From NCBI GenBank assembly GCA_041398705.1, contig JAWKUI010000009.1, positions 111,372 to 175,371 of the forward strand: DNA of 64,000 bases. Reading direction: 5' to 3'. Positions 1-64,000 of the stretch are shown here, in pieces. A program made the translations under genes and the position numbers. The number at the start of each line of letters is the position of its first letter. The stretch's first letter is position 1. The notes under the pieces were generated by a model. That model was not told where the DNA came from, did not search any database, and saw nothing but the letters and a program-made list of their open reading frames with translations. The DNA comes from Planctomycetota bacterium. Its GTDB lineage: Bacteria; Planctomycetota; UBA1135; GCA-002686595.

Positions 1-1
1 G

Positions 2-343
2 CCGGCGGGCAAGACGAGTTTGATGGCGGAAGTGACCGTGCCCGGCGGCCAGCCCTTCCCAGGCCCCGAACTCGAACAGCAAGTCGTCGACGGCTTCGTG
101 CAAGCGGGCCTGATGCGCCGCGAAGAGCTGCTCTTCACCGACCGCAGCACGGTCAACCATGCCTACGTCGTCTTCGACGCCCAGTACGAAGCGCGCCGCA
201 AGGTCGCTTTCGACTGGCTCGACCAGACCGGAGTCATCCCCCTGGGCCGCTTCGGCCGCTTCGAATACGACAACTCCGACCAGATCGTGATCAAGTCGCG
301 CAAACTCGCGGGCGAGCTGCTGGCAAAGCTTTCCCTGCACTAG
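2..343 (+). CDS. C-terminal fragment of an FAD-dependent oxidoreductase (amine-oxidase / UDP-galactopyranose-mutase-like); 5' end lies outside the window
   Basis: The frame is open to the window edge, with no stop upstream of position 20. The C-terminal '...IPLGRFGRFEYDNSDQIVIKS...' resembles the GRxGxxxYxNxD tail of this flavoenzyme group. Family call is by eye only. Confidence 0.45.
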   Translation, partial: PAGKTSLMAEVTVPGGQPFPGPELEQQVVDGFVQAGLMRREELLFTDRSTVNHAYVVFDAQYEARRKVAFDWLDQTGVIPLGRFGRFEYDNSDQIVIKSRKLAGELLAKLSLH

Positions 344-513
344 CAGGGCCCCCGGTTCGCCCTGGGTTTGACCACGCCGCCGTGCATAACGGGCGTGCAA
401 CCCGATTTCCATTGAACCGCTGGCTGCTCGGAACGATCTAGGGTGCGCGGGCGATTGCCACGCATTGCAGTGCTGCCCCGTCAGGTATTCCGGGCAGGCA
501 GAGGACCAGCCAT

Positions 514-1515
514 ATGAACTTCTATTCCATTCCTGTGGCAGCGCTCTGCTTGGCCCCGATGGCCTGCATGCAGGTGAGCCGCCCATGCCCCCGCGATGCA
601 GCGGCGGAAACCTGGGCCATGCCCCCCCGCTCCGAGTCCGGCATCCTCAGGCCGACTGCGCCCCCGGTCCCCTCCGCCGTTTCATGGATCGATGGCCGAA
701 GCGTCCGCCCTTCCGAACCCAGTACGGGCGGCGAAAGGCAGTCCCTAGGCGAATACATTTCGGGGCAGGTCAAACTCATGGGGCAAGAGCTGCTTGTTTC
801 CTATTCAGAGCAACCTCCGGCCGGCTTCTCTCCGCCGGATAGGGTCGAGGACTCTGGAATCTTCAGCGCTTCGTTTGTCCTCCAGGACTATCGTCGGCGC
901 GGCTCCCACGAACTTTACCTCGCTGGCGAGGACCCCAAAGGCAACCCGGTGCTTGAGCATTGGGAGGTTTTGCCCGCCGATTCCGGCTACTTCCAGGTGT
1001 GCATAACCTCCCACCGAAACACCCGCCGGGGAACGCCCGTCGCGCCGGAAGCAAAAGTGGAAGCGTTGCGCGGCAGCCCATTCCTTCCGCAGGACAAGCG
1101 ACCGAAAGCGATGCGCGTTCGACGAGAGCAGCTCTATGCGGGATCCACTCCGGGGCGTCTGACGTCGGTGATCGTGGATGCGGAAGATCGGTACGTGCTG
1201 TATCGGGTGCAAGGGGATTCCCGGCTCCGCCAGTTCTGGTTTGCCACCGAAGAGACGGTAGACATCGCCGATGCCAATTCCATCGGTTTGTTGAGTGGGC
1301 AGATCATTGGTCGTTCCGCCTGGAACTCGACGGATTGCGGCCGGTGCATTCTCTTCGATTTCCTACCGGCGCAATTGAACGACTCCGAGGTGACCCTCTT
1401 GCTGCTTTGCGACATAGATAACGACGGCAACTTTGACCTCATCGAGGAGCTTTCGAACGATGCGTTTGCCCTGCATCCCGCCAGGGCCGACCGAACCGCG
1501 GACTCCAGACGCTAG
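514..1515 (+). CDS. hypothetical secreted protein
   Basis: ATG at 514 followed by a signal-like N-terminus (MNFYSIPVAALCLAPMACMQ). 333-aa ORF with no recognisable motif. Visibly less GC-rich than its neighbours. Confidence 0.45.
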   Translation: MNFYSIPVAALCLAPMACMQVSRPCPRDAAAETWAMPPRSESGILRPTAPPVPSAVSWIDGRSVRPSEPSTGGERQSLGEYISGQVKLMGQELLVSYSEQPPAGFSPPDRVEDSGIFSASFVLQDYRRRGSHELYLAGEDPKGNPVLEHWEVLPADSGYFQVCITSHRNTRRGTPVAPEAKVEALRGSPFLPQDKRPKAMRVRREQLYAGSTPGRLTSVIVDAEDRYVLYRVQGDSRLRQFWFATEETVDIADANSIGLLSGQIIGRSAWNSTDCGRCILFDFLPAQLNDSEVTLLLLCDIDNDGNFDLIEELSNDAFALHPARADRTADSRR

Positions 1516-1698
1516 GGCGTCTGAATCCCGGGTATTGCAGCCTGGCGAAATCGCTTTCGCCGGGCGGCTTTGTTTTTCAGCATAACGCGGGCCGCTGTGC
1601 ACCCCGGACCGCCCCCGGCGGCCCCCTGACGCCGAGTCGTTGGCCCCTTGCCCAAAGCCAACCTTTCGCGGTCTTCCCCTCGCCGTTATCGTGAGTGC

Positions 1699-3414
1699 AT
1701 GAGCCCGCTCTTCTCCGCTGCCCCACTGGTGGCCTGCGCCGCGCTTGCCTGGGCCACGCCCCGAACCGCCCCGCCCATGGATCGCATCACCGGCCAGCCC
1801 TTCGCCACCCGCTCGGTTTCCCTCGCCACGAACGGCATGGCGGCCACCAGTCATCCGCTGGCGACGATGATCGCCCTGGACGTGATGAAAGCCGGCGGCA
1901 ACGCGATCGATGCGGCCATCGCGGCCAACGCCTTCCTCGGGTATGGCGAACCCACCGGCAGCGGGATCGGGGGGGACCTGTTCGCCATCGTGTGGAGCGC
2001 CAAGGAGAAAAAACTCGTCGGACTGAACGGTTCGGGACGTTCGCCGCGCAGCCTCGACCTGGAGACCCTGCGCAGCAAGGTCGATGGCAAGATCCCGCCG
2101 CACGGCCCCTTGTCCGTCAGCGTGCCCGGCTGCGTGGACGGTTGGTACATGCTGCACGAACGCTTCGGTTCCATGCCAATGGAACAGCTGCTGGCCCCCA
2201 CGATCGAAGCCGCGTACGAAGGTCGCCCGGTGCCGCAGACGATCGCCTATTACCTCGAGCGCAGCGCACGGGTGCTCGCGAAGTACCCCGGTTTCGCGGA
2301 GACGTGGATGCCCGGCGGCCATACGCCGCTCGAGGGCGAGCGCTTTGCCAACCCGCGCCTAGCACGGACCTTGAAGCGCATCGCCGAAGGGGGCCGCGAC
2401 GTCTTCTACAAGGGCGAGATGGCGCGTACGATCGCCGACTTCGTGCAATCCCAGGGTGGGTACCTGAGCGAAGAAGACCTGGCCCTGCACCATGGCGAAT
2501 GGGTCGAGCCGGTCTCCACCACCTACCGCGGCGTCGAGCTTTGGGAGCTGCCCCCCAATGGGCAAGGCATCGCCGCCCTGCAGATTCTCAACCTGCTCGA
2601 GCCGTATGACTTGAAGGCCATGGGCCACCAGAGCGCGGACTACGTGCACCTGTTCACGGAAGCCAAGAAACTCGCGTTCGAAGATCGCGCGCGCTTCTAC
2701 GCCGACATGGACTTTGCGGACGTGCCGGTGGATGGGCTCATTTCCAAGGAATACGCGGCGGAGCTGCGCAAGCTCATCGATCCGAAGAAAGCCCAGCAGA
2801 AGTACACCGCCCTGCCGAAACCCCTCGAAGAAGGCGACACGGTCTACCTGTGCACCGCCGACAGCGAGGGCAACATGGTGTCCTTGATCCAGAGCAACTA
2901 CCGCGGCATGGGGTCGGGCATGGTGCCCACGGGCCTCGGCTTCATGCTGCAGGACCGCGGCGAGCTTTTCGATCTGACAGAAGGCCACGCGAACACCTAC
3001 GCACCCGGGAAACGTCCTTTCCACACCATCATCCCCGCCTTCGTGACCAAAGAGGGTGCGCCGTACATGGCCTTTGGCGTGATGGGCGGCGCCACCCAAC
3101 CCCAGGCCCACGCCCAAATCCTGATCCACATGCTCGACTTCGGCATGAACCTGCAGGAGGCCGGGGACGCGGCGCGCATCGTGCACACCGGGTCTTCTCA
3201 GCCTACCGGCGAACGCATGGAGGACGGCGGCAAGTTGCACCTGGAGGATGGTTTCGGGCCGGAGCTGCGCGCCGAACTCACCAAACGCGGCCACCACCTG
3301 GCACCGTCTCCGGGCATCTACGGCGGCTACCAAGCGATCCTCTGGGACGCGAAGAACCGCGTATACCAGGGCGCCAGCGAATCGCGCAAGGACGGGTTCG
3401 CGGCGGGGTACTAG
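1699..3414 (+). CDS. ggt: gamma-glutamyltranspeptidase
   Basis: GGT motifs are present: 'MKAGGNAIDAAIAANAFLG..EPTGSGIGGDLF', nucleophile-Thr context 'EEGDTVYLCTADSEGNMVSLIQSNY', and 'FGVMGGATQPQAHAQ'. Start placed at ATG 1699 (MSPLFSAAPLVACAALAWA, signal-like) rather than the upstream ORF start at 1648. Confidence 0.9.
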   Translation: MSPLFSAAPLVACAALAWATPRTAPPMDRITGQPFATRSVSLATNGMAATSHPLATMIALDVMKAGGNAIDAAIAANAFLGYGEPTGSGIGGDLFAIVWSAKEKKLVGLNGSGRSPRSLDLETLRSKVDGKIPPHGPLSVSVPGCVDGWYMLHERFGSMPMEQLLAPTIEAAYEGRPVPQTIAYYLERSARVLAKYPGFAETWMPGGHTPLEGERFANPRLARTLKRIAEGGRDVFYKGEMARTIADFVQSQGGYLSEEDLALHHGEWVEPVSTTYRGVELWELPPNGQGIAALQILNLLEPYDLKAMGHQSADYVHLFTEAKKLAFEDRARFYADMDFADVPVDGLISKEYAAELRKLIDPKKAQQKYTALPKPLEEGDTVYLCTADSEGNMVSLIQSNYRGMGSGMVPTGLGFMLQDRGELFDLTEGHANTYAPGKRPFHTIIPAFVTKEGAPYMAFGVMGGATQPQAHAQILIHMLDFGMNLQEAGDAARIVHTGSSQPTGERMEDGGKLHLEDGFGPELRAELTKRGHHLAPSPGIYGGYQAILWDAKNRVYQGASESRKDGFAAGY

Positions 3415-3493
3415 CCCAGGGCCCGGAACATAGATCAAGAACGGGCGCACAGCCCGCGACCGGCCCGCCCATTCCGGCTAGCCTGTCGGGGTC

Positions 3494-4264
3494 ATGTATG
3501 CGCTTCTGACCCTGCTCAGCGTCGTCACCCTGGCCCTGCTCTTCGCCCGGGTGGCCACCCAGGCCTTCATCCACACCGGCCTGTCGGAAAGCACCGCCCG
3601 CTTCCAAGCCTGGTCGGCCCTGTCCGGCGTGGGCTACACGACCCGCGAAGCCGAGAGCCTGGTCAACCACCCCGTGCGCCGCCACCTGCTGATGTGGCTG
3701 ATGCTCGTGGGCAACGCCGGCATCATCACCGTCGTTTCCTCGCTCATCCTGACCTTCATGAACACCGCCGAGCACGGCCTCGGCGTCTTCTCGAAACTCG
3801 GAGTGCTGTTCGGCGGCCTGGCCCTGCTTTGGGCCCTGGGCAGCAGCGCCTGGATCGACCGCATGCTCAAGCGCCTGATCGATCGCGCCCTCGACCGCTA
3901 CACCCACATCGGCGTGCAGGACTTCGAAAGCCTCGTCGAACTCTCCGGCAGCTACCGCGTCAGCGAACTCTACATCCAGGAAGGCGACTGGCTCTCCGGC
4001 CGCAGCCTGCGCGAGTCCGGCCTGCGCAACGAAGGCCTCAACGTGCTCGGCATCCGCCGCCAAACCGGCGAATACGAAGGCGAGATGACCCCCACCACCC
4101 TCATCCTCCCCGGCGACGCCATCGTCGTCTACGGCCGCCTCTGCAACATCGAAGCCATCGACCGCCGCAAACGCGGCGGCGAAGGCGACCGCGAACACCG
4201 CCGCGCCATCGAAGCCCGCGAGCAGGTCTTGCAGGAGATCCGCGGCGAAGGCGAGGTGGGTTGA
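3494..4264 (+). CDS. membrane protein with C-terminal TrkA-C (RCK_C) domain
   Basis: Three hydrophobic segments are followed by 'YRVSELYIQEGDWLSGRSLRESGLRNEGLNVLGIRR..GEMTPTTLILPGDAIVVYG', typical of TrkA-C/RCK_C domains. A loop 'SALSGVGYTT' loosely resembles a degenerate K+-channel pore. Confidence 0.65.
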   Translation: MYALLTLLSVVTLALLFARVATQAFIHTGLSESTARFQAWSALSGVGYTTREAESLVNHPVRRHLLMWLMLVGNAGIITVVSSLILTFMNTAEHGLGVFSKLGVLFGGLALLWALGSSAWIDRMLKRLIDRALDRYTHIGVQDFESLVELSGSYRVSELYIQEGDWLSGRSLRESGLRNEGLNVLGIRRQTGEYEGEMTPTTLILPGDAIVVYGRLCNIEAIDRRKRGGEGDREHRRAIEAREQVLQEIRGEGEVG

Positions 4265-4591
4265 GCGGCTGGGCACTCCCCCACCATCGGTGGAAGGTAC
4301 GCGCCGCTCGCATGCATTGTGAGCAGGATCGGCGTATCACCACCCGCGCGGAGTTGCAGCAGAACCTCAGCCTTGTCACCTAGGCCGAGCGTGCAAACAG
4401 CACAAGCGCTCGGCGCACCGAAGGATCCGAGTAGACCGTCACCATCGGCCCATCGTCGATGGCCTTCAACCGGATTCAGATCGGGTGGAGCCATAACGAG
4501 CACAATCGTGCGGATCAGGAGGCACCAATGCCCCTTTTGTCCGCACAATAGATTCCCGGGCGAAACACGTAGGAACGATCGCCATCCCGAT

Positions 4592-5941
4592 TCAGTCAAC
4601 GATCTTGCGCAGCGTGGACTCCTTTGAGAGATCCAAGTCGAGCAGTTCGGTCGTTTTGATATCCCCGCCCCTCGTGAAGGCCAACTTGACCTTGGAATTG
4701 TCGAGGCCGATCACTTGCTTGATCCCCGCCAGGGGCAGCTCTACCGCGATGTTTTGTGCCGGCTTCTCGCCCCTCGACAAGATCGTCTCCAACCTCCAAT
4801 TCTCCGGCTCGCATTGGATTTCGATCGCACCCGCTCCCATGCCCTGCCCCTCCGCCAGAAGGTAGATGCCCCCGTGCACCTCGACCTCACTGTTGGACAC
4901 GAGCAGACGATCCCCCACATGCAACGCGCTGGAGATGGAATAGACTCCGGCTTGCAAGTTCCCAAAAACCAACTCCCCGACTTCTCCACGGACCTTTCGC
5001 TCCTCCAAACGGCGGCGGAAGAAGCCGCCCTCCGTGCTCCCCCCGATGCCCCCCTTCTCGTGGAGCACGACCAAACCATCGGAGATCCCACCGCGTCCCA
5101 CGGCAAATCGAATCTCCGAGGCAGGCTCCTCGGGCCGAACCGAAAACTCGATGCTCTCGCCTGCCCGGCCCTTGCAGGGCCTGGAGAGATAGGAGGTCCC
5201 CGGGGCGGTTGGGTAGTTGTACTCGGCAACCCCATCGTCGCCCACGACAACTTGCCCCACGAAGATCGGGTGCCCAGGCTCCAGCTCGCCTTTGCAAGCC
5301 ATCAAGGTCAAGAAGTTGCCCGAAGTGGGTACCAAGGTCCATTCTCCCGGCACCAAGGCCGTGAGCCCGGTCTCCGCCCGCACGAGTTCTGCCGGCTCCT
5401 TCGCAGCGAGCTCCGCCCACTCGGACATGGCACGATTCCGCCCCATGAACACGGGTCCGCCCCCATCACCCAGCACCCGAACCCGGAACTGCCCCTGGAC
5501 GAACGCCGCCTGGGAATCGTCCCCCAGAGTCAAGTCGATCGGCACAAACGCGAATCCATCCGCCGGCTCCAATCGGGAAAGCCCGCCCTCCCGCTGCCAT
5601 GCACCGCCGCGATCGGTAGTGGTGTGCCGCTCGGTTCCATCGGTATGGATCACCAGGATCTCGCACCCAGGGATCGGGTCCCCCGTCCCCGTATCCATGA
5701 GCACACATGGCGTTGTCCGAGGGAGCAACACGGCCGAGCGCACGGTGCGGCTGGCATCCCGATCCGTGGGTTCAGGCATCCCATCCGGAACGAACTCTTC
5801 GACCGGCACCGCAACCTTCTCCCGCGCACTCCCGAGCCCAGCGCCAGGCCCTTCGGATTTCGGCGATTTCAGGAATATGAGCCCCGCGAGGCATAACGCG
5901 CTCATTCCAGCGAGGGACCACTTTCGGAAATCTGAATTCAT
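4592..5941 (-). CDS. hypothetical membrane-anchored or secreted protein
   Basis: Start placed at ATG 5941 (MNSDFRKWSLAGMSALCLAGLIFL, signal/anchor). The upstream Arg-rich extension of the ORF was discarded. No recognisable domain. Confidence 0.5.
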   Translation of the reverse strand: MNSDFRKWSLAGMSALCLAGLIFLKSPKSEGPGAGLGSAREKVAVPVEEFVPDGMPEPTDRDASRTVRSAVLLPRTTPCVLMDTGTGDPIPGCEILVIHTDGTERHTTTDRGGAWQREGGLSRLEPADGFAFVPIDLTLGDDSQAAFVQGQFRVRVLGDGGGPVFMGRNRAMSEWAELAAKEPAELVRAETGLTALVPGEWTLVPTSGNFLTLMACKGELEPGHPIFVGQVVVGDDGVAEYNYPTAPGTSYLSRPCKGRAGESIEFSVRPEEPASEIRFAVGRGGISDGLVVLHEKGGIGGSTEGGFFRRRLEERKVRGEVGELVFGNLQAGVYSISSALHVGDRLLVSNSEVEVHGGIYLLAEGQGMGAGAIEIQCEPENWRLETILSRGEKPAQNIAVELPLAGIKQVIGLDNSKVKLAFTRGGDIKTTELLDLDLSKESTLRKIVD

Positions 5942-6012
5942 AAGACTCACGCGGCGCAAGACCCGCCCAAACGAAGCCCGACCTCGGGGCCGGATTCCAT
6001 TCCGTAGCGATC

Positions 6013-6495
6013 TTAGTGCTCCGACACTTCGATGTCCCCCAACCGGTAGATCCAATCGACATGATCCCCGGGCAATAGCCCTCCCCACAGGAGCTTGAGC
6101 GCTTTCGAAGAGTGAACCGGCGGGCCCGAGATCCCCAGCCCGCCCCCACCGGGCACCCCGAGGCGGAGTTGCAGAGAAAGTTGCCCCTCCAGGTCTCCGC
6201 GTCCGATGCGAAGCCGGAATGGGGTGACGGTTTGATTGCTGATCAGAATGCAGGTCCCGGCGAGCAGGATTTGGTTGCCGCCGTGCTGGCCTGCGTGGGC
6301 CAGTTGAAAGCCGTCGATGCTCTCACGCTTCCATTCGGGGTACCCCTTGGCCAGGGCGGCGGGAAGCCAAGTCTCCAGGACTTCCAACAGATGGGCCATC
6401 GGTTCGCTGGCCGTGGGCTCCCCTACCGAAATGCCCAGGAGTACCCGCTCGAGGAGTTCTGCGATCGTGTTCTCAGGCGAGTTCGGCATCAACAT
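6013..6495 (-). CDS. hypothetical protein
   Basis: ORF on the same strand, downstream of the TlpA-like gene. Start set at the internal Met (MLMPNSPEN...) because the ORF N-terminus looks like non-coding read-through. No motif recognised. Confidence 0.35.
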   Translation of the reverse strand: MLMPNSPENTIAELLERVLLGISVGEPTASEPMAHLLEVLETWLPAALAKGYPEWKRESIDGFQLAHAGQHGGNQILLAGTCILISNQTVTPFRLRIGRGDLEGQLSLQLRLGVPGGGGLGISGPPVHSSKALKLLWGGLLPGDHVDWIYRLGDIEVSEH

Positions 6496-6709
6496 GCATC
6501 GGGGGCAGATCCGAGTGCGGTCCCCGGGCACGGAAGAGTCTACTCGACTCGGTGGCAGGCGGAGAGTGCACGGAATCCACTCGGTCGCGCCCGCGAACGT
6601 CGGGGGATTCGCCGGCTGCGCTTGGCACCTTGAGCACGCAGCGGACCCAGGTGCGCAAGGCACCTGGGTCCGCTGAGCCGGGGCGGAAGCGCCCCGAGGC
6701 CGCTGGAGG

Positions 6710-7801
6710 TTACTTCGACTCCTGGGCCTTCTTGATCTCCGCCACGAGCTTCGCGATCTTCTCGTCGTAGGCTTCGCCGTTGTGGCCGGTGCCGAGGATC
6801 TTGCCGTCGGGTCCGATCAGGAAGTAGGTCGGGTAGGCGTTGACCTGGTAGAGCTTGGCGATGAGGCCTTCGGGTCCTTGGTAGGCCGCGCGCCAGGTGA
6901 CGCCGTACGTGGCCAGGCCTTCGCGGAACTCCTTGGGTTCATCGCCGGTGTTGACTCCGAGCAGGACGAAAGGGTCGTCTTTGTGGCGCTCCACGAGCGC
7001 CTTGAGGTGCGGCATGCCGCCCTTGCACGGGCCTCACCAGAAGCCGAAGAAGTCGACCAGGACCACCTTGCCGCGGAAATCGGACAGGCGCCAGGACTCC
7101 CCGTCGATGGAGGTTCCGATGAAGTCCGGAGCCATTTCCCCCACCGCGATGTTGGCCTTGTTGATCTGCGCGTTGGCGCGCAGGGCCCACTCGGACTTGG
7201 GGTGTTTGTCGATCAGCTCCTGCAGCAGGGCCTTGCCCTGATCCCGTTGGGCCTGGTCCTTGGACTCCAGCATCAAGCTGCCCATGTGGTACTGGGCGCG
7301 CACGCGAGCGGGCTCACCCGCCTTGTCGTTCTGCTGCACGCGCTTCAGCAGGTTGGCGCGCTGCTCGACGGACAAGTACTTGTTGTCCGCCAGGGTTCCC
7401 AGCATGTCCGGGTACCAGTCGGCCCCGGCGTAGTCGTTCACCAGGCTCTGGAAGTAGTCCAGGGCCTGGGCCGCGCGCTGGTCCTTGTCGACCCCGAGTT
7501 CCTTCTGGTGGTCGAGCATCCAAAGCAGACCGCGGCCGTCGCCCCCGTCCACCAACGCCTGGAAGCGCGGTTGGAACTTCTGGGCCGGCGGATTCGCGCG
7601 CAGCTCGCGGCGTTCGGCCAGGCTCTCGGTGTTGCGGATGGCTTCGCGGAAGGCCTTTTCAGCCTGGTCGAACTCGGCGACCAGGGCTTTGTAGGCATCC
7701 GGGGCCGCGGTTTCGACCTTGGGCGGGTCTTCGGGGGCCACACGCGCAGGTGCGGCCGGGGCTACGCCCAAAAGGGCGAGCAGGGCTAGGGGGAACATCA
7801 T
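6710..7801 (-). CDS. TlpA/ResA-like thiol:disulfide oxidoreductase, candidate selenoprotein (in-frame UGA at 7034-7036 read as Sec), with N-terminal helical domain
   Basis: ORFs 7034..7870 and 6710..7015 share one frame and are separated only by TGA. Read-through gives 'APDFIGTSIDGESWRLSDFRGKVVLVDFFGFW-U-GPCKGGMPHLKALVERHKDDPFVLLGVN', a WCGPC thioredoxin-fold motif with UGA at the first Cys. Signal peptide MMFPLALLALLGVAPAAPA starts at ATG 7801. Confidence 0.75.
7005..7023 (-). promoter_or_regulatory. SECIS-like hairpin 3' of the in-frame UGA
   Basis: Minus-strand AGGGCGG-CAUG-CCGC(A)CCU forms 7 bp with one bulge. It begins 10 nt after the UGA, and its G-containing apical loop starts 17 nt after the UGA. 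That is within the spacing described for bacterial SECIS elements. Confidence 0.45.
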
Positions 7802-7947
7802 GGCGTCGTTGGTTTCGTTTGCGGCAGGGGCCGCGGACCCTCCCAGTATCGCACGCGGGTGGAAATGCACCAGGAGTGGCTCTGTAAGGACTTACGCAGG
7901 GAGCTCCCGGGCGGTCCGCGGCCCCGGCCCTGGTACCCTGGGCCGCC

Positions 7948-9492
7948 ATGGCCCTGATCCACTTCCTAGAACACACCGCCGCCGGCCGCCCGGGCCAGAC
8001 CGCGTACCTGCGCCGCGGGATGCCGGTGACCTACGCCGAGCTGCGGGCCGATGTGGCCCGCTTGGCCGGCACGTGGGCCGCAGCAGGCGTGATGGCGGGC
8101 GACCGGGTGGCGGTGCTCGCCGGCAACAGCCCGCGCTTCCTCGAAGCCTACTTCGCCGCCGCCGAGCTGCGCGCCGTGCTCGTCCCCCTCGGCACGCGCC
8201 TCGCGCCGCCCGAGCTCGCCGCGATCCTCGAACTCGCCCAGGCCCGCGTGCTCTGCATCGACCCCGGGCACACCGAACTCGCGCGCCGAATCGCAAGGGC
8301 CCCGCACCTGGGCCTGGCCCATTGGGCCGATGTCGAACAACCCGGTTTGACCTGGCTCGAAGCCCCCACCGCCCCCTGGCCCGGCGGCTTCCCCGCCCCC
8401 TCGGACCTCGCGCACCTCTACTTCACGAGCGGCACCACCGGCCGGCCGAAGGGTGTGATGCTCACGCACAAGAACGTCGCCGAACACGCGCGCCAGGCCA
8501 TCGCCGAATTGGGCCTGCGCCCCGCGGACGGCTGGGGCCACTTCGCCCCGATGTTCCACCTCGCCGACGCATGGGCCACCTTCGCGGCCACCGCCGCCGG
8601 CGCACGCCACCACTTCCTCGAACGGTTCGAAGCCGACGCGGCCCTGCAGCAACTCCAGGACGAAGCGATCACCCTCAGCAACCTCGTGCCGACGATGCTG
8701 CAGCGCATGCTCGCCCTGCCGCGGCCCGCGGGCGAATGGAACCGCCTGCGCCTCGTGCTCTCCGGTGGGGCCCCGATCGCGCCGTCCCTGGTGCAACGCA
8801 TCATGGACTTCTTCGGCTGCGAGTACGCGCAGACCTACGGGTTGACCGAAACGAGCCCGTACCTGACCTTCAGCCTGCCGCGCCCCGGCGAGCGGCACCC
8901 GGAGGGGCCCGCGGGCATCGCGCGCCGGGCGCGCACGGGCCGTGCCTTCGGCCGCGTGGGCTTGCGCGTCGTCGACGAAGCCGGCAACGACGTGCCCCAG
9001 GACGACCGGGCCGTCGGAGAGATCTGGGCCAGCGGCCCCACGGTCACGCCCGGCTACTGGCGCGACGCCGACGCCACCGCCGCCGCGTTTGCCGGCGAGT
9101 GGTTCCGGACCGGGGACCTGGCCACGTGGGATGCAACCGGCAGCGTCAACATCGTCGACCGCAAGAAGGACATGATCCTGACCGGCGGCGAGAACGTGTA
9201 TTCGATCGAAGTTGAAGCCGCGCTGCTCGCTTATCCCGGGGTGCTCGAGGCCGCGGCCTTCGGCGTTCCCGACGCGGATTGGGGCGAAGCCGTCTGGGCC
9301 GCCGTGGTCTGGGCGCCGGGCGCCACGGCCGACCTCGAGCGCTTGCAGCAGCACCTGCACGCCCAATTGGCGGGGTACAAATGTCCCAAACGCATCCTGG
9401 AATGCCCCGAGCTGCCAAAAACGAGTTCCGGAAAGATCCAAAAGCGCTTGCTGCGTGAATCGCTGCGCCCGGGAGGTACCCTGGCCCCATGA
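7948..9492 (+). CDS. AMP-dependent acyl-CoA synthetase/ligase
   Basis: AMP-binding signature 'YFTSGTTGRPKGVMLTHKN', plus 'YGLTETSP', 'WFRTGDLA' and 'DRKKDMILTGGENVYSIEVE', with the C-terminal 'LPKTSSGKIQKR' lysine motif. Confidence 0.85.
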   Translation: MALIHFLEHTAAGRPGQTAYLRRGMPVTYAELRADVARLAGTWAAAGVMAGDRVAVLAGNSPRFLEAYFAAAELRAVLVPLGTRLAPPELAAILELAQARVLCIDPGHTELARRIARAPHLGLAHWADVEQPGLTWLEAPTAPWPGGFPAPSDLAHLYFTSGTTGRPKGVMLTHKNVAEHARQAIAELGLRPADGWGHFAPMFHLADAWATFAATAAGARHHFLERFEADAALQQLQDEAITLSNLVPTMLQRMLALPRPAGEWNRLRLVLSGGAPIAPSLVQRIMDFFGCEYAQTYGLTETSPYLTFSLPRPGERHPEGPAGIARRARTGRAFGRVGLRVVDEAGNDVPQDDRAVGEIWASGPTVTPGYWRDADATAAAFAGEWFRTGDLATWDATGSVNIVDRKKDMILTGGENVYSIEVEAALLAYPGVLEAAAFGVPDADWGEAVWAAVVWAPGATADLERLQQHLHAQLAGYKCPKRILECPELPKTSSGKIQKRLLRESLRPGGTLAP

Positions 9493-11030
9493 AAGCGCCC
9501 GCCTGGGTCCTGCTATTGATCGTCGTCCTGCTGGCCGGTTTCCAGCGGGCCAGTGTCTTCTCGGCTCCACGCCGGGATCTGTTCGGCAGCTACGAAGCGG
9601 CGCAGCCCGTAGACTCCCCTTTGGTCGCCGGGGAAGAACGCCAGCGCATGAACGCCGCCAACGATCTTTGGTACGGCACGAGCATGCCTTGGATCGACTA
9701 CCAATACGCCAATTACACCGGCGGTTCCCTGGTGGTTTCGACCCTGATGGCGCCGCTGCTGCCCCTTTTCGGCTCCACCGCCTGGACCTTGCGCATCTTC
9801 GCGCTGGCGCTGCAGCTCCTGTCGGTGGTGCTGATCTTCGCGATCCTCGATCGTTGGGCTTCGCGCCGCGCCGCGGTCTTCGGCGGCCTGCTCTACGCCC
9901 TCACCACCCCCGGGTTCCTGATCAACAGCATGATGGTCTGGGGCACGCACGTGGAGAGCAACGTACTGGCGCTCCTCTGCCTCTGGTTGTACTTGAAGTT
10001 GCAGGCGGGAGAACGCCCCCAGGTCGCCCGCCGCATCCTGCTCGGCATCGGCCTCGGACTCAACGTCTACATCGGCTACCAGTCGATCCTGTTCGTGGGG
10101 ATGTTCGCCTTCTTCGACCTGTTCCCCCGTTGGCGCCCCCGCCTCCTGGAGTTCGCAGGTCAAGTCGCGGGCTTCGTGATCGGCATGATCCCGTGGCTCT
10201 GGTACAACCTGCGCAATGATTTCTCGGGCCTCGAGATCTACGGCCAGCGGCCGGAGGATTGGGTGGCCGGCGAGGGGCCGGTAGGCAAACTCTGGGGCTA
10301 TTTTGCGCGGGATTGGCCCGCAGCCCAATGGTTCGACTGGGCTTGGCCCGAATGGGGTCCCACGTACAACCGGCTGTACGCCGGGGTGCTGGTCCTGGCC
10401 GCCTTGATCGGCGCCACGCGCTTCTGCCGCGGCCGGGAAGGGGTGCCGCACCCCGCCCACCTCGCCGCGGTCCTGCTCGGTGGATTCCTCCTGGCGTGGG
10501 CCGTCACCGGATTCGGTGTGGAGGCCAAGGACGCCGTCTTCGGTTACCGCTATGTGCTGCTGGCCATGCCGTGGGTGGTGCTCGCCGCCGCCGCGGGCCT
10601 GGACCGCTTGGCCGGAAACCAGCCCGGTACCGCCGCCCTGGCCTGGTTCGCAACCACGGCGTTGGCCGGGCTCTGCCTTTATGCCAGCACCACCACGCTG
10701 ATCGACAAGGAACGCTTCGCAGCCGAGCGCAATGTTTCGGTGCTTGACCCGAGTGGACATGTGCTTTGGATGTATTCGAGCTATCGGCGGGTGCCCGAAC
10801 GCGCGGGTCCCCTCACGCGGCGCCTGCGGGCCAACCAGGATCCGGCGGAGTTCGAAACCCTGATGCGCGGTCTCGGCCAGAAGTTGCTTTGGCTGGGCAG
10901 CGAGCAACCCGGTTTCGCTCCCGAGCAACTCGAGTTCGCCGCCCAGTTGCGCGCCCTGCGCCGGGAGATCCTCGGCGCCTTGCCCGTCGAGATGCACGAC
11001 TGGTTCCCCGAACCCACCACGGGATCCTGA
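9489..11030 (+). CDS. polytopic membrane protein, ArnT/PMT (GT39/GT83)-like glycosyltransferase (putative)
   Basis: ATGA start/stop overlap with the upstream ligase. At least 10 hydrophobic helices with a large first loop, an architecture like lipid-linked sugar transferases. No catalytic motif verified. Confidence 0.5.
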   Translation: MKAPAWVLLLIVVLLAGFQRASVFSAPRRDLFGSYEAAQPVDSPLVAGEERQRMNAANDLWYGTSMPWIDYQYANYTGGSLVVSTLMAPLLPLFGSTAWTLRIFALALQLLSVVLIFAILDRWASRRAAVFGGLLYALTTPGFLINSMMVWGTHVESNVLALLCLWLYLKLQAGERPQVARRILLGIGLGLNVYIGYQSILFVGMFAFFDLFPRWRPRLLEFAGQVAGFVIGMIPWLWYNLRNDFSGLEIYGQRPEDWVAGEGPVGKLWGYFARDWPAAQWFDWAWPEWGPTYNRLYAGVLVLAALIGATRFCRGREGVPHPAHLAAVLLGGFLLAWAVTGFGVEAKDAVFGYRYVLLAMPWVVLAAAAGLDRLAGNQPGTAALAWFATTALAGLCLYASTTTLIDKERFAAERNVSVLDPSGHVLWMYSSYRRVPERAGPLTRRLRANQDPAEFETLMRGLGQKLLWLGSEQPGFAPEQLEFAAQLRALRREILGALPVEMHDWFPEPTTGS

Positions 11031-11040
11031 GCGCGCCCCC

Positions 11041-11649
11041 ATGTCGCTCTACGAACACCAGGTGCTGCCGCGCCTCCTGTCCTGGGGCATGGGTCTGCGC
11101 TACTTCGAAACGCACCGGGCCGCGACGCTGGAAGGCCTCTCCGGCACCGTACTCGAAGTCGGCTTCGGCGCGGGCCACAACCTGCCCCACTACCCCGCCG
11201 CCGTGCGCGAAGTGCTCGCCATCGAACCGAGCGACCTGGCGCGCCGCAAAGCCGCCGCCCGCATCCACGCCGCGCCCTTCCCCGTGCACTTCGCCGGCCT
11301 CGACGGCCAACGCATCGAACTTGACGACCAAAGCGTCGACGGCATCGCTTGCACCTGGACCCTGTGTTCGATTCCCGACGTGCACGCCGCCCTCGAGGAA
11401 ATGCGCCGCGTACTCAAACCCGGCGCCCGCCTGCACTTCTTCGAACACGGTCTCTCGCTTGATGCCAAAGTCGCCGCCAGCCAACACCGCTGGACCCCCG
11501 TGCAAAAACGCCTCTTCGGCGGCTGCCACCTCGACCGCGACATCGCGGGGCTCCTTAGCGCGCACTTCCCCCACCTCGCCGCCACCCCCAAAACCCTGCG
11601 CGGCCCGCGCATCTTGACCACCTGCCTGCACGGGCAGGCGTGGGGTTGA
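11041..11649 (+). CDS. class I SAM-dependent methyltransferase
   Basis: Motif I 'VLEVGFGAGHN', then 'VDGIACTWTLCSIPD' and 'EMRRVLKPGARLHFFEHG' (Methyltransf_11-like). Confidence 0.8.
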   Translation: MSLYEHQVLPRLLSWGMGLRYFETHRAATLEGLSGTVLEVGFGAGHNLPHYPAAVREVLAIEPSDLARRKAAARIHAAPFPVHFAGLDGQRIELDDQSVDGIACTWTLCSIPDVHAALEEMRRVLKPGARLHFFEHGLSLDAKVAASQHRWTPVQKRLFGGCHLDRDIAGLLSAHFPHLAATPKTLRGPRILTTCLHGQAWG

Positions 11650-11721
11650 AGCGCGGCGGGCGCGGCTCGGTTACCCTGGCACCCAAGAGCCCTATAGACG
11701 CCTGCTGCCTCCAACATTGCC

Positions 11722-12921
11722 ATGCTCCCCTGTCGCGTTATCGCCGCCATTTTTTTTCTGCTCGCGCCGCTCACCTCTGCCAAGGGGCCTGTGCAGCGGC
11801 CCGCCAGCCCACCTCAGCAGCCCGCTGCCGGCGCGGGTCTTGCGCAGGTGATGGACGAGACCGCGCCGCAGGTTCGGGTGCAAGTCCTTGCCGCGCCAGG
11901 CACAGGCCCCCAGAGGGTGCAGGACGCATTGCGAGAGGGTTTGTTTCTGTACCGGGAGCGGCCTGAACCCATCACGCTCCACCCCACGCAAATCCTGCCT
12001 GCGGGGGTTGCCCAGTTCACCGGCGTCGAACCCGGAACCTGGCGCCTGGTCGCCTGGCACGCGGACCTTCCCCCGGACAATCGTCTCCTCCAGATTGCAC
12101 GGGATTCTGAGTCGCAGGAGATTCGATTGGCATGGCGCGGCGCGGATTCGCGGGGGCAAGGAAAGTTGCGCGCCTACTTGGGCGATTTGGAGCCACTTTT
12201 CTTGGTACGGTCCGGTGCGCACCTATACCTACAGCCTGGAAATGTGCCGCTTCCGGTGCCTAGGCATGTCCTCGCATTCTTGGGAGCTCGGCCTCGGCCA
12301 GGCAGCATGGATTCGCAGGGCGAGTCCATCGGATCGCACATGGAAGACCCTGGGTCTGACCGACTGCCGGCCGGCAGCTACTCCTTGGAGATCTACCGCT
12401 ATGCTCCAACCTGCCCGCAACCCTTGGATGATCTGGAGTGCAACGCAATGATCCGTGCGCGCTTCGAGATTCGACCCGGGGAGGAAACCGCGGTCCAAAT
12501 GGAACGCTTGGGCTATGGTCAACTGCGACTGACCCTGGTCGGCGCGCTCACCGAGCAGGATCGCGCGCTGCTGGAACTGTGTTCTCCAGCCGACTGGTTC
12601 CAGCGACTCCGGGAGGAGCACGACCTCCTTCGCCGCGGTCTCCGATCCACCCCACCCTGGCCCGTGCGCCCAGGACCCAAGGATGGCGTCGCGATTGCGG
12701 ATCTCCTCGTGGATGGATTTCCCGAGACGCCCGTCTTGTGGGGCGACAACTCATCTGAGTGGTGTTCGTTTGGCGCGTTTCCACTGGGCCGAACGACCCT
12801 CACGGGCTTTCTGCCCGCAGGCCCCGCCGCCCTGCGCATCACCCTGCCCGGAGGCCGGGTTTTCGAACAATCGGTGACCGTACGCACATACGAAGCGACG
12901 GACGTCATGATCGTCTGGTAG
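11722..12921 (+). CDS. hypothetical secreted protein, paralog of 20581..21795
   Basis: Signal peptide MLPCRVIAAIFFLLAPLTSAKG. Shares 'LPAGSYSLEIYRYAPTC' and a C-terminal '...VTVRTYEATDVMIVW' with 'LPPGRYLLESRRYAPSILC' and '...VEVRSGQVTPVEVRW' of the other protein. Confidence 0.55.
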   Translation: MLPCRVIAAIFFLLAPLTSAKGPVQRPASPPQQPAAGAGLAQVMDETAPQVRVQVLAAPGTGPQRVQDALREGLFLYRERPEPITLHPTQILPAGVAQFTGVEPGTWRLVAWHADLPPDNRLLQIARDSESQEIRLAWRGADSRGQGKLRAYLGDLEPLFLVRSGAHLYLQPGNVPLPVPRHVLAFLGARPRPGSMDSQGESIGSHMEDPGSDRLPAGSYSLEIYRYAPTCPQPLDDLECNAMIRARFEIRPGEETAVQMERLGYGQLRLTLVGALTEQDRALLELCSPADWFQRLREEHDLLRRGLRSTPPWPVRPGPKDGVAIADLLVDGFPETPVLWGDNSSEWCSFGAFPLGRTTLTGFLPAGPAALRITLPGGRVFEQSVTVRTYEATDVMIVW

Positions 12922-12943
12922 GCTGCGGGACAACTCCCCCGCC

Positions 12944-13714
12944 ATGCTCACTCCCGACTCGATCCGCGCGCGCCTCGAAGCAGAGGCGCAGGCGCAAGGC
13001 CTAGAAATCTTGCACGCCTGCGAAAGCGGTTCCCGGGCATGGGGCCTGGCATCCACGGACAGCGACTACGATGTGCGGTTCGTGTATCGCCGCCCGTTGG
13101 GGCGCTATCTGGAAATGCAACGGCCTGTAGACGTCATCGGGCCGGTGTTGGAAGGCGAACTCGACTTCGCCGGTTGGGATCTGCCCAAGTTTGCGGCCCA
13201 CCTCGTCCGCAGCAACCCGAGCGTGCTGGAATGGCTCGGGTCTCCGCAATTCTACCTGCATGACAAGGGCTTCCTCGACCAGGCGCGCGATTTGGCGAAT
13301 CGGTACTTTGACGTGCGGCGCGCCGTGCACCACTACGTTGGAATCGGCCAGAGCGCGTGGGATGGCGGCCGCCAGGCCGACGGCACTTGGAACCTGAAGA
13401 AGTTCTTCTACTTCGCCCGCCCGACCTTGGCAGCGGATTTCATCGTGCGCCACGGCGCGATGGCCCCGGTTCCGTTCGATGAGCTGTACGCCCATTGCGG
13501 CGACGCTGGCCTGTCGGCAGAACTCGAAGACCTCGTGCGCCACAAAGCTGGCGTATCCGAGGGCACGGACTTTCCGGTCCCCGGCCCGCTGGAAACGGAG
13601 CTCGTCCGGCGCCGGACGGACGCTGCGCGCGCAGCGGACGCATTCCCCATGCTCGCCCCCGATCCCGAAGCCGCGAATCGGTTCCTGCTCGAACAATTCG
13701 GAGTGCCCCTGTGA
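12944..13714 (+). CDS. Pol-beta-superfamily nucleotidyltransferase, RlaP/PF10127-like
   Basis: 'ESGSRAWGLASTDSDYDVRFVY' carries the GS-x-G...DxD Pol-beta NTase motif, followed by 'GWDLPKFAAHLVRSNPSVLEWL' typical of this family. Confidence 0.7.
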   Translation: MLTPDSIRARLEAEAQAQGLEILHACESGSRAWGLASTDSDYDVRFVYRRPLGRYLEMQRPVDVIGPVLEGELDFAGWDLPKFAAHLVRSNPSVLEWLGSPQFYLHDKGFLDQARDLANRYFDVRRAVHHYVGIGQSAWDGGRQADGTWNLKKFFYFARPTLAADFIVRHGAMAPVPFDELYAHCGDAGLSAELEDLVRHKAGVSEGTDFPVPGPLETELVRRRTDAARAADAFPMLAPDPEAANRFLLEQFGVPL

Positions 13715-14784
13715 AGTTGGAAGACGTGGAAGCGGGCAAGGGCCTTCTGTTGCGCTGCCGCGCGGGCAGCCACGCCTACGGACTTGCGACGGCGGAATCC
13801 GATGAGGATTTCCGCGGCGTGTTCCTGCAGCCGCAGGAAACGCTCTACGGCCTGTTGCCCTGCAAGCAAATCAGCGATGCGCGCCACGACCGCACCTATT
13901 GGGAGCTCGGCCGATTCGTGGAGTTACTCCTGCAGAGCAATCCCGGTGCGCTCGAGCTGCTTGCGAGCCCGCCGGATGCCGTGCTTTTTCGCCATCCGGT
14001 CATGGAACCGCTCAGGACCCAGGACTTTTTGAGCAAAGCGAGCATTCCAGCCTTTACAGGCTACGCGGAAGGCCAAATCCGGCGCGCACGGGGGCTGAAC
14101 AAGAAGGTGCACAACCCCATGCCGCGCGAGCGCAAGTCCGTGCAGGACTTCTGCCATGTGATCGAAGGCGGGCGTAGCCAACGCTGGGAGCATTGGCTCG
14201 CTCGGTCGGGACATGCGGCGAATTGCTTGGGCCTTGCGCCCATCGCCAAGGCAGCCGACTTGTACGGACTGTATCTGGACGCGGAAGGCACCTGGGCCCG
14301 CGGCATCTCTTCGGGTCCGGAGGCCAATGAGGTGCAGCTCAGCGAGGTGCCGCCTGGCCTTGCCCCCATCGCTTACCTGCACTTCGGGCGCCAAGGGTAC
14401 TCGGACTTCTGCAAGCGTCACCGTGAGTATTGGGTCTGGGTCAACGAGCGCAACGAGGCGCGCTACCAGAACACCGTGGCCCATGCGCAGGGCTACGACG
14501 CGAAGAACATGATGCACACCCTGCGGCTCCTCGATACCGCCCTGGGCATCATCCAAGACGGCACGGTGGTGGTGCGTCGCCCCGACAGGGAGTTCCTGCT
14601 GGCGGTCAAAGCCGGCCACTACTCCCTGGCCGAGGTGCTGGACATGGCGGAGGAACGCTTGGCCCGCATCGCCGCGGCTTTGCCCCACTGCAACCTGCCC
14701 GATCGCCCCGACGCCCAGCGCGCCGAAGCCACCCTGGTGCGCATGCGGCAGGAGCTGTATGGCGCGGAACTAGATCGCCCCTGA
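13711..14784 (+). CDS. Pol-beta-superfamily nucleotidyltransferase, RlaP/PF10127-like (second, longer paralog)
   Basis: GTG 13711 overlaps the upstream stop (GTGA). 'RAGSHAYGLATAESDEDFRGVF' and 'WELGRFVELLLQSNPGALELL' are present. The upstream part of ORF 13495.. is Arg-rich read-through and was discarded. Confidence 0.65.
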   Translation: MKLEDVEAGKGLLLRCRAGSHAYGLATAESDEDFRGVFLQPQETLYGLLPCKQISDARHDRTYWELGRFVELLLQSNPGALELLASPPDAVLFRHPVMEPLRTQDFLSKASIPAFTGYAEGQIRRARGLNKKVHNPMPRERKSVQDFCHVIEGGRSQRWEHWLARSGHAANCLGLAPIAKAADLYGLYLDAEGTWARGISSGPEANEVQLSEVPPGLAPIAYLHFGRQGYSDFCKRHREYWVWVNERNEARYQNTVAHAQGYDAKNMMHTLRLLDTALGIIQDGTVVVRRPDREFLLAVKAGHYSLAEVLDMAEERLARIAAALPHCNLPDRPDAQRAEATLVRMRQELYGAELDRP

Positions 14785-15921
14785 GCGCAGCAGTCCCGCG
14801 GCTTCGGCGAGGACGCGGACTTTGGCGGAGGCGCGTTCGGCGGAGTTCATCGGGCGTTCGGCGAAGGTGCCGAAGCCGCAGTCGGGGTTCAGGAAGATGC
14901 GTTCGTGGCCGAGGGCTTGGGCGAGGGCGCGCACGCGGGTGGCGATGGTGCGGGGGTTTTCGAGTTCGTCGGTGCGCGGGTTGACGACGCCGAAGCCGAC
15001 GCTGGAGCCGGGGGGCAGGGCGGTGAGCAAGGCGGGATCGCCGGCGCGCGGGGTGGCGTATTCGAGCACAAACTGGTCCAGGTGCATGCGGCCCAGGTGC
15101 GGCAGCAGGGCGTCGTAGCTGCCTTGCAGCAGCACAGACTCGTCGCGGCTCCAGTTGCCGCGGCAGACGTGCACGCCGCGGATCGGGCCAGTGAGGCCGT
15201 CGACGACACGGTTCATCAGCTCGACGGCTAGGTCGAGTTCGGATTCGGGGTTCGCGTTCGCGGCGAGGGCGGCGCACATGAAGGTGTGCGTGTTTGATTT
15301 TCCAGCGAAGGCGAGCTCGGTGAGCACGGGCTCGTCGAACTGCACCATGTCCACGCCTGCTTCGATCAGCGAGCGCAGTTCGTCGCGCAGGATCGTTACC
15401 ACGTCATCGCAGAGCTCCTGCCGGTCGCGGAAAGCGGGGCGCGAAAGGGCTTCGACCCAGGAGGAGCGCACCAGGATGTAGGGGCCGGGCAGGGTGGCTT
15501 TGATCGGCAGGTCGGTGATGCCCCGCAGGAACTCCATGTCGTCGCGCACGAGCGGGCGGATCGCCTTCAACCGCCCCACCGCCACGTTGTTGCGGATGGC
15601 GTAGGCGGGCACGTCGAGAGTGCGCAGCAGGGTCTCGAACGCCGCCTTGTCCTCGACGTGGTCGAGCAAATCGGCCATCGACATGCGGTCGAAGCCCTGC
15701 ACGCGCTCGGACAGGAACGACGTGAAGTTGTCGCGACGCTGTTCGCCATCGGTGATCAGGTCCGCGCCGGCTTCCTCCTGGGCGCGCACGGCGGCGACGA
15801 CCGCTTCGTCGGCGAGGGCGCCGGCGTCCGCGGAACGGCGCTTCATGGCGGTCAGCAGGGCGGCGGGCCGCGGCCAGCTGCCGACGGTGGTCACGGGAAA
15901 GGCGGGCAGGGGGCGGGGCAT
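14770..15921 (-). CDS. cobalamin-independent methionine-synthase-family (MetE C-terminal / Meth_synt_2) Zn thiol methyltransferase
   Basis: 'FPVTTVGSWPRP', 'DLITDGEQRRDNF', 'MVQFDEPVL', and Zn-ligand contexts 'GVHVCRGNW' and 'FLNPDCGFG'. ATG 15921 overlaps the upstream stop (ATGA). The 226-aa N-terminal extension of the ORF was discarded. Confidence 0.8.
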   Translation of the reverse strand: MPRPLPAFPVTTVGSWPRPAALLTAMKRRSADAGALADEAVVAAVRAQEEAGADLITDGEQRRDNFTSFLSERVQGFDRMSMADLLDHVEDKAAFETLLRTLDVPAYAIRNNVAVGRLKAIRPLVRDDMEFLRGITDLPIKATLPGPYILVRSSWVEALSRPAFRDRQELCDDVVTILRDELRSLIEAGVDMVQFDEPVLTELAFAGKSNTHTFMCAALAANANPESELDLAVELMNRVVDGLTGPIRGVHVCRGNWSRDESVLLQGSYDALLPHLGRMHLDQFVLEYATPRAGDPALLTALPPGSSVGFGVVNPRTDELENPRTIATRVRALAQALGHERIFLNPDCGFGTFAERPMNSAERASAKVRVLAEAAGLLRSGAI

Positions 15922-16661
15922 CAGGAACTCCGGCGTACGATGGTCACGGGGATGGGGTGGCTGAGGGAGGCCAGGATCGGCGAGCGGGCTTGGACTTCGC
16001 GCCAAAGTTCGGCGAGCGTTTCCTCGTCGGTGTCGGCATCGATGAACAGGCGGCCATCGATGGCGGCGAGGCCCGCGTCCCCTTCGGGCGCGGTGCCGAG
16101 GAACACGAACGGATCGCGCAGATTGCCGCTGAGGGTCACTTCGAGGGCGAAGATCTCGATGCCGCGTTGGCTCGCGCGCCAGCGCATGCCCTGGGCGAGG
16201 CACCCGCCGAGGGCAGCCAGCAGGTATTCGAGGGCGCCGGGCGCGACTTCTTCGGTGTCGAAACTGGCGGGTTGGCCGATGTCGAACGAATGGTTGCGGG
16301 CGTAGGCGCGTACGGCCGGCTGGCCTTCGATCGCACGCACGCGCACGCGCCAGGCGTGGGCGCGGGCTTTCTCTTGATCCGCCGCCAGGTCTTCGTCGGT
16401 GTGCCCGCGTTTGATCAGGAAGTGGCTCGTGCTGCGGCCTTGACCGGGCCGCGAGCCCAAGAAGGAATGCCCCACCAGGCGGCACCAAGCGGGCAGATCG
16501 ACGGTGACGCTGGCATCGTTGCTGCGCACCTCCATCGACCCACCTGCGGGCAGGTGGGACATGGCTTCGCGGATGATGAGCAGCAGGCCGCTGCCACAAT
16601 CCAAGTCCCCCCCTTCGCAGATCGCGTCTGCGCTGAGGGGGACCGACTCTTCACCCGTCAT
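15921..16661 (-). CDS. fusion protein: N-terminal TusA/SirA-like domain plus C-terminal OsmC/Ohr-like domain
   Basis: N-terminus 'GGDLDCGSGLLLIIREAMSHLPAGGSMEVRSNDASVTVDLPAWCRLVGH' has a TusA-like layout. C-terminus 'APGALEYLLAALGGCLAQGM...LEVTLSG' is OsmC-like. Confidence 0.6.
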   Translation of the reverse strand: MTGEESVPLSADAICEGGDLDCGSGLLLIIREAMSHLPAGGSMEVRSNDASVTVDLPAWCRLVGHSFLGSRPGQGRSTSHFLIKRGHTDEDLAADQEKARAHAWRVRVRAIEGQPAVRAYARNHSFDIGQPASFDTEEVAPGALEYLLAALGGCLAQGMRWRASQRGIEIFALEVTLSGNLRDPFVFLGTAPEGDAGLAAIDGRLFIDADTDEETLAELWREVQARSPILASLSHPIPVTIVRRSS

Positions 16662-16668
16662 GGAGCGA

Positions 16669-17031
16669 TCAGTAGGAGACGCAGGGAGCGCCCACGGAGA
16701 GGAACTCCACCAGGCTCGCGCCGCCGACGATGGTGGCGCCGGGGATCAACTTGCTTTCGTCAAGGCCGCGCTTTTTGAAGCAGGGCGAGCAGACCCAGAT
16801 GATGCCGCCGGCTTGGGCGAACTTGGAGATCAGTTCCCCGAGCGGGGCAAACCCTTCTTCGTGCACCCCGTCGGCGTACCCCTGCTGGCAAAGGTGCACG
16901 GCCTCGGTGGACAGGAACATGACGGTCTCCTTCTCGGAGGCCACCGCAGCGTTGGCCACGACGAAGGCGACGGTGGCCTTGTCGGTGTCGTTTTTGGCGG
17001 AGGTCAGACTGACGCAGAATCGGTTGTTCAT
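16669..17031 (-). CDS. DsrE/DsrF-like sulfur-relay family protein
   Basis: About 120 aa, 'MNNRFCVSLTSAKNDTDKATVAFVVANAAVA..ETVMFLSTEAVHL...IIWVCSPCFKKRGL...GATIVGGASLVEFL', matching the DsrE-like fold pattern. Start at ATG 17031. Confidence 0.6.
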   Translation of the reverse strand: MNNRFCVSLTSAKNDTDKATVAFVVANAAVASEKETVMFLSTEAVHLCQQGYADGVHEEGFAPLGELISKFAQAGGIIWVCSPCFKKRGLDESKLIPGATIVGGASLVEFLSVGAPCVSY

Positions 17032-17091
17032 GGGAGGAGCTTTGGGGGGGTCTGGGGAGGGGGAACGCCGCACGCTGGCGGTCGGTGGAGG

Positions 17092-17673
17092 TCAGGACTG
17101 CGGTTTGCGCGCAATCCAGTAGAGGGGGTGTTCGTGGAAGACGAGCGCATTGCCGGTGACGCGGCACCAGGCGGGCAGGTCCCCCGGGGCGCCGGGATCG
17201 GTGGCGCGCACCTGCAGCACGCCGCCGGGTTCGAGCTGGGCGAGGCGCGTGCGCAGTTCGAGCACCAGGTCGCCGCAGCCCATGTCACCGGCATCCCAGG
17301 TGTCCTGGACATTCGGGGCGGCGGACGCGGCGGCCGTCGGGGCCGCCGCCACGGAAATCGGCGCCGTGGGCAGGTAGGGCGGCCGGGATTCGCCAGCTTC
17401 CGCCAGGCGTTGTTCGGAGTGGCGCCAGCCGGCTTTGTAGCAGTCGAGGCGCGCGATGTGCGCGAGGGCGCGGTGCACGAGGGCGCCGGGGGCTTCGCCT
17501 TGGGCCTGGGCCAGGCAAGGGATGCAGGCCGGCGCGTTCTTGTAGCCGAGCAACAGACTCAACACGGCGTCCTGACCGATCAAGGCCTGACCGCAGCGGC
17601 ACGGCTGGCCCCACTGGTCCTCGGCCCAGGCGATCACATCTTCGGCGCGCAAGCTGCTCTTCGCGGGATTCAT
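17092..17673 (-). CDS. two-domain protein: Cys-rich N-terminal domain of unknown function plus C-terminal TusA/SirA-like domain
   Basis: C-terminus 'WDAGDMGCGDLVLELRTRLAQLEPGGVLQVRATDPGAPGDLPAWCRVTGN' parallels the TusA-like domain of 15921..16661. The N-terminus carries CRCG, CIPC and one further Cys. Confidence 0.55.
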   Translation of the reverse strand: MNPAKSSLRAEDVIAWAEDQWGQPCRCGQALIGQDAVLSLLLGYKNAPACIPCLAQAQGEAPGALVHRALAHIARLDCYKAGWRHSEQRLAEAGESRPPYLPTAPISVAAAPTAAASAAPNVQDTWDAGDMGCGDLVLELRTRLAQLEPGGVLQVRATDPGAPGDLPAWCRVTGNALVFHEHPLYWIARKPQS

Positions 17674-17731
17674 CGGGTTCTGGCAGGCAAGGGCCGGTGG
17701 CCGGGCACAAACGGCCCGGCCACCCGCGTTC

Positions 17732-18964
17732 CTAGAAGTACATGGTCATCTGGGCGTAGATCACCTCGCGGTCGTCTTCGTCACGGCCATAACCGAGCCA
17801 GCCGTGCACGCCTTCCGCCAGGGGGTACCCCACCATCGCATCCAACTCGTTGTTCTTGTTGCCCGCGGCATCGAAGTTCAAGAACGCCAAGTTGATGTCC
17901 AGCTTCTCGTTCGGCTCGATGTGCATGCCGAACTGGTTGGTGGCCAGGTCGCTGCGCCAGGCGCCGCCGAACTGGTGCAACAGACCCGCGGTGTTGAAGT
18001 CGCCGGGGTTGATGTGCATGGCCCCATCGGACTCGGTGCGGGTCAGGTGGATGCCCTTGACGGCCCCCCACATCTCGCTCGTGTCCTTGGAAAGCACGAT
18101 GCGGTAGGCATCGCGGGTCTCGTCGGTGGCGTCCACGTCGCGGCGCGCGTACTCGAGGTTCCAGTCGAACATCGACGGGTGTTCCTTCTGGGCGCCGATC
18201 GAGCCGTGCAGGGTCACCCCCATCCACGAGTCGTCGCTGGTGGCATCCCCATCGCCGGTGCCGAACAGCACCCAGGGTTCGATCGCCTGCAGCTCGTCGC
18301 TGCCCAGCCCGATGCGGCCGGTGGCGCCGACGAAGCGGGTGCCATCGGCGGCCGAGGTGACCGTGCCGTTGTTGTCGAAGCCGAAGAGCTCGACCGCGTG
18401 CTGGTCGTAGTGCTTGGAGATCCAAAGGCCCGTGCCGGCGGCCGGATACTGCAGGAAGTCGCAGGAACCGTAGACCAGACCGGAAGCCAGGGTGAAGTAG
18501 CTGCGGCCGACGCGCACGGTGGTGCCTTCGCCCAGCAGGTCATCAAGCAGCAGGTAGGCCTGGCCGATGCCGTTGTAGTTCACGCCGGGAGCCGCGTCGG
18601 AATAACCTTCCGAACCAGCCCAGGTCTCCGAGAAGTTGAACTGCACGTAGGCGCGGGCCTTCTCGTTGAGCACGTAGTCCATGTTGACCCGCGTGCGGCT
18701 GCTGATCTGGTCCGAGTCCGCGTAGGGCGTGCCGCTCGGCGAGTCGGCCATGCGGGCACGGAACCGGATGTCACCGGTCAAGGTCAGTTCGTTCGATCGC
18801 AGGATCAGGTTTTCGCTGATGTTGCCGATCTCGCTGGGCGGCGGAGCCAGGCTGAAGCACTGGGGGCTGCCGTTGTCATAGCCGCACTGGGCCAGGGCAT
18901 GGCCGGCGGTGAGGGAGCTGGCTGCAAGGACAGCCAGCAGGGAGCGCTGAGGAGTCAGAGTCAT
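17732..18964 (-). CDS. outer-membrane beta-barrel porin (putative)
   Basis: Start at ATG 18964 with signal peptide MTLTPQRSLLAVLAASSLTAGHALAQ. Alternating beta-strand-like sequence and a C-terminal 'YAQMTMYF' ending in Phe. Confidence 0.6.
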   Translation of the reverse strand: MTLTPQRSLLAVLAASSLTAGHALAQCGYDNGSPQCFSLAPPPSEIGNISENLILRSNELTLTGDIRFRARMADSPSGTPYADSDQISSRTRVNMDYVLNEKARAYVQFNFSETWAGSEGYSDAAPGVNYNGIGQAYLLLDDLLGEGTTVRVGRSYFTLASGLVYGSCDFLQYPAAGTGLWISKHYDQHAVELFGFDNNGTVTSAADGTRFVGATGRIGLGSDELQAIEPWVLFGTGDGDATSDDSWMGVTLHGSIGAQKEHPSMFDWNLEYARRDVDATDETRDAYRIVLSKDTSEMWGAVKGIHLTRTESDGAMHINPGDFNTAGLLHQFGGAWRSDLATNQFGMHIEPNEKLDINLAFLNFDAAGNKNNELDAMVGYPLAEGVHGWLGYGRDEDDREVIYAQMTMYF

Positions 18965-19372
18965 TTGGGGGGTCCTAAGAGGGTTGCGGACCCACCCGAC
19001 TCGGCTCAGGCCGTGGGTGCTAGCGTTGGCAGGAACGGGATTCCGCGTGGCCCCTGGGGTCGGACCGGAATCCAAGGGGAGTACGACCGCACCCCCTGCG
19101 TCCCCCGGGCCAAGCCTCGGGTCCGCAGTTCGTGTCGTCACCCGAATGGGCGACATTCATACATGGGTCGTTCCACGCCCCCGGAGCCTAATGAGGGCCT
19201 GCGGAATCGCGCAAGGGGTTTTCTGGGAGGGGGTTGGGGCCCCGGGGGCCCCAATCGGACCGTTTACACCCGCTTTTCGCCGGGATCAGGACCTGATCGA
19301 TGCAAAACGCGGGCAAGTTCCGGGAACCGCAGCGCCCGATTCGGCCCCCAAGCGGCCATAGGTCACTGCCCC

Positions 19373-20371
19373 ATGAAACACCCCCACCTCCGTGCAACGG
19401 TCGCGCCCCTGATGGGCGCTTTGGTTCTGATCGGCTTCAGCGCTTGCAACAAGGACAAGGGCCAGGCGGTCCCCACGGCCGCAGGCCCGCCCGATCTGCG
19501 GGCCCCCTTCCAGTCCTGGCCGAACTCCCCCGCCGCGCCCGTGGCCTCCACCCCGGAGATCGTCGCGCTCGGCGAACGGCTGTACCACGAGACGGCCCTG
19601 TCCAAGGGCGGTGACGTGTCCTGCGCCACCTGCCACGCGCTCGACAACTTCGGCCAGGACGGCAAGAAGGTGAGCTCGGGCACTTCCGGCCTGCTCGGCA
19701 AACGCAATGCGCCGACTTCGATCAATGCCTTCCGCCAGTTCGCGCAGTTCTGGGATGGGCGCGCCGACAGCGTCGAGACCCAGTCCACCATGCCGATGCT
19801 GACCGATGTCGAGCACGGTCTGGTGAGCGAAGATCAGATCGTCGAGATTCTGCAGGGGGTCGGCGACTACCCGGCGGCGTTTGCGAAGGCATTCGGGGCG
19901 TCGGATCAACTTGCGCTGACTGCCGACAACGTGCGGGCGGCCATCGGTGCCTTCGAACGCACCCTCGTCACCCACTCCCCCTTCGACGCCTGGCTCGATG
20001 GCGACGACAACGCCCTTTCCGCCGAGCAGAAGAAGGGTCTTGAGACCTTCGTCGCCAGCGGCTGCACCATGTGCCACTCCGGCCGCGCGGTTGGGGGCGG
20101 TATGTTCCAGAAGCTCGGACTCGTCAAAGCCGTTGAGACCGAGGATCTGGGCCGATTCCAGGTCACGGGCAACGAAGCGGACAAGTACATGTTCAAGGTG
20201 CCGACCCTGCTGAACATCGAGAGGACCGGTCCGTACATGCACGACGGGCGTTTTGACTCCCTGGAGGAGGCCATTCGGTTCATGGGTGATGTGCAACTCG
20301 GCAAGGCGCTCAGCGATGAAGATGTGAAGTCCATCGCGGTGTTCCTTGGCGCGCTGACCGGCACCCGCTGA
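19373..20371 (+). CDS. di-haem cytochrome c peroxidase (CCP/MauG family) lipoprotein
   Basis: Two CXXCH motifs ('CATCHALDNFGQDG' and 'CTMCHSG'), plus 'RNAPTSINA', 'FWDGRA', 'FKVPTLLNIERTGPYMHDGRF'. Lipobox 'LIGFSAC'. ATG 19373 lies within the long spurious ORF 17804..20371. Confidence 0.85.
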   Translation: MKHPHLRATVAPLMGALVLIGFSACNKDKGQAVPTAAGPPDLRAPFQSWPNSPAAPVASTPEIVALGERLYHETALSKGGDVSCATCHALDNFGQDGKKVSSGTSGLLGKRNAPTSINAFRQFAQFWDGRADSVETQSTMPMLTDVEHGLVSEDQIVEILQGVGDYPAAFAKAFGASDQLALTADNVRAAIGAFERTLVTHSPFDAWLDGDDNALSAEQKKGLETFVASGCTMCHSGRAVGGGMFQKLGLVKAVETEDLGRFQVTGNEADKYMFKVPTLLNIERTGPYMHDGRFDSLEEAIRFMGDVQLGKALSDEDVKSIAVFLGALTGTR

Positions 20372-20373
20372 TG

Positions 20374-20498
20374 CCGTTGGAATAACGTTACATACCGAAC
20401 CAGGTTCGATCAGTCCCACAATTCGCGGGGCGTGCTGCGCACGCCCGCGATTGTGGGACTGATCGAACCTGGTTCGGTATGTAACGTTATTCCAACGG
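20374..20498. repeat. 125-bp near-perfect palindromic element, copy 1
   Basis: ccgttggaataacgttacataccgaaccaggttcgatcagtcccacaattcgcggggcgtgc / tgc / gcacgcccgcgattgtgggactgatcgaacctggttcggtatgtaacgttattccaacgg. This gives a stem of about 60 bp with two single-nt bulges. It starts 2 nt after the ccp stop codon. Confidence 0.9.
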
Positions 20499-20580
20499 CG
20501 CCATGGCCTCCAATCATTGAACCAGCGACAACTTCGAACGTTCCACCGGGAGCATCCCCTAGGCCTCCGCTGATTCGCAC

Positions 20581-21795
20581 ATGCACCGCAAGAAACGAGT
20601 TCCAACCAAGCCCAGGAGCCCCATCCCCTTGGGTGCAAGGCCCTTGGCAATCCACCTTAGCCTGGCCGCATTCCTGCTTTCCCCGGTACGCGCCTGGCAA
20701 GACCCGGAACCCAAAGAGCTGTGCCGAGAATTCCACGTCGAGCTGCTGGCGGAAAACGGAAGGCCTCTTTTTCCGACAAGCAACGCTCGGAATGTGCCAA
20801 AGTTCATCCGGGAGGGATTCACAAAGCTGCCTCCCCCCTACGTCCGGCTCTTCGAGGAATTGCATCCGGACGCTGAGGCCAAAGTCGCCTGGCACGACTC
20901 CGGCACGTACATCCTGCGGGTTCAGGGCAGTGGCCGCCGTTGGATCTCCGTGCTCGCCCCCGGGTTTGATCCGGCGCCTTTTGCCGTGGACATTCCCGAG
21001 CAAGGGCCGATACCTTGCATCGAACTCAAACAGCGGCCCCATTTGCGCACGGTACCGGTCCATTTGGACGTGTGGGTGCACGCCACGCAGGCAGATCTGG
21101 AAGCCGATCATCCTCAGGACGCCCCGTCGCAAAGCTCAAGGACACGCCCAGGCAACCGCTGGAGCGTGTACTTTCAAGAAGCGACGAGCGGCCTCCCGAT
21201 GGGAGAGATCCGGGTGCCGGTGCCCGGAACCACCGTTGACCTACCACCGGGTCGATACCTCCTCGAGTCCCGTCGTTATGCTCCATCAATTCTGTGCGGG
21301 CAGAGCAATCTTCCCCATGGGCATGGGCCATGGCTTCCCGGAATCCAGGAGTTCGAAGTCCTTCCGGGTACTCCGATCACCCTGTACCTGTACGCTGTGC
21401 GCGGCGGGCAGATTCGGCTTCGACTTGAAGGAGACCTGGGGGCCCCAGCCGATGGCCCGGCCATCCCTACCGAGGATTTCGTCCGGTTCGGCTCCAGTTG
21501 CGAAACAAGGGTCGATGCCTCCACTCACGCACGAGTCGAACTGATTGGCGACCCCTTCGGGCCGATTTACCCCGTTTGGTGCGTACAAGGCGAGGATGAC
21601 CGCTCGACGGCATCCCTGGACTATGGAGACAGAGGAATCCGGCGCCTTTGGCCTTTGAACGACGCTGCGCTGCTCAGCCACCACGTGCGGCCCGGGTTCT
21701 ACACGTTGAAGGTGACGTTGGCTTCAGGGTTCACGAAGGCGGTGCCGGTGGAGGTGAGGAGTGGGCAGGTCACTCCGGTCGAGGTCCGGTGGTAG
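20581..21795 (+). CDS. hypothetical secreted protein, paralog of 11722..12921, bracketed by the palindromic elements
   Basis: ATG 20581 with a basic N-terminus and hydrophobic segment (LAIHLSLAAFLLSPVRAWQ). Paralogy motifs as noted for 11722..12921. Chosen over the overlapping ORF 20432..21544. Confidence 0.55.
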   Translation: MHRKKRVPTKPRSPIPLGARPLAIHLSLAAFLLSPVRAWQDPEPKELCREFHVELLAENGRPLFPTSNARNVPKFIREGFTKLPPPYVRLFEELHPDAEAKVAWHDSGTYILRVQGSGRRWISVLAPGFDPAPFAVDIPEQGPIPCIELKQRPHLRTVPVHLDVWVHATQADLEADHPQDAPSQSSRTRPGNRWSVYFQEATSGLPMGEIRVPVPGTTVDLPPGRYLLESRRYAPSILCGQSNLPHGHGPWLPGIQEFEVLPGTPITLYLYAVRGGQIRLRLEGDLGAPADGPAIPTEDFVRFGSSCETRVDASTHARVELIGDPFGPIYPVWCVQGEDDRSTASLDYGDRGIRRLWPLNDAALLSHHVRPGFYTLKVTLASGFTKAVPVEVRSGQVTPVEVRW

Positions 21796-21799
21796 TGGG

Positions 21800-21923
21800 C
21801 CGTTGGAATAACGTTACATACCGAACCAGGTTCGATCAGTCCCACAATTCGCGGGGCGTGCGCAGCGCGCCCCGCGGATGTGGGCTGATCGACCTGGTTC
21901 GGTATGTAACGTTATTCCAACGG
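21800..21923. repeat. 124-bp palindromic element, copy 2
   Basis: The first 62 nt are identical to copy 1. The right arm is diverged (gggctgatcgacctgg versus gggactgatcgaacctgg). It starts 4 nt after the stop of 20581..21795 and lies 27 nt beyond the glyQS stop on the other strand. Both copies are followed by NNccatggcc. Confidence 0.9.
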
Positions 21924-21950
21924 GGCCATGGCCGGCCATCCACAGCAGGG

Positions 21951-23303
21951 TTACTGCGGCCGCTTCCAGTTGCCCTTGGACTCGTTCAGGTAGGTCACGA
22001 GCTCCGCGACCGGCACCGTTTCCTGCTCCATCGAATCGCGGTGGCGCACGGTGACGATGTCCTTGGCCAGGGTTTCCCCGTCCACGGTAATGCAGAACGG
22101 CGTGCCGACTTCATCCTGGCGGCGATAGCGACGGCCAATGGCCGCCTTGTCGTCGTAGAAGGTGCTGAGGCGGGCCTTGCGCAGGGTGGCGGCGATTTCG
22201 CGGGCCTTTTCGGGCATGCCTTCCTTGTTGACGAGCGGGAAGACGCCGGCGGTGATCGGGGCGATCTCGGGGTGGAAGTGCAGCACCACGCGCGTGTCCT
22301 TCTCGAGCTGCTGCTCCTCGTACGCGTCGATCATGAAAGTCAGCGCCATGCGGTTGATGCCGCCGGCGGGTTCGATCACGTAGGGCGTGTACTTCTCCTT
22401 GGTCTGCGGATCGAAGTACACCAGGTTTTCACCGGTCGCTTCGCTGTGGCGCGACAAGTCGAAGTCCGTGCGGTTCGCGATGCCTTCGAGCTCGCCCCAG
22501 CCGAACGGGTAGAGGTATTCCACGTCGCTGGTCGCCTTGGCGTAGTGCGCCAGTTCCTTCGGATCGTGGGCGCGCAGGCGCAGCTTGTCGGGGTTGATGC
22601 CGTAGTCCTTGTACCACTGGAAGCGCGTTTGGCACCAGTGATCGAACCACTGCTCGTCCTCGGTCGGCGGCACGAAGAACTCCATCTCGGCCTGTTCGAA
22701 TTCGCGGGTGCGGAAGACGAAGTTGCCGGGGGTGATCTCGTTGCGGAAGGACTTGCCGATCTGCGCGATGCCGAAGGGCGGCTTGAGGCGCGCCGACTCC
22801 ATCACGTTCTTGAAGTTCAGGAAGATGCCCTGGGCGGTTTCCGGACGCAGGTAGGCGATCGAGGAGCTGCCCTCCATGGCCCCCACCTGGGTCTTGAACA
22901 TCAGGTTGAACTCGCGAGGTTCGGTCAGCTCGCCGTCGCACTGGCCCGGGCACTTGCTCGGCTTCATCGGGCAGCGCGCGTCTTCAAGCTTGTCCGCCCG
23001 GAAGCGCCCCTTGCAGGTCTTGCAGTCGACCATCGGGTCGGAGAAGCCGCCCACGTGGCCGGAGGTCTCCCAGACCTTGGGGTGCTGGATGATGGCGGAG
23101 TCCAGGCCCACCACATCGGCGCGCTCGGTGACCATCGCCCCCCACCAGGCCTCCTTGACCCGGCGCAGCAGCTCGACCCCAAGGGGGCCGTAGTCGTAGG
23201 TGTTGCCCATGCCCCCGTAGATCTCGGAGGCTTGGAAGATGAACCCCCGGCGTTTGCACAGGGAGACGATCGAGTCCATCAAGGAGGGCGGTTGTTTGGC
23301 CAT
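21951..23303 (-). CDS. glyQS: glycine--tRNA ligase (class II, alpha2 type)
   Basis: 'IVSLCKRRGFIFQASEIYGG..NTYDYGPLG', 'GKSFRNEITPGNFVFRTREFEQAEMEFF', 'IEPAGGINRM', and an anticodon-binding C-terminus 'RRYRRQDEVGTPFCITVD'. Confidence 0.92.
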   Translation of the reverse strand: MAKQPPSLMDSIVSLCKRRGFIFQASEIYGGMGNTYDYGPLGVELLRRVKEAWWGAMVTERADVVGLDSAIIQHPKVWETSGHVGGFSDPMVDCKTCKGRFRADKLEDARCPMKPSKCPGQCDGELTEPREFNLMFKTQVGAMEGSSSIAYLRPETAQGIFLNFKNVMESARLKPPFGIAQIGKSFRNEITPGNFVFRTREFEQAEMEFFVPPTEDEQWFDHWCQTRFQWYKDYGINPDKLRLRAHDPKELAHYAKATSDVEYLYPFGWGELEGIANRTDFDLSRHSEATGENLVYFDPQTKEKYTPYVIEPAGGINRMALTFMIDAYEEQQLEKDTRVVLHFHPEIAPITAGVFPLVNKEGMPEKAREIAATLRKARLSTFYDDKAAIGRRYRRQDEVGTPFCITVDGETLAKDIVTVRHRDSMEQETVPVAELVTYLNESKGNWKRPQ

Positions 23304-23523
23304 GGCTGGGGTCCGGGACGTTGGTTTGCGTCAGGGGCGTGCCATCCTAGCGCGGCGGCCCGGCGAGATCAGGTCCCAGGCGCCCGAAGTCGCGGCCACC
23401 GGGCGACTTTCGGCCGGTCCGGGCGTCTCGGAGTGCGCGGATCCGGCCCCCCCGTGGATCCGGCCAGGAGGACCCGCCGAGCGGGGTACGAATGCACCGC
23501 AATCCGGGCTACACTGCCCGATC

Positions 23524-24786
23524 ATGGTGCCCCCCACGACCCAACTGAAGCCGGCCCGCACCTGGCGGGCGCCCCTGGTCTCCTCCGCCCAGCAGGGCCC
23601 GATCCGCGAGGAACTCGACCGCCTCGAACAGCTCGTGCTGGACGGCGGTCGGCTCTCGCCCGAAGAGGCCCTCTTCTTGCACGCCAAAGCCGACCTGCTC
23701 GGCCTGGCGCGCATGGCGACGGCGGTGCGCGAGCGCCTCAACCCGGACGCGATCGTCACCTACATCGTCGACCGCAACCTGAACCCCACCAACGTCTGCG
23801 TCACCGACTGCGGGTTCTGCGCGTTCTACCGCTCGCCGGGCCACCGCGAGGCCTACGTGCTGAGCCGCGACGAGATCTACAAGAAGGTCGAGGAGACCGT
23901 GCGCCTGGGTGGGCAGCAACTCCTGATGCAGGGCGGCCACCACCCGAACGTGCTCAGCGATTGGTGGTGCGAGCTGATCCGCGACATCAAGGCGCGCTTC
24001 GACATCAACTGCCACGCCCTCTCCGCCCCCGAGATCGAACACTTCGCCCGCATGGAGAAGCGCCCGATCGAGGCCGTGGTTCAGGATCTCGTGGAAGCCG
24101 GCCTGGGGTCCCTACCGGGCGCCGGGGCCGAGATGCTGGTCGAGCGGGTGCGCGAGATCATCGCCCCGAAGAAGACGCACACCGACGACTGGCTCGACGT
24201 GCACCGCAAGGTGCACCAGGCGGGGCTGCGCAGCTCGGCCACGATGATGTACGGCAACGTCGAAACGATCCCCGAGCGCATCGAACACCTGGTGCGCCTG
24301 CGCGATCTGCAGGACGAAACGGGGGGGTTCACGGCCTTCGCCTGCTGGAATACCCAGCCCGAGGGCGTGCCCGACGAAGCGAGTTTCCCGCGCAAGACCA
24401 CCCCGGCGGAGTACCTGCGCATGCAGGCCATCGCGCGCATCTTCCTGGACAACTTCCAGCACATGCAGACCAGCTACGTGACCCAGGGCATGAAGCTGTC
24501 CCAGGTTTCCTTGATGTACGGCTGCGACGATTTCGGCGGCACGATGCTCGAGGAGAACGTCGTCAGCGCGGCCGGCTGTTTCCATCTGGAATCGATCCAG
24601 ACGATCGAACGCATGATCACCCGCGCCGGCTACCGCCCGCTGCAGCGCAACTCCTGGTACGGCATCGTCGACCCGCGCTGGGAGGGCGACACCTGGCCCA
24701 GCCGCCGGGAAGAGTCCGCCACCCACGCCGCCGCGCCCAAGGCCTGGCGCGACATCGCCACCGCCAGCCGTCCCCAAACCGCCTGA
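23524..24786 (+). CDS. mqnC: radical-SAM cyclic dehypoxanthinyl futalosine synthase (MqnC-type)
   Basis: 'VTYIVDRNLNPTNVCVTDCGFCAFYR' (CxxxCxxC), 'LLMQGGHHPN', 'ERIEHLVRLRDLQDETGGFTAF', 'IARIFLDNFQHMQTSYVTQG...GCDDFGGTMLEENVVSAAG'. The MqnC-versus-MqnE assignment rests on remembered family patterns. Confidence 0.75.
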   Translation: MVPPTTQLKPARTWRAPLVSSAQQGPIREELDRLEQLVLDGGRLSPEEALFLHAKADLLGLARMATAVRERLNPDAIVTYIVDRNLNPTNVCVTDCGFCAFYRSPGHREAYVLSRDEIYKKVEETVRLGGQQLLMQGGHHPNVLSDWWCELIRDIKARFDINCHALSAPEIEHFARMEKRPIEAVVQDLVEAGLGSLPGAGAEMLVERVREIIAPKKTHTDDWLDVHRKVHQAGLRSSATMMYGNVETIPERIEHLVRLRDLQDETGGFTAFACWNTQPEGVPDEASFPRKTTPAEYLRMQAIARIFLDNFQHMQTSYVTQGMKLSQVSLMYGCDDFGGTMLEENVVSAAGCFHLESIQTIERMITRAGYRPLQRNSWYGIVDPRWEGDTWPSRREESATHAAAPKAWRDIATASRPQTA

Positions 24787-24790
24787 TCCC

Positions 24791-25936
24791 ATGGTCCTGC
24801 CCACCCAAGTAGAGCGCCGCATCGAACGCGCCGGCCTGGCGAAGATCCGCGACAAGGTCGTGGCCGGCGAACGGCTTTCCTTCGACGAGGGCGTGACCCT
24901 CTACCGCTCTCCCGACCTGCACGCGATCGGCGCGCTGGCGAACTTCGTGCGCGAGCGCAAACACGGCGACCGCACCTTCTTCAACGTCAACCAGCACATC
25001 AACTACACCAACGTGTGCAACAAGTTGTGCCGGTTCTGCTCGTTCCAGCGCCTTCCCAAGCAGGAGGGCGCCTACGTGATGCGGCCCGAGGAGGTCGCGC
25101 AGAAGATCCGCGAACAGCTGCACGAGCCGGTGACCGAGGTGCACGTGGTCGGCGGCGTCTATCCGCGCCTGCCCTACTCGTACTACATCGACATCCTGCA
25201 GGCGATCAAGCGCGAACGTCCGTCGATCCACATCAAGGCCTTCACGATGGTCGAACTGATGCAGATCGCGAAGCTGGCGGGCAAACCCCTTGCCGAGGTG
25301 CTGCCCGAGCTGGTGGCAGCGGGCCTGGGCTCCTGCCCCGGCGGTGGCGCCGAAGTGTTCGCCGAGCGCGTGCACAAGGAGGGGTACCACGTCAAGAACA
25401 CCGGCGACCAGTGGCTCGATGCCGCGCGCACCGTGCACAACGCGGGGCTCAAGAGCAACTGCACGATGCTGCACGGCCACATCGAGACGATCGAAGAGCG
25501 GGTCGACCACCTCAACCGCCTGCGCCTCCTGCAGGACGAAACCGGCGGCTTCCAGGCCTACATCCCGCTTTCGTTCCACAACGAGGGCAACGAGTGGTCG
25601 CACCTCCCGTCCCCCACGGGCCTCGACGAACTGCGCGAGATCGCGGTGGCGCGCCTCTTGCTCGACAACATCGAGCACATCAAAGCCTACTGGATCATGC
25701 TGGGCATCCCGATCGCCCAGACGGCCCTGTGTTACGGCGCGAACGATGTGGACGGCACCGTGGTCGAAGAGAAGATCTACCACGAAGCCGGCGCCACCAC
25801 GCCCCAGGCCGTGGAACGCGAGGAACTGATCCGCTGGATCCGCGACGCGGGCCGGATCCCGGTCGAACGCAACACGATCTACGAAGTGATCTGGAGCGAG
25901 AGCGAAGCGGAACGCGCGTTGCCGGCCGGGGTCTGA
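24791..25936 (+). CDS. mqnE: radical-SAM aminofutalosine synthase (MqnE-type)
   Basis: 'VNQHINYTNVCNKLCRFCSF', 'EVHVVGGVYP', 'HIKAFTMVE', 'GGGAEVFAERV', 'TMLHGHIETIEERVDHLNRLRLLQDETGGFQAYIPLSF'. Confidence 0.75.
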   Translation: MVLPTQVERRIERAGLAKIRDKVVAGERLSFDEGVTLYRSPDLHAIGALANFVRERKHGDRTFFNVNQHINYTNVCNKLCRFCSFQRLPKQEGAYVMRPEEVAQKIREQLHEPVTEVHVVGGVYPRLPYSYYIDILQAIKRERPSIHIKAFTMVELMQIAKLAGKPLAEVLPELVAAGLGSCPGGGAEVFAERVHKEGYHVKNTGDQWLDAARTVHNAGLKSNCTMLHGHIETIEERVDHLNRLRLLQDETGGFQAYIPLSFHNEGNEWSHLPSPTGLDELREIAVARLLLDNIEHIKAYWIMLGIPIAQTALCYGANDVDGTVVEEKIYHEAGATTPQAVEREELIRWIRDAGRIPVERNTIYEVIWSESEAERALPAGV

Positions 25937-26248
25937 GACCGCTGGCGGCCTTGGGACTGCGCGCTGACCGGCCGTAACCCCGGCCCCACCGCGCGTGGGC
26001 ACCGCCGCCTCCGATGACGGTCCGAATCCGGAACCATCCGGTAATCCAGACTCCGACCTTTGCCCTGGACAAACAGCGCGCTTCCGCATCGGTCCCGCGC
26101 AGAGTCACGGGGCGCTTCGCCCGCCGGTCCGGCCCACTCGCGCGCCCGCGGCCGTGGGCCGTGTAGGGTTCCCGTAACTTCCGGGAAGACTCCCGTTTTG
26201 CGCCCAGGCAGCCGTACGATAGGAGAGGGAACGCCCGCTGTCTGCCCC

Positions 26249-28060
26249 ATGCCGCACCCCCACCTCCCCGAGCCGCCCATCTCCCTGACCCGCACCGGTA
26301 CTGTCCGGGTCCTGGCGGCCGTCTGCCTGACGGGCTCGGCGGTTGCTTACCCGCAGGTATTACCCGCCTCCGCTCCGGTTCAAGAGGAGTGCAGTCACGG
26401 GGTCGGCGATTGCATCCAGGTGCTTTCGCTCGAAGTGGAGCTGCGCTTCCCGAACGAGGGTTCCCGTTTCGACGGTTCGGTGGACATGTTTTTCACCGCC
26501 CGCCACGACGGCGCCCGGGTGATCGGGTTCGATGTCGGCGAGCCTTTGGCCCTCGACAGCGTGTACGTGGCCGATCCCATCTCCGACCGCAACGAGATCG
26601 GTATCGTCTCGGCCCAGCGCGAAGGCAGCCACTACCGCATCGAGCTGGCGGAGCCGATGGACATCGCTACGGCCCGCGAGTTCCGCGTGAAGTTCCACGG
26701 GGACCTTTCCGCCGGCGATGGCTTCGCCTGGAACTGGGACCGGGGACCGGGCCGGCCGCTGCGCTTCGACACGAAGCTGCAGTACAGCGGCGCGCACAAC
26801 CTCTTCCCGTGCAAAGCCGCCTGGTTCCATCCGGACGAACAACCCTCCACGGTTTCGCTCACGGTCATCGCCCCCACCGGTTTGACCGTGCTCGGCCCGT
26901 CCCATGGCTCGGTGCTGCCGCTCGGCGATGGACGCAACACCAAGACCTGGTTCAGTGCCGTGCATCCCCTGCCCACCTGGGGCCTGGGCATTGCCATCGG
27001 GCCGTTCGAAACCACCCGCGAGAGCATTCCCCTCGCCGGCGACCGCACCCTCGAAGTCAACCGCTGCTTCCTGCCCGCGGATCGCGAAGCGTTCCTGCGC
27101 AGCACGGCGGAGTTGCCGGCGATCCTCCGCCACCTCGAATCGACCTTCGGGCCGTACCCGTTCGGAGGCGAACCCCTGAACCTCGTGCAGACCCTCGCCG
27201 GCAGCTCGAGCCACGCCACGTGGGTGGGGATCGGTTCGGGGCTGTTGCTCGAGGCGCCGCAAGAGCACAGCCAACCGGAAGACGACAGCCGCGCGCTCGA
27301 ACAGGTCACCCGCGCCCTCGCCCATGAACTCGGGCACCAATGGTGGGGCATCGGCCTTTCGGCCAGCTCCTGGTGCGACGCGTGGCTGCACGAGAGTTTT
27401 GCGAGCTACGGCGAACTCACCTACCTGGGCGCCAGCCGCGGCGCGGGTTCCATGGAGATCGCCTTCCAGAACCTGGTTCCCGACATCTCCCCCAAACACC
27501 GCTTGTGGGTCTGCCACCGCGCCCAGCGCACCGCCGGCATGGCGGCCCAACCCGTGCTTTGGTTCAAAGGGCCTTGGGTCCTACGCACCCTGGCCTGGGA
27601 ACTCGGCGGCACCGCGCAATTGAACCGCTGCCTGGCCGCGTTCCAGGAGCAGTACCGCCATTCCGTCGCGAGCACCGAAGACCTCAAGGCCGTGCTGCAA
27701 CGGGAAACCGGCCGGTCCTGGGATCGCTTCTTCGAAGAGTGGTTCCGCGGCCGTGGATACCCGCGCGTGCGCGGCGTGGTCCAGGTCGAAGGCGATCGCA
27801 TGCTCGTCTCGATCCGCAACGACGAAACCGGTGGGCGGCGCTTCCATGTGCCCGTCGAGGTGTGCTGGAACAGCCGGGGCCGGGAGATGGCACAGTCGGT
27901 GATGCTGGAGCCCGGCCACAACCAACTCGTGATCGCCGCCGATCAGCCGCAGGACGTGCGCGTGCGCGGACTCGACGAAGTGCTCGGCCTGCACCACGTG
28001 CGCGTGGTGACGCCCGCGCCTCAGATCGCCTTGCCTGGCGGCTCCGGCGACAGGAAGTAG
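26249..28060 (+). CDS. M1-family zinc aminopeptidase (gluzincin), secreted
   Basis: 'HELGHQWWG' followed 18 residues later by the Glu of 'WLHESFASY' (HEXXH-X18-E). Start at ATG 26249, preceded by aggagaggga, with signal-like 'VRVLAAVCLTGSAVA'. Confidence 0.8.
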   Translation: MPHPHLPEPPISLTRTGTVRVLAAVCLTGSAVAYPQVLPASAPVQEECSHGVGDCIQVLSLEVELRFPNEGSRFDGSVDMFFTARHDGARVIGFDVGEPLALDSVYVADPISDRNEIGIVSAQREGSHYRIELAEPMDIATAREFRVKFHGDLSAGDGFAWNWDRGPGRPLRFDTKLQYSGAHNLFPCKAAWFHPDEQPSTVSLTVIAPTGLTVLGPSHGSVLPLGDGRNTKTWFSAVHPLPTWGLGIAIGPFETTRESIPLAGDRTLEVNRCFLPADREAFLRSTAELPAILRHLESTFGPYPFGGEPLNLVQTLAGSSSHATWVGIGSGLLLEAPQEHSQPEDDSRALEQVTRALAHELGHQWWGIGLSASSWCDAWLHESFASYGELTYLGASRGAGSMEIAFQNLVPDISPKHRLWVCHRAQRTAGMAAQPVLWFKGPWVLRTLAWELGGTAQLNRCLAAFQEQYRHSVASTEDLKAVLQRETGRSWDRFFEEWFRGRGYPRVRGVVQVEGDRMLVSIRNDETGGRRFHVPVEVCWNSRGREMAQSVMLEPGHNQLVIAADQPQDVRVRGLDEVLGLHHVRVVTPAPQIALPGGSGDRK

Positions 28061-29199
28061 GCCAAGGGGATGGCCATCGCGGCCAGGGTCAGAAGCCCCA
28101 TGAGCGGATAGGCCGGGTGCCCCCCCACGAGCAGGAAAGCGGGAGTGCCCATGGTGAGCGCCGCGAGGATCAGCAGGGCCCGGGCCGGGAGTCCTTCGAA
28201 CTCGCGCCAGGCGAGGGCCAGGGCCCAGGGCAGCCAGACGAAGTAGTGCGACCACGAAGGGCTGATGACCAGGGGCAGGGTGCAGGTCACGAGCAGCAGG
28301 GCGCGGTTGTTCCGGCCGGCGGCCCCGTTGCGCCAGGCGCAGCGCAGCAGGATGGCGGCCAGGCCCAGGGGCAGCCCCCACATGAGCACCGCGAGGATCC
28401 CGGTCGGACCGCCCCACAGGCGATGCAGCAAGAGCGGGGCGAATTGGCTGCCCGGGGACTCCCAGAACAACCCCTGGGCGGAGCCGCGCCACCAGTGCAG
28501 CAGGTCGCGGTAGAAGGCGGTCATCGTCTCCGGCCCCATCAGCAGGGCGGGCAGCCCGAACAGCCAGAGGGCACTCCAGGCCGCCGTGCGCAGGACGCTG
28601 CGCCAATCACCACGTAGCAGGAACAAAACCGCGAAGAAAGCCGGATAGAGTTTGATCGCGATGGCGAGGGACAGCAGCAGCGAGGCCAGTCCGTTTCTCC
28701 CCGCACGCCAGGCGAGCAAGGCGGGCAGGATCAACGCCCAACACAGGGTGCTGACCTGGCCCCAGTGCATGTCGTGCACCCAAGGAAAACCCAGGGCGAA
28801 CACGAGGCTGTAGGCGAAGAACACCGCGGGTGACACCGGGCGCAGGACCCACCAACCGGCGGCCCACAGGACGAGGGTGGCCGCAAGCAGCACGGCCAGC
28901 CAGGCGTAGCTGGCGGCCAGGGGACTCAGGTTGGCGAAGGGAGCGAGCAGCAGAGCGAACGAGGGCGGGTAGAGGAAACCCGCTTCCAGGTGGCCGTCCC
29001 CGTGCATCGCCGCCGCCTGGCGCATGTAGGGCCCGGCAAAGTCCTCGAAGGGCGCCGCGTTGAAGTCGATGCCCGCGTGAAACGCCGGCCAACTGCGGAA
29101 GCAGACGGCGAGGATGGCCAGGCCAAGGGCCCAGCCGGCCAGGCCGAATCCGAAGGTGCGCATCCGCGCGCCCCGGGCCTCGGGTTCAGCGGATGCCAT
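28021..29199 (-). CDS. polytopic membrane protein, DUF2029/GT87-like glycosyltransferase (putative)
   Basis: About 10 hydrophobic helices, with 'LYPPSFALLLAPF' and 'AIKLYPAFFAVLFLL' resembling GT87/DUF2029 proteins. Start at ATG 29199; ATG 29163 is an alternative. The 3' end overlaps the convergent M1 peptidase gene by 40 nt. Confidence 0.55.
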   Translation of the reverse strand: MASAEPEARGARMRTFGFGLAGWALGLAILAVCFRSWPAFHAGIDFNAAPFEDFAGPYMRQAAAMHGDGHLEAGFLYPPSFALLLAPFANLSPLAASYAWLAVLLAATLVLWAAGWWVLRPVSPAVFFAYSLVFALGFPWVHDMHWGQVSTLCWALILPALLAWRAGRNGLASLLLSLAIAIKLYPAFFAVLFLLRGDWRSVLRTAAWSALWLFGLPALLMGPETMTAFYRDLLHWWRGSAQGLFWESPGSQFAPLLLHRLWGGPTGILAVLMWGLPLGLAAILLRCAWRNGAAGRNNRALLLVTCTLPLVISPSWSHYFVWLPWALALAWREFEGLPARALLILAALTMGTPAFLLVGGHPAYPLMGLLTLAAMAIPLAYFLSPEPPGKAI

Positions 29200-29917
29200 C
29201 GGCCGCCTCCTCCTGCGCAAGGAAGTCCCGCGCCCAGTTCCACCACTCCCCCGCAGGCAAGGGAGCGCGCAATCGGAGGATCTCGGGGCCGTCCCCGGCC
29301 GTGCGCGTCGGATGGGGCACGCTGAGCGCCAGCGCGTGCAACGCGATGCTCTTGTCGGGCAGCGGCAGGCGCGCGCCGTAACGCAGATCCCCTTCGATCG
29401 GGCCCGCCAGGGTGGCCATGGCCATGCGCAGTTGATGCGGCCGGCCCGTGTGCGGGTGGAGTTCGACCAGGCTTTGGCCCGCTTGGAATGCAAGCACGCG
29501 CCAGGAGGTCACCGCTGCTTTGGCGCCGGCGCTGCCTTCGGGGACCACGGCCGAGGTGTTGCGCACGGGATCCTTGCGCAGCCACTGGTGTAGCTCCCCG
29601 GAGGCTTCGCGCAGACGGCCGGGCACCAGGGCCACGTAGCGTTTGCGCGTGATGTGGCTGCGGAAACTCTCCGACAGCCGCGCGGCGCCCTTGCTGGTGC
29701 GTGCGAAGACCACGAGGCCCGAGACCGGCCGGTCGAGGCGATGCACCACGCCGAGGAACACCGCGCCCGGTTTCTGGAACTCGCGCGCCACCCAGTCCTT
29801 GCCCCAATCGAGCAAGGCCAGATCGCGGCTGTCGTCGGGCACCGTCGGCATGCCGGCCGGTTTGTTCAGGGCCAGCACGTGGTTGTCGACGTGCAGCACC
29901 TGCGGCGCCGCTCTCAC
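29186..29917 (-). CDS. RluA-family pseudouridine synthase
   Basis: 'VLALNKPAGMPTVP' and catalytic-Asp motif 'GVVHRLDRPVSGLVVFARTSK', then 'KRYVALV' and 'TGRPHQLRMAMA'. GTG 29917 overlaps the upstream stop (GTGA). The 80-aa ORF extension was discarded. Confidence 0.8.
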   Translation of the reverse strand: MRAAPQVLHVDNHVLALNKPAGMPTVPDDSRDLALLDWGKDWVAREFQKPGAVFLGVVHRLDRPVSGLVVFARTSKGAARLSESFRSHITRKRYVALVPGRLREASGELHQWLRKDPVRNTSAVVPEGSAGAKAAVTSWRVLAFQAGQSLVELHPHTGRPHQLRMAMATLAGPIEGDLRYGARLPLPDKSIALHALALSVPHPTRTAGDGPEILRLRAPLPAGEWWNWARDFLAQEEAADGIR

Positions 29918-30798
29918 GCCTGCCCCCCGCGCCAGAAGCGTGCGCAGAAGCCGGCAGGCAACAGGCGCGAACTGCCGAGTTCGGGCAACACCAGTTCCCC
30001 CGCTTCGATGCGGCCGGTCCCGCCCGCCTGCAGCATGTTGGCGAAAGCCAGCGGCGAGTAGCCCACCGCATAGGTCGACAGGATCAACAACCCCGGGTCG
30101 GCGAGCAGCTCGAGGGCCGCTTGCACCAGCGGCGCGAGGCCTTCCTCCAACTGCCACTTCTGCCCCTTCGGGCCGCGGCCGTAGTGCGGGGGATCGAGCA
30201 AGATCACCTGGTAGCGTGACCCTCGGCGCACCTCACGGGCGGCGAAACCCAGGGCGTCGTCGAGTACCCAGCGCACCGCCGAAGCGGGCACCTCGCTCGC
30301 GGCCAGGTTGTCTTCCATCCACGCGATCGACTGGCGCGAGGCGTCGACGTGGGTGACGTGGTAGCCCGCCTTGGCAGCGAGCACGCTGGCCACGCCGGTG
30401 TAGCCGAACAGATTCAGCAGTTTCGGTTCGTCGCCAAGGTCCGCGCGCAGGTCGGCGACCACTTGCCAGTTGCTGGCCTGCTCCGGGAAGACGCCGATGT
30501 GTTTAAAGGCGGTGGGCATCACCCAGAAGCGCCCCCCCATCAGCTCGACTTGCCAACGCTTGTCCTTTGGCAGGTTCTTGCCCTTGCGATCGACCCAACG
30601 GCCGCCGCGGTCGGACTCACGGACGAACGTCGCGTCGGCCCCCTGCCAGTGGTCCGGCGACAGGTGCGGCTTCCAGAGGGCCTGGGGATCGGGCCGCCGC
30701 AGCACCTTGCCACCCACGCGCTCGAGTTTCTCCCCATCGCCTGAGTCGAGCAGGGAGTAATGCGGGAGCGGAACCGGGGGGAAGTAACTGGGCTGCAC
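29914..30798 (-). CDS. class I SAM-dependent rRNA methyltransferase (RlmI/RlmK/PF10672-like)
   Basis: 'HIGVFPEQASNW', 'LLNLFGYTGVASVLAAKAGYHVTHVDAS', 'YQVILLDPPHYGRGPKG', characteristic of the Methyltrans_SAM family. Confidence 0.7.
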   Translation of the reverse strand: MQPSYFPPVPLPHYSLLDSGDGEKLERVGGKVLRRPDPQALWKPHLSPDHWQGADATFVRESDRGGRWVDRKGKNLPKDKRWQVELMGGRFWVMPTAFKHIGVFPEQASNWQVVADLRADLGDEPKLLNLFGYTGVASVLAAKAGYHVTHVDASRQSIAWMEDNLAASEVPASAVRWVLDDALGFAAREVRRGSRYQVILLDPPHYGRGPKGQKWQLEEGLAPLVQAALELLADPGLLILSTYAVGYSPLAFANMLQAGGTGRIEAGELVLPELGSSRLLPAGFCARFWRGGQA

Positions 30799-30917
30799 GG
30801 GGGGAGCTTACCGCGAAAGCCGCCCGGGATCCCGCCCCGGGCCAAAGGCGTGCCCCATCGATGCATTCCCGAACCCCAGCCCGGAGTCCGCCGGGTTCCC
30901 GCAGCGTGCGCGGGGGT

Positions 30918-30962
30918 GGAAAACGCGCGCGGGGAGCGAAACCGATCGGTTCCGCTCCCCGC
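30918..30962 (-). terminator. rho-independent terminator downstream of the Cys-rich repeat gene
   Basis: Minus strand reads gcggggagcggaacc-gatc-ggtttcgctccccgc, 15 bp with one mismatch, followed by gcgcgTTTTcc. Confidence 0.5.
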
Positions 30963-30983
30963 GTCGCTGCGTAGGGTCCGGGC

Positions 30984-32735
30984 TCAGCCGTTGACCTTCT
31001 TCGAGCCGCAATCCGCGGCCGGCTTGCCACCGCAGCAACCCTGCTTCTTGGCACCGTTCCAAAGGTTGGTGGGCACAACGGGCTTCACGATTTTCGCGGC
31101 GGGCACCGACGGCAGGGCGGCGGGCACGTTGGCGACCGGAGCCGCACCCGCGCCTTTCACCACGCTGCCAGCCTTACCGGCGCAGCAACCGGCGGGAGCG
31201 GCCTTCTGGGCCTTGCTCGCGCAATCGCTTTCGTCGCAGGCCTTGCCATCGCAAGCCTTGCCGTTGCAGTCCACGGTCGGTTGGGCCTTCTTCGGCGCGG
31301 GGGCGACCACGTTGGCGGCCGGGACGCCGGCGACAGGAGCCGCACCAGCGCCCTTCACCACACCCTGGGCCTTGCTAGCGCAGCAGTCGGCGGTTTTCGC
31401 GGCCTTGCTCGCGCAGTCCCCGCAAGCGGCGCCACTGCAACCAGCGGTCGGTTGGGCTTTCTTCGCAGCCGGAGCCACGTTCGCGGCGGGCACATTCGCG
31501 GCAGGAGCGGCACCGGCGCCTTTCACCACACCCTGGGCCTTGCCGGCACAGCAATCGGTGGACGCGGCTTTCTGGGCCTTGCTCGCGCAGTCCATTTCGG
31601 CGCAGGCAGCGCCGTCACAGGCTTTGCCGTTGCAGTCCACGGTCGGTTGGGCCTTCTTCGGCGCGGGAGCCACCACGTTGGCGGCCGGGACACCGGCGAT
31701 CGGCGCCGCACCCGCGGCCTTCACCACGCCTTGGGCCTTGCCTTCGCAGCAATCGGCGGCTTTCGCAGCTTTGCTCGCGCAGTCACCGCAGGCGGCGCCG
31801 CTGCAACCGGCGGTCGGTTGGGCTTTCTTCGCGACCGGAGCCACGTTCGCGGCGGGCACATTCGCGGCAGGAGCCGCACCAGCGCCTTGCACCACACCCT
31901 GGGCCTTGCCGGCACAGCAGTCGGTGGACGCGGCTTTCTGGGCCTTGCTCGCGCAGTCCATTTCGGCGCAGGCAGCGCCGTCGCAGGCCTTGCCATTGCA
32001 GTCCACGGTCGGCTGGGCTTTTTTGGCGGCCGGCATGTTCGCGACCGGGGCCGCACCCGCGCTCTTCACCACTTCTTGCGCCTTGCCAGCGCAGCAGTCG
32101 GCGGCTTTCGCGGCTTTGCTCGCGCAATCACCACAAGCGGCGCCACTGCAACCGGCGGTCGGTTGCGCTTTCTTGGCAACCGTAGCCACGTTCGCGGCGG
32201 GCACGCTCGCGACCGGAGCCGGAGCCGCACCCTGCGCTACGCCCTGGGCCTTACCGGCGCAGCAGCTACCGGCTTTGCCAGCGGGGGCAGCCACCGCGTT
32301 GGCGGAGGGGCCGTTGCCCTGCGAAGCCGGCATCTTGGGGGCTTTGGCCATCTGGCCACAGCAACCGGCGCCGACGGTCGAGCCGGGTTGGCTCACCGGA
32401 CCTTGGGCCTTGCTCCCGCAACCGGAACCCGCGCAGTCGCCGGGCTTCGCTTTCTGGGGCGCGTTGGCCAGAACCTGGCCGACCGGCATGGCCACGACTT
32501 TCTTCGGCGCGGGCGCAACCGGATCGACTCCGCGCATGGCGACCTTGCCGGCCTTTGTACCGTGGCACGACGTGGAGGCGGCGCAGTCGGACTTGGCGGG
32601 CGCAGCCTGTTGCGCAGCAACCGCCTTGGCCTGGCAGCAGGACGATTTCGCGGGCGCAGCCTGGGCGCCGAAAGACGGCGCAGAGAACGCGAGGGCCACC
32701 AGGGCCGAAAGCGTGAGAAGGGAGGTGCGGATCAT
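30984..32735 (-). CDS. secreted Cys/Ala/Gly/Lys-rich tandem-repeat protein of unknown function (~46 Cys in 583 aa)
   Basis: ATG 32735 with signal peptide MIRTSLLTLSALVALAFSAPSFGAQA. The body alternates units 'KKAQPTAGCSGAACGDCASKAAKAADCCxGKAQGVV' and 'KKAQPTVDCNGKACDGAACAEMDCASKAQKAASTDCCAGKAQGVV', joined by 'GAGAAPxANVPAANVAP' linkers. The minus strand was chosen over antisense ORF 30760..32907 because of the signal peptide, a clean start and the strand of neighbouring genes. Confidence 0.7.
   Translation of the reverse strand: MIRTSLLTLSALVALAFSAPSFGAQAAPAKSSCCQAKAVAAQQAAPAKSDCAASTSCHGTKAGKVAMRGVDPVAPAPKKVVAMPVGQVLANAPQKAKPGDCAGSGCGSKAQGPVSQPGSTVGAGCCGQMAKAPKMPASQGNGPSANAVAAPAGKAGSCCAGKAQGVAQGAAPAPVASVPAANVATVAKKAQPTAGCSGAACGDCASKAAKAADCCAGKAQEVVKSAGAAPVANMPAAKKAQPTVDCNGKACDGAACAEMDCASKAQKAASTDCCAGKAQGVVQGAGAAPAANVPAANVAPVAKKAQPTAGCSGAACGDCASKAAKAADCCEGKAQGVVKAAGAAPIAGVPAANVVAPAPKKAQPTVDCNGKACDGAACAEMDCASKAQKAASTDCCAGKAQGVVKGAGAAPAANVPAANVAPAAKKAQPTAGCSGAACGDCASKAAKTADCCASKAQGVVKGAGAAPVAGVPAANVVAPAPKKAQPTVDCNGKACDGKACDESDCASKAQKAAPAGCCAGKAGSVVKGAGAAPVANVPAALPSVPAAKIVKPVVPTNLWNGAKKQGCCGGKPAADCGSKKVNG
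31101..32174. repeat. tandem coding repeat, about 3 copies of a 366-bp (122-aa) super-unit
   Basis: The string tccatttcggcgcaggcagcgccgtc recurs at 31591 and 31957, 366 bp apart. Protein units fall at A1 188-237, B1 238-302, A2 303-359, B2 360-424, A3 425-481, B3 482-~545. Confidence 0.9.
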
Positions 32736-32885
32736 GATTCTCGTATGGGATAGCGAGGCTTGGGCGGGGCGCGACCCCGCCATGGGAGGTATCGAACGGA
32801 TGCGACACCACCACGCGTACATCTTAACGGATAGGCGCAACATCGGGGCGAGTGCCCGCATGGGCTTTTTTCGCGTTTGCGTTGT

Positions 32886-34373
32886 TTACGGAACTGCAAC
32901 GCGGTAGTGCCGGGAAGCACTGCCAGCAAGGCGCAGGGTCAGGGTCCAGTCCCCCTGCGCCAGGCCCTGATCCGCTTCGATCCAGAGGTGCCCATGGCGG
33001 TCCGCTTGGCCGCCCAGACCCGCTCCCAGCGCCCCCGGCCCCCCATCGACCCTGAGCAGACCTGCTTGGCCGGGCATCAGGCCCCAAATGCAGCACCGGA
33101 ACCCCAAACCGCGAGGCTGGATCCAGCGCCCCTGGGCCTCCCCCGAAGGAACCCGCATCGGCCCCGCGGCGGGCTCCCCGAACCCGGCCACCCAACCCCG
33201 GACCGCGGGCAGGAAGTCCGCGACCCCCATCCCTGGTGCGGCCGCCAGGCATTGATCCCCACGGCTGAGCAGGCTGGCGCCAAAGGCCTCCCGGGGAGCC
33301 TGTCCCGGGATGACCCACGCGAGGTCCGGTACCGTTCCCGGATCGAGCAACCACACGAGCCCTCCGCAGCCGCCCAGGGACCGGGGCGCCCCAACCCAGA
33401 GCCCCGCCTGACCCCAGGCAAGGCTCGACCCGAAACCCGCGAGCCCCACCGGCGCGCGGTGCTCTTCGGCAGCCAGGCGCCAATGGCCGGCGCCGAACTC
33501 GCAGACGAACACCACCCCACCCTCGCCGTGCCGCGGCGCCCCCACGAACAACCGCGTACCACCGGCCTGCCACGCCAGCGCACTGCCGAAACCGCGACCG
33601 TCGATGCGCGGCGCTTCGAGAATCGTGTGGAGGTTCCATTGCTGCGCTGCGCGGCGATAGAGGCACACGGCTCCCCCGGACAACGTTTCCGGCGCCGCCA
33701 CGGCCAGCCAATCCCCACTGCACGCCAACGCGGCGCCGAACTGCGCCTCCTGCCCGGGGAACGGACTCTCGAGCCGAATCGCACGCTCGGCATCGCAATC
33801 GGCCGGGAAAAACCCCGACACCGCGCCGGTGCGCACCGCGCCCGCAGCATCCCGGGCGAACGGGGCCGCGACCCACAACCCACCAAACGCCGGGGCCAGC
33901 ACCTGCCCGAATCCACCGTGTGCGTCCGTGCCCTCGAGCACCCGGTGCAACCGCATTTCCGTGGGTCCGGGGGCCAACAGGTACACACGTCCAGGATCGC
34001 TGCCATCCCCCGGCGCCAACGGCGCACCCGCCGCAAGCAATTGGCTCCCCGGCAAAGCCGCCAACGAATACCCGAGCGCCTGCCACGGCAGCGGCGCCGG
34101 TGCGCCCCCCCACGGGACCGGTTTCTCCCCGCCCCACGCCGGCGCGTTCCAAAGGACACCGGCCCGCTCGCCATTCCGGTGGGAGCGCGGGGCCCCGATC
34201 ACCAGGCGCGACCCCCACCAGGCAAGGGCTTGACCGAAACCCGTGCTCTCCCCGGCCGCCAGCACCGGCGGATCTTCCGGGTCGCTCCAGACCGGCATCT
34301 GCGCCCGCGCAAACCCGCCAAACACTCCGAACACACCCAGGACTCCGCCCCAGGCCCACTTCCACTTCTGCAT
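32886..34373 (-). CDS. secreted FG-GAP / integrin-alpha-like beta-propeller repeat protein
   Basis: Signal-like N-terminus MQKWKWAWGGVLGVFGVFGGFARAQ. Recurring 'GFGxxLA...L(V/F)VGAP' units (GFGQALAWWGSRLVIGAP, GFGSALAWQAGGTRLFVGAP, GFGSSLAWGQAGLWVGAP) match FG-GAP repeats. Confidence 0.65.
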   Translation of the reverse strand: MQKWKWAWGGVLGVFGVFGGFARAQMPVWSDPEDPPVLAAGESTGFGQALAWWGSRLVIGAPRSHRNGERAGVLWNAPAWGGEKPVPWGGAPAPLPWQALGYSLAALPGSQLLAAGAPLAPGDGSDPGRVYLLAPGPTEMRLHRVLEGTDAHGGFGQVLAPAFGGLWVAAPFARDAAGAVRTGAVSGFFPADCDAERAIRLESPFPGQEAQFGAALACSGDWLAVAAPETLSGGAVCLYRRAAQQWNLHTILEAPRIDGRGFGSALAWQAGGTRLFVGAPRHGEGGVVFVCEFGAGHWRLAAEEHRAPVGLAGFGSSLAWGQAGLWVGAPRSLGGCGGLVWLLDPGTVPDLAWVIPGQAPREAFGASLLSRGDQCLAAAPGMGVADFLPAVRGWVAGFGEPAAGPMRVPSGEAQGRWIQPRGLGFRCCIWGLMPGQAGLLRVDGGPGALGAGLGGQADRHGHLWIEADQGLAQGDWTLTLRLAGSASRHYRVAVP

Positions 34374-34430
34374 CGACTCGCACCTCCAGCCCTGTGGACC
34401 GATGGCGCACGCCGCGGTTTCCCGAAAAAT

Positions 34431-34889
34431 CTACCAGTAGCGACCGGACACGCCGATCACGACGATGCAGACCCCGAGGAACAGGTTCGTGCTGACGAGC
34501 GGACGGATGCGGCCCATGGCCTGGCCTCCGGCGGGCCAATCCTGGCAAGCGACCGCCTTCTGCAGCGCGGCCCAAGGACGGAAGTACAACCCGGCGAAGA
34601 TCAAGGTCATCACCCAGGCGATACCCAGCATCAGGTGCACGTGGAGGCGGGCTCCCGCCATACCCCCGAAGTACCCGAAGAGCAGCGCGTAGCCGGTGGC
34701 GTGCAGCACGGCAATCGAAAGCCAGACCAATGGGAAGAAGCGGCGGAGCACCCCATGCCAGACGGTCAAACGCTGCGGGGGTTCGAGGTGTTCGACGAGG
34801 GTCGGGCGCAGGGCGAAGTGCACGAAGAGCATGCCCCCCACCCAAAGGGTGGCGGCCAGGCCATGCAGGGCGATCCACAAACTGATCAT
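34431..34889 (-). CDS. small 4-TM membrane protein, CopD-family-like
   Basis: Start at ATG 34889. 'MISLWIALHGLAATLWVGGMLFVHFALRP' resembles the LHxxAAxxWxGG helix of CopD-family proteins. 152 aa with four hydrophobic helices. Family call is tentative. Confidence 0.45.
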   Translation of the reverse strand: MISLWIALHGLAATLWVGGMLFVHFALRPTLVEHLEPPQRLTVWHGVLRRFFPLVWLSIAVLHATGYALLFGYFGGMAGARLHVHLMLGIAWVMTLIFAGLYFRPWAALQKAVACQDWPAGGQAMGRIRPLVSTNLFLGVCIVVIGVSGRYW

Positions 34890-35112
34890 GGCCCGATGGT
34901 ACTGCGGAAGGGAGCCCGTTGCAGCCGGTTTCACCCGGTGCCCACCGCGAAGGCGGGGTGGCCGGATTCGGGCGTTCGGGCAACCGGCCTTTGCACCCAC
35001 TTTGCACCCGACCCGGATCGGCGCACGCGCGGCCGGCTGGCCGCCGACAAAGCCGGGAAAAGTGAAGGTTCCGGGCGGAAAGCGGAAGCGTGGCGACCTA
35101 GACTTCTCGGCC

Positions 35113-35904
35113 ATGAGCGAAACCCTGCGCGTCGGATCGGTGCCCTACCTTGTGGGCCGCCCCCTGGACCACGGCCTGTCCCGGGAGGAGGGAATCACGT
35201 TGGAGAAGCACGTGCCGGCCCGCCTGGTGGAGCTGCTCCGGGCCGGAAAACTGGACGTGGCACTGGTCAGCTCGATCGAGCTGTTCTGCATGCCGGGGTA
35301 TTCGTACATCCCCGGCCTCTGCGTGGGCGGCAAAGGCGCGGTTTCGAGCGTGCAAGTCTTCCTGCGCCGCCCGATCGAGCAGGTCGACAGCATCGCCATG
35401 GACCCGGCCAGCCGCACCTCCCAGGCCCTGGTCCAGGTCCTGCTCGCCGACCGCAAGGGGGGCCCGCCGTCCTACCACTTCCCCACCCTCGGCCAGGACC
35501 CGCGCGAATTGCCGTGCAGCGCTTGGCTGTCGATCGGCGACCGCGCCCTGCGCCACTTCCACTCCGGCGCCAGCCAGGTGTTCAACCCCTCCTCCGCCTG
35601 GACGCGCAGCACCGGCCTGCCCTTCGTCTTCGCGGCTTGGATCGTGCGCCCCGGCGTCGACATCGAACCGCACCTGCCCGCCTTCCAACGCTCCTACGAA
35701 GCCGGTCGCGCGGCTTCGGGCGAATTGGCGCGCAACGCGGCGCGCACCTGGTCCCTGCCTTCCAAAGTCATCGAAGACTACCTGCGCCAGGAATGCGTCT
35801 ACTCCATGGGTGGGGAAATGGATGACGCTTTGCAGCTCTTCGGCGAGCGCTCCCGGGTCCTGGGATTGGCCTCCGACGAGGCCGTGCCCACCGCCTGCCG
35901 CTGA
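35113..35904 (+). CDS. mqnA: chorismate dehydratase (MqnA), futalosine pathway
   Basis: 'LRVGSVPYLVGRPLDHGL', 'PARLVELLRAGKLDVALVSSIE', 'GLPFVFAAWIV' (VitK2_biosynth/PF02621, MqnA-type rather than the MqnD 'SPCPND' type). ATG 35113 lies within the longer ORF 34696... Confidence 0.8.
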   Translation: MSETLRVGSVPYLVGRPLDHGLSREEGITLEKHVPARLVELLRAGKLDVALVSSIELFCMPGYSYIPGLCVGGKGAVSSVQVFLRRPIEQVDSIAMDPASRTSQALVQVLLADRKGGPPSYHFPTLGQDPRELPCSAWLSIGDRALRHFHSGASQVFNPSSAWTRSTGLPFVFAAWIVRPGVDIEPHLPAFQRSYEAGRAASGELARNAARTWSLPSKVIEDYLRQECVYSMGGEMDDALQLFGERSRVLGLASDEAVPTACR

Positions 35905-35955
35905 ACCGCGCGGGGGACCATTCCGCAGTCCCCGCCCATATGCTAAGGGAGGGGC

Positions 35956-38574
35956 ATGTCCGATGCCGCCCCGAAGAAATCCCGCCGCTGGTTGCGGGTG
36001 ATCCTGATCCTGATGGTGTTGTTCGTCGCGGCGATCGCCGCCGCGCCGTACTGGATCGCGCCGCTCGTGCGCGGCCGCGCGGGGGAAGCCCTGGCGACTC
36101 CGTTCGGCGGCAAAGGCACGATCGAGAGTCTGCACCTGGGTTGGCCAGGCAAAGCCGAGATCGGCGGGGTCGCGCTCAACGACAAGAACGGCCAGCCCAT
36201 GCTGCGCATCGGCGGATTGACGGCGAAAGTCGACACGCTGGGTGCCCTGCGCGGGCGGTTCAAGGCGAGCGGCACGCTGGACTCGTTCGAATTGCATCTG
36301 CGCCAAGGCGCCGGCGGTGAGTGGAACTGGCAACCCGAGACGGACTCCGCGGATGCCGGCAAGGACACCCCGAAAACCGGCAAAGGCGATCCCCTGCCGC
36401 CGCTGGATCTCGACTTCCGTTGGAGCGGCGGCACGCTCGTCTTGCACGGGCCCGGGGGCGAAAGCCGGTTGACCGGACTCGAAGGCAGTCTGATCTGGCC
36501 GCCCGACGGCGGGCCGGCCACCCTCGACGCTCAAGTTTCGGTGCCGGGGCAGGTCGAACCGATCCTGGTGATCACCGGCCGACTCGTGCCGCCCGCGACG
36601 ACGGCACCGACCGATGTGGACGCGCAATTCGAAGTGCGCATCCAAGAGCTCGGCACCCAGGCCTTCGCGGCCCTCGCCGATCCGGCGGCAGGGCCGATGC
36701 CCGAGGGCCACCTGTCGGGCAACCTACACGCGCAAGTTGGCGCGGGCCAGGAAATGCAAGCGACCGGCGACCTGCACTTCCGGGGCTCATGGCCGCTCGA
36801 AGACGGCAAGAAAACCCTCGAACAAGAGGCGGATCTGACCCTGCGGGCGCGGGTCAAACCGCTCGATGCGGGCTGGCAGATGCAACTCGAGGAACTTCGG
36901 TACCAATCCCCCACCGCGTCGCTCGAGGCGGGCGGGCAGCTGACGATGCCGGGTGGGCCCGACACGTTGGCTGGAGAAGTACAAGCCAAAGCGAACGGCA
37001 ACCTCGAACGGGTGCTGCTCGACCTGGCGCCGCTGTTCTCGTTGGAATCGATGAACTGGAGCGGCGCGTTCCAGGCGGACATCGGACTGCGCGGCACCGG
37101 CGGGGTCTGGAACGGCCGCGTGGCCAGCCGGGTGGAGAACCTGCACTTCGACACGGTGCTCGCGGACGGTACGCCGTGGCATTGGGACGATCCCGCCGTG
37201 CAGCTCGGTTGGCAGGGCGAGGCGGACACGGGCCAGATGCAGATCGATACGAGTGCGCTGGACCTCGCCAGCCAGGTGTTGAGCGGTCACCTGAGCGGCA
37301 CGATCCGGATGGAACCCGCCGCCGAGGACGGAACGCCGGGGCCGATGCTCGTGCAGAACCTGCGCGGTACGCTCAAGTATCAACCCGATGAACTCGGGGT
37401 TCTGCTCGAGCCGTTCCTGCCGGGTCGCCTGAGCGGCAGCAGCGAGCGCGAAGTCGAAATCGCGTTCGACGGGCAGGTACAGGAGCTCGATCCGGCATCG
37501 CTGCTCGAGGACCTGCACGGCAGCGCGAAGATCCAATTGGCGCAGTTCTCGGGGTTCGGCTTCGACACGACCGGCGATGTGCAGGTGCAGAACGAGGCGG
37601 GCGGATTGGTGGCCCGCGGGGACCTGCGCGCGAACGGCGGCACGGTGCACCTGGAATCGAGCTGGAATCCCCACGGCGACAGCACCTCGCCGCCGCGGGT
37701 CTCGCTGCAGGTCGACAGCCTCGAATCCAATCCGCAGGTGGCTTCGCTGCTCGAACTCGTGCACCCCGCCCTGCAGACCCTCGGCGCCGATCGCTCCGGC
37801 CAACTGCGCAGCCTGGTGAAAGCTTCGCTCGACCTGGTCTACGACGCGCCGCTACCCGAGGGGCTGCTGCAAGGCGAACTCGCCGGCTTCGACTGGACCC
37901 CGCTCAACGGCACGGGAACCCTGCAGATCCAGGAGGCTTCGTTCGCCGAATCGCCCCTCATGGGCCAGGTTTTGCAGCTGTTCGGTCTGCCCGCGGACAC
38001 GACGGTCTATCTCAAGCCGATCCAGTTCACCGTGGCCAACGGCCGCCTGACCTATGGTCACCCCTGGGAATGGAAGATCCAGGGGTCGGTGACGAAGTTC
38101 TCGGGCTCGGTCGGCCTCGACCGCACCCTCGACCTGAACTGGGTCGTGCCCATCGATGAGACCCTGGTGGCCAAACACAGCGTGCTTCAGCCCCTGTTGG
38201 GACAGACCTTCGAACTGCCCATTGGCGGTTCCGTCAGTTCGCCCCGGATCGATATCAAGGGGGCCTTGGGGGACCTGACCAAGCGCGCGCTCCAAGAAAA
38301 AGCCCGCCAGGAGGTCGAGCAGCGCAAGGACGAGCTGCAGGACAAGGTGCGCGACAAAGTGGAAGAGAAATTGGGCAAGGAACTCGACGGCCTGCTTGGG
38401 GGCAATGGCTCCGGGGCGGATCCCGAGGCCCTGCTCAAGCAGGCGGACAAGCTCTATGACGAGGGCAAGAAGACCGAAGCCGCGGCCCTGTACGAGCAAT
38501 TGCGCAAAAACCACTCAGCCTCCCTCACCTATTTGCTGAACAAATCCCGGATCAAAAAAAGGTCCCAGCCCTAG
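35956..38574 (+). CDS. AsmA/TamB-like outer-membrane biogenesis protein
   Basis: aagggagggg lies upstream of ATG 35956. N-terminal anchor 'RRWLRVILILMVLFVAAIAAAPYWIAP' is followed by a long beta-rich repetitive body, as in AsmA-family proteins. The C-terminus has a charged coiled-coil tail. Confidence 0.55.
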   Translation: MSDAAPKKSRRWLRVILILMVLFVAAIAAAPYWIAPLVRGRAGEALATPFGGKGTIESLHLGWPGKAEIGGVALNDKNGQPMLRIGGLTAKVDTLGALRGRFKASGTLDSFELHLRQGAGGEWNWQPETDSADAGKDTPKTGKGDPLPPLDLDFRWSGGTLVLHGPGGESRLTGLEGSLIWPPDGGPATLDAQVSVPGQVEPILVITGRLVPPATTAPTDVDAQFEVRIQELGTQAFAALADPAAGPMPEGHLSGNLHAQVGAGQEMQATGDLHFRGSWPLEDGKKTLEQEADLTLRARVKPLDAGWQMQLEELRYQSPTASLEAGGQLTMPGGPDTLAGEVQAKANGNLERVLLDLAPLFSLESMNWSGAFQADIGLRGTGGVWNGRVASRVENLHFDTVLADGTPWHWDDPAVQLGWQGEADTGQMQIDTSALDLASQVLSGHLSGTIRMEPAAEDGTPGPMLVQNLRGTLKYQPDELGVLLEPFLPGRLSGSSEREVEIAFDGQVQELDPASLLEDLHGSAKIQLAQFSGFGFDTTGDVQVQNEAGGLVARGDLRANGGTVHLESSWNPHGDSTSPPRVSLQVDSLESNPQVASLLELVHPALQTLGADRSGQLRSLVKASLDLVYDAPLPEGLLQGELAGFDWTPLNGTGTLQIQEASFAESPLMGQVLQLFGLPADTTVYLKPIQFTVANGRLTYGHPWEWKIQGSVTKFSGSVGLDRTLDLNWVVPIDETLVAKHSVLQPLLGQTFELPIGGSVSSPRIDIKGALGDLTKRALQEKARQEVEQRKDELQDKVRDKVEEKLGKELDGLLGGNGSGADPEALLKQADKLYDEGKKTEAAALYEQLRKNHSASLTYLLNKSRIKKRSQP

Positions 38575-38655
38575 GCACCGGCCGGGCCGAACCGGATCGG
38601 CGCAACTCACGGTTCTGTCATTTGGCAGGTGGAAATCCGGGCCTATGATCCGGGC

Positions 38656-39618
38656 ATGGTTCCGCCGCCGCAGGAGTGCTCGCAGGGACCGGGCCGCGTA
38701 CGCCCCACCGGGCGGGTGCTGATGGTCCGGCCGTGCTGCTTTGCGTACAACGCCGAGACGGCGGAGTCGAACCGTTTCCAGGTGCCTGCGCTCGGGCCGG
38801 AGCAGCAGGAGATCCACAACCGCGCGCTGGCCGAATTCGACGGGTTCTGCGAGGGGCTCGAAGCGCACGGCATCGAACTCGATCTCTTCCACGATGATCC
38901 GGTGCCGCACACGCCGGACTCGCTGTTCCCGAACAACTGGGTTTCGTTCCACGAGGACGGCACGCTCATCCTCTATCCGTTGCAGGCGATGAGTCGGCGC
39001 GAGGAGATCCGACGCGATTGGATCGCGAACCTGCAGGAGCAGCTCGGCCATCCGTGGACGCGCACCGTCGACCTGACGCACCTCTGGGATCAAGCGCACT
39101 TCCTCGAAGGCACCGGATCGCTCGTGCTCGATCGCGATCGGCGCATTGCGTACGCCGGCCTCTCTTCGCGGACTACGGCCCCTGCGCTGCTCGCGTTTGC
39201 GAAGGCGAGCGGCTATCGCATCCATGCCTTCCGCACGGCGGATGCGAGCGGCTTCCCGATCTACCACACCAACGTGCTGTTCAGCCTCGGCCCCCACTAT
39301 GCGGTGTTGTGCGCGGACGCCCTGCCGGATCCCCAGGAACGGGCCATGCTGCTGCACGCGCTCGAGCAGAGCGGGCGCGAGGTGATCCTCATCGATCACT
39401 CGCAGATGGCGGATTTTGCGGGCAACCAGATGTTCCTCGAAGGCAAACACGGCAATCCGGTGATCGTGCTTTCGCGCCGCGCCCTTGCGAGCCTCGACGG
39501 GGAGCAACGCCGGCGCCTGGAGCGACACGCGAGCCTGCTTGCCCCCGCACTGGACACGATCGAAGTGCACGGCGGCGGCAGCGCACGCTGCATGCTGGCG
39601 GAAGTGCACCTGCCCTGA
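38656..39618 (+). CDS. amidinotransferase-superfamily protein (arginine-deiminase-related, CtlX-like citrulline utilisation hydrolase)
   Basis: 'VLMVRPCCFAYNAETAESNRF', 'PDSLFPNNWVSFHEDGTLILYPL', 'FLEGTGSLVLD', 'YHTNVLFSLG', and C-terminal catalytic-Cys context 'GGGSARCMLAEV'. The start is uncertain: GTG 38629, ATG 38656 and ATG 38722 are all in frame. Confidence 0.7.
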   Translation: MVPPPQECSQGPGRVRPTGRVLMVRPCCFAYNAETAESNRFQVPALGPEQQEIHNRALAEFDGFCEGLEAHGIELDLFHDDPVPHTPDSLFPNNWVSFHEDGTLILYPLQAMSRREEIRRDWIANLQEQLGHPWTRTVDLTHLWDQAHFLEGTGSLVLDRDRRIAYAGLSSRTTAPALLAFAKASGYRIHAFRTADASGFPIYHTNVLFSLGPHYAVLCADALPDPQERAMLLHALEQSGREVILIDHSQMADFAGNQMFLEGKHGNPVIVLSRRALASLDGEQRRRLERHASLLAPALDTIEVHGGGSARCMLAEVHLP

Positions 39619-39888
39619 CCGGGCGCCACCGCAAGCACGGACACGCGCGCGATACCACGCGCAGAAGGCTACGCGGCGTTTCCCCGGAACTGGGAAGGGC
39701 GAAATCCGCTCGCAACCCGTGAAACGGGCCTTGGGCCCCCATTGCCCGGCCGTGAATTGCACAGGCGTTGCCCATCTGGCGCCCTTGCGGCAAGCTTTGG
39801 GTATCCGATCCGCCCGGCGTCTCACCCACGCTGCCAAGCGCCGCCCCAACCGGGCCGACGCTCCGGCGGTTCCCCAACCCTGTCAAAC

Positions 39889-42090
39889 ATGAAGCGATTC
39901 CCCATTCGGCCCCTCTCCACGGCCTTCGCCGGCGGACTCATCCTGACGGCCTGTAGCGACGACCTCAGCCCGCCGCCGAGCGTTCCCCCGCCCTCCGCCG
40001 TGTACGCCCCGTCCCAGGGTGTCGTGCCCGTCCCCAGCGATCTCCTGTTCTCGGGCACCCAGGACCTGACGTTCCAGATCCCCGGCGTCGATGGCGTAGC
40101 GAACCCCACCGCCACCCCGGTCGAAATCGCGCTCGCCGGCCTCGACGGCTGGTCGCCGGTGGCCCCGATCACGCTGCAATTCAACACGGCGCTCGATGCG
40201 ACCACCCTGGTGGCCGGCGGCACCGTGCGCATCTTCGAGGTGACGCTCGACACCTCGACCGTGCCCGTCGGCGGCCCGGTGAATTCGGTGGTGTCCGAAC
40301 TCGCCGCCGGCACCGACTTCACCGTCGGCCTGGCCCCGGAGATCACCACCGGCAGCTCGGTGCGCGTCTACTTCGAAGCGCCGCTCAAACCCGCCACCTC
40401 GTACATGGTCGTCATGACGAACGGCGTCACCAGCTTGACCGGTGTGCCTTTGGAGAAGACCGGCGAGTACCTGCTGGCCTCGAGCCCCACGCCCTATCCG
40501 GCCAACGGCTCGATCAACCCGCCGATCAACGCCTTGTGGGCCCTGGTCAACTCGCACCTGGTCGCTGCGGAAGGCCAAGGCATCGCGCGCGACAACGTGG
40601 TCTTCAGCAACGTCTTCACGACCCAGGACATCCACGCGGTGCTCAACGGCCTGACCGCCGTGGTGGGCGGCGGGGAAGCCGGCGTGATCGCGCTGATCTG
40701 CGGCAACGTGCCCAGCGGCTGCGCAGGGGAAGTCACCACCGTCGACCCCAACAACACGTCGACGTTGACGATGAACCAGACCTCGGTCATCACCACCGCG
40801 GACGCGTTGCCCGGCAGCCCCGGGCTCGCGGACCTGTACACGGGTGAATTGACCATCCCCTACTACCTGACCGCCGCCAACAACCCGTCCGACACCGCGC
40901 CGGTGAGCGACGCGGCGCCGCTGATCGAGCGCATGCAGGCGCGTTTCCCCTTCTTCACCGGGGACACCGTCAAACACGTGACTTCGTACAACGTGCTGCC
41001 CGCCACCACCGGCCAGGAGACTATCCCGGTGCTCGTTGCGGTGCCGAACGGCACGAGCGGGCAGAGCAAGCCCGTGGGCGGCTGGCCCACGGTCATTTTC
41101 CAGCACGGCATCACCCGCAGCCGCCTCGACATGATCGCGATGGCGGACAGTTTTGCCAACGCGGGCATCATGGTGGTGGCGATCGACCTGCCGCTGCACG
41201 GATACGACAATACGTCGGACCCAGTGCTGTTCGCCGGGTATGACAAGAACGCCGGCGGCGCGCGCGAGCGCACCTTTGGTTTGGACCTGCTCGACGCCCA
41301 GGGCGCGGGCATTCCGGACGGCGTCGTCGATTCCTCCGGCGCGCACTTCATCAACCTGGCGAACCTGCTGGTGGCCCGCGACAACATGGTGCAGGCGACG
41401 AGCGACCTGCTGCACCTGAGCGCCAAGCTGCCCGGGCTCGACTACGACGGCGGCGGCGCGGACGTCGATGCCACCCGCATGCACTTCGTGGGCCACTCCC
41501 TCGGCGGCATGATCGGCATGGCGTTCCTGCGCCAGTCGGCTCCGAACATCCAGTCGGCGACCTTCGCCATGTCCGGCGGTGGCATCGCCAAGCTGCTCGA
41601 CGGCTCGCAGTCCTTCGGCCCGGTGCTGCAGGCGGGCCTCGGCGCGGCCGGGGTGAACCCGGGTACGGCCGACTACGAAGCCTTCCTGTGGGGCGCCCAG
41701 ACGGCGGTGGACCGCATGGACCCGCTGAGCTACGCAGCCGATGTGGCGGCATCGGGCCTGCCGATCCACTTCATGGAGGTGATCGGTGGAGGTCCCGGCG
41801 GCGGTTTGCCCGACGCGACGATCCCGAACACGGTGCCCTTCGCCCCCCTGTCCGGCAGCACCCCGCTGATCGATACCCTGGGCCTGACCCAGGTGACCGC
41901 GGACATTCCCTCGGGCGGTGCGATCCAAGGCGTGGTGCGCTTCATCGAAGGCAGCCACCAGTCGCTCATCAGCCCGAGCCCGAGCGCCGCCGCCTTCGGC
42001 GAGATGCAGGCGCAGTCGGTCGAGTTCGCCGCCACGAGCGGCACGACCCTGACCCTGGTGGACGAGTCGGTCATCGAAACGACCCCCTGA
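39889..42090 (+). CDS. lipoprotein lipase/esterase, alpha/beta hydrolase with bacterial lipase N-terminal domain (VolA/Pla-1-like)
   Basis: Lipobox 'GGLILTAC' follows ATG 39889. The N-terminal extended domain begins 'VPVPSDLLFSGTQDL'. Nucleophile elbow 'HFVGHSLGGMIGMAF' sits in the C-terminal hydrolase domain. Confidence 0.7.
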   Translation: MKRFPIRPLSTAFAGGLILTACSDDLSPPPSVPPPSAVYAPSQGVVPVPSDLLFSGTQDLTFQIPGVDGVANPTATPVEIALAGLDGWSPVAPITLQFNTALDATTLVAGGTVRIFEVTLDTSTVPVGGPVNSVVSELAAGTDFTVGLAPEITTGSSVRVYFEAPLKPATSYMVVMTNGVTSLTGVPLEKTGEYLLASSPTPYPANGSINPPINALWALVNSHLVAAEGQGIARDNVVFSNVFTTQDIHAVLNGLTAVVGGGEAGVIALICGNVPSGCAGEVTTVDPNNTSTLTMNQTSVITTADALPGSPGLADLYTGELTIPYYLTAANNPSDTAPVSDAAPLIERMQARFPFFTGDTVKHVTSYNVLPATTGQETIPVLVAVPNGTSGQSKPVGGWPTVIFQHGITRSRLDMIAMADSFANAGIMVVAIDLPLHGYDNTSDPVLFAGYDKNAGGARERTFGLDLLDAQGAGIPDGVVDSSGAHFINLANLLVARDNMVQATSDLLHLSAKLPGLDYDGGGADVDATRMHFVGHSLGGMIGMAFLRQSAPNIQSATFAMSGGGIAKLLDGSQSFGPVLQAGLGAAGVNPGTADYEAFLWGAQTAVDRMDPLSYAADVAASGLPIHFMEVIGGGPGGGLPDATIPNTVPFAPLSGSTPLIDTLGLTQVTADIPSGGAIQGVVRFIEGSHQSLISPSPSAAAFGEMQAQSVEFAATSGTTLTLVDESVIETTP

Positions 42091-42313
42091 GCGGGCTTTC
42101 TGCCCTTGCGCACCCTGGGGCCGCATCCGCGGCCCCAGGGTGCGCGCATTTCCGGCGGGGTGATTGCCCTGGGCCTCCGGGGCTTTCTATCCTGCACCCA
42201 TCTGAGCGGCCCGGGGGGGACGCCTGGAGGGGACTTCGCGGGTTTTCAGGCCTGCTGGCTCCCATTTCCCCAGGCACTGCTCCCCGGGGCGAGTCCCCTA
42301 CCCGCGTTTTGCC

Positions 42314-44077
42314 GTGAGCAGTCCCACCCTTTTCGACCCGGCTGAGACCGAAGTGCCGAAGAAACAACGCAAGAGCAAGGCCAAAGCCGAGGCCAGTACC
42401 GAGGCCGAATCCACCCCGACCGAAGCTCCGGCCCCCGAAGCCCCCCAGGGCGGCGGTGGCGGCGTCAGCAAGGCCCGCGACATCTCCGTGGCGGAGTTCT
42501 TCGAGAAGAACCGGCACATGCTGGGCTTCGATTCCCCCACGAAAGCCCTGCTGATGGCGGTCAAGGAGGCGGTCGACAACAGTCTGGACGCCTGCGAAGA
42601 GGCCGGCATCCTGCCCGACATCACGGTCGAGATCACCCCCACCAGCGAAAAGCACTTCCTGATGGCGGTCGAGGACAACGGCCCGGGCATCCCCGATACC
42701 CACATCGGCAAGATCTTCGGCAAGCTGCTGTACGGCTCGAAGTTCCACAAGCTCAGCCAGAGCCGCGGCCAGCAGGGCATCGGCATCTCGGCCGCCGGCA
42801 TGTACGGCAAGCTGACCACCGGCAAACCCGTCAAGGTCATCTCCAAGACCCGCCGCGGCCGCCCGGTCGAAACGGTGCTGTCGATCGATTCCCTGCGCAA
42901 CAAGCCGGAGATCCATTCCTCCCAGGAGGTCGCCTGGGAGGGCCGCAGCCACGGCACGCGCGTCGAGATTGAGATGGAGGCCATCTACAAGAAGGGCACC
43001 CGCTCGGTCGACATGTACCTCAAGCAGACCGCGATCGCGAACCCGCACCTGACCGTGCGGTACCGCGATCCGGGCGGCACCGAGTTCGTGTACGAGCGCA
43101 ACACCAAGGAGAAGCCGGCCAAAACCGTCGACATCAAGCCGCACCCGCACGGCGTCGAACTCGGCCGACTGATCACGATGCTCAAGGAGACCACCAGCCG
43201 CTCGCTGTCGGGTTTCCTGCAGGAGGAATTCTGCCGCGTCGGCGCTACCCTGGCGGGCCGCATCATCGATGCCGCCGGCCACGGCCTGACGACCAAGTCC
43301 TACCCCACCCGCACCGCGCGCGAGCAGGCGCAATACCTGCACGATGCGATCCAGAAGACCAAGATCAGCGCACCGCCCTCGGACTGCATCGCGCCGATCG
43401 GCCAGGAGCTCTTGCTCAAGGGCCTGGAGAAGGAGATCACCGCCGACTTCTACGTGACCGCCACGCGGCCGCCGGCAGTCTACCGCGGCAACCCCTTCCA
43501 GATCGAAGTCGGCCTTGCCTACGGCAAACCCGGCGGCGTGGGCCTCGAGGTCACCGACGAAGGGCGCATCCAGAAGAAGTCCAAGGCCGAGTTGGCCACC
43601 GAGGACCTGGTCGCCAACGCCGACGAACCCGCGCGCGTGCTGCGTTTCGCCAACCGCGTGCCGCTGCTCTACCAGCAGGCCGGCTGCGCGATCACGAAGA
43701 GCATCATCTCCACCAACTGGCGCTCCTACGGTTTGACCCAACCCAAAGGCAGCCTGCCGATCGCCCCCATGGCGATCATGGTGCACATCGCTTCGGTCTG
43801 GGTGCCGTTCACCTCCGAGTCCAAGGAAGCCATCGCCGCCTACGACGAGATCATCGCCGAGGTAAAGAAGGCCCTGCAGGACGCCGGTCGCAAACTCGGC
43901 ATCTACATCCGCAAGGGCAAACGCCTGAAGCGCGAATTCGACAAGCGGGAGTACATCGAGAAGTACATCCCCCACATCGGCCTGGCCCTGCAGGAGATCC
44001 TCGACCTGACCGACAAGACCCGCGACGAGGCCGTGGAAACCCTCGAAGACGTGCTGCACCGCTCGCGTAAATTCTGA
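42314..44077 (+). CDS. top6B: DNA topoisomerase VI subunit B
   Basis: Bergerat ATPase boxes '[13 protein letters not shown]' (N-box), 'VEDNGPGIP' (G1) and '[12 protein letters not shown]' (G2), followed by H2TH/transducer-length sequence. GTG start at 42314. A Lys/Ala/Glu/Pro-rich N-terminal tail of about 50 aa is present. Confidence 0.9.
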
Positions 44078-44085
44078 TCCCGACC

Positions 44086-45279
44086 ATGGCGAAGAAGAAA
44101 GCAACCAAGAAGGCCGCGACGAGCAAAGCCCCGGCCTCCAGTTCCGCCGCCAAGAAGGCGGTACCGGCCCTCTCCGAGCTGGATCGCAAGACCCTCGGCG
44201 TGATCACCACCACCGCGGACCGGGTGCACAAACGCATCCAGGACCGGGTGCTGCCCGAGCTGAAGTTCCCGGTGCGTTCGCTGCAGAACGTGAACTACAC
44301 GAAATCCGGCGGGTACTTCGAACTCGGCAAGAGCCGCAAGGCGCGCGCCTTGACCGTCAACACGGTCAAGAGTTTCGCCCAGACCCTGCGGCTGATGGCC
44401 CTGTCGAAGGAGATGGTCGAAAACGACAACTTCGCGACGAAACGGGAGGCGTACTACATCTCGAAGAACTGGAGCGAAGCCAAGTTCAACCAGCAGCCCG
44501 AGTCGGACGCGGTGATGGACGACATCGAGGCCCTGGCGAGCCTCGAGGGCCTCACCCGCGAGCAACTGCGCTACCGCCCCGAAGAACACGGCGGCGCCCT
44601 CGCCGGCGAGCTGATCGTGATCGACCGCGACCGCACCACCGGAGCGGAGATCCGCATCGACTGCACGGCCATGGGCACCGGGGCCTACACCATCCCCTCC
44701 TCGGTTGAGCACCTCAAGTTCGAGACCAAAGCCAAGTTCATCCTGGCGATCGAAACCGGCGGTATGTTCCACCGCCTCAACGACCACCAGTACTGGCGCA
44801 CCGCGAACTGCATCCTGATCTCCATGGGCGGCGTGCCCAGCCGCGCCCAGCGCCGGTTCATGCGGCGCTTGTCCGAGGAGAAGAAGCTGCCCCTGTACTG
44901 CTTCGTGGACTGCGATCCGTACGGTATCGCCAACATCTACCGCACCCTCAAGGTGGGCAGTGGTAACGCGGCGCACATCAACCGCTTCTTCTGCGTGCCG
45001 AACGCCGAATTCCTGGGGGTCACGCCCCAGGACATCCTCGACTTCAAACTCGAAGATGCCACCCACCCCCTCAAGCCGGTCGACGTCAAGCGGGCCAAGG
45101 ACGCCCTCAAGAACGACCCCTTCTTCAAGGCGCACCCCGCCTGGAACAAGGCCATCAACCACCTGCTCAAGATGGGCGTGCGTGCCGAACAACAGGCCCT
45201 CGCGAAGTGGGGTCTCAACTTCGTGATCGAGGAATACCTGCCGCGCAAGTTGAAGAACAAGAAGAGCTTCCTTCCCTGA
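44086..45279 (+). CDS. top6A: DNA topoisomerase VI subunit A (Spo11 family)
   Basis: Catalytic-Tyr context 'TKREAYYISKNW'. Toprim residues in 'FILAIETGGMFHRL' (Glu) and 'LYCFVDCDPYGIANIY' (DxD). Located 8 nt after top6B. N-terminal 'MAKKKATKKAATSKAPASSSAAKKA' tail. Confidence 0.9.
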   Translation: MAKKKATKKAATSKAPASSSAAKKAVPALSELDRKTLGVITTTADRVHKRIQDRVLPELKFPVRSLQNVNYTKSGGYFELGKSRKARALTVNTVKSFAQTLRLMALSKEMVENDNFATKREAYYISKNWSEAKFNQQPESDAVMDDIEALASLEGLTREQLRYRPEEHGGALAGELIVIDRDRTTGAEIRIDCTAMGTGAYTIPSSVEHLKFETKAKFILAIETGGMFHRLNDHQYWRTANCILISMGGVPSRAQRRFMRRLSEEKKLPLYCFVDCDPYGIANIYRTLKVGSGNAAHINRFFCVPNAEFLGVTPQDILDFKLEDATHPLKPVDVKRAKDALKNDPFFKAHPAWNKAINHLLKMGVRAEQQALAKWGLNFVIEEYLPRKLKNKKSFLP

Positions 45280-45383
45280 GCGCGGCGGTGCTCTTGTCCC
45301 GCGGGCCCTGGTGGACTCCTCCGCCGGGGCCCGCTGCATTGGGTCCCGGCCCCGCCGGACGCCGGACACGGTAGGATGGCGCC

Positions 45384-47108
45384 GTGAATTGCCTGATCCC
45401 GATTGCCGCATGGTTGTGCACCGCGCCGTTGGTGTCTGCCCAAACCGGTCCCGTCTTGCCTGGCGTCGAAACCCTTGGCCGCCTGGGCAGCCTTGGCAGC
45501 GGTCCCCAGGTGATCGCGCTGGTGGAAACACGCCTGCTCGCGCCCGGCGAAGACCTCCCCGCCCTGCTGCCTTCGATCGAACGCTGGCAGGCGGATCTGG
45601 CCGCGGAGGGGTTCCAGGCGAGCGCGGTGGCGGTCGGCTTTGAAGAAAGCTCTGGCCACCGCGACGGGCGCGTATTGCTGGGATTGCGCGATTGGCTGCG
45701 CGCCGAAGCCGAGAAGGCGCCCCTCGCCGGCGTGCTGCTCGTCGGCCGGTTCCCCGATGCCCTGCTCGTGCGCAGCGTCAATTGGCGCAAGCAAGGCAAG
45801 ATCGAGATCGACGGCGAAGCCTACGCCGATGTGCCCTACCTGCGGCGCGTGCCCGAAGACGTGGCCCACCGTGCCGACATCGTCCTCGCCGACCTCGATG
45901 GGAATTGGGAGGCGTGTTACCACGAAGCCCCCGAATTGCTGCCCTCGTGGATCGCGGCCTATCCGGCAGGCATTCCGGAACGGGGCGGTCCCTTCGCACG
46001 GCTCGAGACCGGGCAGAAACCCTTCGAGGATTTCTTCTTGGTCGACGACGGGCGCCTGGTGGTGGCTGAACACAGCCTGGACCTGGACGATTCCAACGCC
46101 AACCACGAAGTGGCGGCCGGGGAGCGCGGAACGCCGAACATTTTGGCCCAACCCGACATCTGGGTGGGCCGACTCGACGCGCGGGGCACGGCGATGGTGC
46201 CGCGGCCCGAGTGCGCATTGTTCGACGATACGGGCCAGCCGGTGCGCCGGGACTTCGAGTCCAAGCCCCCCCATTGGCGCGATGGGTTGTGGCAGGCCGA
46301 TGCCCGCCTCGAGCGCCAGCTTCTGATCGAGTACTTCGAGCGCAACCACAGCTACCGTACCAGCGGAAGCCCGGCAGAGGCCTGGCGCCCGGCATCGATC
46401 GCCTGCGGACTGCGGTCGGGCTATCGCGAGATGGCCTCCGCCCGCGAAGATTGGCGCGGCGCAGATGCAAAGCACCTCGATGTCGGCGAGCAAGCGACCC
46501 TCGCGCAATTCGTCGACTGGATCGCCCAGCCTGCGGTGCTGCGCACCGTGCGCGCCCACTCCGACCCGTGGGGCAGCGTCTTCGGCAAATCACCGACGAA
46601 AGAACTGGACGCGCAACTGGCGCCGATCTGGAGCTGGAGTTCCTTGGAAAACGTCCTGGCCCCTTCGCTGGCGTCCCCCTGCTCCGGCGGCAAACTCGAT
46701 TGGTTCCTGCTGCACACCCTCTGGCGCAACCACGCGACGGCGGGCGCCCCTGCGTTCTACGTACACACCGGCTGCGAGGGCATCTCCCCGCCCGGTTGGC
46801 GCAACCGTCCGTTCCAGGACGCGGGGTACGGGGTGCGCCAAGGCGGCGAAGCGTTGCTCTTCTTTGGCGACGGCCTGGCGCTGGTGGGTCGCGCAAAGGT
46901 CTTCTACGACGAGCCGCGCGGCTTTGCAGCGGCGCTCGGCCGCGGCGGGACCGTGGGTGAGGCCTGGCGCGAATACTTCCGCCTCGAAGCCCAGGAGCCG
47001 GGCAAAGGCGTGGGCGACATCGGCCGCAAGCGCGCCTACTTCTGGAGCCTGCTCGGCGACCCGACCCTGCGCCTCCTGCCCCCGCGCGAACGGGATTCCG
47101 GCAAATAA
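45384..47108 (+). CDS. hypothetical secreted protein (possible clan-CD/C25-like cysteine peptidase fold, speculative)
   Basis: GTG 45384 with signal peptide MNCLIPIAAWLCTAPLVSAQ. 'GVLLVGRFPDALL', 'VLRTVRAHSDPWG' and 'AFYVHTGCEGIS' loosely resemble strand-His / strand-Cys dyads of clan CD. No firm motif. Confidence 0.45.
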   Translation: MNCLIPIAAWLCTAPLVSAQTGPVLPGVETLGRLGSLGSGPQVIALVETRLLAPGEDLPALLPSIERWQADLAAEGFQASAVAVGFEESSGHRDGRVLLGLRDWLRAEAEKAPLAGVLLVGRFPDALLVRSVNWRKQGKIEIDGEAYADVPYLRRVPEDVAHRADIVLADLDGNWEACYHEAPELLPSWIAAYPAGIPERGGPFARLETGQKPFEDFFLVDDGRLVVAEHSLDLDDSNANHEVAAGERGTPNILAQPDIWVGRLDARGTAMVPRPECALFDDTGQPVRRDFESKPPHWRDGLWQADARLERQLLIEYFERNHSYRTSGSPAEAWRPASIACGLRSGYREMASAREDWRGADAKHLDVGEQATLAQFVDWIAQPAVLRTVRAHSDPWGSVFGKSPTKELDAQLAPIWSWSSLENVLAPSLASPCSGGKLDWFLLHTLWRNHATAGAPAFYVHTGCEGISPPGWRNRPFQDAGYGVRQGGEALLFFGDGLALVGRAKVFYDEPRGFAAALGRGGTVGEAWREYFRLEAQEPGKGVGDIGRKRAYFWSLLGDPTLRLLPPRERDSGK

Positions 47109-47142
47109 AAAAAGTAGCGGCCCCCGCCGGGCGGGAGCCGCT
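47107..47142 (-). terminator. rho-independent terminator of the M43 protease gene
   Basis: Minus strand reads agcggctcccgcccggcgggggccgct, about 10 bp with one mismatch, followed by acTTTTTTTatt. It lies between two convergent genes. Confidence 0.6.
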
Positions 47143-47166
47143 GCCAAACGGATCAAGCGGGCCGGA

Positions 47167-48933
47167 TCAGTTGCCGGTCACCACGATGTTGTCCAGGTAC
47201 GCGTACTCGTTGGTACGGTTCGCGTTGGTGGAGAAGGTCAGGGTGATGGTGCCGCTGTTCAGGTTGTTGGCGGTCACCGTCGAGTGGATGAAGCTGCCGG
47301 AGTTGCCGGTGAAGGTGGCGCTACCTTTGGTCACGCCGCCCTGCACCACGGTCACGGTCAGCGCTTCCCCGCTGTCGTACCCCGAGGCGCGGCGGTCGAA
47401 TTCCACCGTCAGCGAGGTCGAACCCGCCGGAGCGAAGGTCGTGCGCAGCCAGGAGCTGCGGCGCAGACGGGCACCGTAGCCCCCGTTGCCGTAGCTCGAG
47501 CCGATTACCACGTAGTTGGTGCTGCTACGCGACCAACCGCCCGCGGTGAACCCGCCGCTCTGGAAGTCCTCGGTGAACAACGACCCCCCGCCGGTGCCGC
47601 CGGCTTCGGTGGTGAAGGACCAAGTGGCCGACGAGGTGCTACCCGCGCTGTTGTTCGCGACGACGCGCCAGAAGTAGGTGGTGCTGTTCGCCAGCCCCGT
47701 CGGAGCCCAGCTCGTGCCGCTGACCGACGCGGCCAGGGGCGGGTTGCTGGTGGTGCCGAAGTACACGTTGTAGCCGGTCGCGCCGGTGGAGGCGGCCCAG
47801 CCAAGGCTCACGTTCGTGGCCACCGCGGTGGCGCCGTTCGCCGGCGACGGGCTGGTCGGTGCAGTCGGCGGGTTGCCGGGGTTCGTGCCGCCTTCCCAAC
47901 CGGTCAGATCCACACGCCAGTTCTCCAGGGTGCAGCGCATACGGTTCACCTGCTCGGCGCTGAAGTGGTTCATGCACGCGTCTTCCGAGTAGTCCATGAA
48001 GTTCTGCACCGGGTCGGGCGTGCCGCAGGTCGTGCGCGAGCAACCCGAGTAGTTCGGCGATTGTTCCGTGTTGGTGTCACAGATCAGGTCGCCGTTGCTG
48101 TAGCAGCTTCCCGTGTGGCAGCCGCCCTGGAACGTGTGGTACAGGCCCAGGTAGTGCCCCACTTCGTGGGTCGTGGTGCGACCCAGGTGATACGGGGTGT
48201 AGTTGGTGTAGCCGAAGGAGTTCCACAGGATGCGCACCCCGTCGAAACTCGCCCCCACCACGCCGCCGCCCGAGGGCACGTACGCGTACCCGAGGTTGCC
48301 GCCGGCGGTGTTGGTGTAGATGTTCAGGTAGCGGGTGGTATCCCAACCGATCGACGCGGCGTAGCTGCCCCCATCGTTGTACCAGGTGGTGTTCTGGTGG
48401 CGGGTGATGCCGGTGGTCGCGTTGCCGCTCGGATCGACGGTCGCCAGGTGGAACTGGATGTTGCCACCGCTCAGGGTGCCGAAATCCTCGTTCAGGATCT
48501 GGATCTGCTCGAAGATGCGCGCATCGGGGATGTTGCCGGTACCGGAGCTCGAGTAGAGCACGTGCACGACGACCGGAATGTCGTAGAGCACGCCGCCGCC
48601 GGGGTTGTAGGAGGCATCGGGCACGGTGAGGCTGGCCGAGCAGTCGTTGACGCTGCCCGCGAACCACGCCGGGGTCGGGTGGGGTTCGCGCTCCATACCG
48701 CAGCGCGCGCCGTTGTTCATGAAGAAGCTCGACGACAGGTACTCATCCCAGTCCTGGAAGACGGTGGTACCGCTGCCATCGCTGGCCACGATCAGACCGC
48801 TGTCCAGTTGGTAGACCTGGAAGCGGCCGGGCTGGAACAGGTTGGCGTCCTGAACCTGCGGGGCAGCGAAAGCGGGCGCGGAGGAGAGGCAAAAGGCGCC
48901 GAGCGACGCCAGAAGGAAGGGTCGTGTTTTCAA
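47167..48933 (-). CDS. secreted M43 (pappalysin/ulilysin-like) zinc metalloprotease with FN3-like and C-terminal beta-sandwich domains
   Basis: 'TTHEVGHYLGLYHTFQGGC' (HExxHxxGxxH). FN3-like 'PSPANGATAVATNVSLGWAASTGATGYNVYFGTTSNPP...TTYFWRVVANNSAG'. Start proposed at TTG 48933, giving the signal peptide (M)KTRPFLLASLGAFCLSSAPAFA/AP. Confidence 0.8.
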   Translation of the reverse strand: MKTRPFLLASLGAFCLSSAPAFAAPQVQDANLFQPGRFQVYQLDSGLIVASDGSGTTVFQDWDEYLSSSFFMNNGARCGMEREPHPTPAWFAGSVNDCSASLTVPDASYNPGGGVLYDIPVVVHVLYSSSGTGNIPDARIFEQIQILNEDFGTLSGGNIQFHLATVDPSGNATTGITRHQNTTWYNDGGSYAASIGWDTTRYLNIYTNTAGGNLGYAYVPSGGGVVGASFDGVRILWNSFGYTNYTPYHLGRTTTHEVGHYLGLYHTFQGGCHTGSCYSNGDLICDTNTEQSPNYSGCSRTTCGTPDPVQNFMDYSEDACMNHFSAEQVNRMRCTLENWRVDLTGWEGGTNPGNPPTAPTSPSPANGATAVATNVSLGWAASTGATGYNVYFGTTSNPPLAASVSGTSWAPTGLANSTTYFWRVVANNSAGSTSSATWSFTTEAGGTGGGSLFTEDFQSGGFTAGGWSRSSTNYVVIGSSYGNGGYGARLRRSSWLRTTFAPAGSTSLTVEFDRRASGYDSGEALTVTVVQGGVTKGSATFTGNSGSFIHSTVTANNLNSGTITLTFSTNANRTNEYAYLDNIVVTGN

Positions 48934-49280
48934 GGCAGTGTTGGACAGGGTAGGCAGGGCCCTGATACGGGGTGGGAGAGGATGGGGAACCGGCAATCGG
49001 CGCCCTCTGGTCCGAATATGCCAACCGGTCTCAATCCCGCCAGGGCCTTTTTCCCGGGGTCAGAAACTGTCCCCAAAGCGGGCGGATCGCGACGAATCGT
49101 CAGTGTCCGAAACCGGGACGGGACTACCGGGGCCGGGTTCGGCGAAGCCGTGGACCCCCGCCAGGGGCCCCCCAAGGCCGTGTCGGAACTGTAATCGGGA
49201 ATTTTCCGGCACTGACAATGCCGTTCGGCAAAGTGTCGACGACTCCCTATCCCTGCTCCCTCAACCGGAGGCTCTTCGCA

Positions 49281-51587
49281 ATGCGAACCATCCACATCGG
49301 CGTGCTGCTCGCCGCCCTGGCACCTTCCCTGTGCCAAGGGGCTTCCGCCCAGGACCGCGTCCTGGCGTGGAACGACCTGGGCATGCACTGCCTCGACCCG
49401 GACTTCTCCATCTTCTCCATCCTTCCCCCGTTCAACACGCTCAACATCCAGGTGATCCGCGCGGGTCAACTGGTGACGGGCACCGGTCAAGTGCAGGTGA
49501 CGTATCAAGCCCAGGCGGACGCCGATGGCTCGATCAACACCTCCTCGATCGGCAAGACGAACTTCTGGGACTACAGCACCGCGTTGTTCGGCGCGAACCT
49601 TGCCCCGGATACCGGTCTCGCCGGGTATTCGATGCCGGGCGCCGCGAACACGCCCCAGCAGGTCGGCTTCGACAACGCCTGGGCCTGGTTCCACGCCGAA
49701 GGCATCCCCTTTACCCCCATCGATGATGGTGGCGCGGACAACCCCTACCCGCTGCTCAAGTTCCAGGCGCGCTCCACCACCGGAGCGCTGCTGGCGGAAA
49801 CTGTCGCCAGCGTGCCGAACTCCAAGGAGATGGAGTGCTCGCGGTGCCACGCCTCGGGTGCCAACCCGGCCGCGCGCCCGTCGAGCGGCTGGACGTACGA
49901 GGTCAACACCCTCGAAGACGACCGCTTCAACATCCTGCGCCTGCACGACGATCTGCAGGGCGGCACGCCGCGTTACGCCACGTCCCTGCAACTGGCTGGG
50001 TTCGACCCCGCTGGTCTCGAGGCCACCGTGCGCAACACCGGCACCCCGATCCTGTGCGCGAAGTGCCACCCGTCCAACGCCCTGCCGGGTTCGGGCCTGT
50101 ACTTCATCTCCCCGATGACGCGCGCCATGCACGCGGGCCACGCCCAGGTGTCGGACTTCATGGGCAACTCCCTGAACGCCCCCACCGGCCGTGCCGCGTG
50201 TTACACCTGCCACCCCGGCGCCAAGACCCAGTGTCTGCGCGGCGCGATGGGCAAGGCGATCGGTCCCGATGGCGACAAGGCCATGGACTGCCAGTCCTGC
50301 CACGGCGACATGGAGACGGTCGGATCCTGGGATCGCCAGGGTTGGTTCGAAGAGCCGAACTGCCAGGCGTGCCACGCCGGCTCGGCCACCCAGAACCCGG
50401 GCCAGATCCGCTATGACCACGCGTTCGACGCGAACGGGGATCTGCGCCAGGCCACTACGAACCTCTTCGCTACCAACGACGACACCCCGGCCCCGGGCAT
50501 CTCCCTGTACCGCTTCTCGACCGGCCACGGCGACCTGCAGTGCTCGGCGTGCCACGGCCCGCCCCACGCGATCTACCCCACCTCGGAAGCCAACGACAAC
50601 CAGCAGAGCGTCGCGTTCCAAGGCCATGAGGGCACGATCCAGGAGTGCAGCTCCTGCCACAACAGCCTGACCGCCGCCCAGCGCGTGAACGGCCCCCACG
50701 GGATGCACCCGAGCAACTCCGCCTGGGTCAACAACCAGCACGGGGATTGGGTGGAGACCAACGGCTCGGCCTCCTGCCGGGTGTGCCACGGCACGGATTC
50801 GCGCGGCACGATCCTGTCCGAAGCCAAAGCGGACCGCACCTTCAACACCCAATTCGGTACGAAGCAGTTCTACCGTGGGTTCCAGGTCGGTTGTTACGCC
50901 TGCCACGACGGCCCGAACGATGGCGATGCCAACAACAACTCGGCGCCCGTGGTGCAGAACATCTCGGTCAGCACTCCGAGCGACCTGTCGATCCAGATCC
51001 CCTTCCAGGGCAGCGATGCCAACGGCACCGCGCTGACCTACAAGCTGATCACCCAGCCGCAAAGCGGCACCGCGGGTTGGAACGCGAGCAGCACCACGTA
51101 CTACCCGGACCGCGCCTTCCAGGGCACGGTGACCTACCAGTACGCGGCGTGGGACGGCGAGGTCCAGTCCCAGCGCGGCACGATCACCGTCCAGGTGACC
51201 GCTCCGTCGTGCACCGCTGAAGTCGAGGAATTCGGCTTCGGTTGCCCCGGTTCGAACGGCGAGACCCCGCGCATGACCCTGAGCGGTTGCGCGAACCCCG
51301 GCTCCACGGTGCAGCTGCACCTGGACCGCGCTACCCCGAACACCTTCGTGTACATGGTCCAGGGCAGTGCCCGCCAGGTGCGTGAACTGTGGTTGGGTTG
51401 CGTGTTGCGCGTGGCTTCTCCGATCACCTTGAGCCTGGTGCAGACCGATGCCAACGGCGAGCTGAACTACGACGTGACCCTGCCCACCGGCGCCGGGGAC
51501 ACCGTGGTGATGCAAGCCTTTGTGCTCGACCTGTCGATGGGCACCCGCGGAACCTTCTCGAACGCGATCGAGATCCGCCTCCCCTAG
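49281..51587 (+). CDS. secreted multihaem (nine CXXCH) c-type cytochrome with C-terminal Ig/cadherin-like region
   Basis: Signal peptide MRTIHIGVLLAALAPSLCQGASA. Nine CXXCH motifs: CSRCH, CAKCH, CYTCH, CQSCH, CQACH, CSACH, CSSCH, CRVCH, CYACH. ATG 49281 lies within ORF 48972... Confidence 0.85.
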   Translation: MRTIHIGVLLAALAPSLCQGASAQDRVLAWNDLGMHCLDPDFSIFSILPPFNTLNIQVIRAGQLVTGTGQVQVTYQAQADADGSINTSSIGKTNFWDYSTALFGANLAPDTGLAGYSMPGAANTPQQVGFDNAWAWFHAEGIPFTPIDDGGADNPYPLLKFQARSTTGALLAETVASVPNSKEMECSRCHASGANPAARPSSGWTYEVNTLEDDRFNILRLHDDLQGGTPRYATSLQLAGFDPAGLEATVRNTGTPILCAKCHPSNALPGSGLYFISPMTRAMHAGHAQVSDFMGNSLNAPTGRAACYTCHPGAKTQCLRGAMGKAIGPDGDKAMDCQSCHGDMETVGSWDRQGWFEEPNCQACHAGSATQNPGQIRYDHAFDANGDLRQATTNLFATNDDTPAPGISLYRFSTGHGDLQCSACHGPPHAIYPTSEANDNQQSVAFQGHEGTIQECSSCHNSLTAAQRVNGPHGMHPSNSAWVNNQHGDWVETNGSASCRVCHGTDSRGTILSEAKADRTFNTQFGTKQFYRGFQVGCYACHDGPNDGDANNNSAPVVQNISVSTPSDLSIQIPFQGSDANGTALTYKLITQPQSGTAGWNASSTTYYPDRAFQGTVTYQYAAWDGEVQSQRGTITVQVTAPSCTAEVEEFGFGCPGSNGETPRMTLSGCANPGSTVQLHLDRATPNTFVYMVQGSARQVRELWLGCVLRVASPITLSLVQTDANGELNYDVTLPTGAGDTVVMQAFVLDLSMGTRGTFSNAIEIRLP

Positions 51588-51604
51588 GAGCAGGGGCGGA
51601 TCCC

Positions 51605-51644
51605 GGCCCCCCAGGCGTCTGCCGCCTGGGGGGCCTTTTTTTTT
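51605..51644 (+). terminator. rho-independent terminator of the multihaem cytochrome gene
   Basis: ggccccccaggcg-tctgc-cgcctggggggcc, a 13-bp perfect stem, followed by nine T. Confidence 0.85.
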
Positions 51645-51782
51645 GTCCCAGCGGTCGGCTGCACTGGGATTTCCTTCGCCCAAGACCAAACGGGGCGGCC
51701 GCGTCCGGCAAAGGGTGCTTCCACAGTGGACATCCCCTGGACCCGTGCCAAGATGGCGGCTCCAAGCCCCTGATCCCAACCC

Positions 51783-52769
51783 ATGAAGCAACTCTCTCTT
51801 TTGCTCGTTTGCGCTCCCCTGATCGGCGCGTGCCAATCGGATTCCTACGAAACCTCGCACGGCATGCGGCAGGCGAGCGCGGACACCGCGGCCGATGCCC
51901 AAACCCTCGCCCGGGAAGCGGCGGCCCAGGTGGAAAGCACCATGGAAGCGGTGGCCAACCCCGAGCAGTACCGCGACCTGCAACCGGCGGAACTCGACGC
52001 GCAGGTCCAGGCCAAACTCGATCGCCTGGTGCGCGAAATGGCCACGGCCCAAGAAGCCAACGCGTCCACCGAATCCCTGACGGTCGAACCGGTGATCGTC
52101 GACGAGGATTGGGCGGAGGCCGGTCCGGACGATGTGATGCTCGACGGGGAGATGCTGAGCGAGAGCATCGTCGACGAGCAATTCGAGCAATCGGACATCG
52201 TGGAAGAGAGCGTGCGCGAAGCCAGCGCCTCCCTCGACGAGATCTCCCCGGAAGCGGACATGGCCCAGATGATGGCGCGCATGGCGGAGATCGGCACCAC
52301 CGGCATCGAGCACGAGCGCCTGCAGCCGATGCTGGGCACGTTCAACGCCACCGTGCGCTACTGGATGATGCCCGGCGGTGAGCCGACCCTGTCCACCGGC
52401 ACCATGAAGAACACCTGGATCCTCGGCGGACGGTTCCTGCAGGGGGACTACTCGGGCTCGTTCGAGGGCATGCCCTTCGTCGGCCTGTCGCTCACGGGAT
52501 ACGACAAGGTGCGCGGCAAGTACGTCGGAAGCTGGGTCGACTCGAGCAGCACCGCCATGGCCAACATCTCCACCGGCGAGATGTCCAAGGATGGACGCAC
52601 GATCACGTTCTACCGCAACAGCCCCGACTGCATGACCGGCAAGGACACCGATTCGAAAGAAGTGCTGGAGATCATCGACGCCAACACCCACCGCATGTCG
52701 ATGTGGGGCCCGGCGCCCGATGGCACCTGGTTCAAGATGATGGTGATCGACTACTCCCGCGCTCGCTGA
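51783..52769 (+). CDS. lipoprotein with acidic linker and C-terminal DUF1579-like domain
   Basis: Lipobox 'LIGAC'. C-terminus 'LGTFNATVRYWMMPGGEP...WILGGRFLQGDYSGSFEGMPFVGLSLTGYDKVRGKYVGSWVDSSST' matches the DUF1579 pattern as I recall it. Confidence 0.6.
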   Translation: MKQLSLLLVCAPLIGACQSDSYETSHGMRQASADTAADAQTLAREAAAQVESTMEAVANPEQYRDLQPAELDAQVQAKLDRLVREMATAQEANASTESLTVEPVIVDEDWAEAGPDDVMLDGEMLSESIVDEQFEQSDIVEESVREASASLDEISPEADMAQMMARMAEIGTTGIEHERLQPMLGTFNATVRYWMMPGGEPTLSTGTMKNTWILGGRFLQGDYSGSFEGMPFVGLSLTGYDKVRGKYVGSWVDSSSTAMANISTGEMSKDGRTITFYRNSPDCMTGKDTDSKEVLEIIDANTHRMSMWGPAPDGTWFKMMVIDYSRAR

Positions 52770-52791
52770 TCCGGGGATTGCCTCGAAACGC

Positions 52792-52832
52792 CGACGGGCC
52801 GCTTTCCCTGGGGAAGGCGGCCCGTCGCTTTT
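52792..52832 (+). terminator. rho-independent terminator
   Basis: cgacgggccgc...gcggcccgtcg, an 11-bp perfect stem that extends through tttccc/gggaag, followed by cTTTTc. It sits between convergent genes. Confidence 0.6.
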
Positions 52833-52845
52833 CAACCCGAATTCC

Positions 52846-53469
52846 TCAGGCCACCCGCTCGCGCGGCCCGTCGACATGCGGCGGCGGAACGGGCCGGCCC
52901 CCTTCGAAGCAGATCTTCGCTTCGTGCGGACCGCTCGCATCGCCGTCGACGCGGACCTCCACCATCATGCGGGAAGGGTGGTCCGGTTCGGTGGGCAGTA
53001 GCCACAGGCGCAGGGGAATCACGCCGGGATGGTTGCCGGGATCCTGCGAATCGCGCACCGCCGTCACCAGCGCCTGCCGATAGCTCGACGGATCCTTGAG
53101 GAACTCGCGGTAGAGGTCCTGCTGTTCTTTGCTGGGCCCTTCGCCCCCGGCTTCGACCGCCACGGGCACCCAGGAGCCTTCCCACTGCACGCGCTCGCGC
53201 GCCAACCAGACCCCGTCCTCGAAACTCTCGAGCGGTCCGAAGATCGGATCCTGACGAATGGCGATCGGCGCTTCGCTTTCCTCTTCGCGGCGCAGGGCCA
53301 GGTCCCAGAAGACGGCCATCGCTCCGGACACCAGCAGCCACACGGCCCACCAGGAAAGGTCGAAGCGGGCAGCGGCCAGGCTGGCCACGGGGCCACCGAT
53401 CAGCACGGCCAACATGGCCGGAGCCAACAGATAGCGGTACCAGGGGGCCTGGGTGAGGGAGGCAGACAT
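52846..53469 (-). CDS. hypothetical membrane protein
   Basis: Two N-terminal hydrophobic helices (YLLAPAMLAVLIGGPVASLAA, WWAVWLLVSGAMAVFW) followed by a soluble domain. No motif recognised. Confidence 0.5.
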   Translation of the reverse strand: MSASLTQAPWYRYLLAPAMLAVLIGGPVASLAAARFDLSWWAVWLLVSGAMAVFWDLALRREEESEAPIAIRQDPIFGPLESFEDGVWLARERVQWEGSWVPVAVEAGGEGPSKEQQDLYREFLKDPSSYRQALVTAVRDSQDPGNHPGVIPLRLWLLPTEPDHPSRMMVEVRVDGDASGPHEAKICFEGGRPVPPPHVDGPRERVA

Positions 53470-53571
53470 ACTTCAGCTTTCGACCCCCCACCCCGGAGCC
53501 TTGAGGCCTTTCCCGCCCGCCCCCCACGCCGCCGGCCCCTTCCCGGTCCCAATCCGGTACGATCCCGCCCT

Positions 53572-55986
53572 ATGTCCGACTCCCTGCAAGCACGCCTGCG
53601 CGTGGCCCCCGAAAACCTGCGCCTGCAGGTGGACCCCTCCGTCTTCCCCTTCGAGACCACCGCCGACATCGAGCCCCAGCTCGGGGTCGACTTCCAGGAT
53701 GACGCAATCGAGGCCCTGACCTTCGGCTTGCAAGTGCATGCCCCCGGCCAGAACGTCTACGTGCGCGGCCTCTCGGGCACCGGCCGCCTGGAATTGGTGC
53801 GGCGCATCATCGGCCAGATCCAGCCCCTTTGCCCCATCGCCAAGGACCGCTGCTACGTCTTCAACTTCGAGCAGCCCGACCGCCCGCGCCTCGTGAGCCT
53901 GCAACGGGGCAAGGGCCGCGCCTTCGCCCGCCGGGTCGAACAGCTCTCCCAGTACATCCAGAAGGAACTCGTGCCGGCCCTATCCTCGGACGAGATCCGG
54001 GCCCGCGCCAAAGCCCTCGAGGGCGAACTGCGCAAGAAGATCGACAGTGCCTCCTTCGAAGCCGAACTCGAAGGCGCCGGGCTCGCGATGGTGCCGATCC
54101 GCAATGGCGAGGAGGTCGGCACCGCCATCGTGCCCCTGTTCGAGGGCAAACCGGTTCCGCCCGAGGCCTACGAGAACCTACGCAAAGAGGGCAAGGTCAG
54201 CGAGGAGGAGGCGAATCGCCTGCGCGAGGCATTGGCCGGTTTCCGCGAACGGTTCAACAAGTTCAACCAAGACGCCGCGCGCCACCAGGCGGATCACCAG
54301 GAGCGCATGCGCGCCCTGTTCGAAGGCGAAGCCCGCCGGCTGGTGCACTCGCAACTCCTGGCCATCGGCAAGGATTTCCAGGGCAAGGACGTCGTGCGCT
54401 TCTTGAACGACATCCTCGAGGACGTGATCAACAGCCTGCAGGGCCTCGGCGCCGGCGAAGTCGACTTCACCCAGCGCTACCGGGTCAACGTGCTCGTCTG
54501 CCACGACCACGAAGGCTGCCCCGTGGTCGTCGAGAACACCCCCACCCTGCGCAACCTGCTCGGCAACATCGACCGCGCCGTGTTGCCCGGCGGCCACGTC
54601 GTTTCGGACCACATGATGATCCAAGGCGGCTCGCTGCTGCGCGCCGAAGGCGGCTTCCTGATCCTGAACGTGCAGGACCTGCTGTCCGAGCCGGGAGCCT
54701 GGAAAATGCTCGTGCGCACCCTGCGCACCGGCATGCTCGAGATCGTGCCCCACGACCTCGGCATCCTCGGCGGCGGCGCGATCCTGTCCCCCGAACCGAT
54801 CGACCTCAACGTCAAGGTGGTCCTGATCGGCGATGCGCGGCTGTACTACCTGCTCGACGGCGGAGACCCCGATTTCGGCGACCTGTTCAAGGTTCTGGTC
54901 GACTTCGACCCCGAACTCGAACTGCGTCAGGAAACGCTCGAGTACTACGCCGGCGTGCTCGCCGGCCTCACCGCCCGCGAGAACCTGCCGCCCTTCACCC
55001 GCGACGGCGTTGCGGCCCTGTGCGAACATGGCGCGCGCATCGCGGGGCGCAACGATCGCCTGACCACGAAGTTCGCGCGCCTGAACGACCTGGCGCGCGA
55101 GGCGGCGTACATCAACCAGCACAAGGACCTGAAACACCCGGCCACCACCGGGGATCACGTGCGTCAGGCGATCGAGAATACCCGCCGCCGGGCGGGGCGC
55201 CCCTCGCGCCAGTTCCGCGAGAACATCGCCAGCCGCACGGTGCGCATCGACACCCAAGGCAGCGCGGTCGGCCAGGTGAACGGCCTCGCCGTCATGGGCG
55301 CCGGCCCGCTCACCTTCGGATTCCCCGCCCGCATCACCGCCAGCGTCGGCCCCGGCAGCCGCGGCATGGTCGACATCGAACGCGAATCGGCCCTCTCCGG
55401 CTCGATCCACACCAAAGGCTTCCACATCCTCGAGGGCATGCTGCGGCACTTCTTCCGCACGCGCCATCCCCTGGCGTTCACCGCCTCGATCGCCTTCGAG
55501 CAGAGTTACGGCGGAGTCGACGGCGACAGCGCTTCGGGGGCCGAAGCCTGCTGCACCCTATCGGCCCTCACCGGCATCCCGCTGCGCCAGAACCTCGCCA
55601 TGACCGGCGCCATCGACCAGTTCGGCAACATCCAGCCGATCGGCGGGGCGTCCGAGAAGATTGAAGGGTTCTTCTACGCCTGCGAGGACCTCGGGCTGAC
55701 CGGCGATCAAGGCGTGATCCTGCCCGCCGCCAACCTGCGCAACCTGGTGCTGCGCCGTGAAGTGGTCGAAGCCTGCCGCCAGGGCCGCTTCCACGTGTAC
55801 GCGGTCGATCACATTTCCGAAGCCCTCGAACTCTTCACCGGCGTGCCCGCAGGCACCGCCGACGACGAAGGCCAGTACCCGGACGGCACCCTGTTCGCCA
55901 AGGCGATGGACATGCTGCACGAGTACTGGTACCGCTCGCGGGGACTGCGCCGGGAGAACGGCGGCGACACCCCGCCCGAGGCCTGA
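53572..55986 (+). CDS. Lon-like protease (AAA_32/LonC/YcbZ-type) with S16 protease domain
   Basis: P-loop-like 'VRGLSGTGRLELV' has Arg where the Walker A Lys is expected. A long helical insertion follows. C-terminal Lon S16 domain 'GVDGDSASGAEACCTLSALTGIPLRQNLAMTGAIDQFGNIQPIGGASEKIEGFF' carries the Ser/Lys dyad context. ATG 53572. Confidence 0.8.
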   Translation: MSDSLQARLRVAPENLRLQVDPSVFPFETTADIEPQLGVDFQDDAIEALTFGLQVHAPGQNVYVRGLSGTGRLELVRRIIGQIQPLCPIAKDRCYVFNFEQPDRPRLVSLQRGKGRAFARRVEQLSQYIQKELVPALSSDEIRARAKALEGELRKKIDSASFEAELEGAGLAMVPIRNGEEVGTAIVPLFEGKPVPPEAYENLRKEGKVSEEEANRLREALAGFRERFNKFNQDAARHQADHQERMRALFEGEARRLVHSQLLAIGKDFQGKDVVRFLNDILEDVINSLQGLGAGEVDFTQRYRVNVLVCHDHEGCPVVVENTPTLRNLLGNIDRAVLPGGHVVSDHMMIQGGSLLRAEGGFLILNVQDLLSEPGAWKMLVRTLRTGMLEIVPHDLGILGGGAILSPEPIDLNVKVVLIGDARLYYLLDGGDPDFGDLFKVLVDFDPELELRQETLEYYAGVLAGLTARENLPPFTRDGVAALCEHGARIAGRNDRLTTKFARLNDLAREAAYINQHKDLKHPATTGDHVRQAIENTRRRAGRPSRQFRENIASRTVRIDTQGSAVGQVNGLAVMGAGPLTFGFPARITASVGPGSRGMVDIERESALSGSIHTKGFHILEGMLRHFFRTRHPLAFTASIAFEQSYGGVDGDSASGAEACCTLSALTGIPLRQNLAMTGAIDQFGNIQPIGGASEKIEGFFYACEDLGLTGDQGVILPAANLRNLVLRREVVEACRQGRFHVYAVDHISEALELFTGVPAGTADDEGQYPDGTLFAKAMDMLHEYWYRSRGLRRENGGDTPPEA

Positions 55987-56055
55987 TCGCCCAGCCGCCC
56001 AGCCCCGTCCACCGGGAGCAGATGCGACATCCATGAAGGGCCTTCGAGCCCGCTG

Positions 56056-56109
56056 CGCGCCCGCGGCCCCCCGGAAAACCCCCTCCGGAGTGCCGCGGGC
56101 GCGATTTTC
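56056..56109 (+). terminator. possible terminator downstream of the Lon-like gene
   Basis: cgcgcccgcggc ... gccgcgggcgcg, a 12-bp stem around a 24-nt loop that has its own ccgga/tccgg stem, followed by aTTTTc. Confidence 0.4.
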
Positions 56110-56219
56110 AGGCCCAAATCCGCCCCTTTGGGCGCTTCGGGCTACGGTGCAGGGGGAAGCGGCTCAGGCACATCGGAGCAGGCATCCGATGGAAAACGGG
56201 TCTGCCCAACCCTGTTGCC

Positions 56220-58904
56220 ATGATCGAACGCCAATCTGCCCTGATCCTGTGGTTCTCTGAAGTCGGCAAGCACGACGCCGACCTGGTCGGAGGCAAGGGA
56301 GCCTCCCTCGGAGAGCTCTACCGCGAGCTGGTGCCCCAAGGGGTGCGTGTGCCCAACGGCTTCACCACCACTGCCCACGCCTACCGCCTGTTCCTCGACG
56401 CGCCCGTGCCCCCGGGCAGCTGGTCCCACGTGATCGAACCCGACGGCATGTCCGAGGTGCGCCGCGCGGCCCTGCGCGAGGGCACCCTGGCCGCCGCCCT
56501 GCGCGCCTGTTCAAAGGGCGCCAACGCCAGCGACCACCTCGAGATGCACGCGCGCACGCAGCTGGTGCGCGACCTGATCGTGAACACGCCGGTGCCCGGC
56601 CAGGTGGCCCAGGCCCTCGAACAAGGGTACGCCGCCCTGTGCGCCGAGTACGGCGGCGAAGTCGACGTGGCCGTGCGCTCCTCCGCCACCGTCGAGGACT
56701 CCGCGATGGCTTCGTTCGCGGGCCAATGCGAGTCCTACCTCAACGTGCACGGCACCGAGAGCCTGATCCTGCACTGGAAACGCTGCTGCGCTTCGCTCTT
56801 CACCGAACGCGCCGTGTCGTACCAACTCTCCAACGGCCTCGATCCCCTGCGCAGCGCACTGGCGGTGGTGGTCATGAAAATGGTGCGTTCGGACCTGGCC
56901 GCCTCGGGCGTCATGTTCACCCTCGACCCCGACTCCGGCCACCAGGGCGTGATCCACATCTCGTCTTCGTACGGCCTGGGCGAACTGGTCGTGCAGGGCA
57001 GCGTCTCCCCCGACCACTTCACCGTGTGGAAAGAAGGCCTCGCCCGCGGCCACCAGGCCGTGGTGCATCGTCACCTCGGCGCCAAGGACGTGGCGATGGT
57101 CTACGGCGGCCAGGGCGCGGCCCTGACCGAATCGATCGACGTGTCGAGCGCGCGCCGCCGCTCCTGGTCCCTCACCCGCGAGGAGATCCTCGAGCTCGCC
57201 GGCATGGGCCTCAAAATCGAAAAGCACTACGGCCAGCCGATGGACATCGAGTGGGCCAAGGACGGCCGCAGCCAGGATCTGTTCATCGTGCAGGCGCGCC
57301 CGGAGACCGTGCACTCGAACGCCGGCCCGGCCCAGATGATCCGCTACACGATGAAGGCGGGCCTGGTCGAAAAACTCAAGGCCGATGGCAAGGTGCTCGC
57401 CACCGGCGAGGCGGTCGGCACGCGCATCGGTTCGGGCCGCGTGCGCATGTACAAATCCTACGAAGAAGTCATCCTCAAGAAACGCGAGTTGCGCGGCCGC
57501 CTGCAGGCCGGCGAACGCCTTGAGGACATCCCCTTCGAAGAACGCGTGTTCGACCCCGGCGACGTGCTGGTCACTGAGATGACCACGCCCGACTGGGAAC
57601 CGATGATGAAAGACGCGTCCCTGATCGTCACCGAGAAGGGCGGCCGCACCAGCCACGCCGCGATCATCGCGCGCGAATTCGGCATTCCCGCCGTCGTGGG
57701 CTGCGAAGACGCCACGCGCAAGCTGCACCCCCTGCAGGAAGTCACCGGCACCTGCGCCGAGGGCGACAAGGCGTTCATCTTCGCCGGTATCCACCCCTTC
57801 GAGATCGAGACCCACGAGATCGACCTCTCGCAGAAACTCGAGACCAAGATCAAACTCAACGTCGGCTTCCCCACCAAGGCGCTGATCGATTCGCAGCTGC
57901 CCGTGGACGGCGTGGGCCTAGCGCGCCTCGAGTTCATCCTGACCTCCGAGGTATCGGTGCACCCGCTGGCCCTGCTCTCCTACGAGGAATTGGCGGATTT
58001 CGGGAAGAACGGCCAAATCGCCCCCGAGCTGATGCACTGGGAGGAGCAGTTGCTCGCCGCCGGCCAGGACGAGATCCGCTTCCTGGTGGGCGCCATCGAA
58101 CGCCGCACGGCGGGGTACGCCGACAAACGCCAGTTCTTCGTGGACCGCGTGATGGAAGGCGTCGGCCTGATCTGCACCGCGTTCCACCCGCGCCCCGTGC
58201 TCGTGCGTCTGTCCGACCTCAAGTCGAACGAATACCGCGAACTGCTCGGCGGCCGCATCTTCGAGCCGGTCGAAGAGAACCCGATGATCGCCTGGCGCGG
58301 CGCCTCGCGTTACGTGGATCCGATCTTCCTGCCCGCCTTCGAAATGGAGTGCGACGCCCTGCGCCTGGTGAAACGCCGCCTGGGCCTGGACAACCTGCAG
58401 CTCATGGTGCCCTTCTGCCGCACCCCCGAAGAAGGCGAAGCGGTGCGCGAACTGCTGCAGAACCGCGGCCTGGGCAGCGAGGCCGGCGTGCCCCTGTTCC
58501 TGATGATCGAGTTGCCGAGCAACGTGATCGAAGCCGGGCGCTTCATCGACTCGATGCAGCTCACGGGCGGATCGATCGGCTCGAACGACCTGGTGCAAAC
58601 GGTCTACGCCGTCTCCCGCGACGACCTGGAGGGGTACCGCCACCCCGTCGATGCCCGCTCCCCCGCGGTGCAGACGATGATCCGCGCGGCGGTGCAGACC
58701 TTCCGCGAACGGGGCATCGAAATCGGCATCTGCGGCCAAGCCCCCTCGGACTACCCCGACGAGTTCCCGCCGTTCCTCGTGGACTGCGGCATCTCCTCGA
58801 TCTCGGTGACCCCGGACACCGCGATCGCCGTGCGCCAGGCCGTGGCCCGGGCGGAGGCCGCCCGCCGCGGCGGGGTGCCCCAGGCCGATCGCCTGGGGGC
58901 CTGA
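56220..58904 (+). CDS. ppsA: phosphoenolpyruvate synthase (pyruvate, water dikinase)
   Basis: 'VGGKGASLGEL', 'PNGFTTTAHAY', phospho-His domain 'TEKGGRTSHAAIIAREFGIPAVVG', and PEP-utilising C-terminus 'GLARLEF', 'GSIGSNDLVQ', 'GICGQAPSD'. At 894 aa it is longer than the E. coli enzyme. Confidence 0.92.
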   Translation: MIERQSALILWFSEVGKHDADLVGGKGASLGELYRELVPQGVRVPNGFTTTAHAYRLFLDAPVPPGSWSHVIEPDGMSEVRRAALREGTLAAALRACSKGANASDHLEMHARTQLVRDLIVNTPVPGQVAQALEQGYAALCAEYGGEVDVAVRSSATVEDSAMASFAGQCESYLNVHGTESLILHWKRCCASLFTERAVSYQLSNGLDPLRSALAVVVMKMVRSDLAASGVMFTLDPDSGHQGVIHISSSYGLGELVVQGSVSPDHFTVWKEGLARGHQAVVHRHLGAKDVAMVYGGQGAALTESIDVSSARRRSWSLTREEILELAGMGLKIEKHYGQPMDIEWAKDGRSQDLFIVQARPETVHSNAGPAQMIRYTMKAGLVEKLKADGKVLATGEAVGTRIGSGRVRMYKSYEEVILKKRELRGRLQAGERLEDIPFEERVFDPGDVLVTEMTTPDWEPMMKDASLIVTEKGGRTSHAAIIAREFGIPAVVGCEDATRKLHPLQEVTGTCAEGDKAFIFAGIHPFEIETHEIDLSQKLETKIKLNVGFPTKALIDSQLPVDGVGLARLEFILTSEVSVHPLALLSYEELADFGKNGQIAPELMHWEEQLLAAGQDEIRFLVGAIERRTAGYADKRQFFVDRVMEGVGLICTAFHPRPVLVRLSDLKSNEYRELLGGRIFEPVEENPMIAWRGASRYVDPIFLPAFEMECDALRLVKRRLGLDNLQLMVPFCRTPEEGEAVRELLQNRGLGSEAGVPLFLMIELPSNVIEAGRFIDSMQLTGGSIGSNDLVQTVYAVSRDDLEGYRHPVDARSPAVQTMIRAAVQTFRERGIEIGICGQAPSDYPDEFPPFLVDCGISSISVTPDTAIAVRQAVARAEAARRGGVPQADRLGA

Positions 58905-58930
58905 GCCCCGCGCTCGCCCGCGCCAAACAC

Positions 58931-58968
58931 AAGGCGGCCCCGGCACGTTTCCGTGCCGGGGCCGCCTT
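58931..58968. terminator. hairpin between convergent ppsA and the thioredoxin-like gene (probable bidirectional terminator)
   Basis: aaggcggccccggcacg-tttc-cgtgccggggccgcctt, a 17-bp perfect stem. It is followed by tgtct on the plus strand and gtgtttgg on the minus strand, so both T-tracts are weak. Confidence 0.6.
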
Positions 58969-58988
58969 TGTCTATCTCGAAGCGGAGA

Positions 58989-60062
58989 TCAGCGACCGTC
59001 TTCGGCTTCTTCGACCTCTTCGCCGGCTTCGTCCTCGTCGGTGCCGAGGATCTGGCGCAGCAGATCACCGAAGGTCTCATCGGCGTAACCACCCAGTTCC
59101 ACGGCCTTCTCGGCGTACTTGGAGGCCAGCTCGTCGTCTTGCTTGTGACGCCAGGCGAAGAATCCGGCGATCGAGTAGACCTTCACGCCGGTGGCCTTGT
59201 CGTGCACCTTGCCGACCTTGTCGAAAGCATCGACGGCCTCGAGGCTGGACAGCATGGTCTCTTCGCTGTTGACGTTCTCGAGGCGACCCACCAGGGCGCG
59301 CTCGTACAGTCCGGAGGCGTTGGCCGGGTCAGCGGTCACGGCGGCGGCGAAGTAGTTCTCCTTGTACAGGCCAGCTTCGAAGAGCGCGGTGAGGGCGGTG
59401 GTGAGCAGGCCCTTCTCGTTCTTCGGATCCAGGGTCAGACCCTCTTCGACGATCGGCACGATGCGACGGGCGCCCGGCATCTGACCGCCGTTCTTCTTCA
59501 GCATCTCCGCGCCACGGTTCCACAGGGCCAGGCGGGCTTCGCCTTCGGCGGCCTTGTACTCGGTTTCGAACTTCAGCACGGCCTCGAGCAGGGGCAGGCC
59601 TTCCTTCTTCAGCTCAGCCATGTGGGTCAGGTAGGCCTCGGGGCCCCCTTCCTGGTAGCCGGTCTGACCGAAGACGTCGCCGTCCGGGGTCATCAGAAGG
59701 ATGGTCGGGAAACCCTGGATGCCGTACATGTCGGACAGCTCCGCGTTGCGCTTCGGGTTCGGGACCTTGGCTTTGATCTCCTCGTCGCGCGGGAAGTCCA
59801 GGGCCACGAGCACATACTCCTTGGTGGCGGCCGTCTCCCAGCTTTCGTGCGCGAAGACTTCCTTGTGGAGGCGCTTGCACCAGCCGCACCAGTCGGAGCC
59901 GGTGAAGTCGACCAGCAGGTTCTTGCCTTCGGCCTTGGCGACCGCAACGGCCTTGTCGAAGTCGGCCATCCAGACTCCCTCATCCACGACGGGGGAGGCG
60001 ATGGCAGTGGAGGACACCAGGGCCGTCAGGCCGAGGGTCATGGAGAGAGCGAATCGTTTCAT
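58989..60062 (-). CDS. secreted thioredoxin-fold protein (CGWC) with C-terminal helical domain and acidic tail
   Basis: Signal peptide MKRFALSMTLGLTALVSSTAIA. 'KNLLVDFTGSDWCGWCKRLHKEVF' and 'GIQGFPTILLMTPDG' give a thioredoxin-like fold with cis-Pro. C-terminal 'DEDEAGEEVEEAEDGR'. Confidence 0.75.
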   Translation of the reverse strand: MKRFALSMTLGLTALVSSTAIASPVVDEGVWMADFDKAVAVAKAEGKNLLVDFTGSDWCGWCKRLHKEVFAHESWETAATKEYVLVALDFPRDEEIKAKVPNPKRNAELSDMYGIQGFPTILLMTPDGDVFGQTGYQEGGPEAYLTHMAELKKEGLPLLEAVLKFETEYKAAEGEARLALWNRGAEMLKKNGGQMPGARRIVPIVEEGLTLDPKNEKGLLTTALTALFEAGLYKENYFAAAVTADPANASGLYERALVGRLENVNSEETMLSSLEAVDAFDKVGKVHDKATGVKVYSIAGFFAWRHKQDDELASKYAEKAVELGGYADETFGDLLRQILGTDEDEAGEEVEEAEDGR

Positions 60063-60300
60063 GGGAGTGGATACGCCGGAAGCGCGGGGCTGGGACCTGG
60101 GACGTCCAGATTCCTGGGGAGCCGGGTGCCTCTTGGGCGGGAAGGATTGTAGCCGCGGCCCCGGCCGGCTTCGCCGGTGACAAGACCGATAATCCCGCCC
60201 TTCCCAGGCCGAACGGGCCCCGGGATGCGCGGGTCTGGCAACAACCTAGGCCTGGGTTTGCCGGCGGTTTGGAAAAGCGCGGCTTTCCTACGGAAGATTT

Positions 60301-62607
60301 TCATTGGGGCCCGGTCAGGGCCTCGAATTCCGGCATTCCGCGCAGCGAAATCAGGTCGGGATCGGCGCGCGCCCATTCGGCCTGTCGGGCCCGGGCCGCC
60401 GGTTCCTTCTGATTCTCCTCCATCTCCAGGCGCAACCACGCCAGGGCCTGCTCGGTCTCACCGAGCAGCGCATGCGTGCACGCCAGGTTGTAGTACAAGG
60501 ACGGCGCGGGGGTGACGCTCGCGAGCAAGGCCCGCGCCTCCTGCACCCGTCCCCCACGCGCCCGGTAACACGCGAGCAATACCCGCATGAACTCGTCCTG
60601 CTTGAGCGCATACGCGCGCTCATAGAACGCGAGCGCGGCTTCGGGTTGCGACAGGCGCACGTTGGAATTCACCGCCAGGCTGACGAGCGCCTGGGCGAGC
60701 AGGTCCACGTACGGTGCTTGCCCCGCCTCGTCCACCCCCACCTCACGCAGGCGGTCGACAATGCTCTGCAACCGTTCGGTGGCCGCCAGCAGGATGCGCT
60801 CCGCCTCCTTAGGCCGATCGCTGTCGCTCAGGTTGGCGCCGAGCTCCATGTCGGCGCGCGCCAACCGCTCCTGGCCGAGGTAGTACCAGCTATTACCGAT
60901 CCCCCCGTCCTCCAAGTCCGCCCGGAAGCGTCGCACGAGATCTTCCCCCGCCTGCCGCTGCCCGGCCGAGCGCAGGCTGCGCGCAAGCCGCAAGCCATGC
61001 CCGCCCGACACACGCACATCGAGCAACGTTCCCTTGCGACCGTCGGGGAATCCCTGCTCCAGGCGCATCAGCAGGATGCGGCGTTGCCGGTCGAGGCGAT
61101 TGGACTCCTCGAGGTCCGCCTCGGGCACCTGCATCAACGGCGAGGTTTGCGCATCGCCGATGCGCCGCGACAGGCGCTCGATCTCGACTTCGATCTGCTC
61201 GAGCCGCGCCAGGTGGATCTGGTCGATGCGCGCCCGCCGTTCGAGGTCGGTGAAAGGATTGCCGATGCGCGGCGGCACGTCGGGGAAGGGCTCGAAACCG
61301 GGCATCTCCCACGGGGACACGGTGGCCAACCCGCGCGCCATCCATTGCTCGAGTTCGAGCAGCTTCGGCAAGCCGAGCCCGCCCCGGAACTCGCGTCCAT
61401 GCAGCAGCAATCGGTACGGCGAGAGATCCGCCTCGAACAGCCCGTCCCAACCGCCGAGTCCACCCCCCAACCGGCGCGTGTAGAGCACCTGGGCTTCGAG
61501 GTGCGCGAGGTGCGCCTCGCGGAACCGTTCGAGCACCACGGGATCGCTGTCGGGCACCGCGCTCAGGTGGGCCGCCAGGTTGCAGCCGAGCAGCAGCATC
61601 GTGCGTTGCAGCAACAACTCCTCGGTCTGCGCCAGGACGGGCGCGGGCACCTCGGGCACCGATTCGCTCGTGTCGACCCACCCGAGCCGCGCCAACGCCG
61701 CAGCCTGATCGAGCAAACCCGCCTCGAAGGCCTTTTGCGCCGCGTCCCCACGTCCGCGCGCCACCTCCGCGAGTCCGGTGAACCAAGCGCAGCGGAAACG
61801 CCAAAGCGCCGCGGCTTGTTCGCCTTCCGCCGGCAAGCGATCGACCAAACGCCGCAGCTCCTGGGCGCGGGCCAGGGCCTGATCCCCGTCGGCCATCGGG
61901 AAAAATGCCATGCGGCAACGCTCGAAGGCGACCCAACGCCCATCGAGCCCGGCCTGGGCCATGAGCGCAAACGCTTGCTCCGTGCGCTCGGGTTGTTCGC
62001 GCTCGGTGAGCCGCAGCAGCCAGCGATCCATCGCCTCCGTGGCCGCCGCGCGCACCGGACCTTCGAGGGCGAGGGTTCCCGCGATCAACGGCCGCACATC
62101 GGCGAGTTGCAGGTCCCCCACCGGCAGGTCCCCAAGCAGGGCGCCCCAAGTGGGCAGCAGCGCGGCGAGCACCCCGGGCGGCAAGGCGGGTTCGCCGGAG
62201 GCGGCCCAGGGCACCAGGGCAGCGCGCAGCAGGGGCACGGCCTGGGGGGAGACCTGGACCTCCTTGGCGCTAGCCCGGGCGCGGGCTTCGGGGCCGGTGC
62301 GCCAGTCCTGGAGCAGCCAGACGCGGGCGTCCGGGTGGTCTTGGCGGGCCAGGAAGCGCGCCCAGGGGGTGTACCGGTCAGGATCGGGCTCCTGGGCCAG
62401 GCCCGCGATCGCCCCGGCAATGCGCGGCTCCAGGTCCTCGGTGCCGAGCTCCGGTCGACTCGCCCACTCCAGGAAGCGCACCCGCACGGCGGGGTCGCTG
62501 TCCCCGAGCCAGGCCCTGGCCTGCGCGGCGTCCGGAATCTCAGCCGTAACAACCTGCGAATAAGCCACTTGCGGAAACGCGAGCGCCAAGGCGAGCCACC
62601 CTTTCAT
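60301..62607 (-). CDS. secreted helical-repeat (HEAT/TPR-like) protein
   Basis: Signal peptide MKGWLALALAFPQVAYSQ. Alpha-helical repeat sequence throughout, with TPR-like C-terminus 'ALAFYERAYALKQDEFMRVLLACYRARGGRVQEARALL...YYNLACTHALLGETEQALAWL'. ATGA overlap with the upstream activator gene. Confidence 0.55.
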   Translation of the reverse strand: MKGWLALALAFPQVAYSQVVTAEIPDAAQARAWLGDSDPAVRVRFLEWASRPELGTEDLEPRIAGAIAGLAQEPDPDRYTPWARFLARQDHPDARVWLLQDWRTGPEARARASAKEVQVSPQAVPLLRAALVPWAASGEPALPPGVLAALLPTWGALLGDLPVGDLQLADVRPLIAGTLALEGPVRAAATEAMDRWLLRLTEREQPERTEQAFALMAQAGLDGRWVAFERCRMAFFPMADGDQALARAQELRRLVDRLPAEGEQAAALWRFRCAWFTGLAEVARGRGDAAQKAFEAGLLDQAAALARLGWVDTSESVPEVPAPVLAQTEELLLQRTMLLLGCNLAAHLSAVPDSDPVVLERFREAHLAHLEAQVLYTRRLGGGLGGWDGLFEADLSPYRLLLHGREFRGGLGLPKLLELEQWMARGLATVSPWEMPGFEPFPDVPPRIGNPFTDLERRARIDQIHLARLEQIEVEIERLSRRIGDAQTSPLMQVPEADLEESNRLDRQRRILLMRLEQGFPDGRKGTLLDVRVSGGHGLRLARSLRSAGQRQAGEDLVRRFRADLEDGGIGNSWYYLGQERLARADMELGANLSDSDRPKEAERILLAATERLQSIVDRLREVGVDEAGQAPYVDLLAQALVSLAVNSNVRLSQPEAALAFYERAYALKQDEFMRVLLACYRARGGRVQEARALLASVTPAPSLYYNLACTHALLGETEQALAWLRLEMEENQKEPAARARQAEWARADPDLISLRGMPEFEALTGPQ

Positions 62608-63623
62608 CCCTCGTCCTCCTCTTCGCCTCCAGCACCGTCCTTGCGCTGCTGCCAGCGCGCCAGCCGGTACTCGAAAGCCTTGCGCGAGAGGCCCACCGCG
62701 CGGGCTGCCGCAGAAACCCGCCCGTGGTGTTGCTGCAGGGCCTGGTCGAGCAAGGCCCCCTCCCAGGCATCGTAGCTCACCCCCTGGGCCAGGGCTTCGC
62801 GGGCCAAACCCGCCAGGTGCCCCGCCCCATCGATGGCCGCGCCAAGGAACTCGAATTCCTCCGGCCCGATCGGCCCGGAAGTCTCCGCGCCCAGCACCAA
62901 GGCCCGTTCGAGGGCGTTTTCGAGCTCGCGCACGTTACCCGGCCAGGAATACCCCGCGAGCCGCTCGAGGGCTTCCGGGGACAGCTCCCGTTCGGGGCGG
63001 GCCACCCGCGCGGCCGCCTGGCGCACCAGCGAGGGCAACCAATCCGCCGCCCCCTCGAACCGGGTCCGCAGGGCGGGCACCTCGAGCACAACCACGGCCA
63101 TGCGGTAGTACAAGTCCTCCCGGAAGCGCCCCTGGGCCACCCGCTCCTGCAGGTCGGTGCCCGCGGTGCAGATCACCCGCACATCCACCGGCAGGCTGGT
63201 TTCGCTACCGAGGGGTTCCACCACCTTCTCCTGGAGCAGGCGCAGCAGCTTCACCTGCAATCCCAAAGGGATCTCCTGCACCCCGGTCAGCACCAGCGTG
63301 CCCCCCTCCGCCCGGCGCACCGCCCCCTGGCGGGCCCGGTGGGCTCCGGTGAAGGCCCCCTGCTCGTGGCCGAACAGCAGGGATTCGATCAGGGCCTCGC
63401 TGCCCTGGGCCAGGTTCAACTCGACCAGGGGCCCCCGCGCCCGGGAGCTGAGGGCATGGCAGCGGCGGGCCAGCCACGTTTTGCCCACCCCGTGTTCCCC
63501 AGCCAGAAGCAAAGCGGCCTCGCTGCGCGCCGCCCGTTCGAGCCGTTCCTGGAAAGAGCGCCAAAGCACCCCTGCCCCGACGGGCACACCCTCACCCGAC
63601 CGGGAGGTACCGGAAACCTTCAT
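62604..63623 (-). CDS. sigma-54-dependent transcriptional activator (AAA+ plus Fis-type HTH, no N-terminal sensor domain)
   Basis: Walker A 'GEHGVGKT', 'GAFTGA' loop (HEQGAFTGAH), 'FREDLYYRM', 'WPGNVRELEN', C-terminal HTH 'AARAVGLSRKAFEYRLARW'. Only about 25 residues precede the AAA+ core. Confidence 0.85.
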   Translation of the reverse strand: MKVSGTSRSGEGVPVGAGVLWRSFQERLERAARSEAALLLAGEHGVGKTWLARRCHALSSRARGPLVELNLAQGSEALIESLLFGHEQGAFTGAHRARQGAVRRAEGGTLVLTGVQEIPLGLQVKLLRLLQEKVVEPLGSETSLPVDVRVICTAGTDLQERVAQGRFREDLYYRMAVVVLEVPALRTRFEGAADWLPSLVRQAAARVARPERELSPEALERLAGYSWPGNVRELENALERALVLGAETSGPIGPEEFEFLGAAIDGAGHLAGLAREALAQGVSYDAWEGALLDQALQQHHGRVSAAARAVGLSRKAFEYRLARWQQRKDGAGGEEEDEG

Positions 63624-63834
63624 TGCACCCCCTGCGGCGGTTGACTAGCGGGGCTATATGGCTCAAACTGCTGGCTCATCTTCCCTCTTGTCTGTCTCGA
63701 TCCGGGCATCCCCCGGCGGGTCGGCCCAAGACGGAGATGAAAACACCACCGACTCGGGTTGGCTCCCGTCGAGGAGTGGGGTCTCCGCTTCCCGGCTCTG
63801 TCGCGAAGCGATTGTCCGCTTCCCGTCACTGTCG

Positions 63835-63867
63835 AGAAGTGGGGTCGTCCCCACTTCTTTGCATGTT
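63835..63867 (+). terminator. leader hairpin (terminator/attenuator-like) upstream of nusA
   Basis: agaagtgggg-tcgt-ccccacttct, a 10-bp perfect stem, followed by ttgcatgtt, about 60 nt upstream of the nusA start. Confidence 0.35.
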
Positions 63868-63926
63868 AAGCCAGCTCACATCCCACGTCCAAGCGCGAAT
63901 CCGCCCCATTCCAACGAGCCACGACC

Positions 63927-64000
63927 ATGAACGGCGAAGAAGTCCTGAGGATGATCGACTTCGTCCACGCGAACAAAGATATCCCGCGAGAGGACGTCTT
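63927..64000 (+). CDS. nusA: transcription termination/antitermination factor NusA, first 24 codons only
   Basis: 'MNGEEVLRMIDFVHANKDIPREDV' matches the characteristic NusA N-terminus (M-N-x-E-hh-x-hh-D-x-h-x-x-E-K-x-h-P-R-E-x-h). The gene is truncated by the window edge. Confidence 0.5.
   Translation, partial: MNGEEVLRMIDFVHANKDIPREDV

Follow-up and report, generated by a model that had tools for sequence, protein, structure and literature searches.

A TGA codon at the active site of an exported TlpA/ResA-type protein from a Planctomycetota bacterium is very probably read as selenocysteine

The minus strand of a 64,000-nucleotide stretch of DNA from a Planctomycetota bacterium (hereafter the window) contains two open reading frames, 7034..7870 and 6710..7015, which share one common frame and are parted by a TGA at 7034-7036. 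As this codon falls exactly where a TlpA-like thioredoxin-fold protein would carry the first Cys of its active site, the locus raises the question whether the TGA ends a gene or is decoded as selenocysteine (Sec) within one. A preliminary description of the locus had named this TGA as the only break of the frame, and both the ORF list and the 363-codon translation confirm it: translated as a whole, 6710-7801 (-) has a sole internal stop, which lies between RGKVVLVDFFGFW and GPCKGGMPHLKALVERH. The minus strand reads GTC GAC TTC TTC GGC TTC TGG TGA GGC CCG TGC AAG GGC GGC ATG CCG CAC CTC AAG around this position, which corresponds to VDFFGFW, the stop, and GPCKGGMPHLK. Since one Pfam domain spans the stop and GC3 amounts to 0.86-0.90 on either side of the TGA (0.90 for the 107 codons downstream), it is confirmed that the frame across 7034-7036 is genuine and goes beyond a chance juxtaposition. 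We are highly confident that 6710-7801 (-) is a real selenoprotein gene for an exported TlpA/ResA-type protein with a Sec-UGA at 7034-7036. The complete gene would comprise 363 codons, starting with the ATG at 7801 and ending with the TAA at 6710-6712, with the Sec-UGA as codon 256.

The protein family was assigned with a Pfam query in which Cys was written in at the UGA position. A single AhpC-TSA match runs across the stop (residues 220-335, E=1.7e-19; PF00578, 70.4 bits with a cut-off of 26), and together with the matches to Redoxin (PF08534, 57.3 bits, cut-off 26.6) and Thioredoxin_8 (PF13905, 46.1 bits, cut-off 27) it places the read-through protein above the curated cut-off of three TlpA-like thioredoxin-fold models. 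In the PDB, the ResA structures of B. subtilis and B. anthracis match at E ~1e-17; their WCxPC pairs with W-UGA-GPC and their cis-Pro LPT with Y-P324-T, so that the C/U-x-x-C motif at the start of helix alpha-1 and the cis-Pro loop are both present. The TlpA/ResA-type thioredoxin fold is predicted to cover residues 220-340 (6782..7144, minus strand), with the active site W-U-G-P-C and the cis-Pro P324. Residue 256 (7034..7036, minus strand) would be the selenocysteine that replaces the nucleophilic Cys, and the TGC at 7025..7027 (-) encodes residue 259, the resolving Cys of U-x-x-C. C259 is invariant in alignment A2, and so are P324-T325.

No NCBIfam model reaches its cut-off with the read-through protein. 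The nearest ones are ResA (NF002854, 86.9 bits, cut-off 170) and TlpA (NF047696, 47.3, cut-off 230), both below cut-off, while DsbE (TIGR00385) scores 35.7 against 123 and the "ResA-like WAxxUGC motif-containing protein" model (NF041054) only 21.7 against 300, the motif here being W-U-G-P-C. The ResA score of 86.9 lies below 170 and the protein is therefore not a ResA orthologue; with the equivalog cut-offs failed, orthology to ResA, TlpA or DsbE was ruled out altogether. These comparisons suggest a protein that works like ResA or TlpA and is an orthologue of neither.

How the codon behaves in relatives is decisive for its interpretation. A search with the read-through protein returned two unusually short proteins as best matches, P0001 and P0004, both ending ...DFFGFW. 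When the word-indexed database was searched with a profile built from the N-terminal part, no more than six proteins matched, all six of which end ...DF[FWY]G[FD]W. In the contig DNA of the close homologues, TGA is present at that codon, and behind it the frame continues with [GA]PC and about 100 codons of the fold. The public gene calls divide this sequence into a product of 256-304 aa ending ...GFW/GDW and a separate "Thioredoxin_8" product of 94-98 aa. An exhaustive HMMER search with the N-terminal profile over 1.84 billion cluster representatives (50% identity) gave 241 clusters at E<=1e-30; the best 150 of these include 136 that terminate at the Trp, together with 12 full-length W-C-x-x-C proteins. 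The earlier expectation that gene callers would split or truncate this gene is borne out by these representatives and by the 94-98 aa remainder.

Scanning species-representative genomes identified 407 relatives, the best 80 of which are almost all from Planctomycetota MAGs with a few from Verrucomicrobiota, and a metagenome scan added 277 further relatives. Among the genomes that bear the TGA is the complete one of Rohdeia mirabilis Pla163 (L011; NZ_CP036290.1), in which the codon of the orthologue lies at about 4,139,063-4,139,065 (L011 position 10745). Taking genomes and metagenomes together, 145 of 151 distinct homologous sites carry TGA and the other 6 a Cys codon (TGC/TGT), TAA or TAG occurs at 0/151, and the frame runs on downstream in all 151. 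The full-length Cys homologue P0202 aligns end to end with the read-through protein (353 columns, 34% identity, E=2e-66) and has Cys opposite the UGA. The UGA thus faces Cys in P0202 as well as in ResA, and the proposal that it occupies the place of the N-terminal redox Cys of a TlpA/ResA-like fold, to be checked by aligning homologues, has held. At the level of sequence comparison, this pairing in combination with the conservation of the codon is the classical signature of a Sec/Cys pair. In many genomes we also observed two Sec paralogues, in tandem or nearby, at a distance of about 0.6-1.4 kb and both with a TGA and a hairpin of their own (loci L022, L037, L039, L051, L064, L066, L084, L096, L118 and L156).

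Recoding of UGA in bacteria depends on an RNA structure 3' of the codon, and we analyzed this region with the U of UGA counted as nt 1. The SECIS element of Escherichia coli fdhF serves as reference: it presents an apical GGUC loop, the G and U of which contact SelB, in a minimal hairpin placed 11 nt past the UGA. Type A relatives (66 distinct sequences from the genome scan) contain a comparable element. They encode H-E-R-S-L-V as CAC GAG CGG TCG CTC GTG, with CGG and TCG each used in 66/66 sequences and CTC in 65/66, and the synonymous entropy of these codons is 0-0.3 bit versus 1.6-1.9 at flanking four-fold sites. The resulting 7-bp hairpin CACGAGC-GGUC-GCUCGUG covers nt 28-45, starts 24 nt past the UGA and is the form present in the majority of the family. 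In type B (59 distinct sequences including the window) the 5' arm of the type A hairpin is absent, and two other hairpins, HP1 and HP2, are found instead.

HP1 (AGGGCGG-CAUG-CCGC(A)CCU; 7005..7023, minus strand, nt 14-32; -9.0 kcal/mol, z=-1.9) starts 10 nt past the UGA, with its loop starting at 17 nt. Shuffled sequences fold at least as well in 8 of 200 cases, so that the hairpin by itself exceeds chance only marginally; about 30% of synonymous recodings are equal or better (p ~0.3), and HP1 of the window is indistinguishable from chance by this measure. The register of its helix drifts by 1-3 nt between relatives, which makes a fixed-register covariation analysis uninformative, and we compared the region with synonymous recodings instead, using control windows of the same genes. 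Here, the HP1 region beats the recodings (p<=0.05) in 71% of the 59 type B sequences versus 4% of the control windows. HP2 (GGCGCUC-GUG-GAGCGCC; 6985..7001, minus strand, nt 36-52; -11.6 kcal/mol, z=-4.2) starts 32 nt past the UGA and its loop, in which G43-U44 is invariant in type B, at 39 nt. Only 1 of 200 shuffles is as good, the comparison with synonymous recodings gives p=0.02-0.05, and the HP2 region beats recodings (p<=0.05) in 32% of the 59 type B sequences versus 6% of the controls. In its fixed register 85.5% of the type B cells are paired, and sliding the partner column lowers this share to 37-50%. Of the seven pairs, five have changed on both sides, and 0 of 500 shuffles reach the observed score. 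The exchange of C-G for A-U at pair 38:50 means Ala..Arg versus Glu..Leu in the protein. HP2 may be kept by paired non-synonymous changes, so that RNA pairing would shape the protein sequence at this place.

The preliminary description had put forward the hairpin at 7005-7023 as SECIS-like. It folds as described and its spacing is canonical, but it is non-significant in the window itself and the covariation lies in 6985-7001. A hairpin soon after the UGA with a small, G-containing loop is present in HP1 as well as in HP2. The standard bacterial SECIS predictor works in a range of 16-37 nt, and the HP2 loop at 39 nt is slightly outside. Compared with fdhF, the 7-bp GGUC-loop hairpin of type A, the position of HP1 at 10 nt and the invariant G-U of the HP2 loop are alike, whereas the type A hairpin and HP2 begin farther from the UGA (24 and 32 nt) and the window contains a pair of hairpins, neither of which has a GGUC loop. 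Rfam returned nothing at the gathering threshold for the whole window and nothing at E<=10 for 6940-7080. A UGA followed by a GGUC-loop hairpin was found in this TlpA-like family only and in no other gene in the 3.5 Mb scanned, which comprised both strands of all DNA retrieved. Among the six Cys forms, five are devoid of the type A hairpin, HP1 and HP2; the remaining one, a TGC member (L085 5758), retains an intact CACGAGC-GGUC-GCUCGUG and looks as if Sec had recently been exchanged for Cys and the SECIS left behind as a fossil. The region 3' of the UGA thus carries structure that is selected at the RNA level, and in our reading it acts as a genuine recoding signal. As candidate for SelB binding, HP2 has the better support because of its conserved register, its covariation and the invariant loop G43-U44, and HP1, which has an E. 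coli-like spacing, is also under selection in most relatives. It is possible, and we propose this only tentatively, that the TlpA-like family uses Sec by default (~91-96% of its members, in Planctomycetota and some Verrucomicrobiota) and that its recoding signal has been rebuilt from a GGUC hairpin into HP1 and HP2.

Genes for Sec incorporation were sought in the window and around the relatives. ARAGORN detected no tRNA-Sec in the 64 kb window, which contains no tRNA at all, or in about 110 flanking loci of relatives; the selenoprotein gene is not linked to the genes of the Sec machinery. In the same way, Pfam revealed no SelA, SelB or SelD among about 40 window ORFs, and selA, selB and selD are missing from the fetched flanks of the relatives. 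Planctomycetes with complete selA/B/C/D sets are documented (PMC4807772). Within the window, TGA closes most of the GC3-supported ORFs, and the Pfam match of a DDAH-like gene runs to within two residues of its own TGA. As UGA is the ordinary stop of most window genes, a reassigned code (genetic codes 4 or 25) was excluded. Other pairs of ORFs joined in the same frame by a TGA (17092, 39616) are ordinary adjacent genes or true ends, and no second selenoprotein candidate was found among such pairs of the window. A TusA-domain protein and a DsrE/DsrF-like protein lie back to back in the same frame with a TGA between them (16669-17673, minus strand); read-through was rejected in this case, as these are ordinary adjacent sulfur-relay genes.

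Three other explanations for the TGA have to be weighed against selenocysteine. TGA is one base away from TGC and TGT, and a Cys-type TlpA-like gene could have acquired it by pseudogenization or by an error of sequencing or assembly. The same codon, however, is present at 145 of the 151 sites from independent assemblies and TAA or TAG at none, and the 107 downstream codons keep a GC3 of 0.90 together with the conserved residues of the fold. The conservation of the TGA has effectively refuted this explanation already, and we consider it barely credible. The locus might also consist of two genes, a 255-residue helical protein that ends at the TGA and a 101-residue protein that starts with the ATG at 7015, only 18 nt past the TGA; gene callers have annotated the relatives in this way. 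Such a split would fall between strand beta-1 and the active-site helix of the thioredoxin fold, and therefore neither half would be functional. Moreover, the 18 nt between TGA and ATG encode the invariant in-frame G-P-C, and the full-length Cys homologues show the fused architecture. The probability that we assign to two separate genes is close to nil.

A third explanation accepts the read-through and dispenses with selenocysteine: the UGA would be decoded by a near-cognate Trp or Cys tRNA, or the Sec machinery would have been lost, and the product would contain an ordinary residue or be mostly truncated. UGA is the leakiest of the stop codons, and no Sec machinery is seen in the 64 kb window. 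Against this stands the catalytic redox position, at which only Cys or Sec works, as well as the structured element after the UGA, which shows synonymous invariance or covariation and is gone in most Cys forms. In addition, related members of the phylum own selA/B/C/D (PMC4807772). Decoding without Sec is, in our opinion, very unlikely, and we maintain the selenoprotein reading of the gene.

The N-terminal part of the protein had been regarded as an unexplained helical domain. This is not borne out, as an AlphaFold model and weak profile matches describe it as an export signal followed by an all-alpha, TPR-like solenoid. Residues ~1-20 are hydrophobic and residues 1-31 are disordered in the model; the N-terminal hydrophobic export signal (MMFPLALLALLGVAPAAPAR...) is placed at 7742..7801 (-), with its exact extent and cleavage site predicted. 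The helical-repeat domain follows at residues 36-217 (7151..7696, minus strand) and is modelled as a ten-helix solenoid with pLDDT > 90. Its weak profile matches are to TPR_6, BamD and YbgF/CpoB. Foldseek returned nothing significant for this domain in the PDB (best E=0.047), and the non-significant likeness to the YbgF TPR domain, BamD and designed helical repeats corresponds to a generic TPR/helical-repeat resemblance. The Cys forms possess the helical domain as well. Its likely role, as we infer, is to recognize a client or partner on behalf of a reductase that works outside the cytoplasm.

UxxC thioredoxin-fold proteins are the commonest predicted kind of bacterial selenoprotein. They are an established class of predicted selenoproteins (Zhang, Fomenko & Gladyshev 2005, PMC1088965; Zhang et al. 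2006, PMC1794560; 2026 review, PMC13188914, Table 1), and the gene described here is an additional member of it that does not overturn current understanding. The TlpA-like/AhpC-TSA fold, Sec in place of the first Cys of CxxC, a hairpin after the UGA and widespread Cys homologues are alike. Likened by description only, the known members differ from our protein in that the latter has an extra helical N-terminal domain of ~200 residues and is overwhelmingly planctomycete. For the planctomycete P1, candidates for a split "thiol-disulfide isomerase-like thioredoxin" selenoprotein have been listed (Kim et al. 2016, PMC4807772, Table S9). Compared by description only, they belong to the same phylum and protein class and are likewise annotated as two adjacent products, and that paper is without a family-wide analysis. 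The P1 candidates were scored SECIS "no" (PMC4807772), which fits the non-canonical spacing seen here. The Cys-type extracytoplasmic thiol-disulfide reductases ResA (PDB 1st9, 4nmu), TlpA (Bradyrhizobium, 1jfu) and CcmG/DsbE share the fold, the W-C-x-P-C context, the cis-Pro loop and the exported location; in contrast, the protein described here has Sec for Cys and the additional TPR-like domain. No link to cytochrome c maturation is evident from Pfam in the gene neighbourhood, which comprised about 40 window ORFs.

The genomic surroundings of the gene were inspected for further hints. G+C content of the window is 61-71%. Two perfect inverted repeats on the minus strand (6639..6696; 14-73 nt past the TAA) with arms of 7 bp (6679-6685 / 6690-6696) and 16 bp (6639-6654 / 6660-6675) are terminator-like without a U-run and overlap the nominal start of ORF 6013-6663; it is uncertain whether they belong to the gene. 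A gamma-glutamyltranspeptidase gene (1648-3414, plus strand) converges on the selenoprotein gene from 3.3 kb downstream and is also present near the orthologue in the type B loci L009, L010, L022, L028 and L043 (57-67% identity), while the divergent AMP-binding gene recurs in L010 and a PMT_2 gene in L001. These recurring neighbours support orthology with the type B loci. Periplasmic breakdown of glutathione may be functionally linked to the selenoprotein reductase.

Several observations concern the rest of the window. Topoisomerase VI, an enzyme that is mainly archaeal and eukaryotic and uncommon in bacteria, is encoded by two neighbouring genes, one for subunit B and one for subunit A (42314-45279, plus strand; Topo-VIb_trans with HATPase_c, then TP6A_N with Toprim). 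At 12944-14784 (+), two genes of the RlaP family (RNA repair pathway DNA polymerase beta family) follow one another. Two CofH/MqnC-type radical SAM genes and a VitK2_biosynth (MqnA-like) gene, at 23239-25936 (+) and 34696-35904 (+), point to the futalosine route to menaquinone. An 871-residue protein (48972-51587, plus strand) combines multihaem cytochrome motifs (MtrC/MtrF-like, cytochrome c7) with bacterial Ig/cadherin-like domains; the 1336-codon ORF at 48930-52940 that overlaps its gene on the opposite strand is probably an artefact of the high G+C content. A second exported thioredoxin-like protein (58989-60062, minus strand; Thioredoxin_7/DUF255-like) has an ordinary W-C-G-W-C, and the organism therefore also keeps Cys-type relatives.

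Based on these data, we suggest that SelB and Sec-tRNASec would be recruited by the RNA structure 3' of the UGA, so that the codon is read as Sec and not as stop; HP2 (6985-7001) is the best-supported candidate for the recruiting element and HP1 (7005-7023) the one at canonical spacing. The mature protein would act outside the cytoplasm as a selenol/thiol disulfide reductase, with the helical domain selecting the client or partner, and a CcdA/DsbD-type electron shuttle in the membrane might return it to the reduced state. We infer, as did the preliminary description, that the organism decodes Sec, and the gene probably marks it as a selenium user. The protein would add an extracytoplasmic selenoenzyme with a putative client-binding helical domain. 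The gene and several hundred relatives, including the one from the cultured Rohdeia mirabilis Pla163, sit in public sets as a truncated "hypothetical" protein and a thioredoxin fragment, and a family model that allows U would mend these split annotations. Furthermore, the SECIS variants of the family differ in position and in the number of hairpins (one or two), a natural series with which the requirements of planctomycete SelB could be probed. A need for both hairpins would make the element a bipartite bacterial SECIS and would imply a SelB of unusually tolerant spacing.

Follow-up and report, generated by a model that had tools for sequence, protein, structure and literature searches.

Two closely similar long palindromes flank an orphan gene next to glyQS in a planctomycete bacterium

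The 64-kb window, by which we mean the whole stretch of DNA that was analyzed, contains two long palindromes at the junctions of a 1.3-kb segment carrying one open reading frame (ORF), between a cytochrome c peroxidase gene and the conserved gene glyQS. The pair occupies the glyQS end of a slot in which no two relatives compared with the source have the source's genes, the content being different in each. The features discussed are as follows:

11041..21950 (no strand): variable slot of roughly 11 kb, between a PMT_2-family gene (9489-11030) and glyQS
19373..20371 (+): ccp, encoding a di-haem cytochrome c peroxidase that bears a lipoprotein-type signal; GC3 of 0.84, native-looking
20373..20499 (no strand): first palindrome (copy 1; 127 nt), made of a left arm (20373-20435), a TGC loop (20436-20438) and a right arm (20439-20499)
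20500..20515 (+): tail on the 3' side of copy 1, not palindromic, consisting of GCCATGGCC followed by TCCAATC; copy 2 shares it
20581..21795 (+): bracketed ORF, 404 aa, with a signal-peptide-like N-terminal segment; the sole open frame in its segment
21799..21924 (no strand): second palindrome (copy 2; 126 nt), made of a left arm (21799-21861), a GCA loop (21862-21864) and a right arm (21865-21924)
21925..21940 (+): corresponding tail on the 3' side of copy 2, consisting of GCCATGGCC followed by GGCCATC and ending 10 nt short of the glyQS stop codon
21951..23303 (-): glyQS, conserved core gene, convergent on the bracketed ORF, with its 3' end facing copy 2

Both palindromes are placed tightly against coding sequence. 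Copy 1 begins 1 nt after the ccp stop codon (20369-20371) and copy 2 begins 3-4 nt after that of the bracketed ORF (21793-21795); on the minus strand, 27 nt separate the glyQS stop (21951-21953) from the copy 2 hairpin, and 17 nt separate it from the point where GCCATGGCC ends. A first-pass annotation, made from the letters of the sequence, had placed the elements just after stop codons, with the second facing the 3' end of glyQS, and these distances agree with it. Its description of two near-perfect palindromes of about 125 bp around a single ORF was likewise confirmed by folding. As RNA, copy 1 folds at -124.4 kcal/mol (z -20) and copy 2 at -123.8 kcal/mol (z -19); as DNA, the values are -79.8 and -71.3 kcal/mol, respectively. 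The arms of copy 1 are perfect over 50 nt, and its helix runs unbroken for 50 bp from the base to a bulged T and a bulged G 6 bp apart and a GC-rich apex, giving the two single-nucleotide bulges and the 3-nt loop that had been described. In copy 2 the outer arms are perfect over 32 nt and the helix is unbroken for 32 bp from the base. Counted from the base, the unpaired bases stand at 51 and 58 in copy 1 and at 34, 42 and 49-50 in copy 2. Within the window, the 23-mer arm GGAATAACGTTACATACCGAACC is present at four places and no others, once in each of the four arms, against an expectation of 0.00 from shuffles, and the palindromes are confirmed not to be due to chance. They also outlie the ordinary terminators of the host (around -112 kcal/mol versus around -86 kcal/mol for the best of the 15-20-bp GC stems). 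The outer arms are AT-rich, as first described, with a GC content of 0.39 compared with 0.67 for the window. A single arm alone folds no better than shuffled sequence (z -0.1), and the small dyads TAACGTTA and CGAACCAGGTTCG are the only local ones within it. One reading frame is open through the palindrome and encodes a 41-aa peptide. The immediate flanks read GCTGAT and GCCATGG for copy 1, and GTAGTGG and GCCATGG for copy 2.

The relationship between the two copies is uneven along their length. The left arms are identical at all 63 positions, in line with the earlier report of 62 identical nucleotides on the left and a drifted right arm in copy 2, and the outer right arms are identical at 32 of 32. 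Symmetry is broken at eight positions, every one of them in a right arm: two in copy 1 and six in copy 2, the latter being three substitutions and three one-nucleotide deletions clustered in the inner 31 nt. The loop of copy 2 (GCA) is the reverse complement of that of copy 1 (TGC). Because all eight differences are confined to right arms, simple divergence after one duplication does not account for them, and their clustering hints at gene conversion or at input from another, diverged member of the family. The common ccatggcc-type tail noted in the first reading is also real: S-GCCATGGCC directly follows both copies on the 3' side, similarity extends to 20515 and 21940, and the flank common to both beyond the palindrome is 9-16 nt. 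This shared tail gives the repeat unit an asymmetry, from which it is clear that the copies are arranged as direct repeats. The motif GCCATGGCC itself was ruled out as specific to the element, since it has nine sites in the window and is a frequent Met-Ala start-codon context in the source genome. The best explanation is that both elements represent a single non-coding palindromic repeat that is restricted to the lineage and whose unit, hairpin plus tail, measures approximately 136-143 bp.

We searched for further copies at several levels of stringency. The source-species DNA read for copy number comprised the 64-kb window and a 13.7-kb sister contig, which together hold two copies and no Y1 transposase; no third copy occurs in the window, in which the two lie 1.3 kb apart, and there is none in 289 kb from close relatives. 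The outer 20-mer had no match in species genomes, metagenomes or viral contigs, a looser two-arm 13+13 pattern none in metagenomes, and the middle 21-mer none in viral contigs. BLASTN of the element retrieved nothing from plasmids and only 29-nt chance matches from phages, and the 41-aa peptide, which could have revealed translated copies, had no match in the protein database. A profile HMM of the four arms, run against 1.42 Mb of retrieved loci plus the window, recovered only these arms and those of L081, a second assembly of the same species. In Rfam all matches were to generic long hairpins far under threshold (the best, MIR831, at 53.5 bits versus a gathering threshold of 100). The palindromes match none of the repeat families described so far.

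The bracketed ORF is an orphan with an atypical, foreign-looking codon composition. It belongs to no Pfam or NCBIfam family and has no relatives among 5.8 billion clusters or 1.84 billion representatives; its GC3 is 0.70, compared with 0.84-0.91 in its neighbours (0.84 in ccp and 0.91 in glyQS, both of which look native). Its predicted structure, with a mean pLDDT of 36.7, is unusable. The first-pass annotation had proposed a paralog at 11722..12921, which did not hold: the two proteins share a 66-aa stretch at 35% identity (E 6e-4), which is a weak resemblance at the level of a domain and not clear paralogy. The 90% clusters of GlyQS, Ccp, the bracketed ORF and a radical-SAM protein are all singletons, and the collection thus holds no closer relative. 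Among the ~45 ORFs of the 64-kb window there is no integrase, other recombinase or Y1 transposase, and a resident autonomous element is therefore not evident.

Comparison of orthologous loci had been suggested as a check on presence or absence of the element. The element is absent from all the relatives sampled. Within the species it shows no polymorphism: in L081 both elements are present at the same two sites, and between the two assemblies there is neither a presence/absence difference nor an empty-site allele. Over 18500-21950, L081 differs mostly by scattered 1-2-nt deletions between stretches at 100% identity, and each element has one garbled arm. These differences are assembly noise, which rules out L081 as a second allele and means that its garbled arms are not readable as evolution. 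In the closest relative, L001, glyQS and the PMT_2 gene are ~40 bp apart, and other relatives hold 1-4 kb of unrelated genes in the slot. Three relatives have a long hairpin of their own immediately past glyQS, unrelated in sequence to those of the source. L002 and L003/L005 have one exceptional hairpin there, and L012 has one of 20 bp. The long hairpins after glyQS in relatives support a single ancestral hairpin proximal to that gene. Homologues of ccp in relatives (60-74% identity) lie at other loci and have no such hairpin, ruling out a conserved structure at the ccp 3' end. Cassette arrays in relatives were ruled out as well, as L002 and L003 have no exceptional hairpin apart from the one proximal to glyQS.

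A cluster of attC sites without an integrase is known as a CALIN, and one alternative is that the palindromes are the attC sites of a CALIN, delimiting ccp and the orphan ORF as two cassettes and recombined as folded single strands by a distant IntI. The first-pass annotation had weighed an attC reading, and of its points only those on size and on ORF-then-site order fit. At 126-127 nt the palindromes fall inside the attC range of 57-141 bp, and a folded hairpin follows each of two ORFs on the same (plus) strand, as a site follows the ORF of a cassette (PMC5027507). AAC/GTT triplets are present, and the extrahelical T and G of copy 1 are separated by a 6-bp stem, which is the attC spacing (PMC5027507). 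However, an attC hairpin has at its base an R box in which 5'-RYYYAAC-3' pairs with 5'-GTTRRRY-3', then a central spacer, lying between the R and L boxes, in which 5-6 nt of each arm stay unpaired, and extrahelical bases near L'' at ~16 and 23-24 from the base that give the strands their asymmetry (PMC5027507). Here the consensus is unmatched, as the annotation had conceded: the best candidates, GAATAAC and GTTATTC, carry two mismatches each, and the 5'-3' order of the outermost pair, GTTGGAA...TTCCAAC, is wrong. The unbroken 50-bp helix of copy 1 leaves no central spacer, its bulges lie at 51 and 58 nt on the 5' arm instead of at ~16 and 23 and are not kept in copy 2, and a near-perfect palindrome has almost none of the top/bottom strand asymmetry needed for attC function (PMC5027507). 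The annotation was also right that no intI lies in the window. Further, the composition of ccp is native, the gene is not cassette-like in relatives, and relatives carry one hairpin rather than arrays. These structural comparisons largely refute the attC reading, which we consider highly improbable; the palindromes are almost certainly not integron attC sites, and an integron label would be inappropriate in annotation. A dif/XerCD-like or telomere-resolvase site is improbable, as the palindrome centre is asymmetric and no such enzyme is encoded nearby; the half-site spacing presumably does not fit dif either. It is also very unlikely that a unit of 1.4 kb with ~61-63-nt terminal inverted repeats (TIRs), at ~20439-21861, landed in the middle of a pre-existing palindrome with the same sequence or, equivalently, that the palindromes are fused hairpin-end junctions of a linear element. 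The right arm of copy 1 and the left arm of copy 2 are indeed inverted repeats only two indels apart, whereas six changes separate left arm 1 from right arm 2, the outer and less well matched pair; the 3-nt loops are mutually reverse complementary, and with a palindromic repeat the two parsings, TIR unit and whole unit, are indistinguishable by sequence. But both copies bear the non-palindromic tail on one and the same side, which is better explained by whole-unit direct repeats, the bracketed ORF is unlike a transposase or telomere resolvase and none is nearby, the asymmetry of the centre again fits poorly, and exact insertion into a 3-nt loop requires some means of targeting, of which no sign was seen. 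Assembling long palindromes is difficult, and the garbled, noisy region of L081 could be taken to suggest a fold-back or chimeric consensus error, but the chance of such an artefact is close to negligible: the same 63-nt arm stands at two separate sites with partner arms bearing distinct private changes, both elements recur at the same positions in L081, and the genes flanking them are intact and in frame.

A dispersed palindrome of MITE or REPIN type deserves more weight, although we find it doubtful. It would be one of many copies spread over the genome and moved in trans by a transposase encoded elsewhere, for example a RAYT/TIRYT-type tyrosine transposase, and two independent 3' intergenic insertions would flank one gene by chance. 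A hairpin of ~125 nt that is extragenic and lies just past stop codons recalls the architecture of REPINs, or REP dimers (PMC3116915; PMC3733652). REPINs consist of two short REP hairpins with a less conserved spacer, carry a GTAG/CGTC tag, occur in tens to hundreds of copies and flank a RAYT gene. Our elements resemble them as two inverted arms jointly forming a long extragenic hairpin of the ~100-125-nt class, mostly just 3' of coding regions, plausibly transcribed and slightly asymmetric with a short unpaired tail. They differ in that the arm is wholly paired over 50 bp, a lone arm forms no REP-like hairpin, there is no GTAG/CGTC tag, the known copies number only two and are adjacent, and no RAYT is in view. 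The planctomycete R. baltica has documented REP/RAYT and TIR-repeat families, the outer arms are richer in AT than the host, and the inner right-arm differences of copy 2 may have originated in a diverged sister copy; moreover, by a Poisson estimate, zero further copies in ~62 kb still permits up to ~200 in a ~5-Mb genome. Against dispersal, the 64 kb contains no more than two copies, which lie within 1.3 kb of each other and share a 9-16-nt flank, and no related sequence was found in the 289 kb of close relatives or any public collection scanned. MITEs have terminal inverted repeats that match a parent IS, together with a target-site duplication. Inverted repeats of 50 nt (copy 1) and 32 nt (copy 2) were found at the termini, but no 2-10-nt direct repeat at the element boundaries, whichever boundary choice was examined, no conserved 5' target motif and no transposase in the window. 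Bacterial MITEs and long palindromes such as ERIC (~127 bp), Correia elements and the Rickettsia RPEs are multi-copy and shared among related species, and have known effects on mRNA stability and processing. The palindromes share with these the size class, the imperfect symmetry, a plausibly transcribed intergenic location and the lack of coding function, but differ in having no visible target-site duplication or parent IS and in being absent from all sampled relatives. What survives of the MITE/REP-like proposal is that the palindrome works like a REP/REPIN- or MITE-type intergenic repeat at 3' ends, which is the nearest description and not a demonstrated family membership, as further copies in the collections searched, target-site duplication, tag and U-tract are all missing. 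The accompanying idea that it doubles as a terminator does not hold for the canonical intrinsic type. A consensus terminator scan found no terminator-like site at either palindrome, nor any T-run after it on either strand, and without a U-tract the hairpins are not canonical intrinsic terminators; genuine ones with T-runs are present in the window at 42108-42150 and 58927-58970.

The explanation that we prefer, tentatively and at somewhat under an even chance, is that the two palindromes belong to one family and are copies left at both ends of an orphan-gene insert. One long hairpin would originally have stood between convergent ccp and glyQS, where sister lineages carry unrelated hairpins. 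The orphan-gene segment would then have entered by recombination at or beside this hairpin, leaving a copy on each side in the manner of attL and attR, and homologous recombination between the direct repeats could loop the gene out again. The comparison is with direct repeats of the attL/attR type, as left where a circular DNA has integrated at a site adjoining a conserved gene on its 3' side. The likeness here lies in ~140-bp direct repeats around an insert of foreign composition, beside a housekeeping gene and in a slot that is variable between relatives; the differences are that the insert is only 1.3 kb, that it has no integrase and that the repeat is a giant palindrome, atypical of att sites. 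No recombinase or mechanism for the insertion was identified in the 64-kb window. The anatomy and positions of the palindromes, the relationship between the copies, their absence from the other DNA searched, the variability of the slot and the orphan status and composition of the ORF are observed, and from there on we infer the insertion history, the excisability and the RNA role considered below. An extension that we regard as unlikely is that giant hairpins of this kind are recombination sites of an undescribed, non-integron form of gene capture, in which single genes in this planctomycete clade are inserted at a long palindrome beside the glyQS 3' end and duplicate it at both junctions. If true, it would explain the unrelated hairpins of several relatives, the ever-changing content of the slot and the fact that the newest-looking gene is an orphan bracketed by two copies. 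With two copies visible, however, the pair is a curiosity, in our preferred reading the footprints of a gene insertion, and not a demonstrated new system.

If the palindromes are junction copies, they provide a small, clean case of an orphan gene entering a chromosome at a structured DNA site with no visible recombinase. Should many dispersed copies exist, they would instead represent a new palindromic repeat family in a phylum where such elements are barely described. As RNA, they would form very stable 3'-end hairpins, with copy 1 serving ccp, and copy 2 shared by the bracketed ORF and glyQS. Their function, which we likewise infer, would more probably be to block 3' exonucleases or to serve as targets for a double-strand-specific RNase. 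Since the stems start 1-4 nt past the stop codon, a terminating ribosome would have to open their AT-rich base. Whether junction copies or members of a dispersed family, a 50-bp perfect helix so close to a stop should have a strong effect on how three transcripts end, among them that of an essential tRNA synthetase, glyQS.

Two near-identical long palindromes bracketing a single open reading frame (ORF), as reported in the first-pass annotation, were borne out at the coordinates listed here, and we regard the pair as a genuine, striking structure whose genomic setting is informative. The host DNA is chromosomal, with 67% GC across the window, and comes from an uncultured Planctomycetota bacterium that is kin to Rohdeia mirabilis; its GlyQS is 91% identical to that of the closest available genome. 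The locus comprises the following features.

19373-20371, ccp, di-haem cytochrome c peroxidase, lipoprotein-type
20373-20499, palindrome copy 1, near-perfect, 126-127 nt
20581-21795, bracketed ORF, the single open frame of the segment, with a coding-like GC pattern (0.67/0.50/0.70)
21799-21924, palindrome copy 2, near-perfect, 126-127 nt
21951-23303, minus strand, glyQS, convergent with the bracketed ORF

The palindromes do begin just after stop codons, at distances of 1 nt (ccp) and 3-4 nt (bracketed ORF) rather than the 2 and 4 nt originally given, and 27 nt separate the end of the copy 2 hairpin from the glyQS stop. In the window, the 23-nt outer arm is present only as the four arms themselves, four occurrences where chance predicts none, and no further long palindrome was found in the 64 kb. 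RNA folding of the copies gave -124 kcal/mol (z about -20) and DNA folding -80 and -71 kcal/mol. In a sliding-window scan the palindromes reached about -112 kcal/mol, compared with about -86 for the best ordinary terminators of the window, which have GC stems of 15-20 bp with T-runs. Neither hairpin has a U-tract after it on either strand, and an isolated single arm has no significant fold. Each arm consists of an AT-rich outer zone, as previously noticed (GC 0.39), with the dyad TAACGTTA, a middle zone with the dyad CGAACCAGGTTCG and a GC-rich apex (GC 0.85).

The left arms of the two copies are identical (63/63), in agreement with the first-pass annotation, which had also correctly described two single-nucleotide bulges and a 3-nt loop in copy 1 and a drifted right arm in copy 2. 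Relative to a perfect complement, the right arm of copy 1 has two 1-nt deletions, which are its bulges (positions 51 and 58, 6 bp apart), and that of copy 2 has three substitutions and three 1-nt deletions. Every one of the eight asymmetries (8/8) is thus in a right arm, for which we calculate a chance of about 0.4% if either arm were equally likely. The loops, TGC in copy 1 and GCA in copy 2, are mutual reverse complements. Both copies are followed by the shared sequence noted earlier, GCCATGGCC, and then by NNCCA(A)TC; because this common tail is non-palindromic, the repeat unit extends to about 136-143 bp and its two copies lie in direct orientation. GCCATGGCC is a frequent start-codon context in this genome, and its identical offset after both copies shows that it is part of the duplicated unit. 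On the minus strand (20491-20508 and 21915-21932), tail and outer arm read ATG GCS CCG TTG GAA TAA, a five-codon mini-ORF (MAPLE) whose lone nucleotide difference between copies is synonymous and which is probably a coincidence. The sole frame open across copy 1 continues the ccp reading frame past its stop codon.

The bracketed ORF begins with a signal-peptide-like sequence and falls in no Pfam or NCBIfam family; 5.8 billion protein clusters contain no homologue of it. An exhaustive HMMER search of 1.84 billion representatives returned only itself and two weak matches (E about 1e-5 over 57-78 residues), both to Ig-like/SprB repeats of large adhesins, and a single-sequence structure model was unusable. 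Its GC3, 0.70, is below that of ccp (0.84) and that of glyQS and the radical-SAM genes (0.90-0.91). The paralogue proposed at 11722-12921 did not hold up, sharing 35% identity across 66 residues only. Lowered GC3 (0.70-0.73) and the lack of a clear family are common to ORFs 4592-6088 (minus strand), 11722-12921 and 20581-21795, two of the three giving faint signals of a carboxypeptidase-regulatory or Ig-like beta-sandwich kind; the three may belong to a loose class of secreted proteins that evolve rapidly in this genome.

All close relatives keep the gene order on the side of glyQS that carries the radical-SAM genes; on the opposite side, DNA similarity does not extend past the glyQS stop. In L001, the closest relative, the next gene after glyQS, about 40 bp away, is a convergent homologue of the PMT_2-family gene at 9489-11030, so that 11041-21950 of the window constitutes a variable slot of roughly 11 kb. 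Unrelated genes fill it in relatives L002 (3.7 kb), L003 (4 kb) and L004 (1.1 kb), and the interval is a hotspot of gene content in this clade.

PMT_2-to-glyQS interval and the hairpin directly past the glyQS stop
Window: interval 11041-21950
L001: interval 9872-9914
L002: interval 6107-9843; hairpin 6109-6215, roughly 100 nt, stem roughly 45 bp
L003: interval 11350-15361; hairpin 11367-11475, homologous to that of L005
L004: interval 3867-4974; canonical terminator after glyQS
L005: hairpin 4097-4215, homologous to that of L003
L012: hairpin 11420-11465, 20 bp

In the window, the slot holds a methyltransferase, an unknown ORF, RlaP, a MetE-like protein, DsrE, TusA, a second unknown ORF, ccp and the orphan ORF. 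The comparison of relatives' loci that had been advised found the element in none of them. The glyQS-proximal hairpins of L002, L003, L005 and L012 are unrelated in sequence to our palindromes, each being the sole exceptional hairpin of its slot; those of L003 and L005 share 87% identity over 67 nt, with at least one compensatory pair (GAGG/CCTC to GGGG/CCCC). In no relative is ccp adjacent to glyQS; the genome supplying L002 carries it at a separate locus (L082), and no long hairpin follows ccp homologues at 60-74% identity.

The recommended copy count was carried out on sequence collections and fetched loci and, apart from a second assembly of the species, yielded no copy beyond the two of the window. 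Exact-pattern scans of species genomes, metagenome contigs and viral contigs gave no hits, BLASTN against plasmids and phages no meaningful match, and a translated-peptide probe no match. Across 1.42 Mb of fetched loci, 289 kb of them from close relatives, a profile HMM of the four arms matched only L081, which belongs to that second assembly (GCA_041398525.1, JAWKUL010000056.1); this 13.7-kb contig has both palindromes in the corresponding places. Over glyQS and 15750-18250, L081 and the window are 100% identical. L081 has about 120 gap openings in 11.6 kb, and its patches of dense 1-2-nt deletions and mismatches (window 13250-15750 and 18500-21950) look like locally unpolished long-read consensus and fragment its gene calls. 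The many 1-2-nt deletions over 18500-21950 are assembly noise, which makes its garbled arms uninformative. The species is not represented otherwise; four of its proteins are each alone in their 90% cluster. Rfam gave sub-threshold matches to generic long-hairpin models only, and the element is a member of no described family.

We tentatively prefer, at somewhat less than an even chance, a reading in which one ancestral hairpin would have lain between convergent ccp and glyQS, insertion of the orphan-gene segment would have duplicated it, and both copies would now be 3'-end hairpins of three transcripts. We prefer it because, within the data searched, the copies are only two and adjacent; they are direct repeats, asymmetric tail included; a compositionally atypical orphan gene sits between them while the outer genes look native; the locus lies in a hotspot for changes of gene content; sister genomes show one long hairpin each at this boundary of glyQS; and ccp homologues elsewhere lack one. 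The main rival, a dispersed mobile family with more copies beyond the window, is rather unlikely. A planctomycete is known to carry REP/RAYT and TIR-repeat families, the crowding of copy 2 differences into one inner arm is a mild argument that other, diverged copies exist, and the MITE- or REP-like character first suggested stands for general architecture and placement, which resemble REPIN/REP-dimer or MITE-type palindromes; however, the element has neither the diagnostic tags of those families nor a target-site duplication, and the sequence searched shows only two copies.

An alternative in which a 1.4-kb unit, with the inner arms as its terminal inverted repeats, entered the middle of a palindrome is compatible with the sequence but improbable, and finds little positive support. 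The suggested integron attC sites are highly improbable: compared with the published definition (PMC5027507), the R box does not match, there is no unpaired central spacer, and the extrahelical bases are misplaced and unconserved. Moreover, Pfam scans of about 45 window ORFs found housekeeping and metabolic genes only, with no integrase (intI had already been reported missing), transposase or other recombinase. An assembly artefact, the least credible explanation, is very unlikely.

Elsewhere in the window, an AhpC/TSA (thioredoxin-like) domain is divided between two adjacent minus-strand ORFs at 6710-7870: the TPR-containing ORF 7034-7870 has profile positions 1-33 at its end, and ORF 6710-7015 contains positions 45-121, which suggests a frameshift, premature stop or sequencing error near 7015-7034. 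Topoisomerase VI, a type IIB enzyme of archaeal or eukaryotic type, is uncommon in bacteria; its B and A subunits (Topo-VIb_trans/HATPase; TP6A_N/Toprim) are encoded side by side at 42314-45279.

Follow-up and report, generated by a model that had tools for sequence, protein, structure and literature searches.

A cysteine-rich, Sec-exported repeat protein in a three-gene cassette of uncultured Planctomycetota: candidate envelope scaffold or metal-binding protein

A gene for a cysteine-rich repeat protein lies on the minus strand of a 64,000-nucleotide stretch of Planctomycetota DNA (hereafter the window), as the last member of a cassette in which a CopD-like membrane protein is followed by a predicted secreted FG-GAP-repeat protein, the Cys-rich protein, and a strong terminator hairpin. 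The features of the locus are given below in window coordinates.

34431..34889, minus strand: first cassette gene, a CopD-like membrane protein of 152 aa (P0004; Pfam CopD; NCBI 'CopD family protein')
32886..34373, minus strand: FG-GAP-repeat protein of 495 aa with a signal-peptide-like N-terminus (Pfam FG-GAP_2 and alignment)
30984..32735, minus strand: CDS of the Cys-rich repeat protein, 583 aa plus stop, the same as NCBI 'hypothetical protein R3F33_15740' (Planctomycetota MAG)
32658..32735, minus strand: Sec-type signal peptide MIRTSLLTLSALVALAFSAPSFGAQA, read from sequence
32175..32657, minus strand: N-terminal degenerate region (aa 27-187) with 10 Cys and the conserved blocks SSCCxAKA, (M/L)RGxV..APAPKxVV, and CCxGKAQGV
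31830..32174, minus strand: super-unit 1 (aa 188-302, 115 aa), an A unit with 5 Cys and a B unit with 6 Cys
31464..31829, minus strand: super-unit 2 (aa 303-424, 122 aa), DNA identity to unit 1 of 90.1%
31098..31463, minus strand: super-unit 3 (aa 425-546, 122 aa), DNA identity to units 1 and 2 of 80.6-82.5%
30984..31097, minus strand: C-terminal tail (aa 547-583; CC and one Cys; ending ...DCGSKKVNG) and stop
30920..30967, minus strand: terminator-like hairpin of 19 paired positions with a 4-nt loop, then GCGUUUU, starting 17 nt past the stop codon
30760..32907, plus strand: antisense shadow ORF of 715 aa, judged a non-gene, with a third codon position in common with the sense frame

The open reading frame of the Cys-rich protein extends over 30984..32861 (minus strand), and the MIRTS start at 32735 yields a product of 583 aa, in agreement with the NCBI call (P0001). 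A preliminary description of the locus had put its cysteines at about 46; exactly 46 (7.9%) were counted, including 10 CC pairs, against a Cys background of 1.24% in the 33 other ORFs of the window (binomial P for at least 46 Cys of ~1.6e-22). The biased composition and near lack of aromatic residues claimed at the same time were also borne out. A (28%), G (11%), K (10%), V (9%), and P (8%; more exactly 8.2%) dominate, there are 8 Met, and the mature chain of 557 aa contains 0 Phe, 0 Tyr, 1 Trp, 1 His, and 1 Arg, giving a strongly basic protein (pI ~9; K+R 62 versus D+E 27). The N-terminus, read by eye, displays a Sec-like n/h/c layout and an AxA site, in keeping with its earlier designation as a signal peptide, with neither a twin-arginine motif nor a lipobox (a single Arg is present in the n-region), and it is kept as M(I)R(T/S)xLFxL...AQ in the orthologues L083, L086, L089, and L090. 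Judged by sequence, the gene is real and conserved and its product is Sec-exported.

Tandem Repeats Finder recovered the 366-bp super-repeat described earlier (period 366 bp, 3.2 copies, 84% matches, positions 31117-32264). Three super-units are present as had been stated, and the length of 122 aa assigned to them applies to units 2 and 3, while unit 1 measures 115 aa. A units of the pattern C-x4-C-x2-C-x9-CC alternate with B units of the pattern C-x4-C-x4-C-x4-C-x11-CC, AAPxANVP linkers lie between them, and the array is flanked on either side by degenerate CC and C-x4/5-C motifs, all of which conforms to the architecture first outlined. The resulting layout is that of beads on a string, with clusters of 5-6 Cys, each within ~20-30 residues, separated by Ala/Pro/Val/Asn spacers of ~35 residues in which P(V/A)AN recurs; six near-equal units each start with KKAQPT. 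One example of such a spacer peptide is GAGAAPVANVPAANVAP. The C-terminal ending C..K(V/I)(S/N)G is common to the window protein and the orthologues L001, L083, and L089.

The DNA copies had been taken for nearly identical and hence for products of recent expansion or homogenisation, neither of which survived measurement. Pairwise DNA identity between super-units is 80.6-90.1%, with 60-90% of the nucleotide differences at codon position 3, and the copies are separated by dS values of 0.26-0.73 at dN/dS ratios of 0.03-0.20. The 28-residue A core is the same in A1 and A2 and carries one change in A3, despite a dS of ~0.46-0.48. Such dS values together with such dN/dS ratios indicate that the repeat units are old duplicates held by purifying selection. 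Their number varies through independent tandem repeats, of 366 bp in the window and of 312 and 231 bp in L086.

The preliminary description had also urged caution over the antisense frame, and with good reason. Two antisense frames are stop-free across the gene in the window, as expected since the codons TTA, CTA, and TCA, whose complements are stops, are nearly absent from it, and the antisense ORF was picked by one gene caller in L083. The wobble position is common to the sense frame and the antisense -1 frame, so that GC3 (0.77 versus 0.78 in the two frames) was of no use for choosing the strand and was rejected for that purpose. The orthologues favor the sense frame, which is the only frame open in 5/5 of them, whereas the 715-aa frame, which overlaps both neighboring genes, contains 2, 7, 1, and 7 stops in L001, L083, L086, and L089, respectively; the signal peptide, Cys motifs, and terminator are likewise all conserved on the sense strand. 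A gap lies inside the gene in L090, a short-read MAG, but the array has the same length in L082, a second assembly (94-96% identical) that is colinear and without a unit-sized gap, and the 10-19% DNA difference among copies means that reads can tell them apart. Expression of the 715-aa antisense product, or an origin of the repeat array as an assembly artefact, is thus scarcely credible.

Searches of Pfam, NCBIfam, and the PDB with the protein, its orthologues, and a unit profile returned zero matches (for the protein, none at E <=1), which agrees with the earlier failure to assign it to a named family. Below threshold, only compositional matches were detected, namely HC2 histone-like at 19.8 bits (cut-off 40) and, for the unit profile against the PDB, an unrelated lectin at E = 7.6. 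Word-indexed searching of 5.8 billion proteins, whether by the whole protein or by the unit profile, recovered P0002, the fragment P0003, and the query itself, and nothing else; an exhaustive HMM profile search of 1.84 billion representative proteins gave these same three, namely the query, one orthologue, and one fragment. Metagenome contigs were scanned twice, once by means of the FG-GAP protein and once by means of the unit profile; pattern matches appeared, but none passed tblastn, with low-complexity filtering as a possible cause, and the outcome was given no weight. In 28 species genomes of Planctomycetota, the region upstream of the methyltransferase gene contains no Cys-rich ORF apart from a distant 'ECC' repeat fragment (L004).

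Synteny, by contrast with these searches, led to fast-diverging positional orthologues in at least 5 other lineages. The family was accordingly defined as the positional orthologues in the window, L001, L083, L086, L089, and L090, all from metagenome assemblies. Its members share a Sec signal M(I)R(T/S)xLFxL..AQ, a length of 450-610 aa, 6.8-8.4% Cys with 5-10 CC pairs, 22-28% A, 9-15% K, a pI of 9.0-9.7, and CCxxKxQVV blocks, and their genes come next after that for the FG-GAP protein and are followed by a terminator hairpin. The orthologue alignment contains 27 invariant columns, 9 of them Cys; whole mature proteins have 46, 51, 33, and 38 Cys, and F+W+Y in the orthologues amounts to 2-5, signal peptide included. 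Five of the six lineages contain the P[VA]AN motif, with 9, 5, 3, 7, and 5 occurrences (expected <=0.2); it is absent from L089, and the KK unit boundary is not conserved, with VKAMPS, TKAQPS, and IKAKPS in orthologues. On these comparisons it is an unnamed family, so far found only in one small group of uncultured Planctomycetota. That an exhaustive HMM search sees 3 proteins where synteny adds at least 5 further lineages makes the family nearly invisible to standard pipelines, and protein databases probably underestimate the number of such low-complexity, high-GC genes.

All positional orthologues sit in the same cassette. The 152-aa CopD-like protein matches Pfam PF05425 with 45.8 bits, above the gathering cut-off of 32.1, and its gene is found in the cassette of every lineage whose contig covers the upstream side, a positive outcome for the co-occurrence check proposed at the outset. 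About 10 related genomes are without the whole three-gene block, and there MqnA/D abuts the methyltransferase gene. The FG-GAP-repeat protein consists of repeated GFG..L..G..L.VGAP blocks and has no invariant Cys in the orthologue alignment. Identity to orthologues is 31-37% for the FG-GAP protein and 29-44% for the Cys-rich protein, compared with 60-69% for the CopD-like protein and the methyltransferase, so that by alignment the first two are the fast-evolving pair of the cassette. The terminator hairpin folds at -40.3 kcal/mol (z -7.4; 0/200 shuffles fold equally well), and hairpins equally strong but different in sequence follow the stop codon in L001, L083, L086, and L089; no significant hairpin lies between the FG-GAP and Cys-rich genes. 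Upstream of the Cys-rich gene in five lineages, no promoter or operator common to all was detected, and scanning for sigma-70 sites revealed no promoter. In Proteobacteria, where the 152-aa CopD-like family is widespread, it lies beside rpe-gph-trpE and not beside copper genes, which renders the copper link weak, and no other metal-resistance gene lies near the cassette. DsrE and TusA-type sulfur-relay genes were observed 14 kb away and are unlinked to the cassette at orthologous loci.

AlphaFold gave no confident fold, with a mean pLDDT of 49 for one unit (8-row alignment) and 31.7 for the full length (single sequence), and no four-helix bundle was seen at this low confidence; by these models the protein is probably unfolded. 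Our best guess at its role, held tentatively and at less than an even chance, is a polycationic envelope scaffold that can be cross-linked through disulfides and acts together with the FG-GAP protein, with a periplasmic metallothionein-like sponge close behind. After export, the Cys clusters, chiefly the invariant vicinal CC pairs, would form intra- and intermolecular disulfides, while the positive charge of the chain would retain it on anionic polymers of the envelope or matrix. The presumably co-transcribed and equally fast-evolving FG-GAP-repeat protein might, as pure conjecture, bind the repeated spacer motif, and the two proteins together would then build a cross-linked, multivalent envelope or extracellular scaffold, with unit copy number tuned per lineage by tandem duplication.

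The scaffold reading draws on the lack of a hairpin between the two fast-evolving genes, the recurrence of P[VA]AN in five of six lineages, and the variation of unit number through independent tandem repeats, and the odd Cys count of each A unit (5) fits intermolecular bonding better than closed disulfide domains. Such a scaffold would be functionally analogous, with no sequence relation, to chlamydial Cys-rich envelope proteins and to the Cys-rich wall proteins of Planctomycetota. The chlamydial OmcA and OmcB, also of the PVC superphylum, are exported, Cys- and Lys-rich proteins whose intermolecular disulfides stiffen the envelope, OmcA being a 9-kDa lipoprotein and OmcB a folded 60-kDa protein; the Cys-rich protein differs from both in its repeat architecture and lack of a lipobox, and has no Pfam match to either. 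In planctomycete cell-wall preparations, Cys-rich proteins are established components, and the YTV proteins of Planctomycetales are candidates for a protein-based, disulfide-linked wall (PMC8567305). Phylum, export, Cys-richness, and lineage restriction are common to these and the present protein, which has no Tyr at all and therefore no YTV motif, is of Ala/Lys/Gly composition, comes from a different, uncultured clade, and has only a conjectural wall location.

Several observations sit poorly with a scaffold. The FG-GAP protein is without an invariant Cys, L089 is without P[VA]AN, and the conserved CopD-like gene receives no role, while clusters rich in Lys/Ala/Ser/Gly/Asp and free of aromatics and His are equally typical of metallothioneins. 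The organism, moreover, appears to make menaquinone by the futalosine route and may live at low oxygen, where exported thiols could stay reduced. Were the scaffold reading correct, it would provide a second, unrelated kind of Cys-rich wall or matrix protein in Planctomycetota, whose protein-rich envelopes are a long-standing puzzle, and would suggest a candidate ligand for an FG-GAP protein, a group with many unexplained members in bacteria.

The alternative of a periplasmic or extracellular metallothionein-like sponge, which we consider possible though somewhat more doubtful, holds that the chain is Sec-exported unfolded and then folds around soft metal ions as metal-thiolate clusters. One metal cluster per 5-6-Cys cluster, or per 11-Cys A+B super-unit, is a candidate arrangement; Cu(I) is the first candidate metal by virtue of the CopD-like neighbor, with Zn, Cd, and Hg also possible. 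The abundant lysines would balance the negative charge that the clusters carry, and metal would be buffered or stored beside the CopD-like membrane protein. Clusters rich in Cys, Lys, Ala, Ser, Gly, Asp, and Asn in a mature protein nearly free of aromatics (1 Trp) and with one His are a composition classical for metallothioneins, and in eukaryotic multi-domain metallothioneins capacity is raised by internal tandem duplication. Odd Cys counts pose no problem to metal clusters, the CopD-family gene belongs to the cassette wherever that side is visible, and the three genes are missing as a block from the ~10 related genomes. The apo-protein lacks a predicted fold, and metallothioneins fold only upon metal binding (PMC7558416).

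Comparison with tandem multi-domain metallothioneins of ciliates and molluscs and with fungal Cu-thioneins reveals a common pattern of Cys clusters in a Lys/Ala/Ser/Gly/Asp/Asn-rich context with aromatics absent and almost no His, as well as vicinal CC, no predicted fold without metal, and a capacity that can grow by internal tandem duplication. However, metallothioneins are smaller than 10 kDa and contain 15-30% Cys, whereas the Cys-rich protein has 583 aa and 7.9% Cys overall (~19% within the B cluster). Of the classical motifs C-x-C, C-x-x-C, and CC, the protein carries CC beside C-x4-C, with no C-x-C and with C-x2-C once per A unit, and it is further set apart by its long conserved spacers and by a Sec signal, which the known bacterial metallothioneins SmtA/BmtA and MymT do not have. 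No match to metallothionein Pfam or NCBIfam models or PDB entries was obtained, and a literature search for planctomycete metallothioneins found nothing relevant. A sponge, moreover, leaves the conserved 35-residue spacers and the FG-GAP partner without a role, and both the weak copper link of the CopD-like subfamily and the lack of a further metal-resistance gene nearby count against it.

Known periplasmic copper binders are mostly Met/His-based. PcoE/SilE and CusF resemble the Cys-rich protein in being exported, and PcoE/SilE additionally in being disordered as apo-proteins and in lying in cop/pco-type gene clusters, but they bind via Met and His rather than Cys, and the protein has 8 Met and 1 His. 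Only one exported store based on Cys is known; this protein, Csp1, forms a rigid, pre-folded four-helix bundle and leaves the cytoplasm through Tat (PMC7558416). Its likeness to the Cys-rich protein lies in an extracytoplasmic location and many Cys that could, as a candidate function, hold Cu(I), in contrast to which the latter has a Sec-type signal, no predicted bundle, and a non-helical Cys spacing (C-x4-C with Gly). Classification as a Csp1-type storage protein was rejected, as low-confidence AlphaFold models contained no bundle, the RR motif is missing, and PDB sequence searches including Csp1 (5FJE) were negative. In its most specific form, for which we see slightly less chance again than for a sponge as such, the protein would be the first Sec-exported, modular, metallothionein-like bacterial protein, a 55-kDa string of Cu(I)- or soft-metal-thiolate clusters put together in the periplasm, coupled to the CopD-like and FG-GAP-repeat proteins and with a capacity set by lineage-specific tandem duplication of its cluster units. 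A sponge would constitute a thiolate-based metal store outside the cytoplasm, with a design that has not been described in bacteria.

An exported thiol buffer, in which the protein would act as a sacrificial periplasmic sink for oxidants, electrophiles, and polysulfide or sulfane sulfur by cycling between thiol and disulfide or persulfide, is improbable. It would agree with the high thiol load of a flexible exported chain and with the DsrE and TusA-type genes 14 kb off, and C-x4-C pairs can close small redox-active rings. On the other hand, the cassette contains no thioredoxin-like, Dsb, or sulfurtransferase gene, the sulfur-relay genes do not accompany it at orthologous loci, and the non-Cys residues of the clusters are conserved, as in the 28-residue A core, which argues less for bulk thiol than for a defined structure or partner.

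Still less probable is a polyprotein or modified-peptide precursor that would be cleaved between its units, at KK for instance, to release Cys-rich peptides of 55-65 residues that are possibly modified. Six near-equal units with KKAQPT at each start and two radical-SAM genes within 8 kb are what such a precursor might show, but the dibasic boundary is not conserved among orthologues, the cassette has no protease, cyclase, or exporter, and 450-610 aa with a Sec signal is unlike known precursors. The multi-core modified-peptide option raised in the preliminary description lost its footing for want of a modifying enzyme in the cassette and of a conserved KK boundary. Modified-peptide precursors combine a short leader with a core and are encoded beside an exporter and modifying enzymes; here the cassette, apart from the Cys-rich gene, comprises just the CopD-like and FG-GAP genes. 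The two radical-SAM genes are of the CofH/MqnC type, which is consistent with menaquinone synthesis by the futalosine route, and genomes that lack the cassette have them in the same place.

The minus-strand ORF at 30984..32861 is open, and from a MIRTS start at 32735 it encodes, in agreement with the preliminary description, a 583-aa product with exactly 46 cysteines (7.9%) and 10 vicinal CC pairs, identical to the protein annotated by NCBI as 'hypothetical protein R3F33_15740' in a Planctomycetota MAG. Mean cysteine content across 33 other ORFs in the window is 1.24%, and the binomial probability of at least 46 cysteines is ~1.6e-22. The composition is dominated by Ala (28%), Gly (11%), Lys (10%), Val (9%) and Pro (8%), and beyond the 26-residue signal-like N-terminus the chain contains no Phe or Tyr and a single Trp, His and Arg each. 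A very stable hairpin (dG -40.3 kcal/mol, z -7.4) lies 3' of the sense stop codon. On sequence grounds this is a selected gene with a predicted export signal, and its basic, thiol-rich product, composed of several similar units, is the last in a conserved cassette:

34431-34889, minus strand, CopD-like gene
32886-34373, minus strand, FG-GAP gene
30984-32735, minus strand, Cys-rich gene

Tandem Repeats Finder detected a period of 366 bp in 3.2 copies in the window. The protein does consist, as first described, of three super-units alternating two unit types, A (C-x4-C-x2-C-x9-CC) and B (C-x4-C-x4-C-x4-C-x11-CC), linked via AAPxANVP-type spacers, but the first super-unit measures 115 aa and only the other two reach the 122 aa given for all. 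The copies had also been called nearly identical and attributed to recent expansion or homogenisation; neither statement holds, as the super-unit DNA identities are only 90.1%, 82.5% and 80.6%, and Nei-Gojobori values between copies are dS 0.26-0.73, dN 0.008-0.11 and dN/dS 0.03-0.20. Codon position 3 holds most of the differences (e.g., 14 of 19-22 among A units and 9/10 for B1 versus B2), and A1 and A2 have the same 28-residue Cys core, which is changed once in A3, with dS among these at ~0.46-0.48. Because of this third-position bias, the low dN/dS and a Cys core kept despite high dS, the array is, as judged from its substitution pattern, old and under purifying selection. The divergence of the copies also makes assembly collapse of the repeats unlikely; a second assembly (GCA_041398625.1, locus L082, genome 94-96% identical), which contains many single-base indels and may share its source study with the window, is colinear across the gene and free of any unit-sized gap.

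Expression of an antisense ORF of 715 aa (30760-32907, plus strand) had been raised as a possible refutation, a legitimate concern. The third codon position is common to this ORF and the sense frame (GC3 0.77 vs 0.78), so that neither GC3 nor the dN/dS pattern can tell the strands apart. Across five orthologues, however, the sense frame alone is always open; the antisense frame contains 0, 2, 7, 1 and 7 stops, being interrupted in four of the five, and a second antisense frame has 9 stops in the orthologous locus L086. The alignment shows both the signal peptide and the Cys blocks of the sense product to be conserved, and hairpins of differing sequence and similar strength follow the sense stop in all four other orthologues. 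With stops in orthologues, and with signal peptide, Cys blocks and hairpin all on the sense strand, the 715-aa ORF was rejected as a real gene; with this composition, open antisense frames are to be expected, sense codons complementary to stops being nearly missing.

The Cys-rich protein has no matches in Pfam, NCBIfam or the PDB. Searched by word index, 5.8 billion proteins yielded the query and a single orthologue (P0002), an eight-unit profile retrieved solely a fragment of the L082 copy, and these three were all that an exhaustive profile search recovered among 1.84 billion representatives. Two metagenome DNA scans confirmed no relative, possibly for technical reasons. The P0002 contig carries the same downstream genes as the window (methyltransferase, RluA-type pseudouridine synthase, GT87, peptidase M1 and radical-SAM); its ORF is truncated by the contig end, and the alignment starts at the signal-peptide cleavage site.

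Standard searches miss the family, and hidden orthologues were located by using the neighbouring 152-aa CopD-like protein as query and then inspecting contigs of the closest Planctomycetota relatives. Loci L083, L086/L087/L088, L089 and L090 share a layout with MqnA/D on one strand and, opposite, CopD-like, FG-GAP-repeat, unannotated, methyltransferase, RluA and GT87 genes in that order; at L084 and L085 the contig stops shortly past the CopD-like gene and just the beginning of the layout is visible. The unannotated gene encodes 454-609 aa with 6.8-8.4% Cys, 5-10 CC pairs, 22-28% Ala, 9-15% Lys, a pI of 9.0-9.7, 2-5 aromatic residues and the same kind of signal peptide as in the window (e.g., MIRTTLFTLAALALMALPATAQ and MRSSLFSLVVLLCLTMPTWAQ). 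At L083, the public annotation gives a 691-aa antisense shadow ORF in place of the 609-aa sense gene:

9770-11845, minus strand, public gene call (shadow ORF) at L083
9890-11719, plus strand, Cys-rich sense gene at L083

At L090 an N run (~10078-10177) lies within the orthologous gene, called as two pieces of 261 and 145 aa; this short-read assembly is broken inside the repeats. Owing to such antisense calls and gaps, the family is under-represented in protein databases, and every known member comes from a metagenome assembly.

The orthologue alignment contains a block SSCCxAKA directly past the signal peptide, the blocks (M/L)RGxV..APAPKxVV, KA(Q/K)PSxDCxGxxCGGxxCxxGxC and CCxxKxQVV, and a shared C-terminal block ...C(G/S)(T/S)xK(V/I)(S/N)G; Cys accounts for 9 of its 27 invariant columns. 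In five lineages the spacer motif P[VA]AN is present 9, 5, 3, 7 and 5 times, where shuffling expects at most 0.2; L089 lacks it. L086 has tandem repeats of its own (312 bp and 231 bp) and L083 and L089 have none of such length; unit number therefore shifts independently in each lineage. On another contig, L004, positions 3-311 (plus strand) encode the C-terminal fragment of a protein rich in Ala, Lys, Thr, Ser and Val, in which 'ECC' is repeated five times (KKEGECCSSAAKASVVSTK...). The orthologous methyltransferase gene follows 2 kb downstream, beyond a 613-aa ORF; the fragment may belong to a distant relative, and the unit profile did not detect it.

Some ten related Planctomycetota genomes have MqnA/D immediately next to the methyltransferase gene, on opposite strands, the slot being empty (L005, L011, L014-L017, L024, L027, L032 and L036), and at L002 (4100-8000) it is occupied by unrelated ORFs, whose N-termini in several cases resemble those of signal peptides or lipoproteins. 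The CopD-like, FG-GAP and Cys-rich genes thus form a block specific to their clade, in a slot whose content varies. Identity to the window is 60-67% for the methyltransferase and 63-69% for the CopD-like protein, but only 31-37% for the FG-GAP protein and 29-44% or undetectable for the Cys-rich protein. Since no significant hairpin separates the FG-GAP and Cys-rich genes (z -1.2 to -1.7) and a strong one lies past the latter, co-transcription of at least these two would be the simplest reading. The N-terminus of the FG-GAP protein is signal-peptide-like, its recurring GFG..L..G..L.VGAP blocks are compatible with a beta-propeller, and its alignment has no invariant Cys.

The CopD-like protein exceeds the Pfam CopD threshold. 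Its 152-aa subfamily is frequent in Proteobacteria, beside rpe-gph-trpE and not copper genes, and the nearest relatives outside the window's clade are gammaproteobacterial (Halomonas; P0050 and P0068; loci L091, L093 and L094), with 56-57% identity and a conserved rpe-gph-trpE neighbourhood, which hints at horizontal acquisition of the planctomycete copy and at a role not necessarily in copper resistance. CopD proper is thought to carry copper across the inner membrane, and even that is debated (PMC7558416).

A TTGCGC-N3/4-GCGCA palindrome preceding the start of the Cys-rich gene by ~85 nt is common to L086 (~9255-9270) and, at the corresponding site, L090, where the window has only a half-site, TTGCGCCTA (~32830-32845); it could be an operator or just close-relative conservation. 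The methyltransferase and RluA ORFs share 244 nt in the window (29914-30157) and are called as a single 398-aa product at L083 (12235-13431), which could reflect fusion, translational coupling or a frameshift.

AlphaFold gave a mean pLDDT of 49 for one B unit with an eight-row alignment and of 31.7 for the complete protein from a single sequence, values that are weak evidence given such shallow input; with the composition, they fit a chain that would have no fold of its own. What we infer for its thiols divides almost equally between two readings. Ranked first, tentatively, is an exported, cross-linkable envelope or matrix scaffold, in which the odd Cys counts of each A unit and, in two of four lineages, of the protein as a whole would suit intermolecular bonds. 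Cysteines of exported proteins are usually oxidised, which favours a scaffold, and this reading would explain the conserved motif-bearing spacers and the presumably co-transcribed, co-diverging FG-GAP protein; a further reason is that Cys-rich wall proteins are documented within Planctomycetota (PMC8567305). A metallothionein-like sponge, possible and placed second, would leave the spacers and the FG-GAP protein without explanation. Its cluster composition is classical for metallothioneins, whose apo-forms are unfolded (PMC7558416), the CopD-like gene moves together with the block, and unit duplication would raise capacity in step, but overall Cys density is low, C-x-C motifs are missing, known periplasmic copper binders favour Met and His, and the copper credentials of the CopD-like subfamily are weak. 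A thiol buffer is improbable, a polyprotein or modified-peptide precursor very much so, and an artefact or antisense gene hardly credible; functions beyond those considered take the remaining probability.

The protein would work like a metallothionein or a PVC-type Cys-rich envelope protein while being a member of neither. It departs from metallothioneins in size, Cys density, motifs and model matches and from Csp1 in predicted fold and Tat signal and, having no tyrosine, is not a YTV protein; by these sequence features it defines a small family of its own.

Among other genes in the window, topoisomerase VI subunit B and A genes (Spo11-type) lie adjacent at 42314-45279 (plus strand); this enzyme is chiefly archaeal and eukaryotic. 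An 871-aa protein (48972-51587, plus strand) with MtrC/MtrF-like and cytochrome c7-type multihaem domains and a bacterial Ig domain may be an extracellular electron-transfer cytochrome. Adjoining DsrE-family and TusA-domain genes of sulfur relay (16669-17673, minus strand) have the highest Cys content (3.6-3.7%) among the window's ordinary ORFs.
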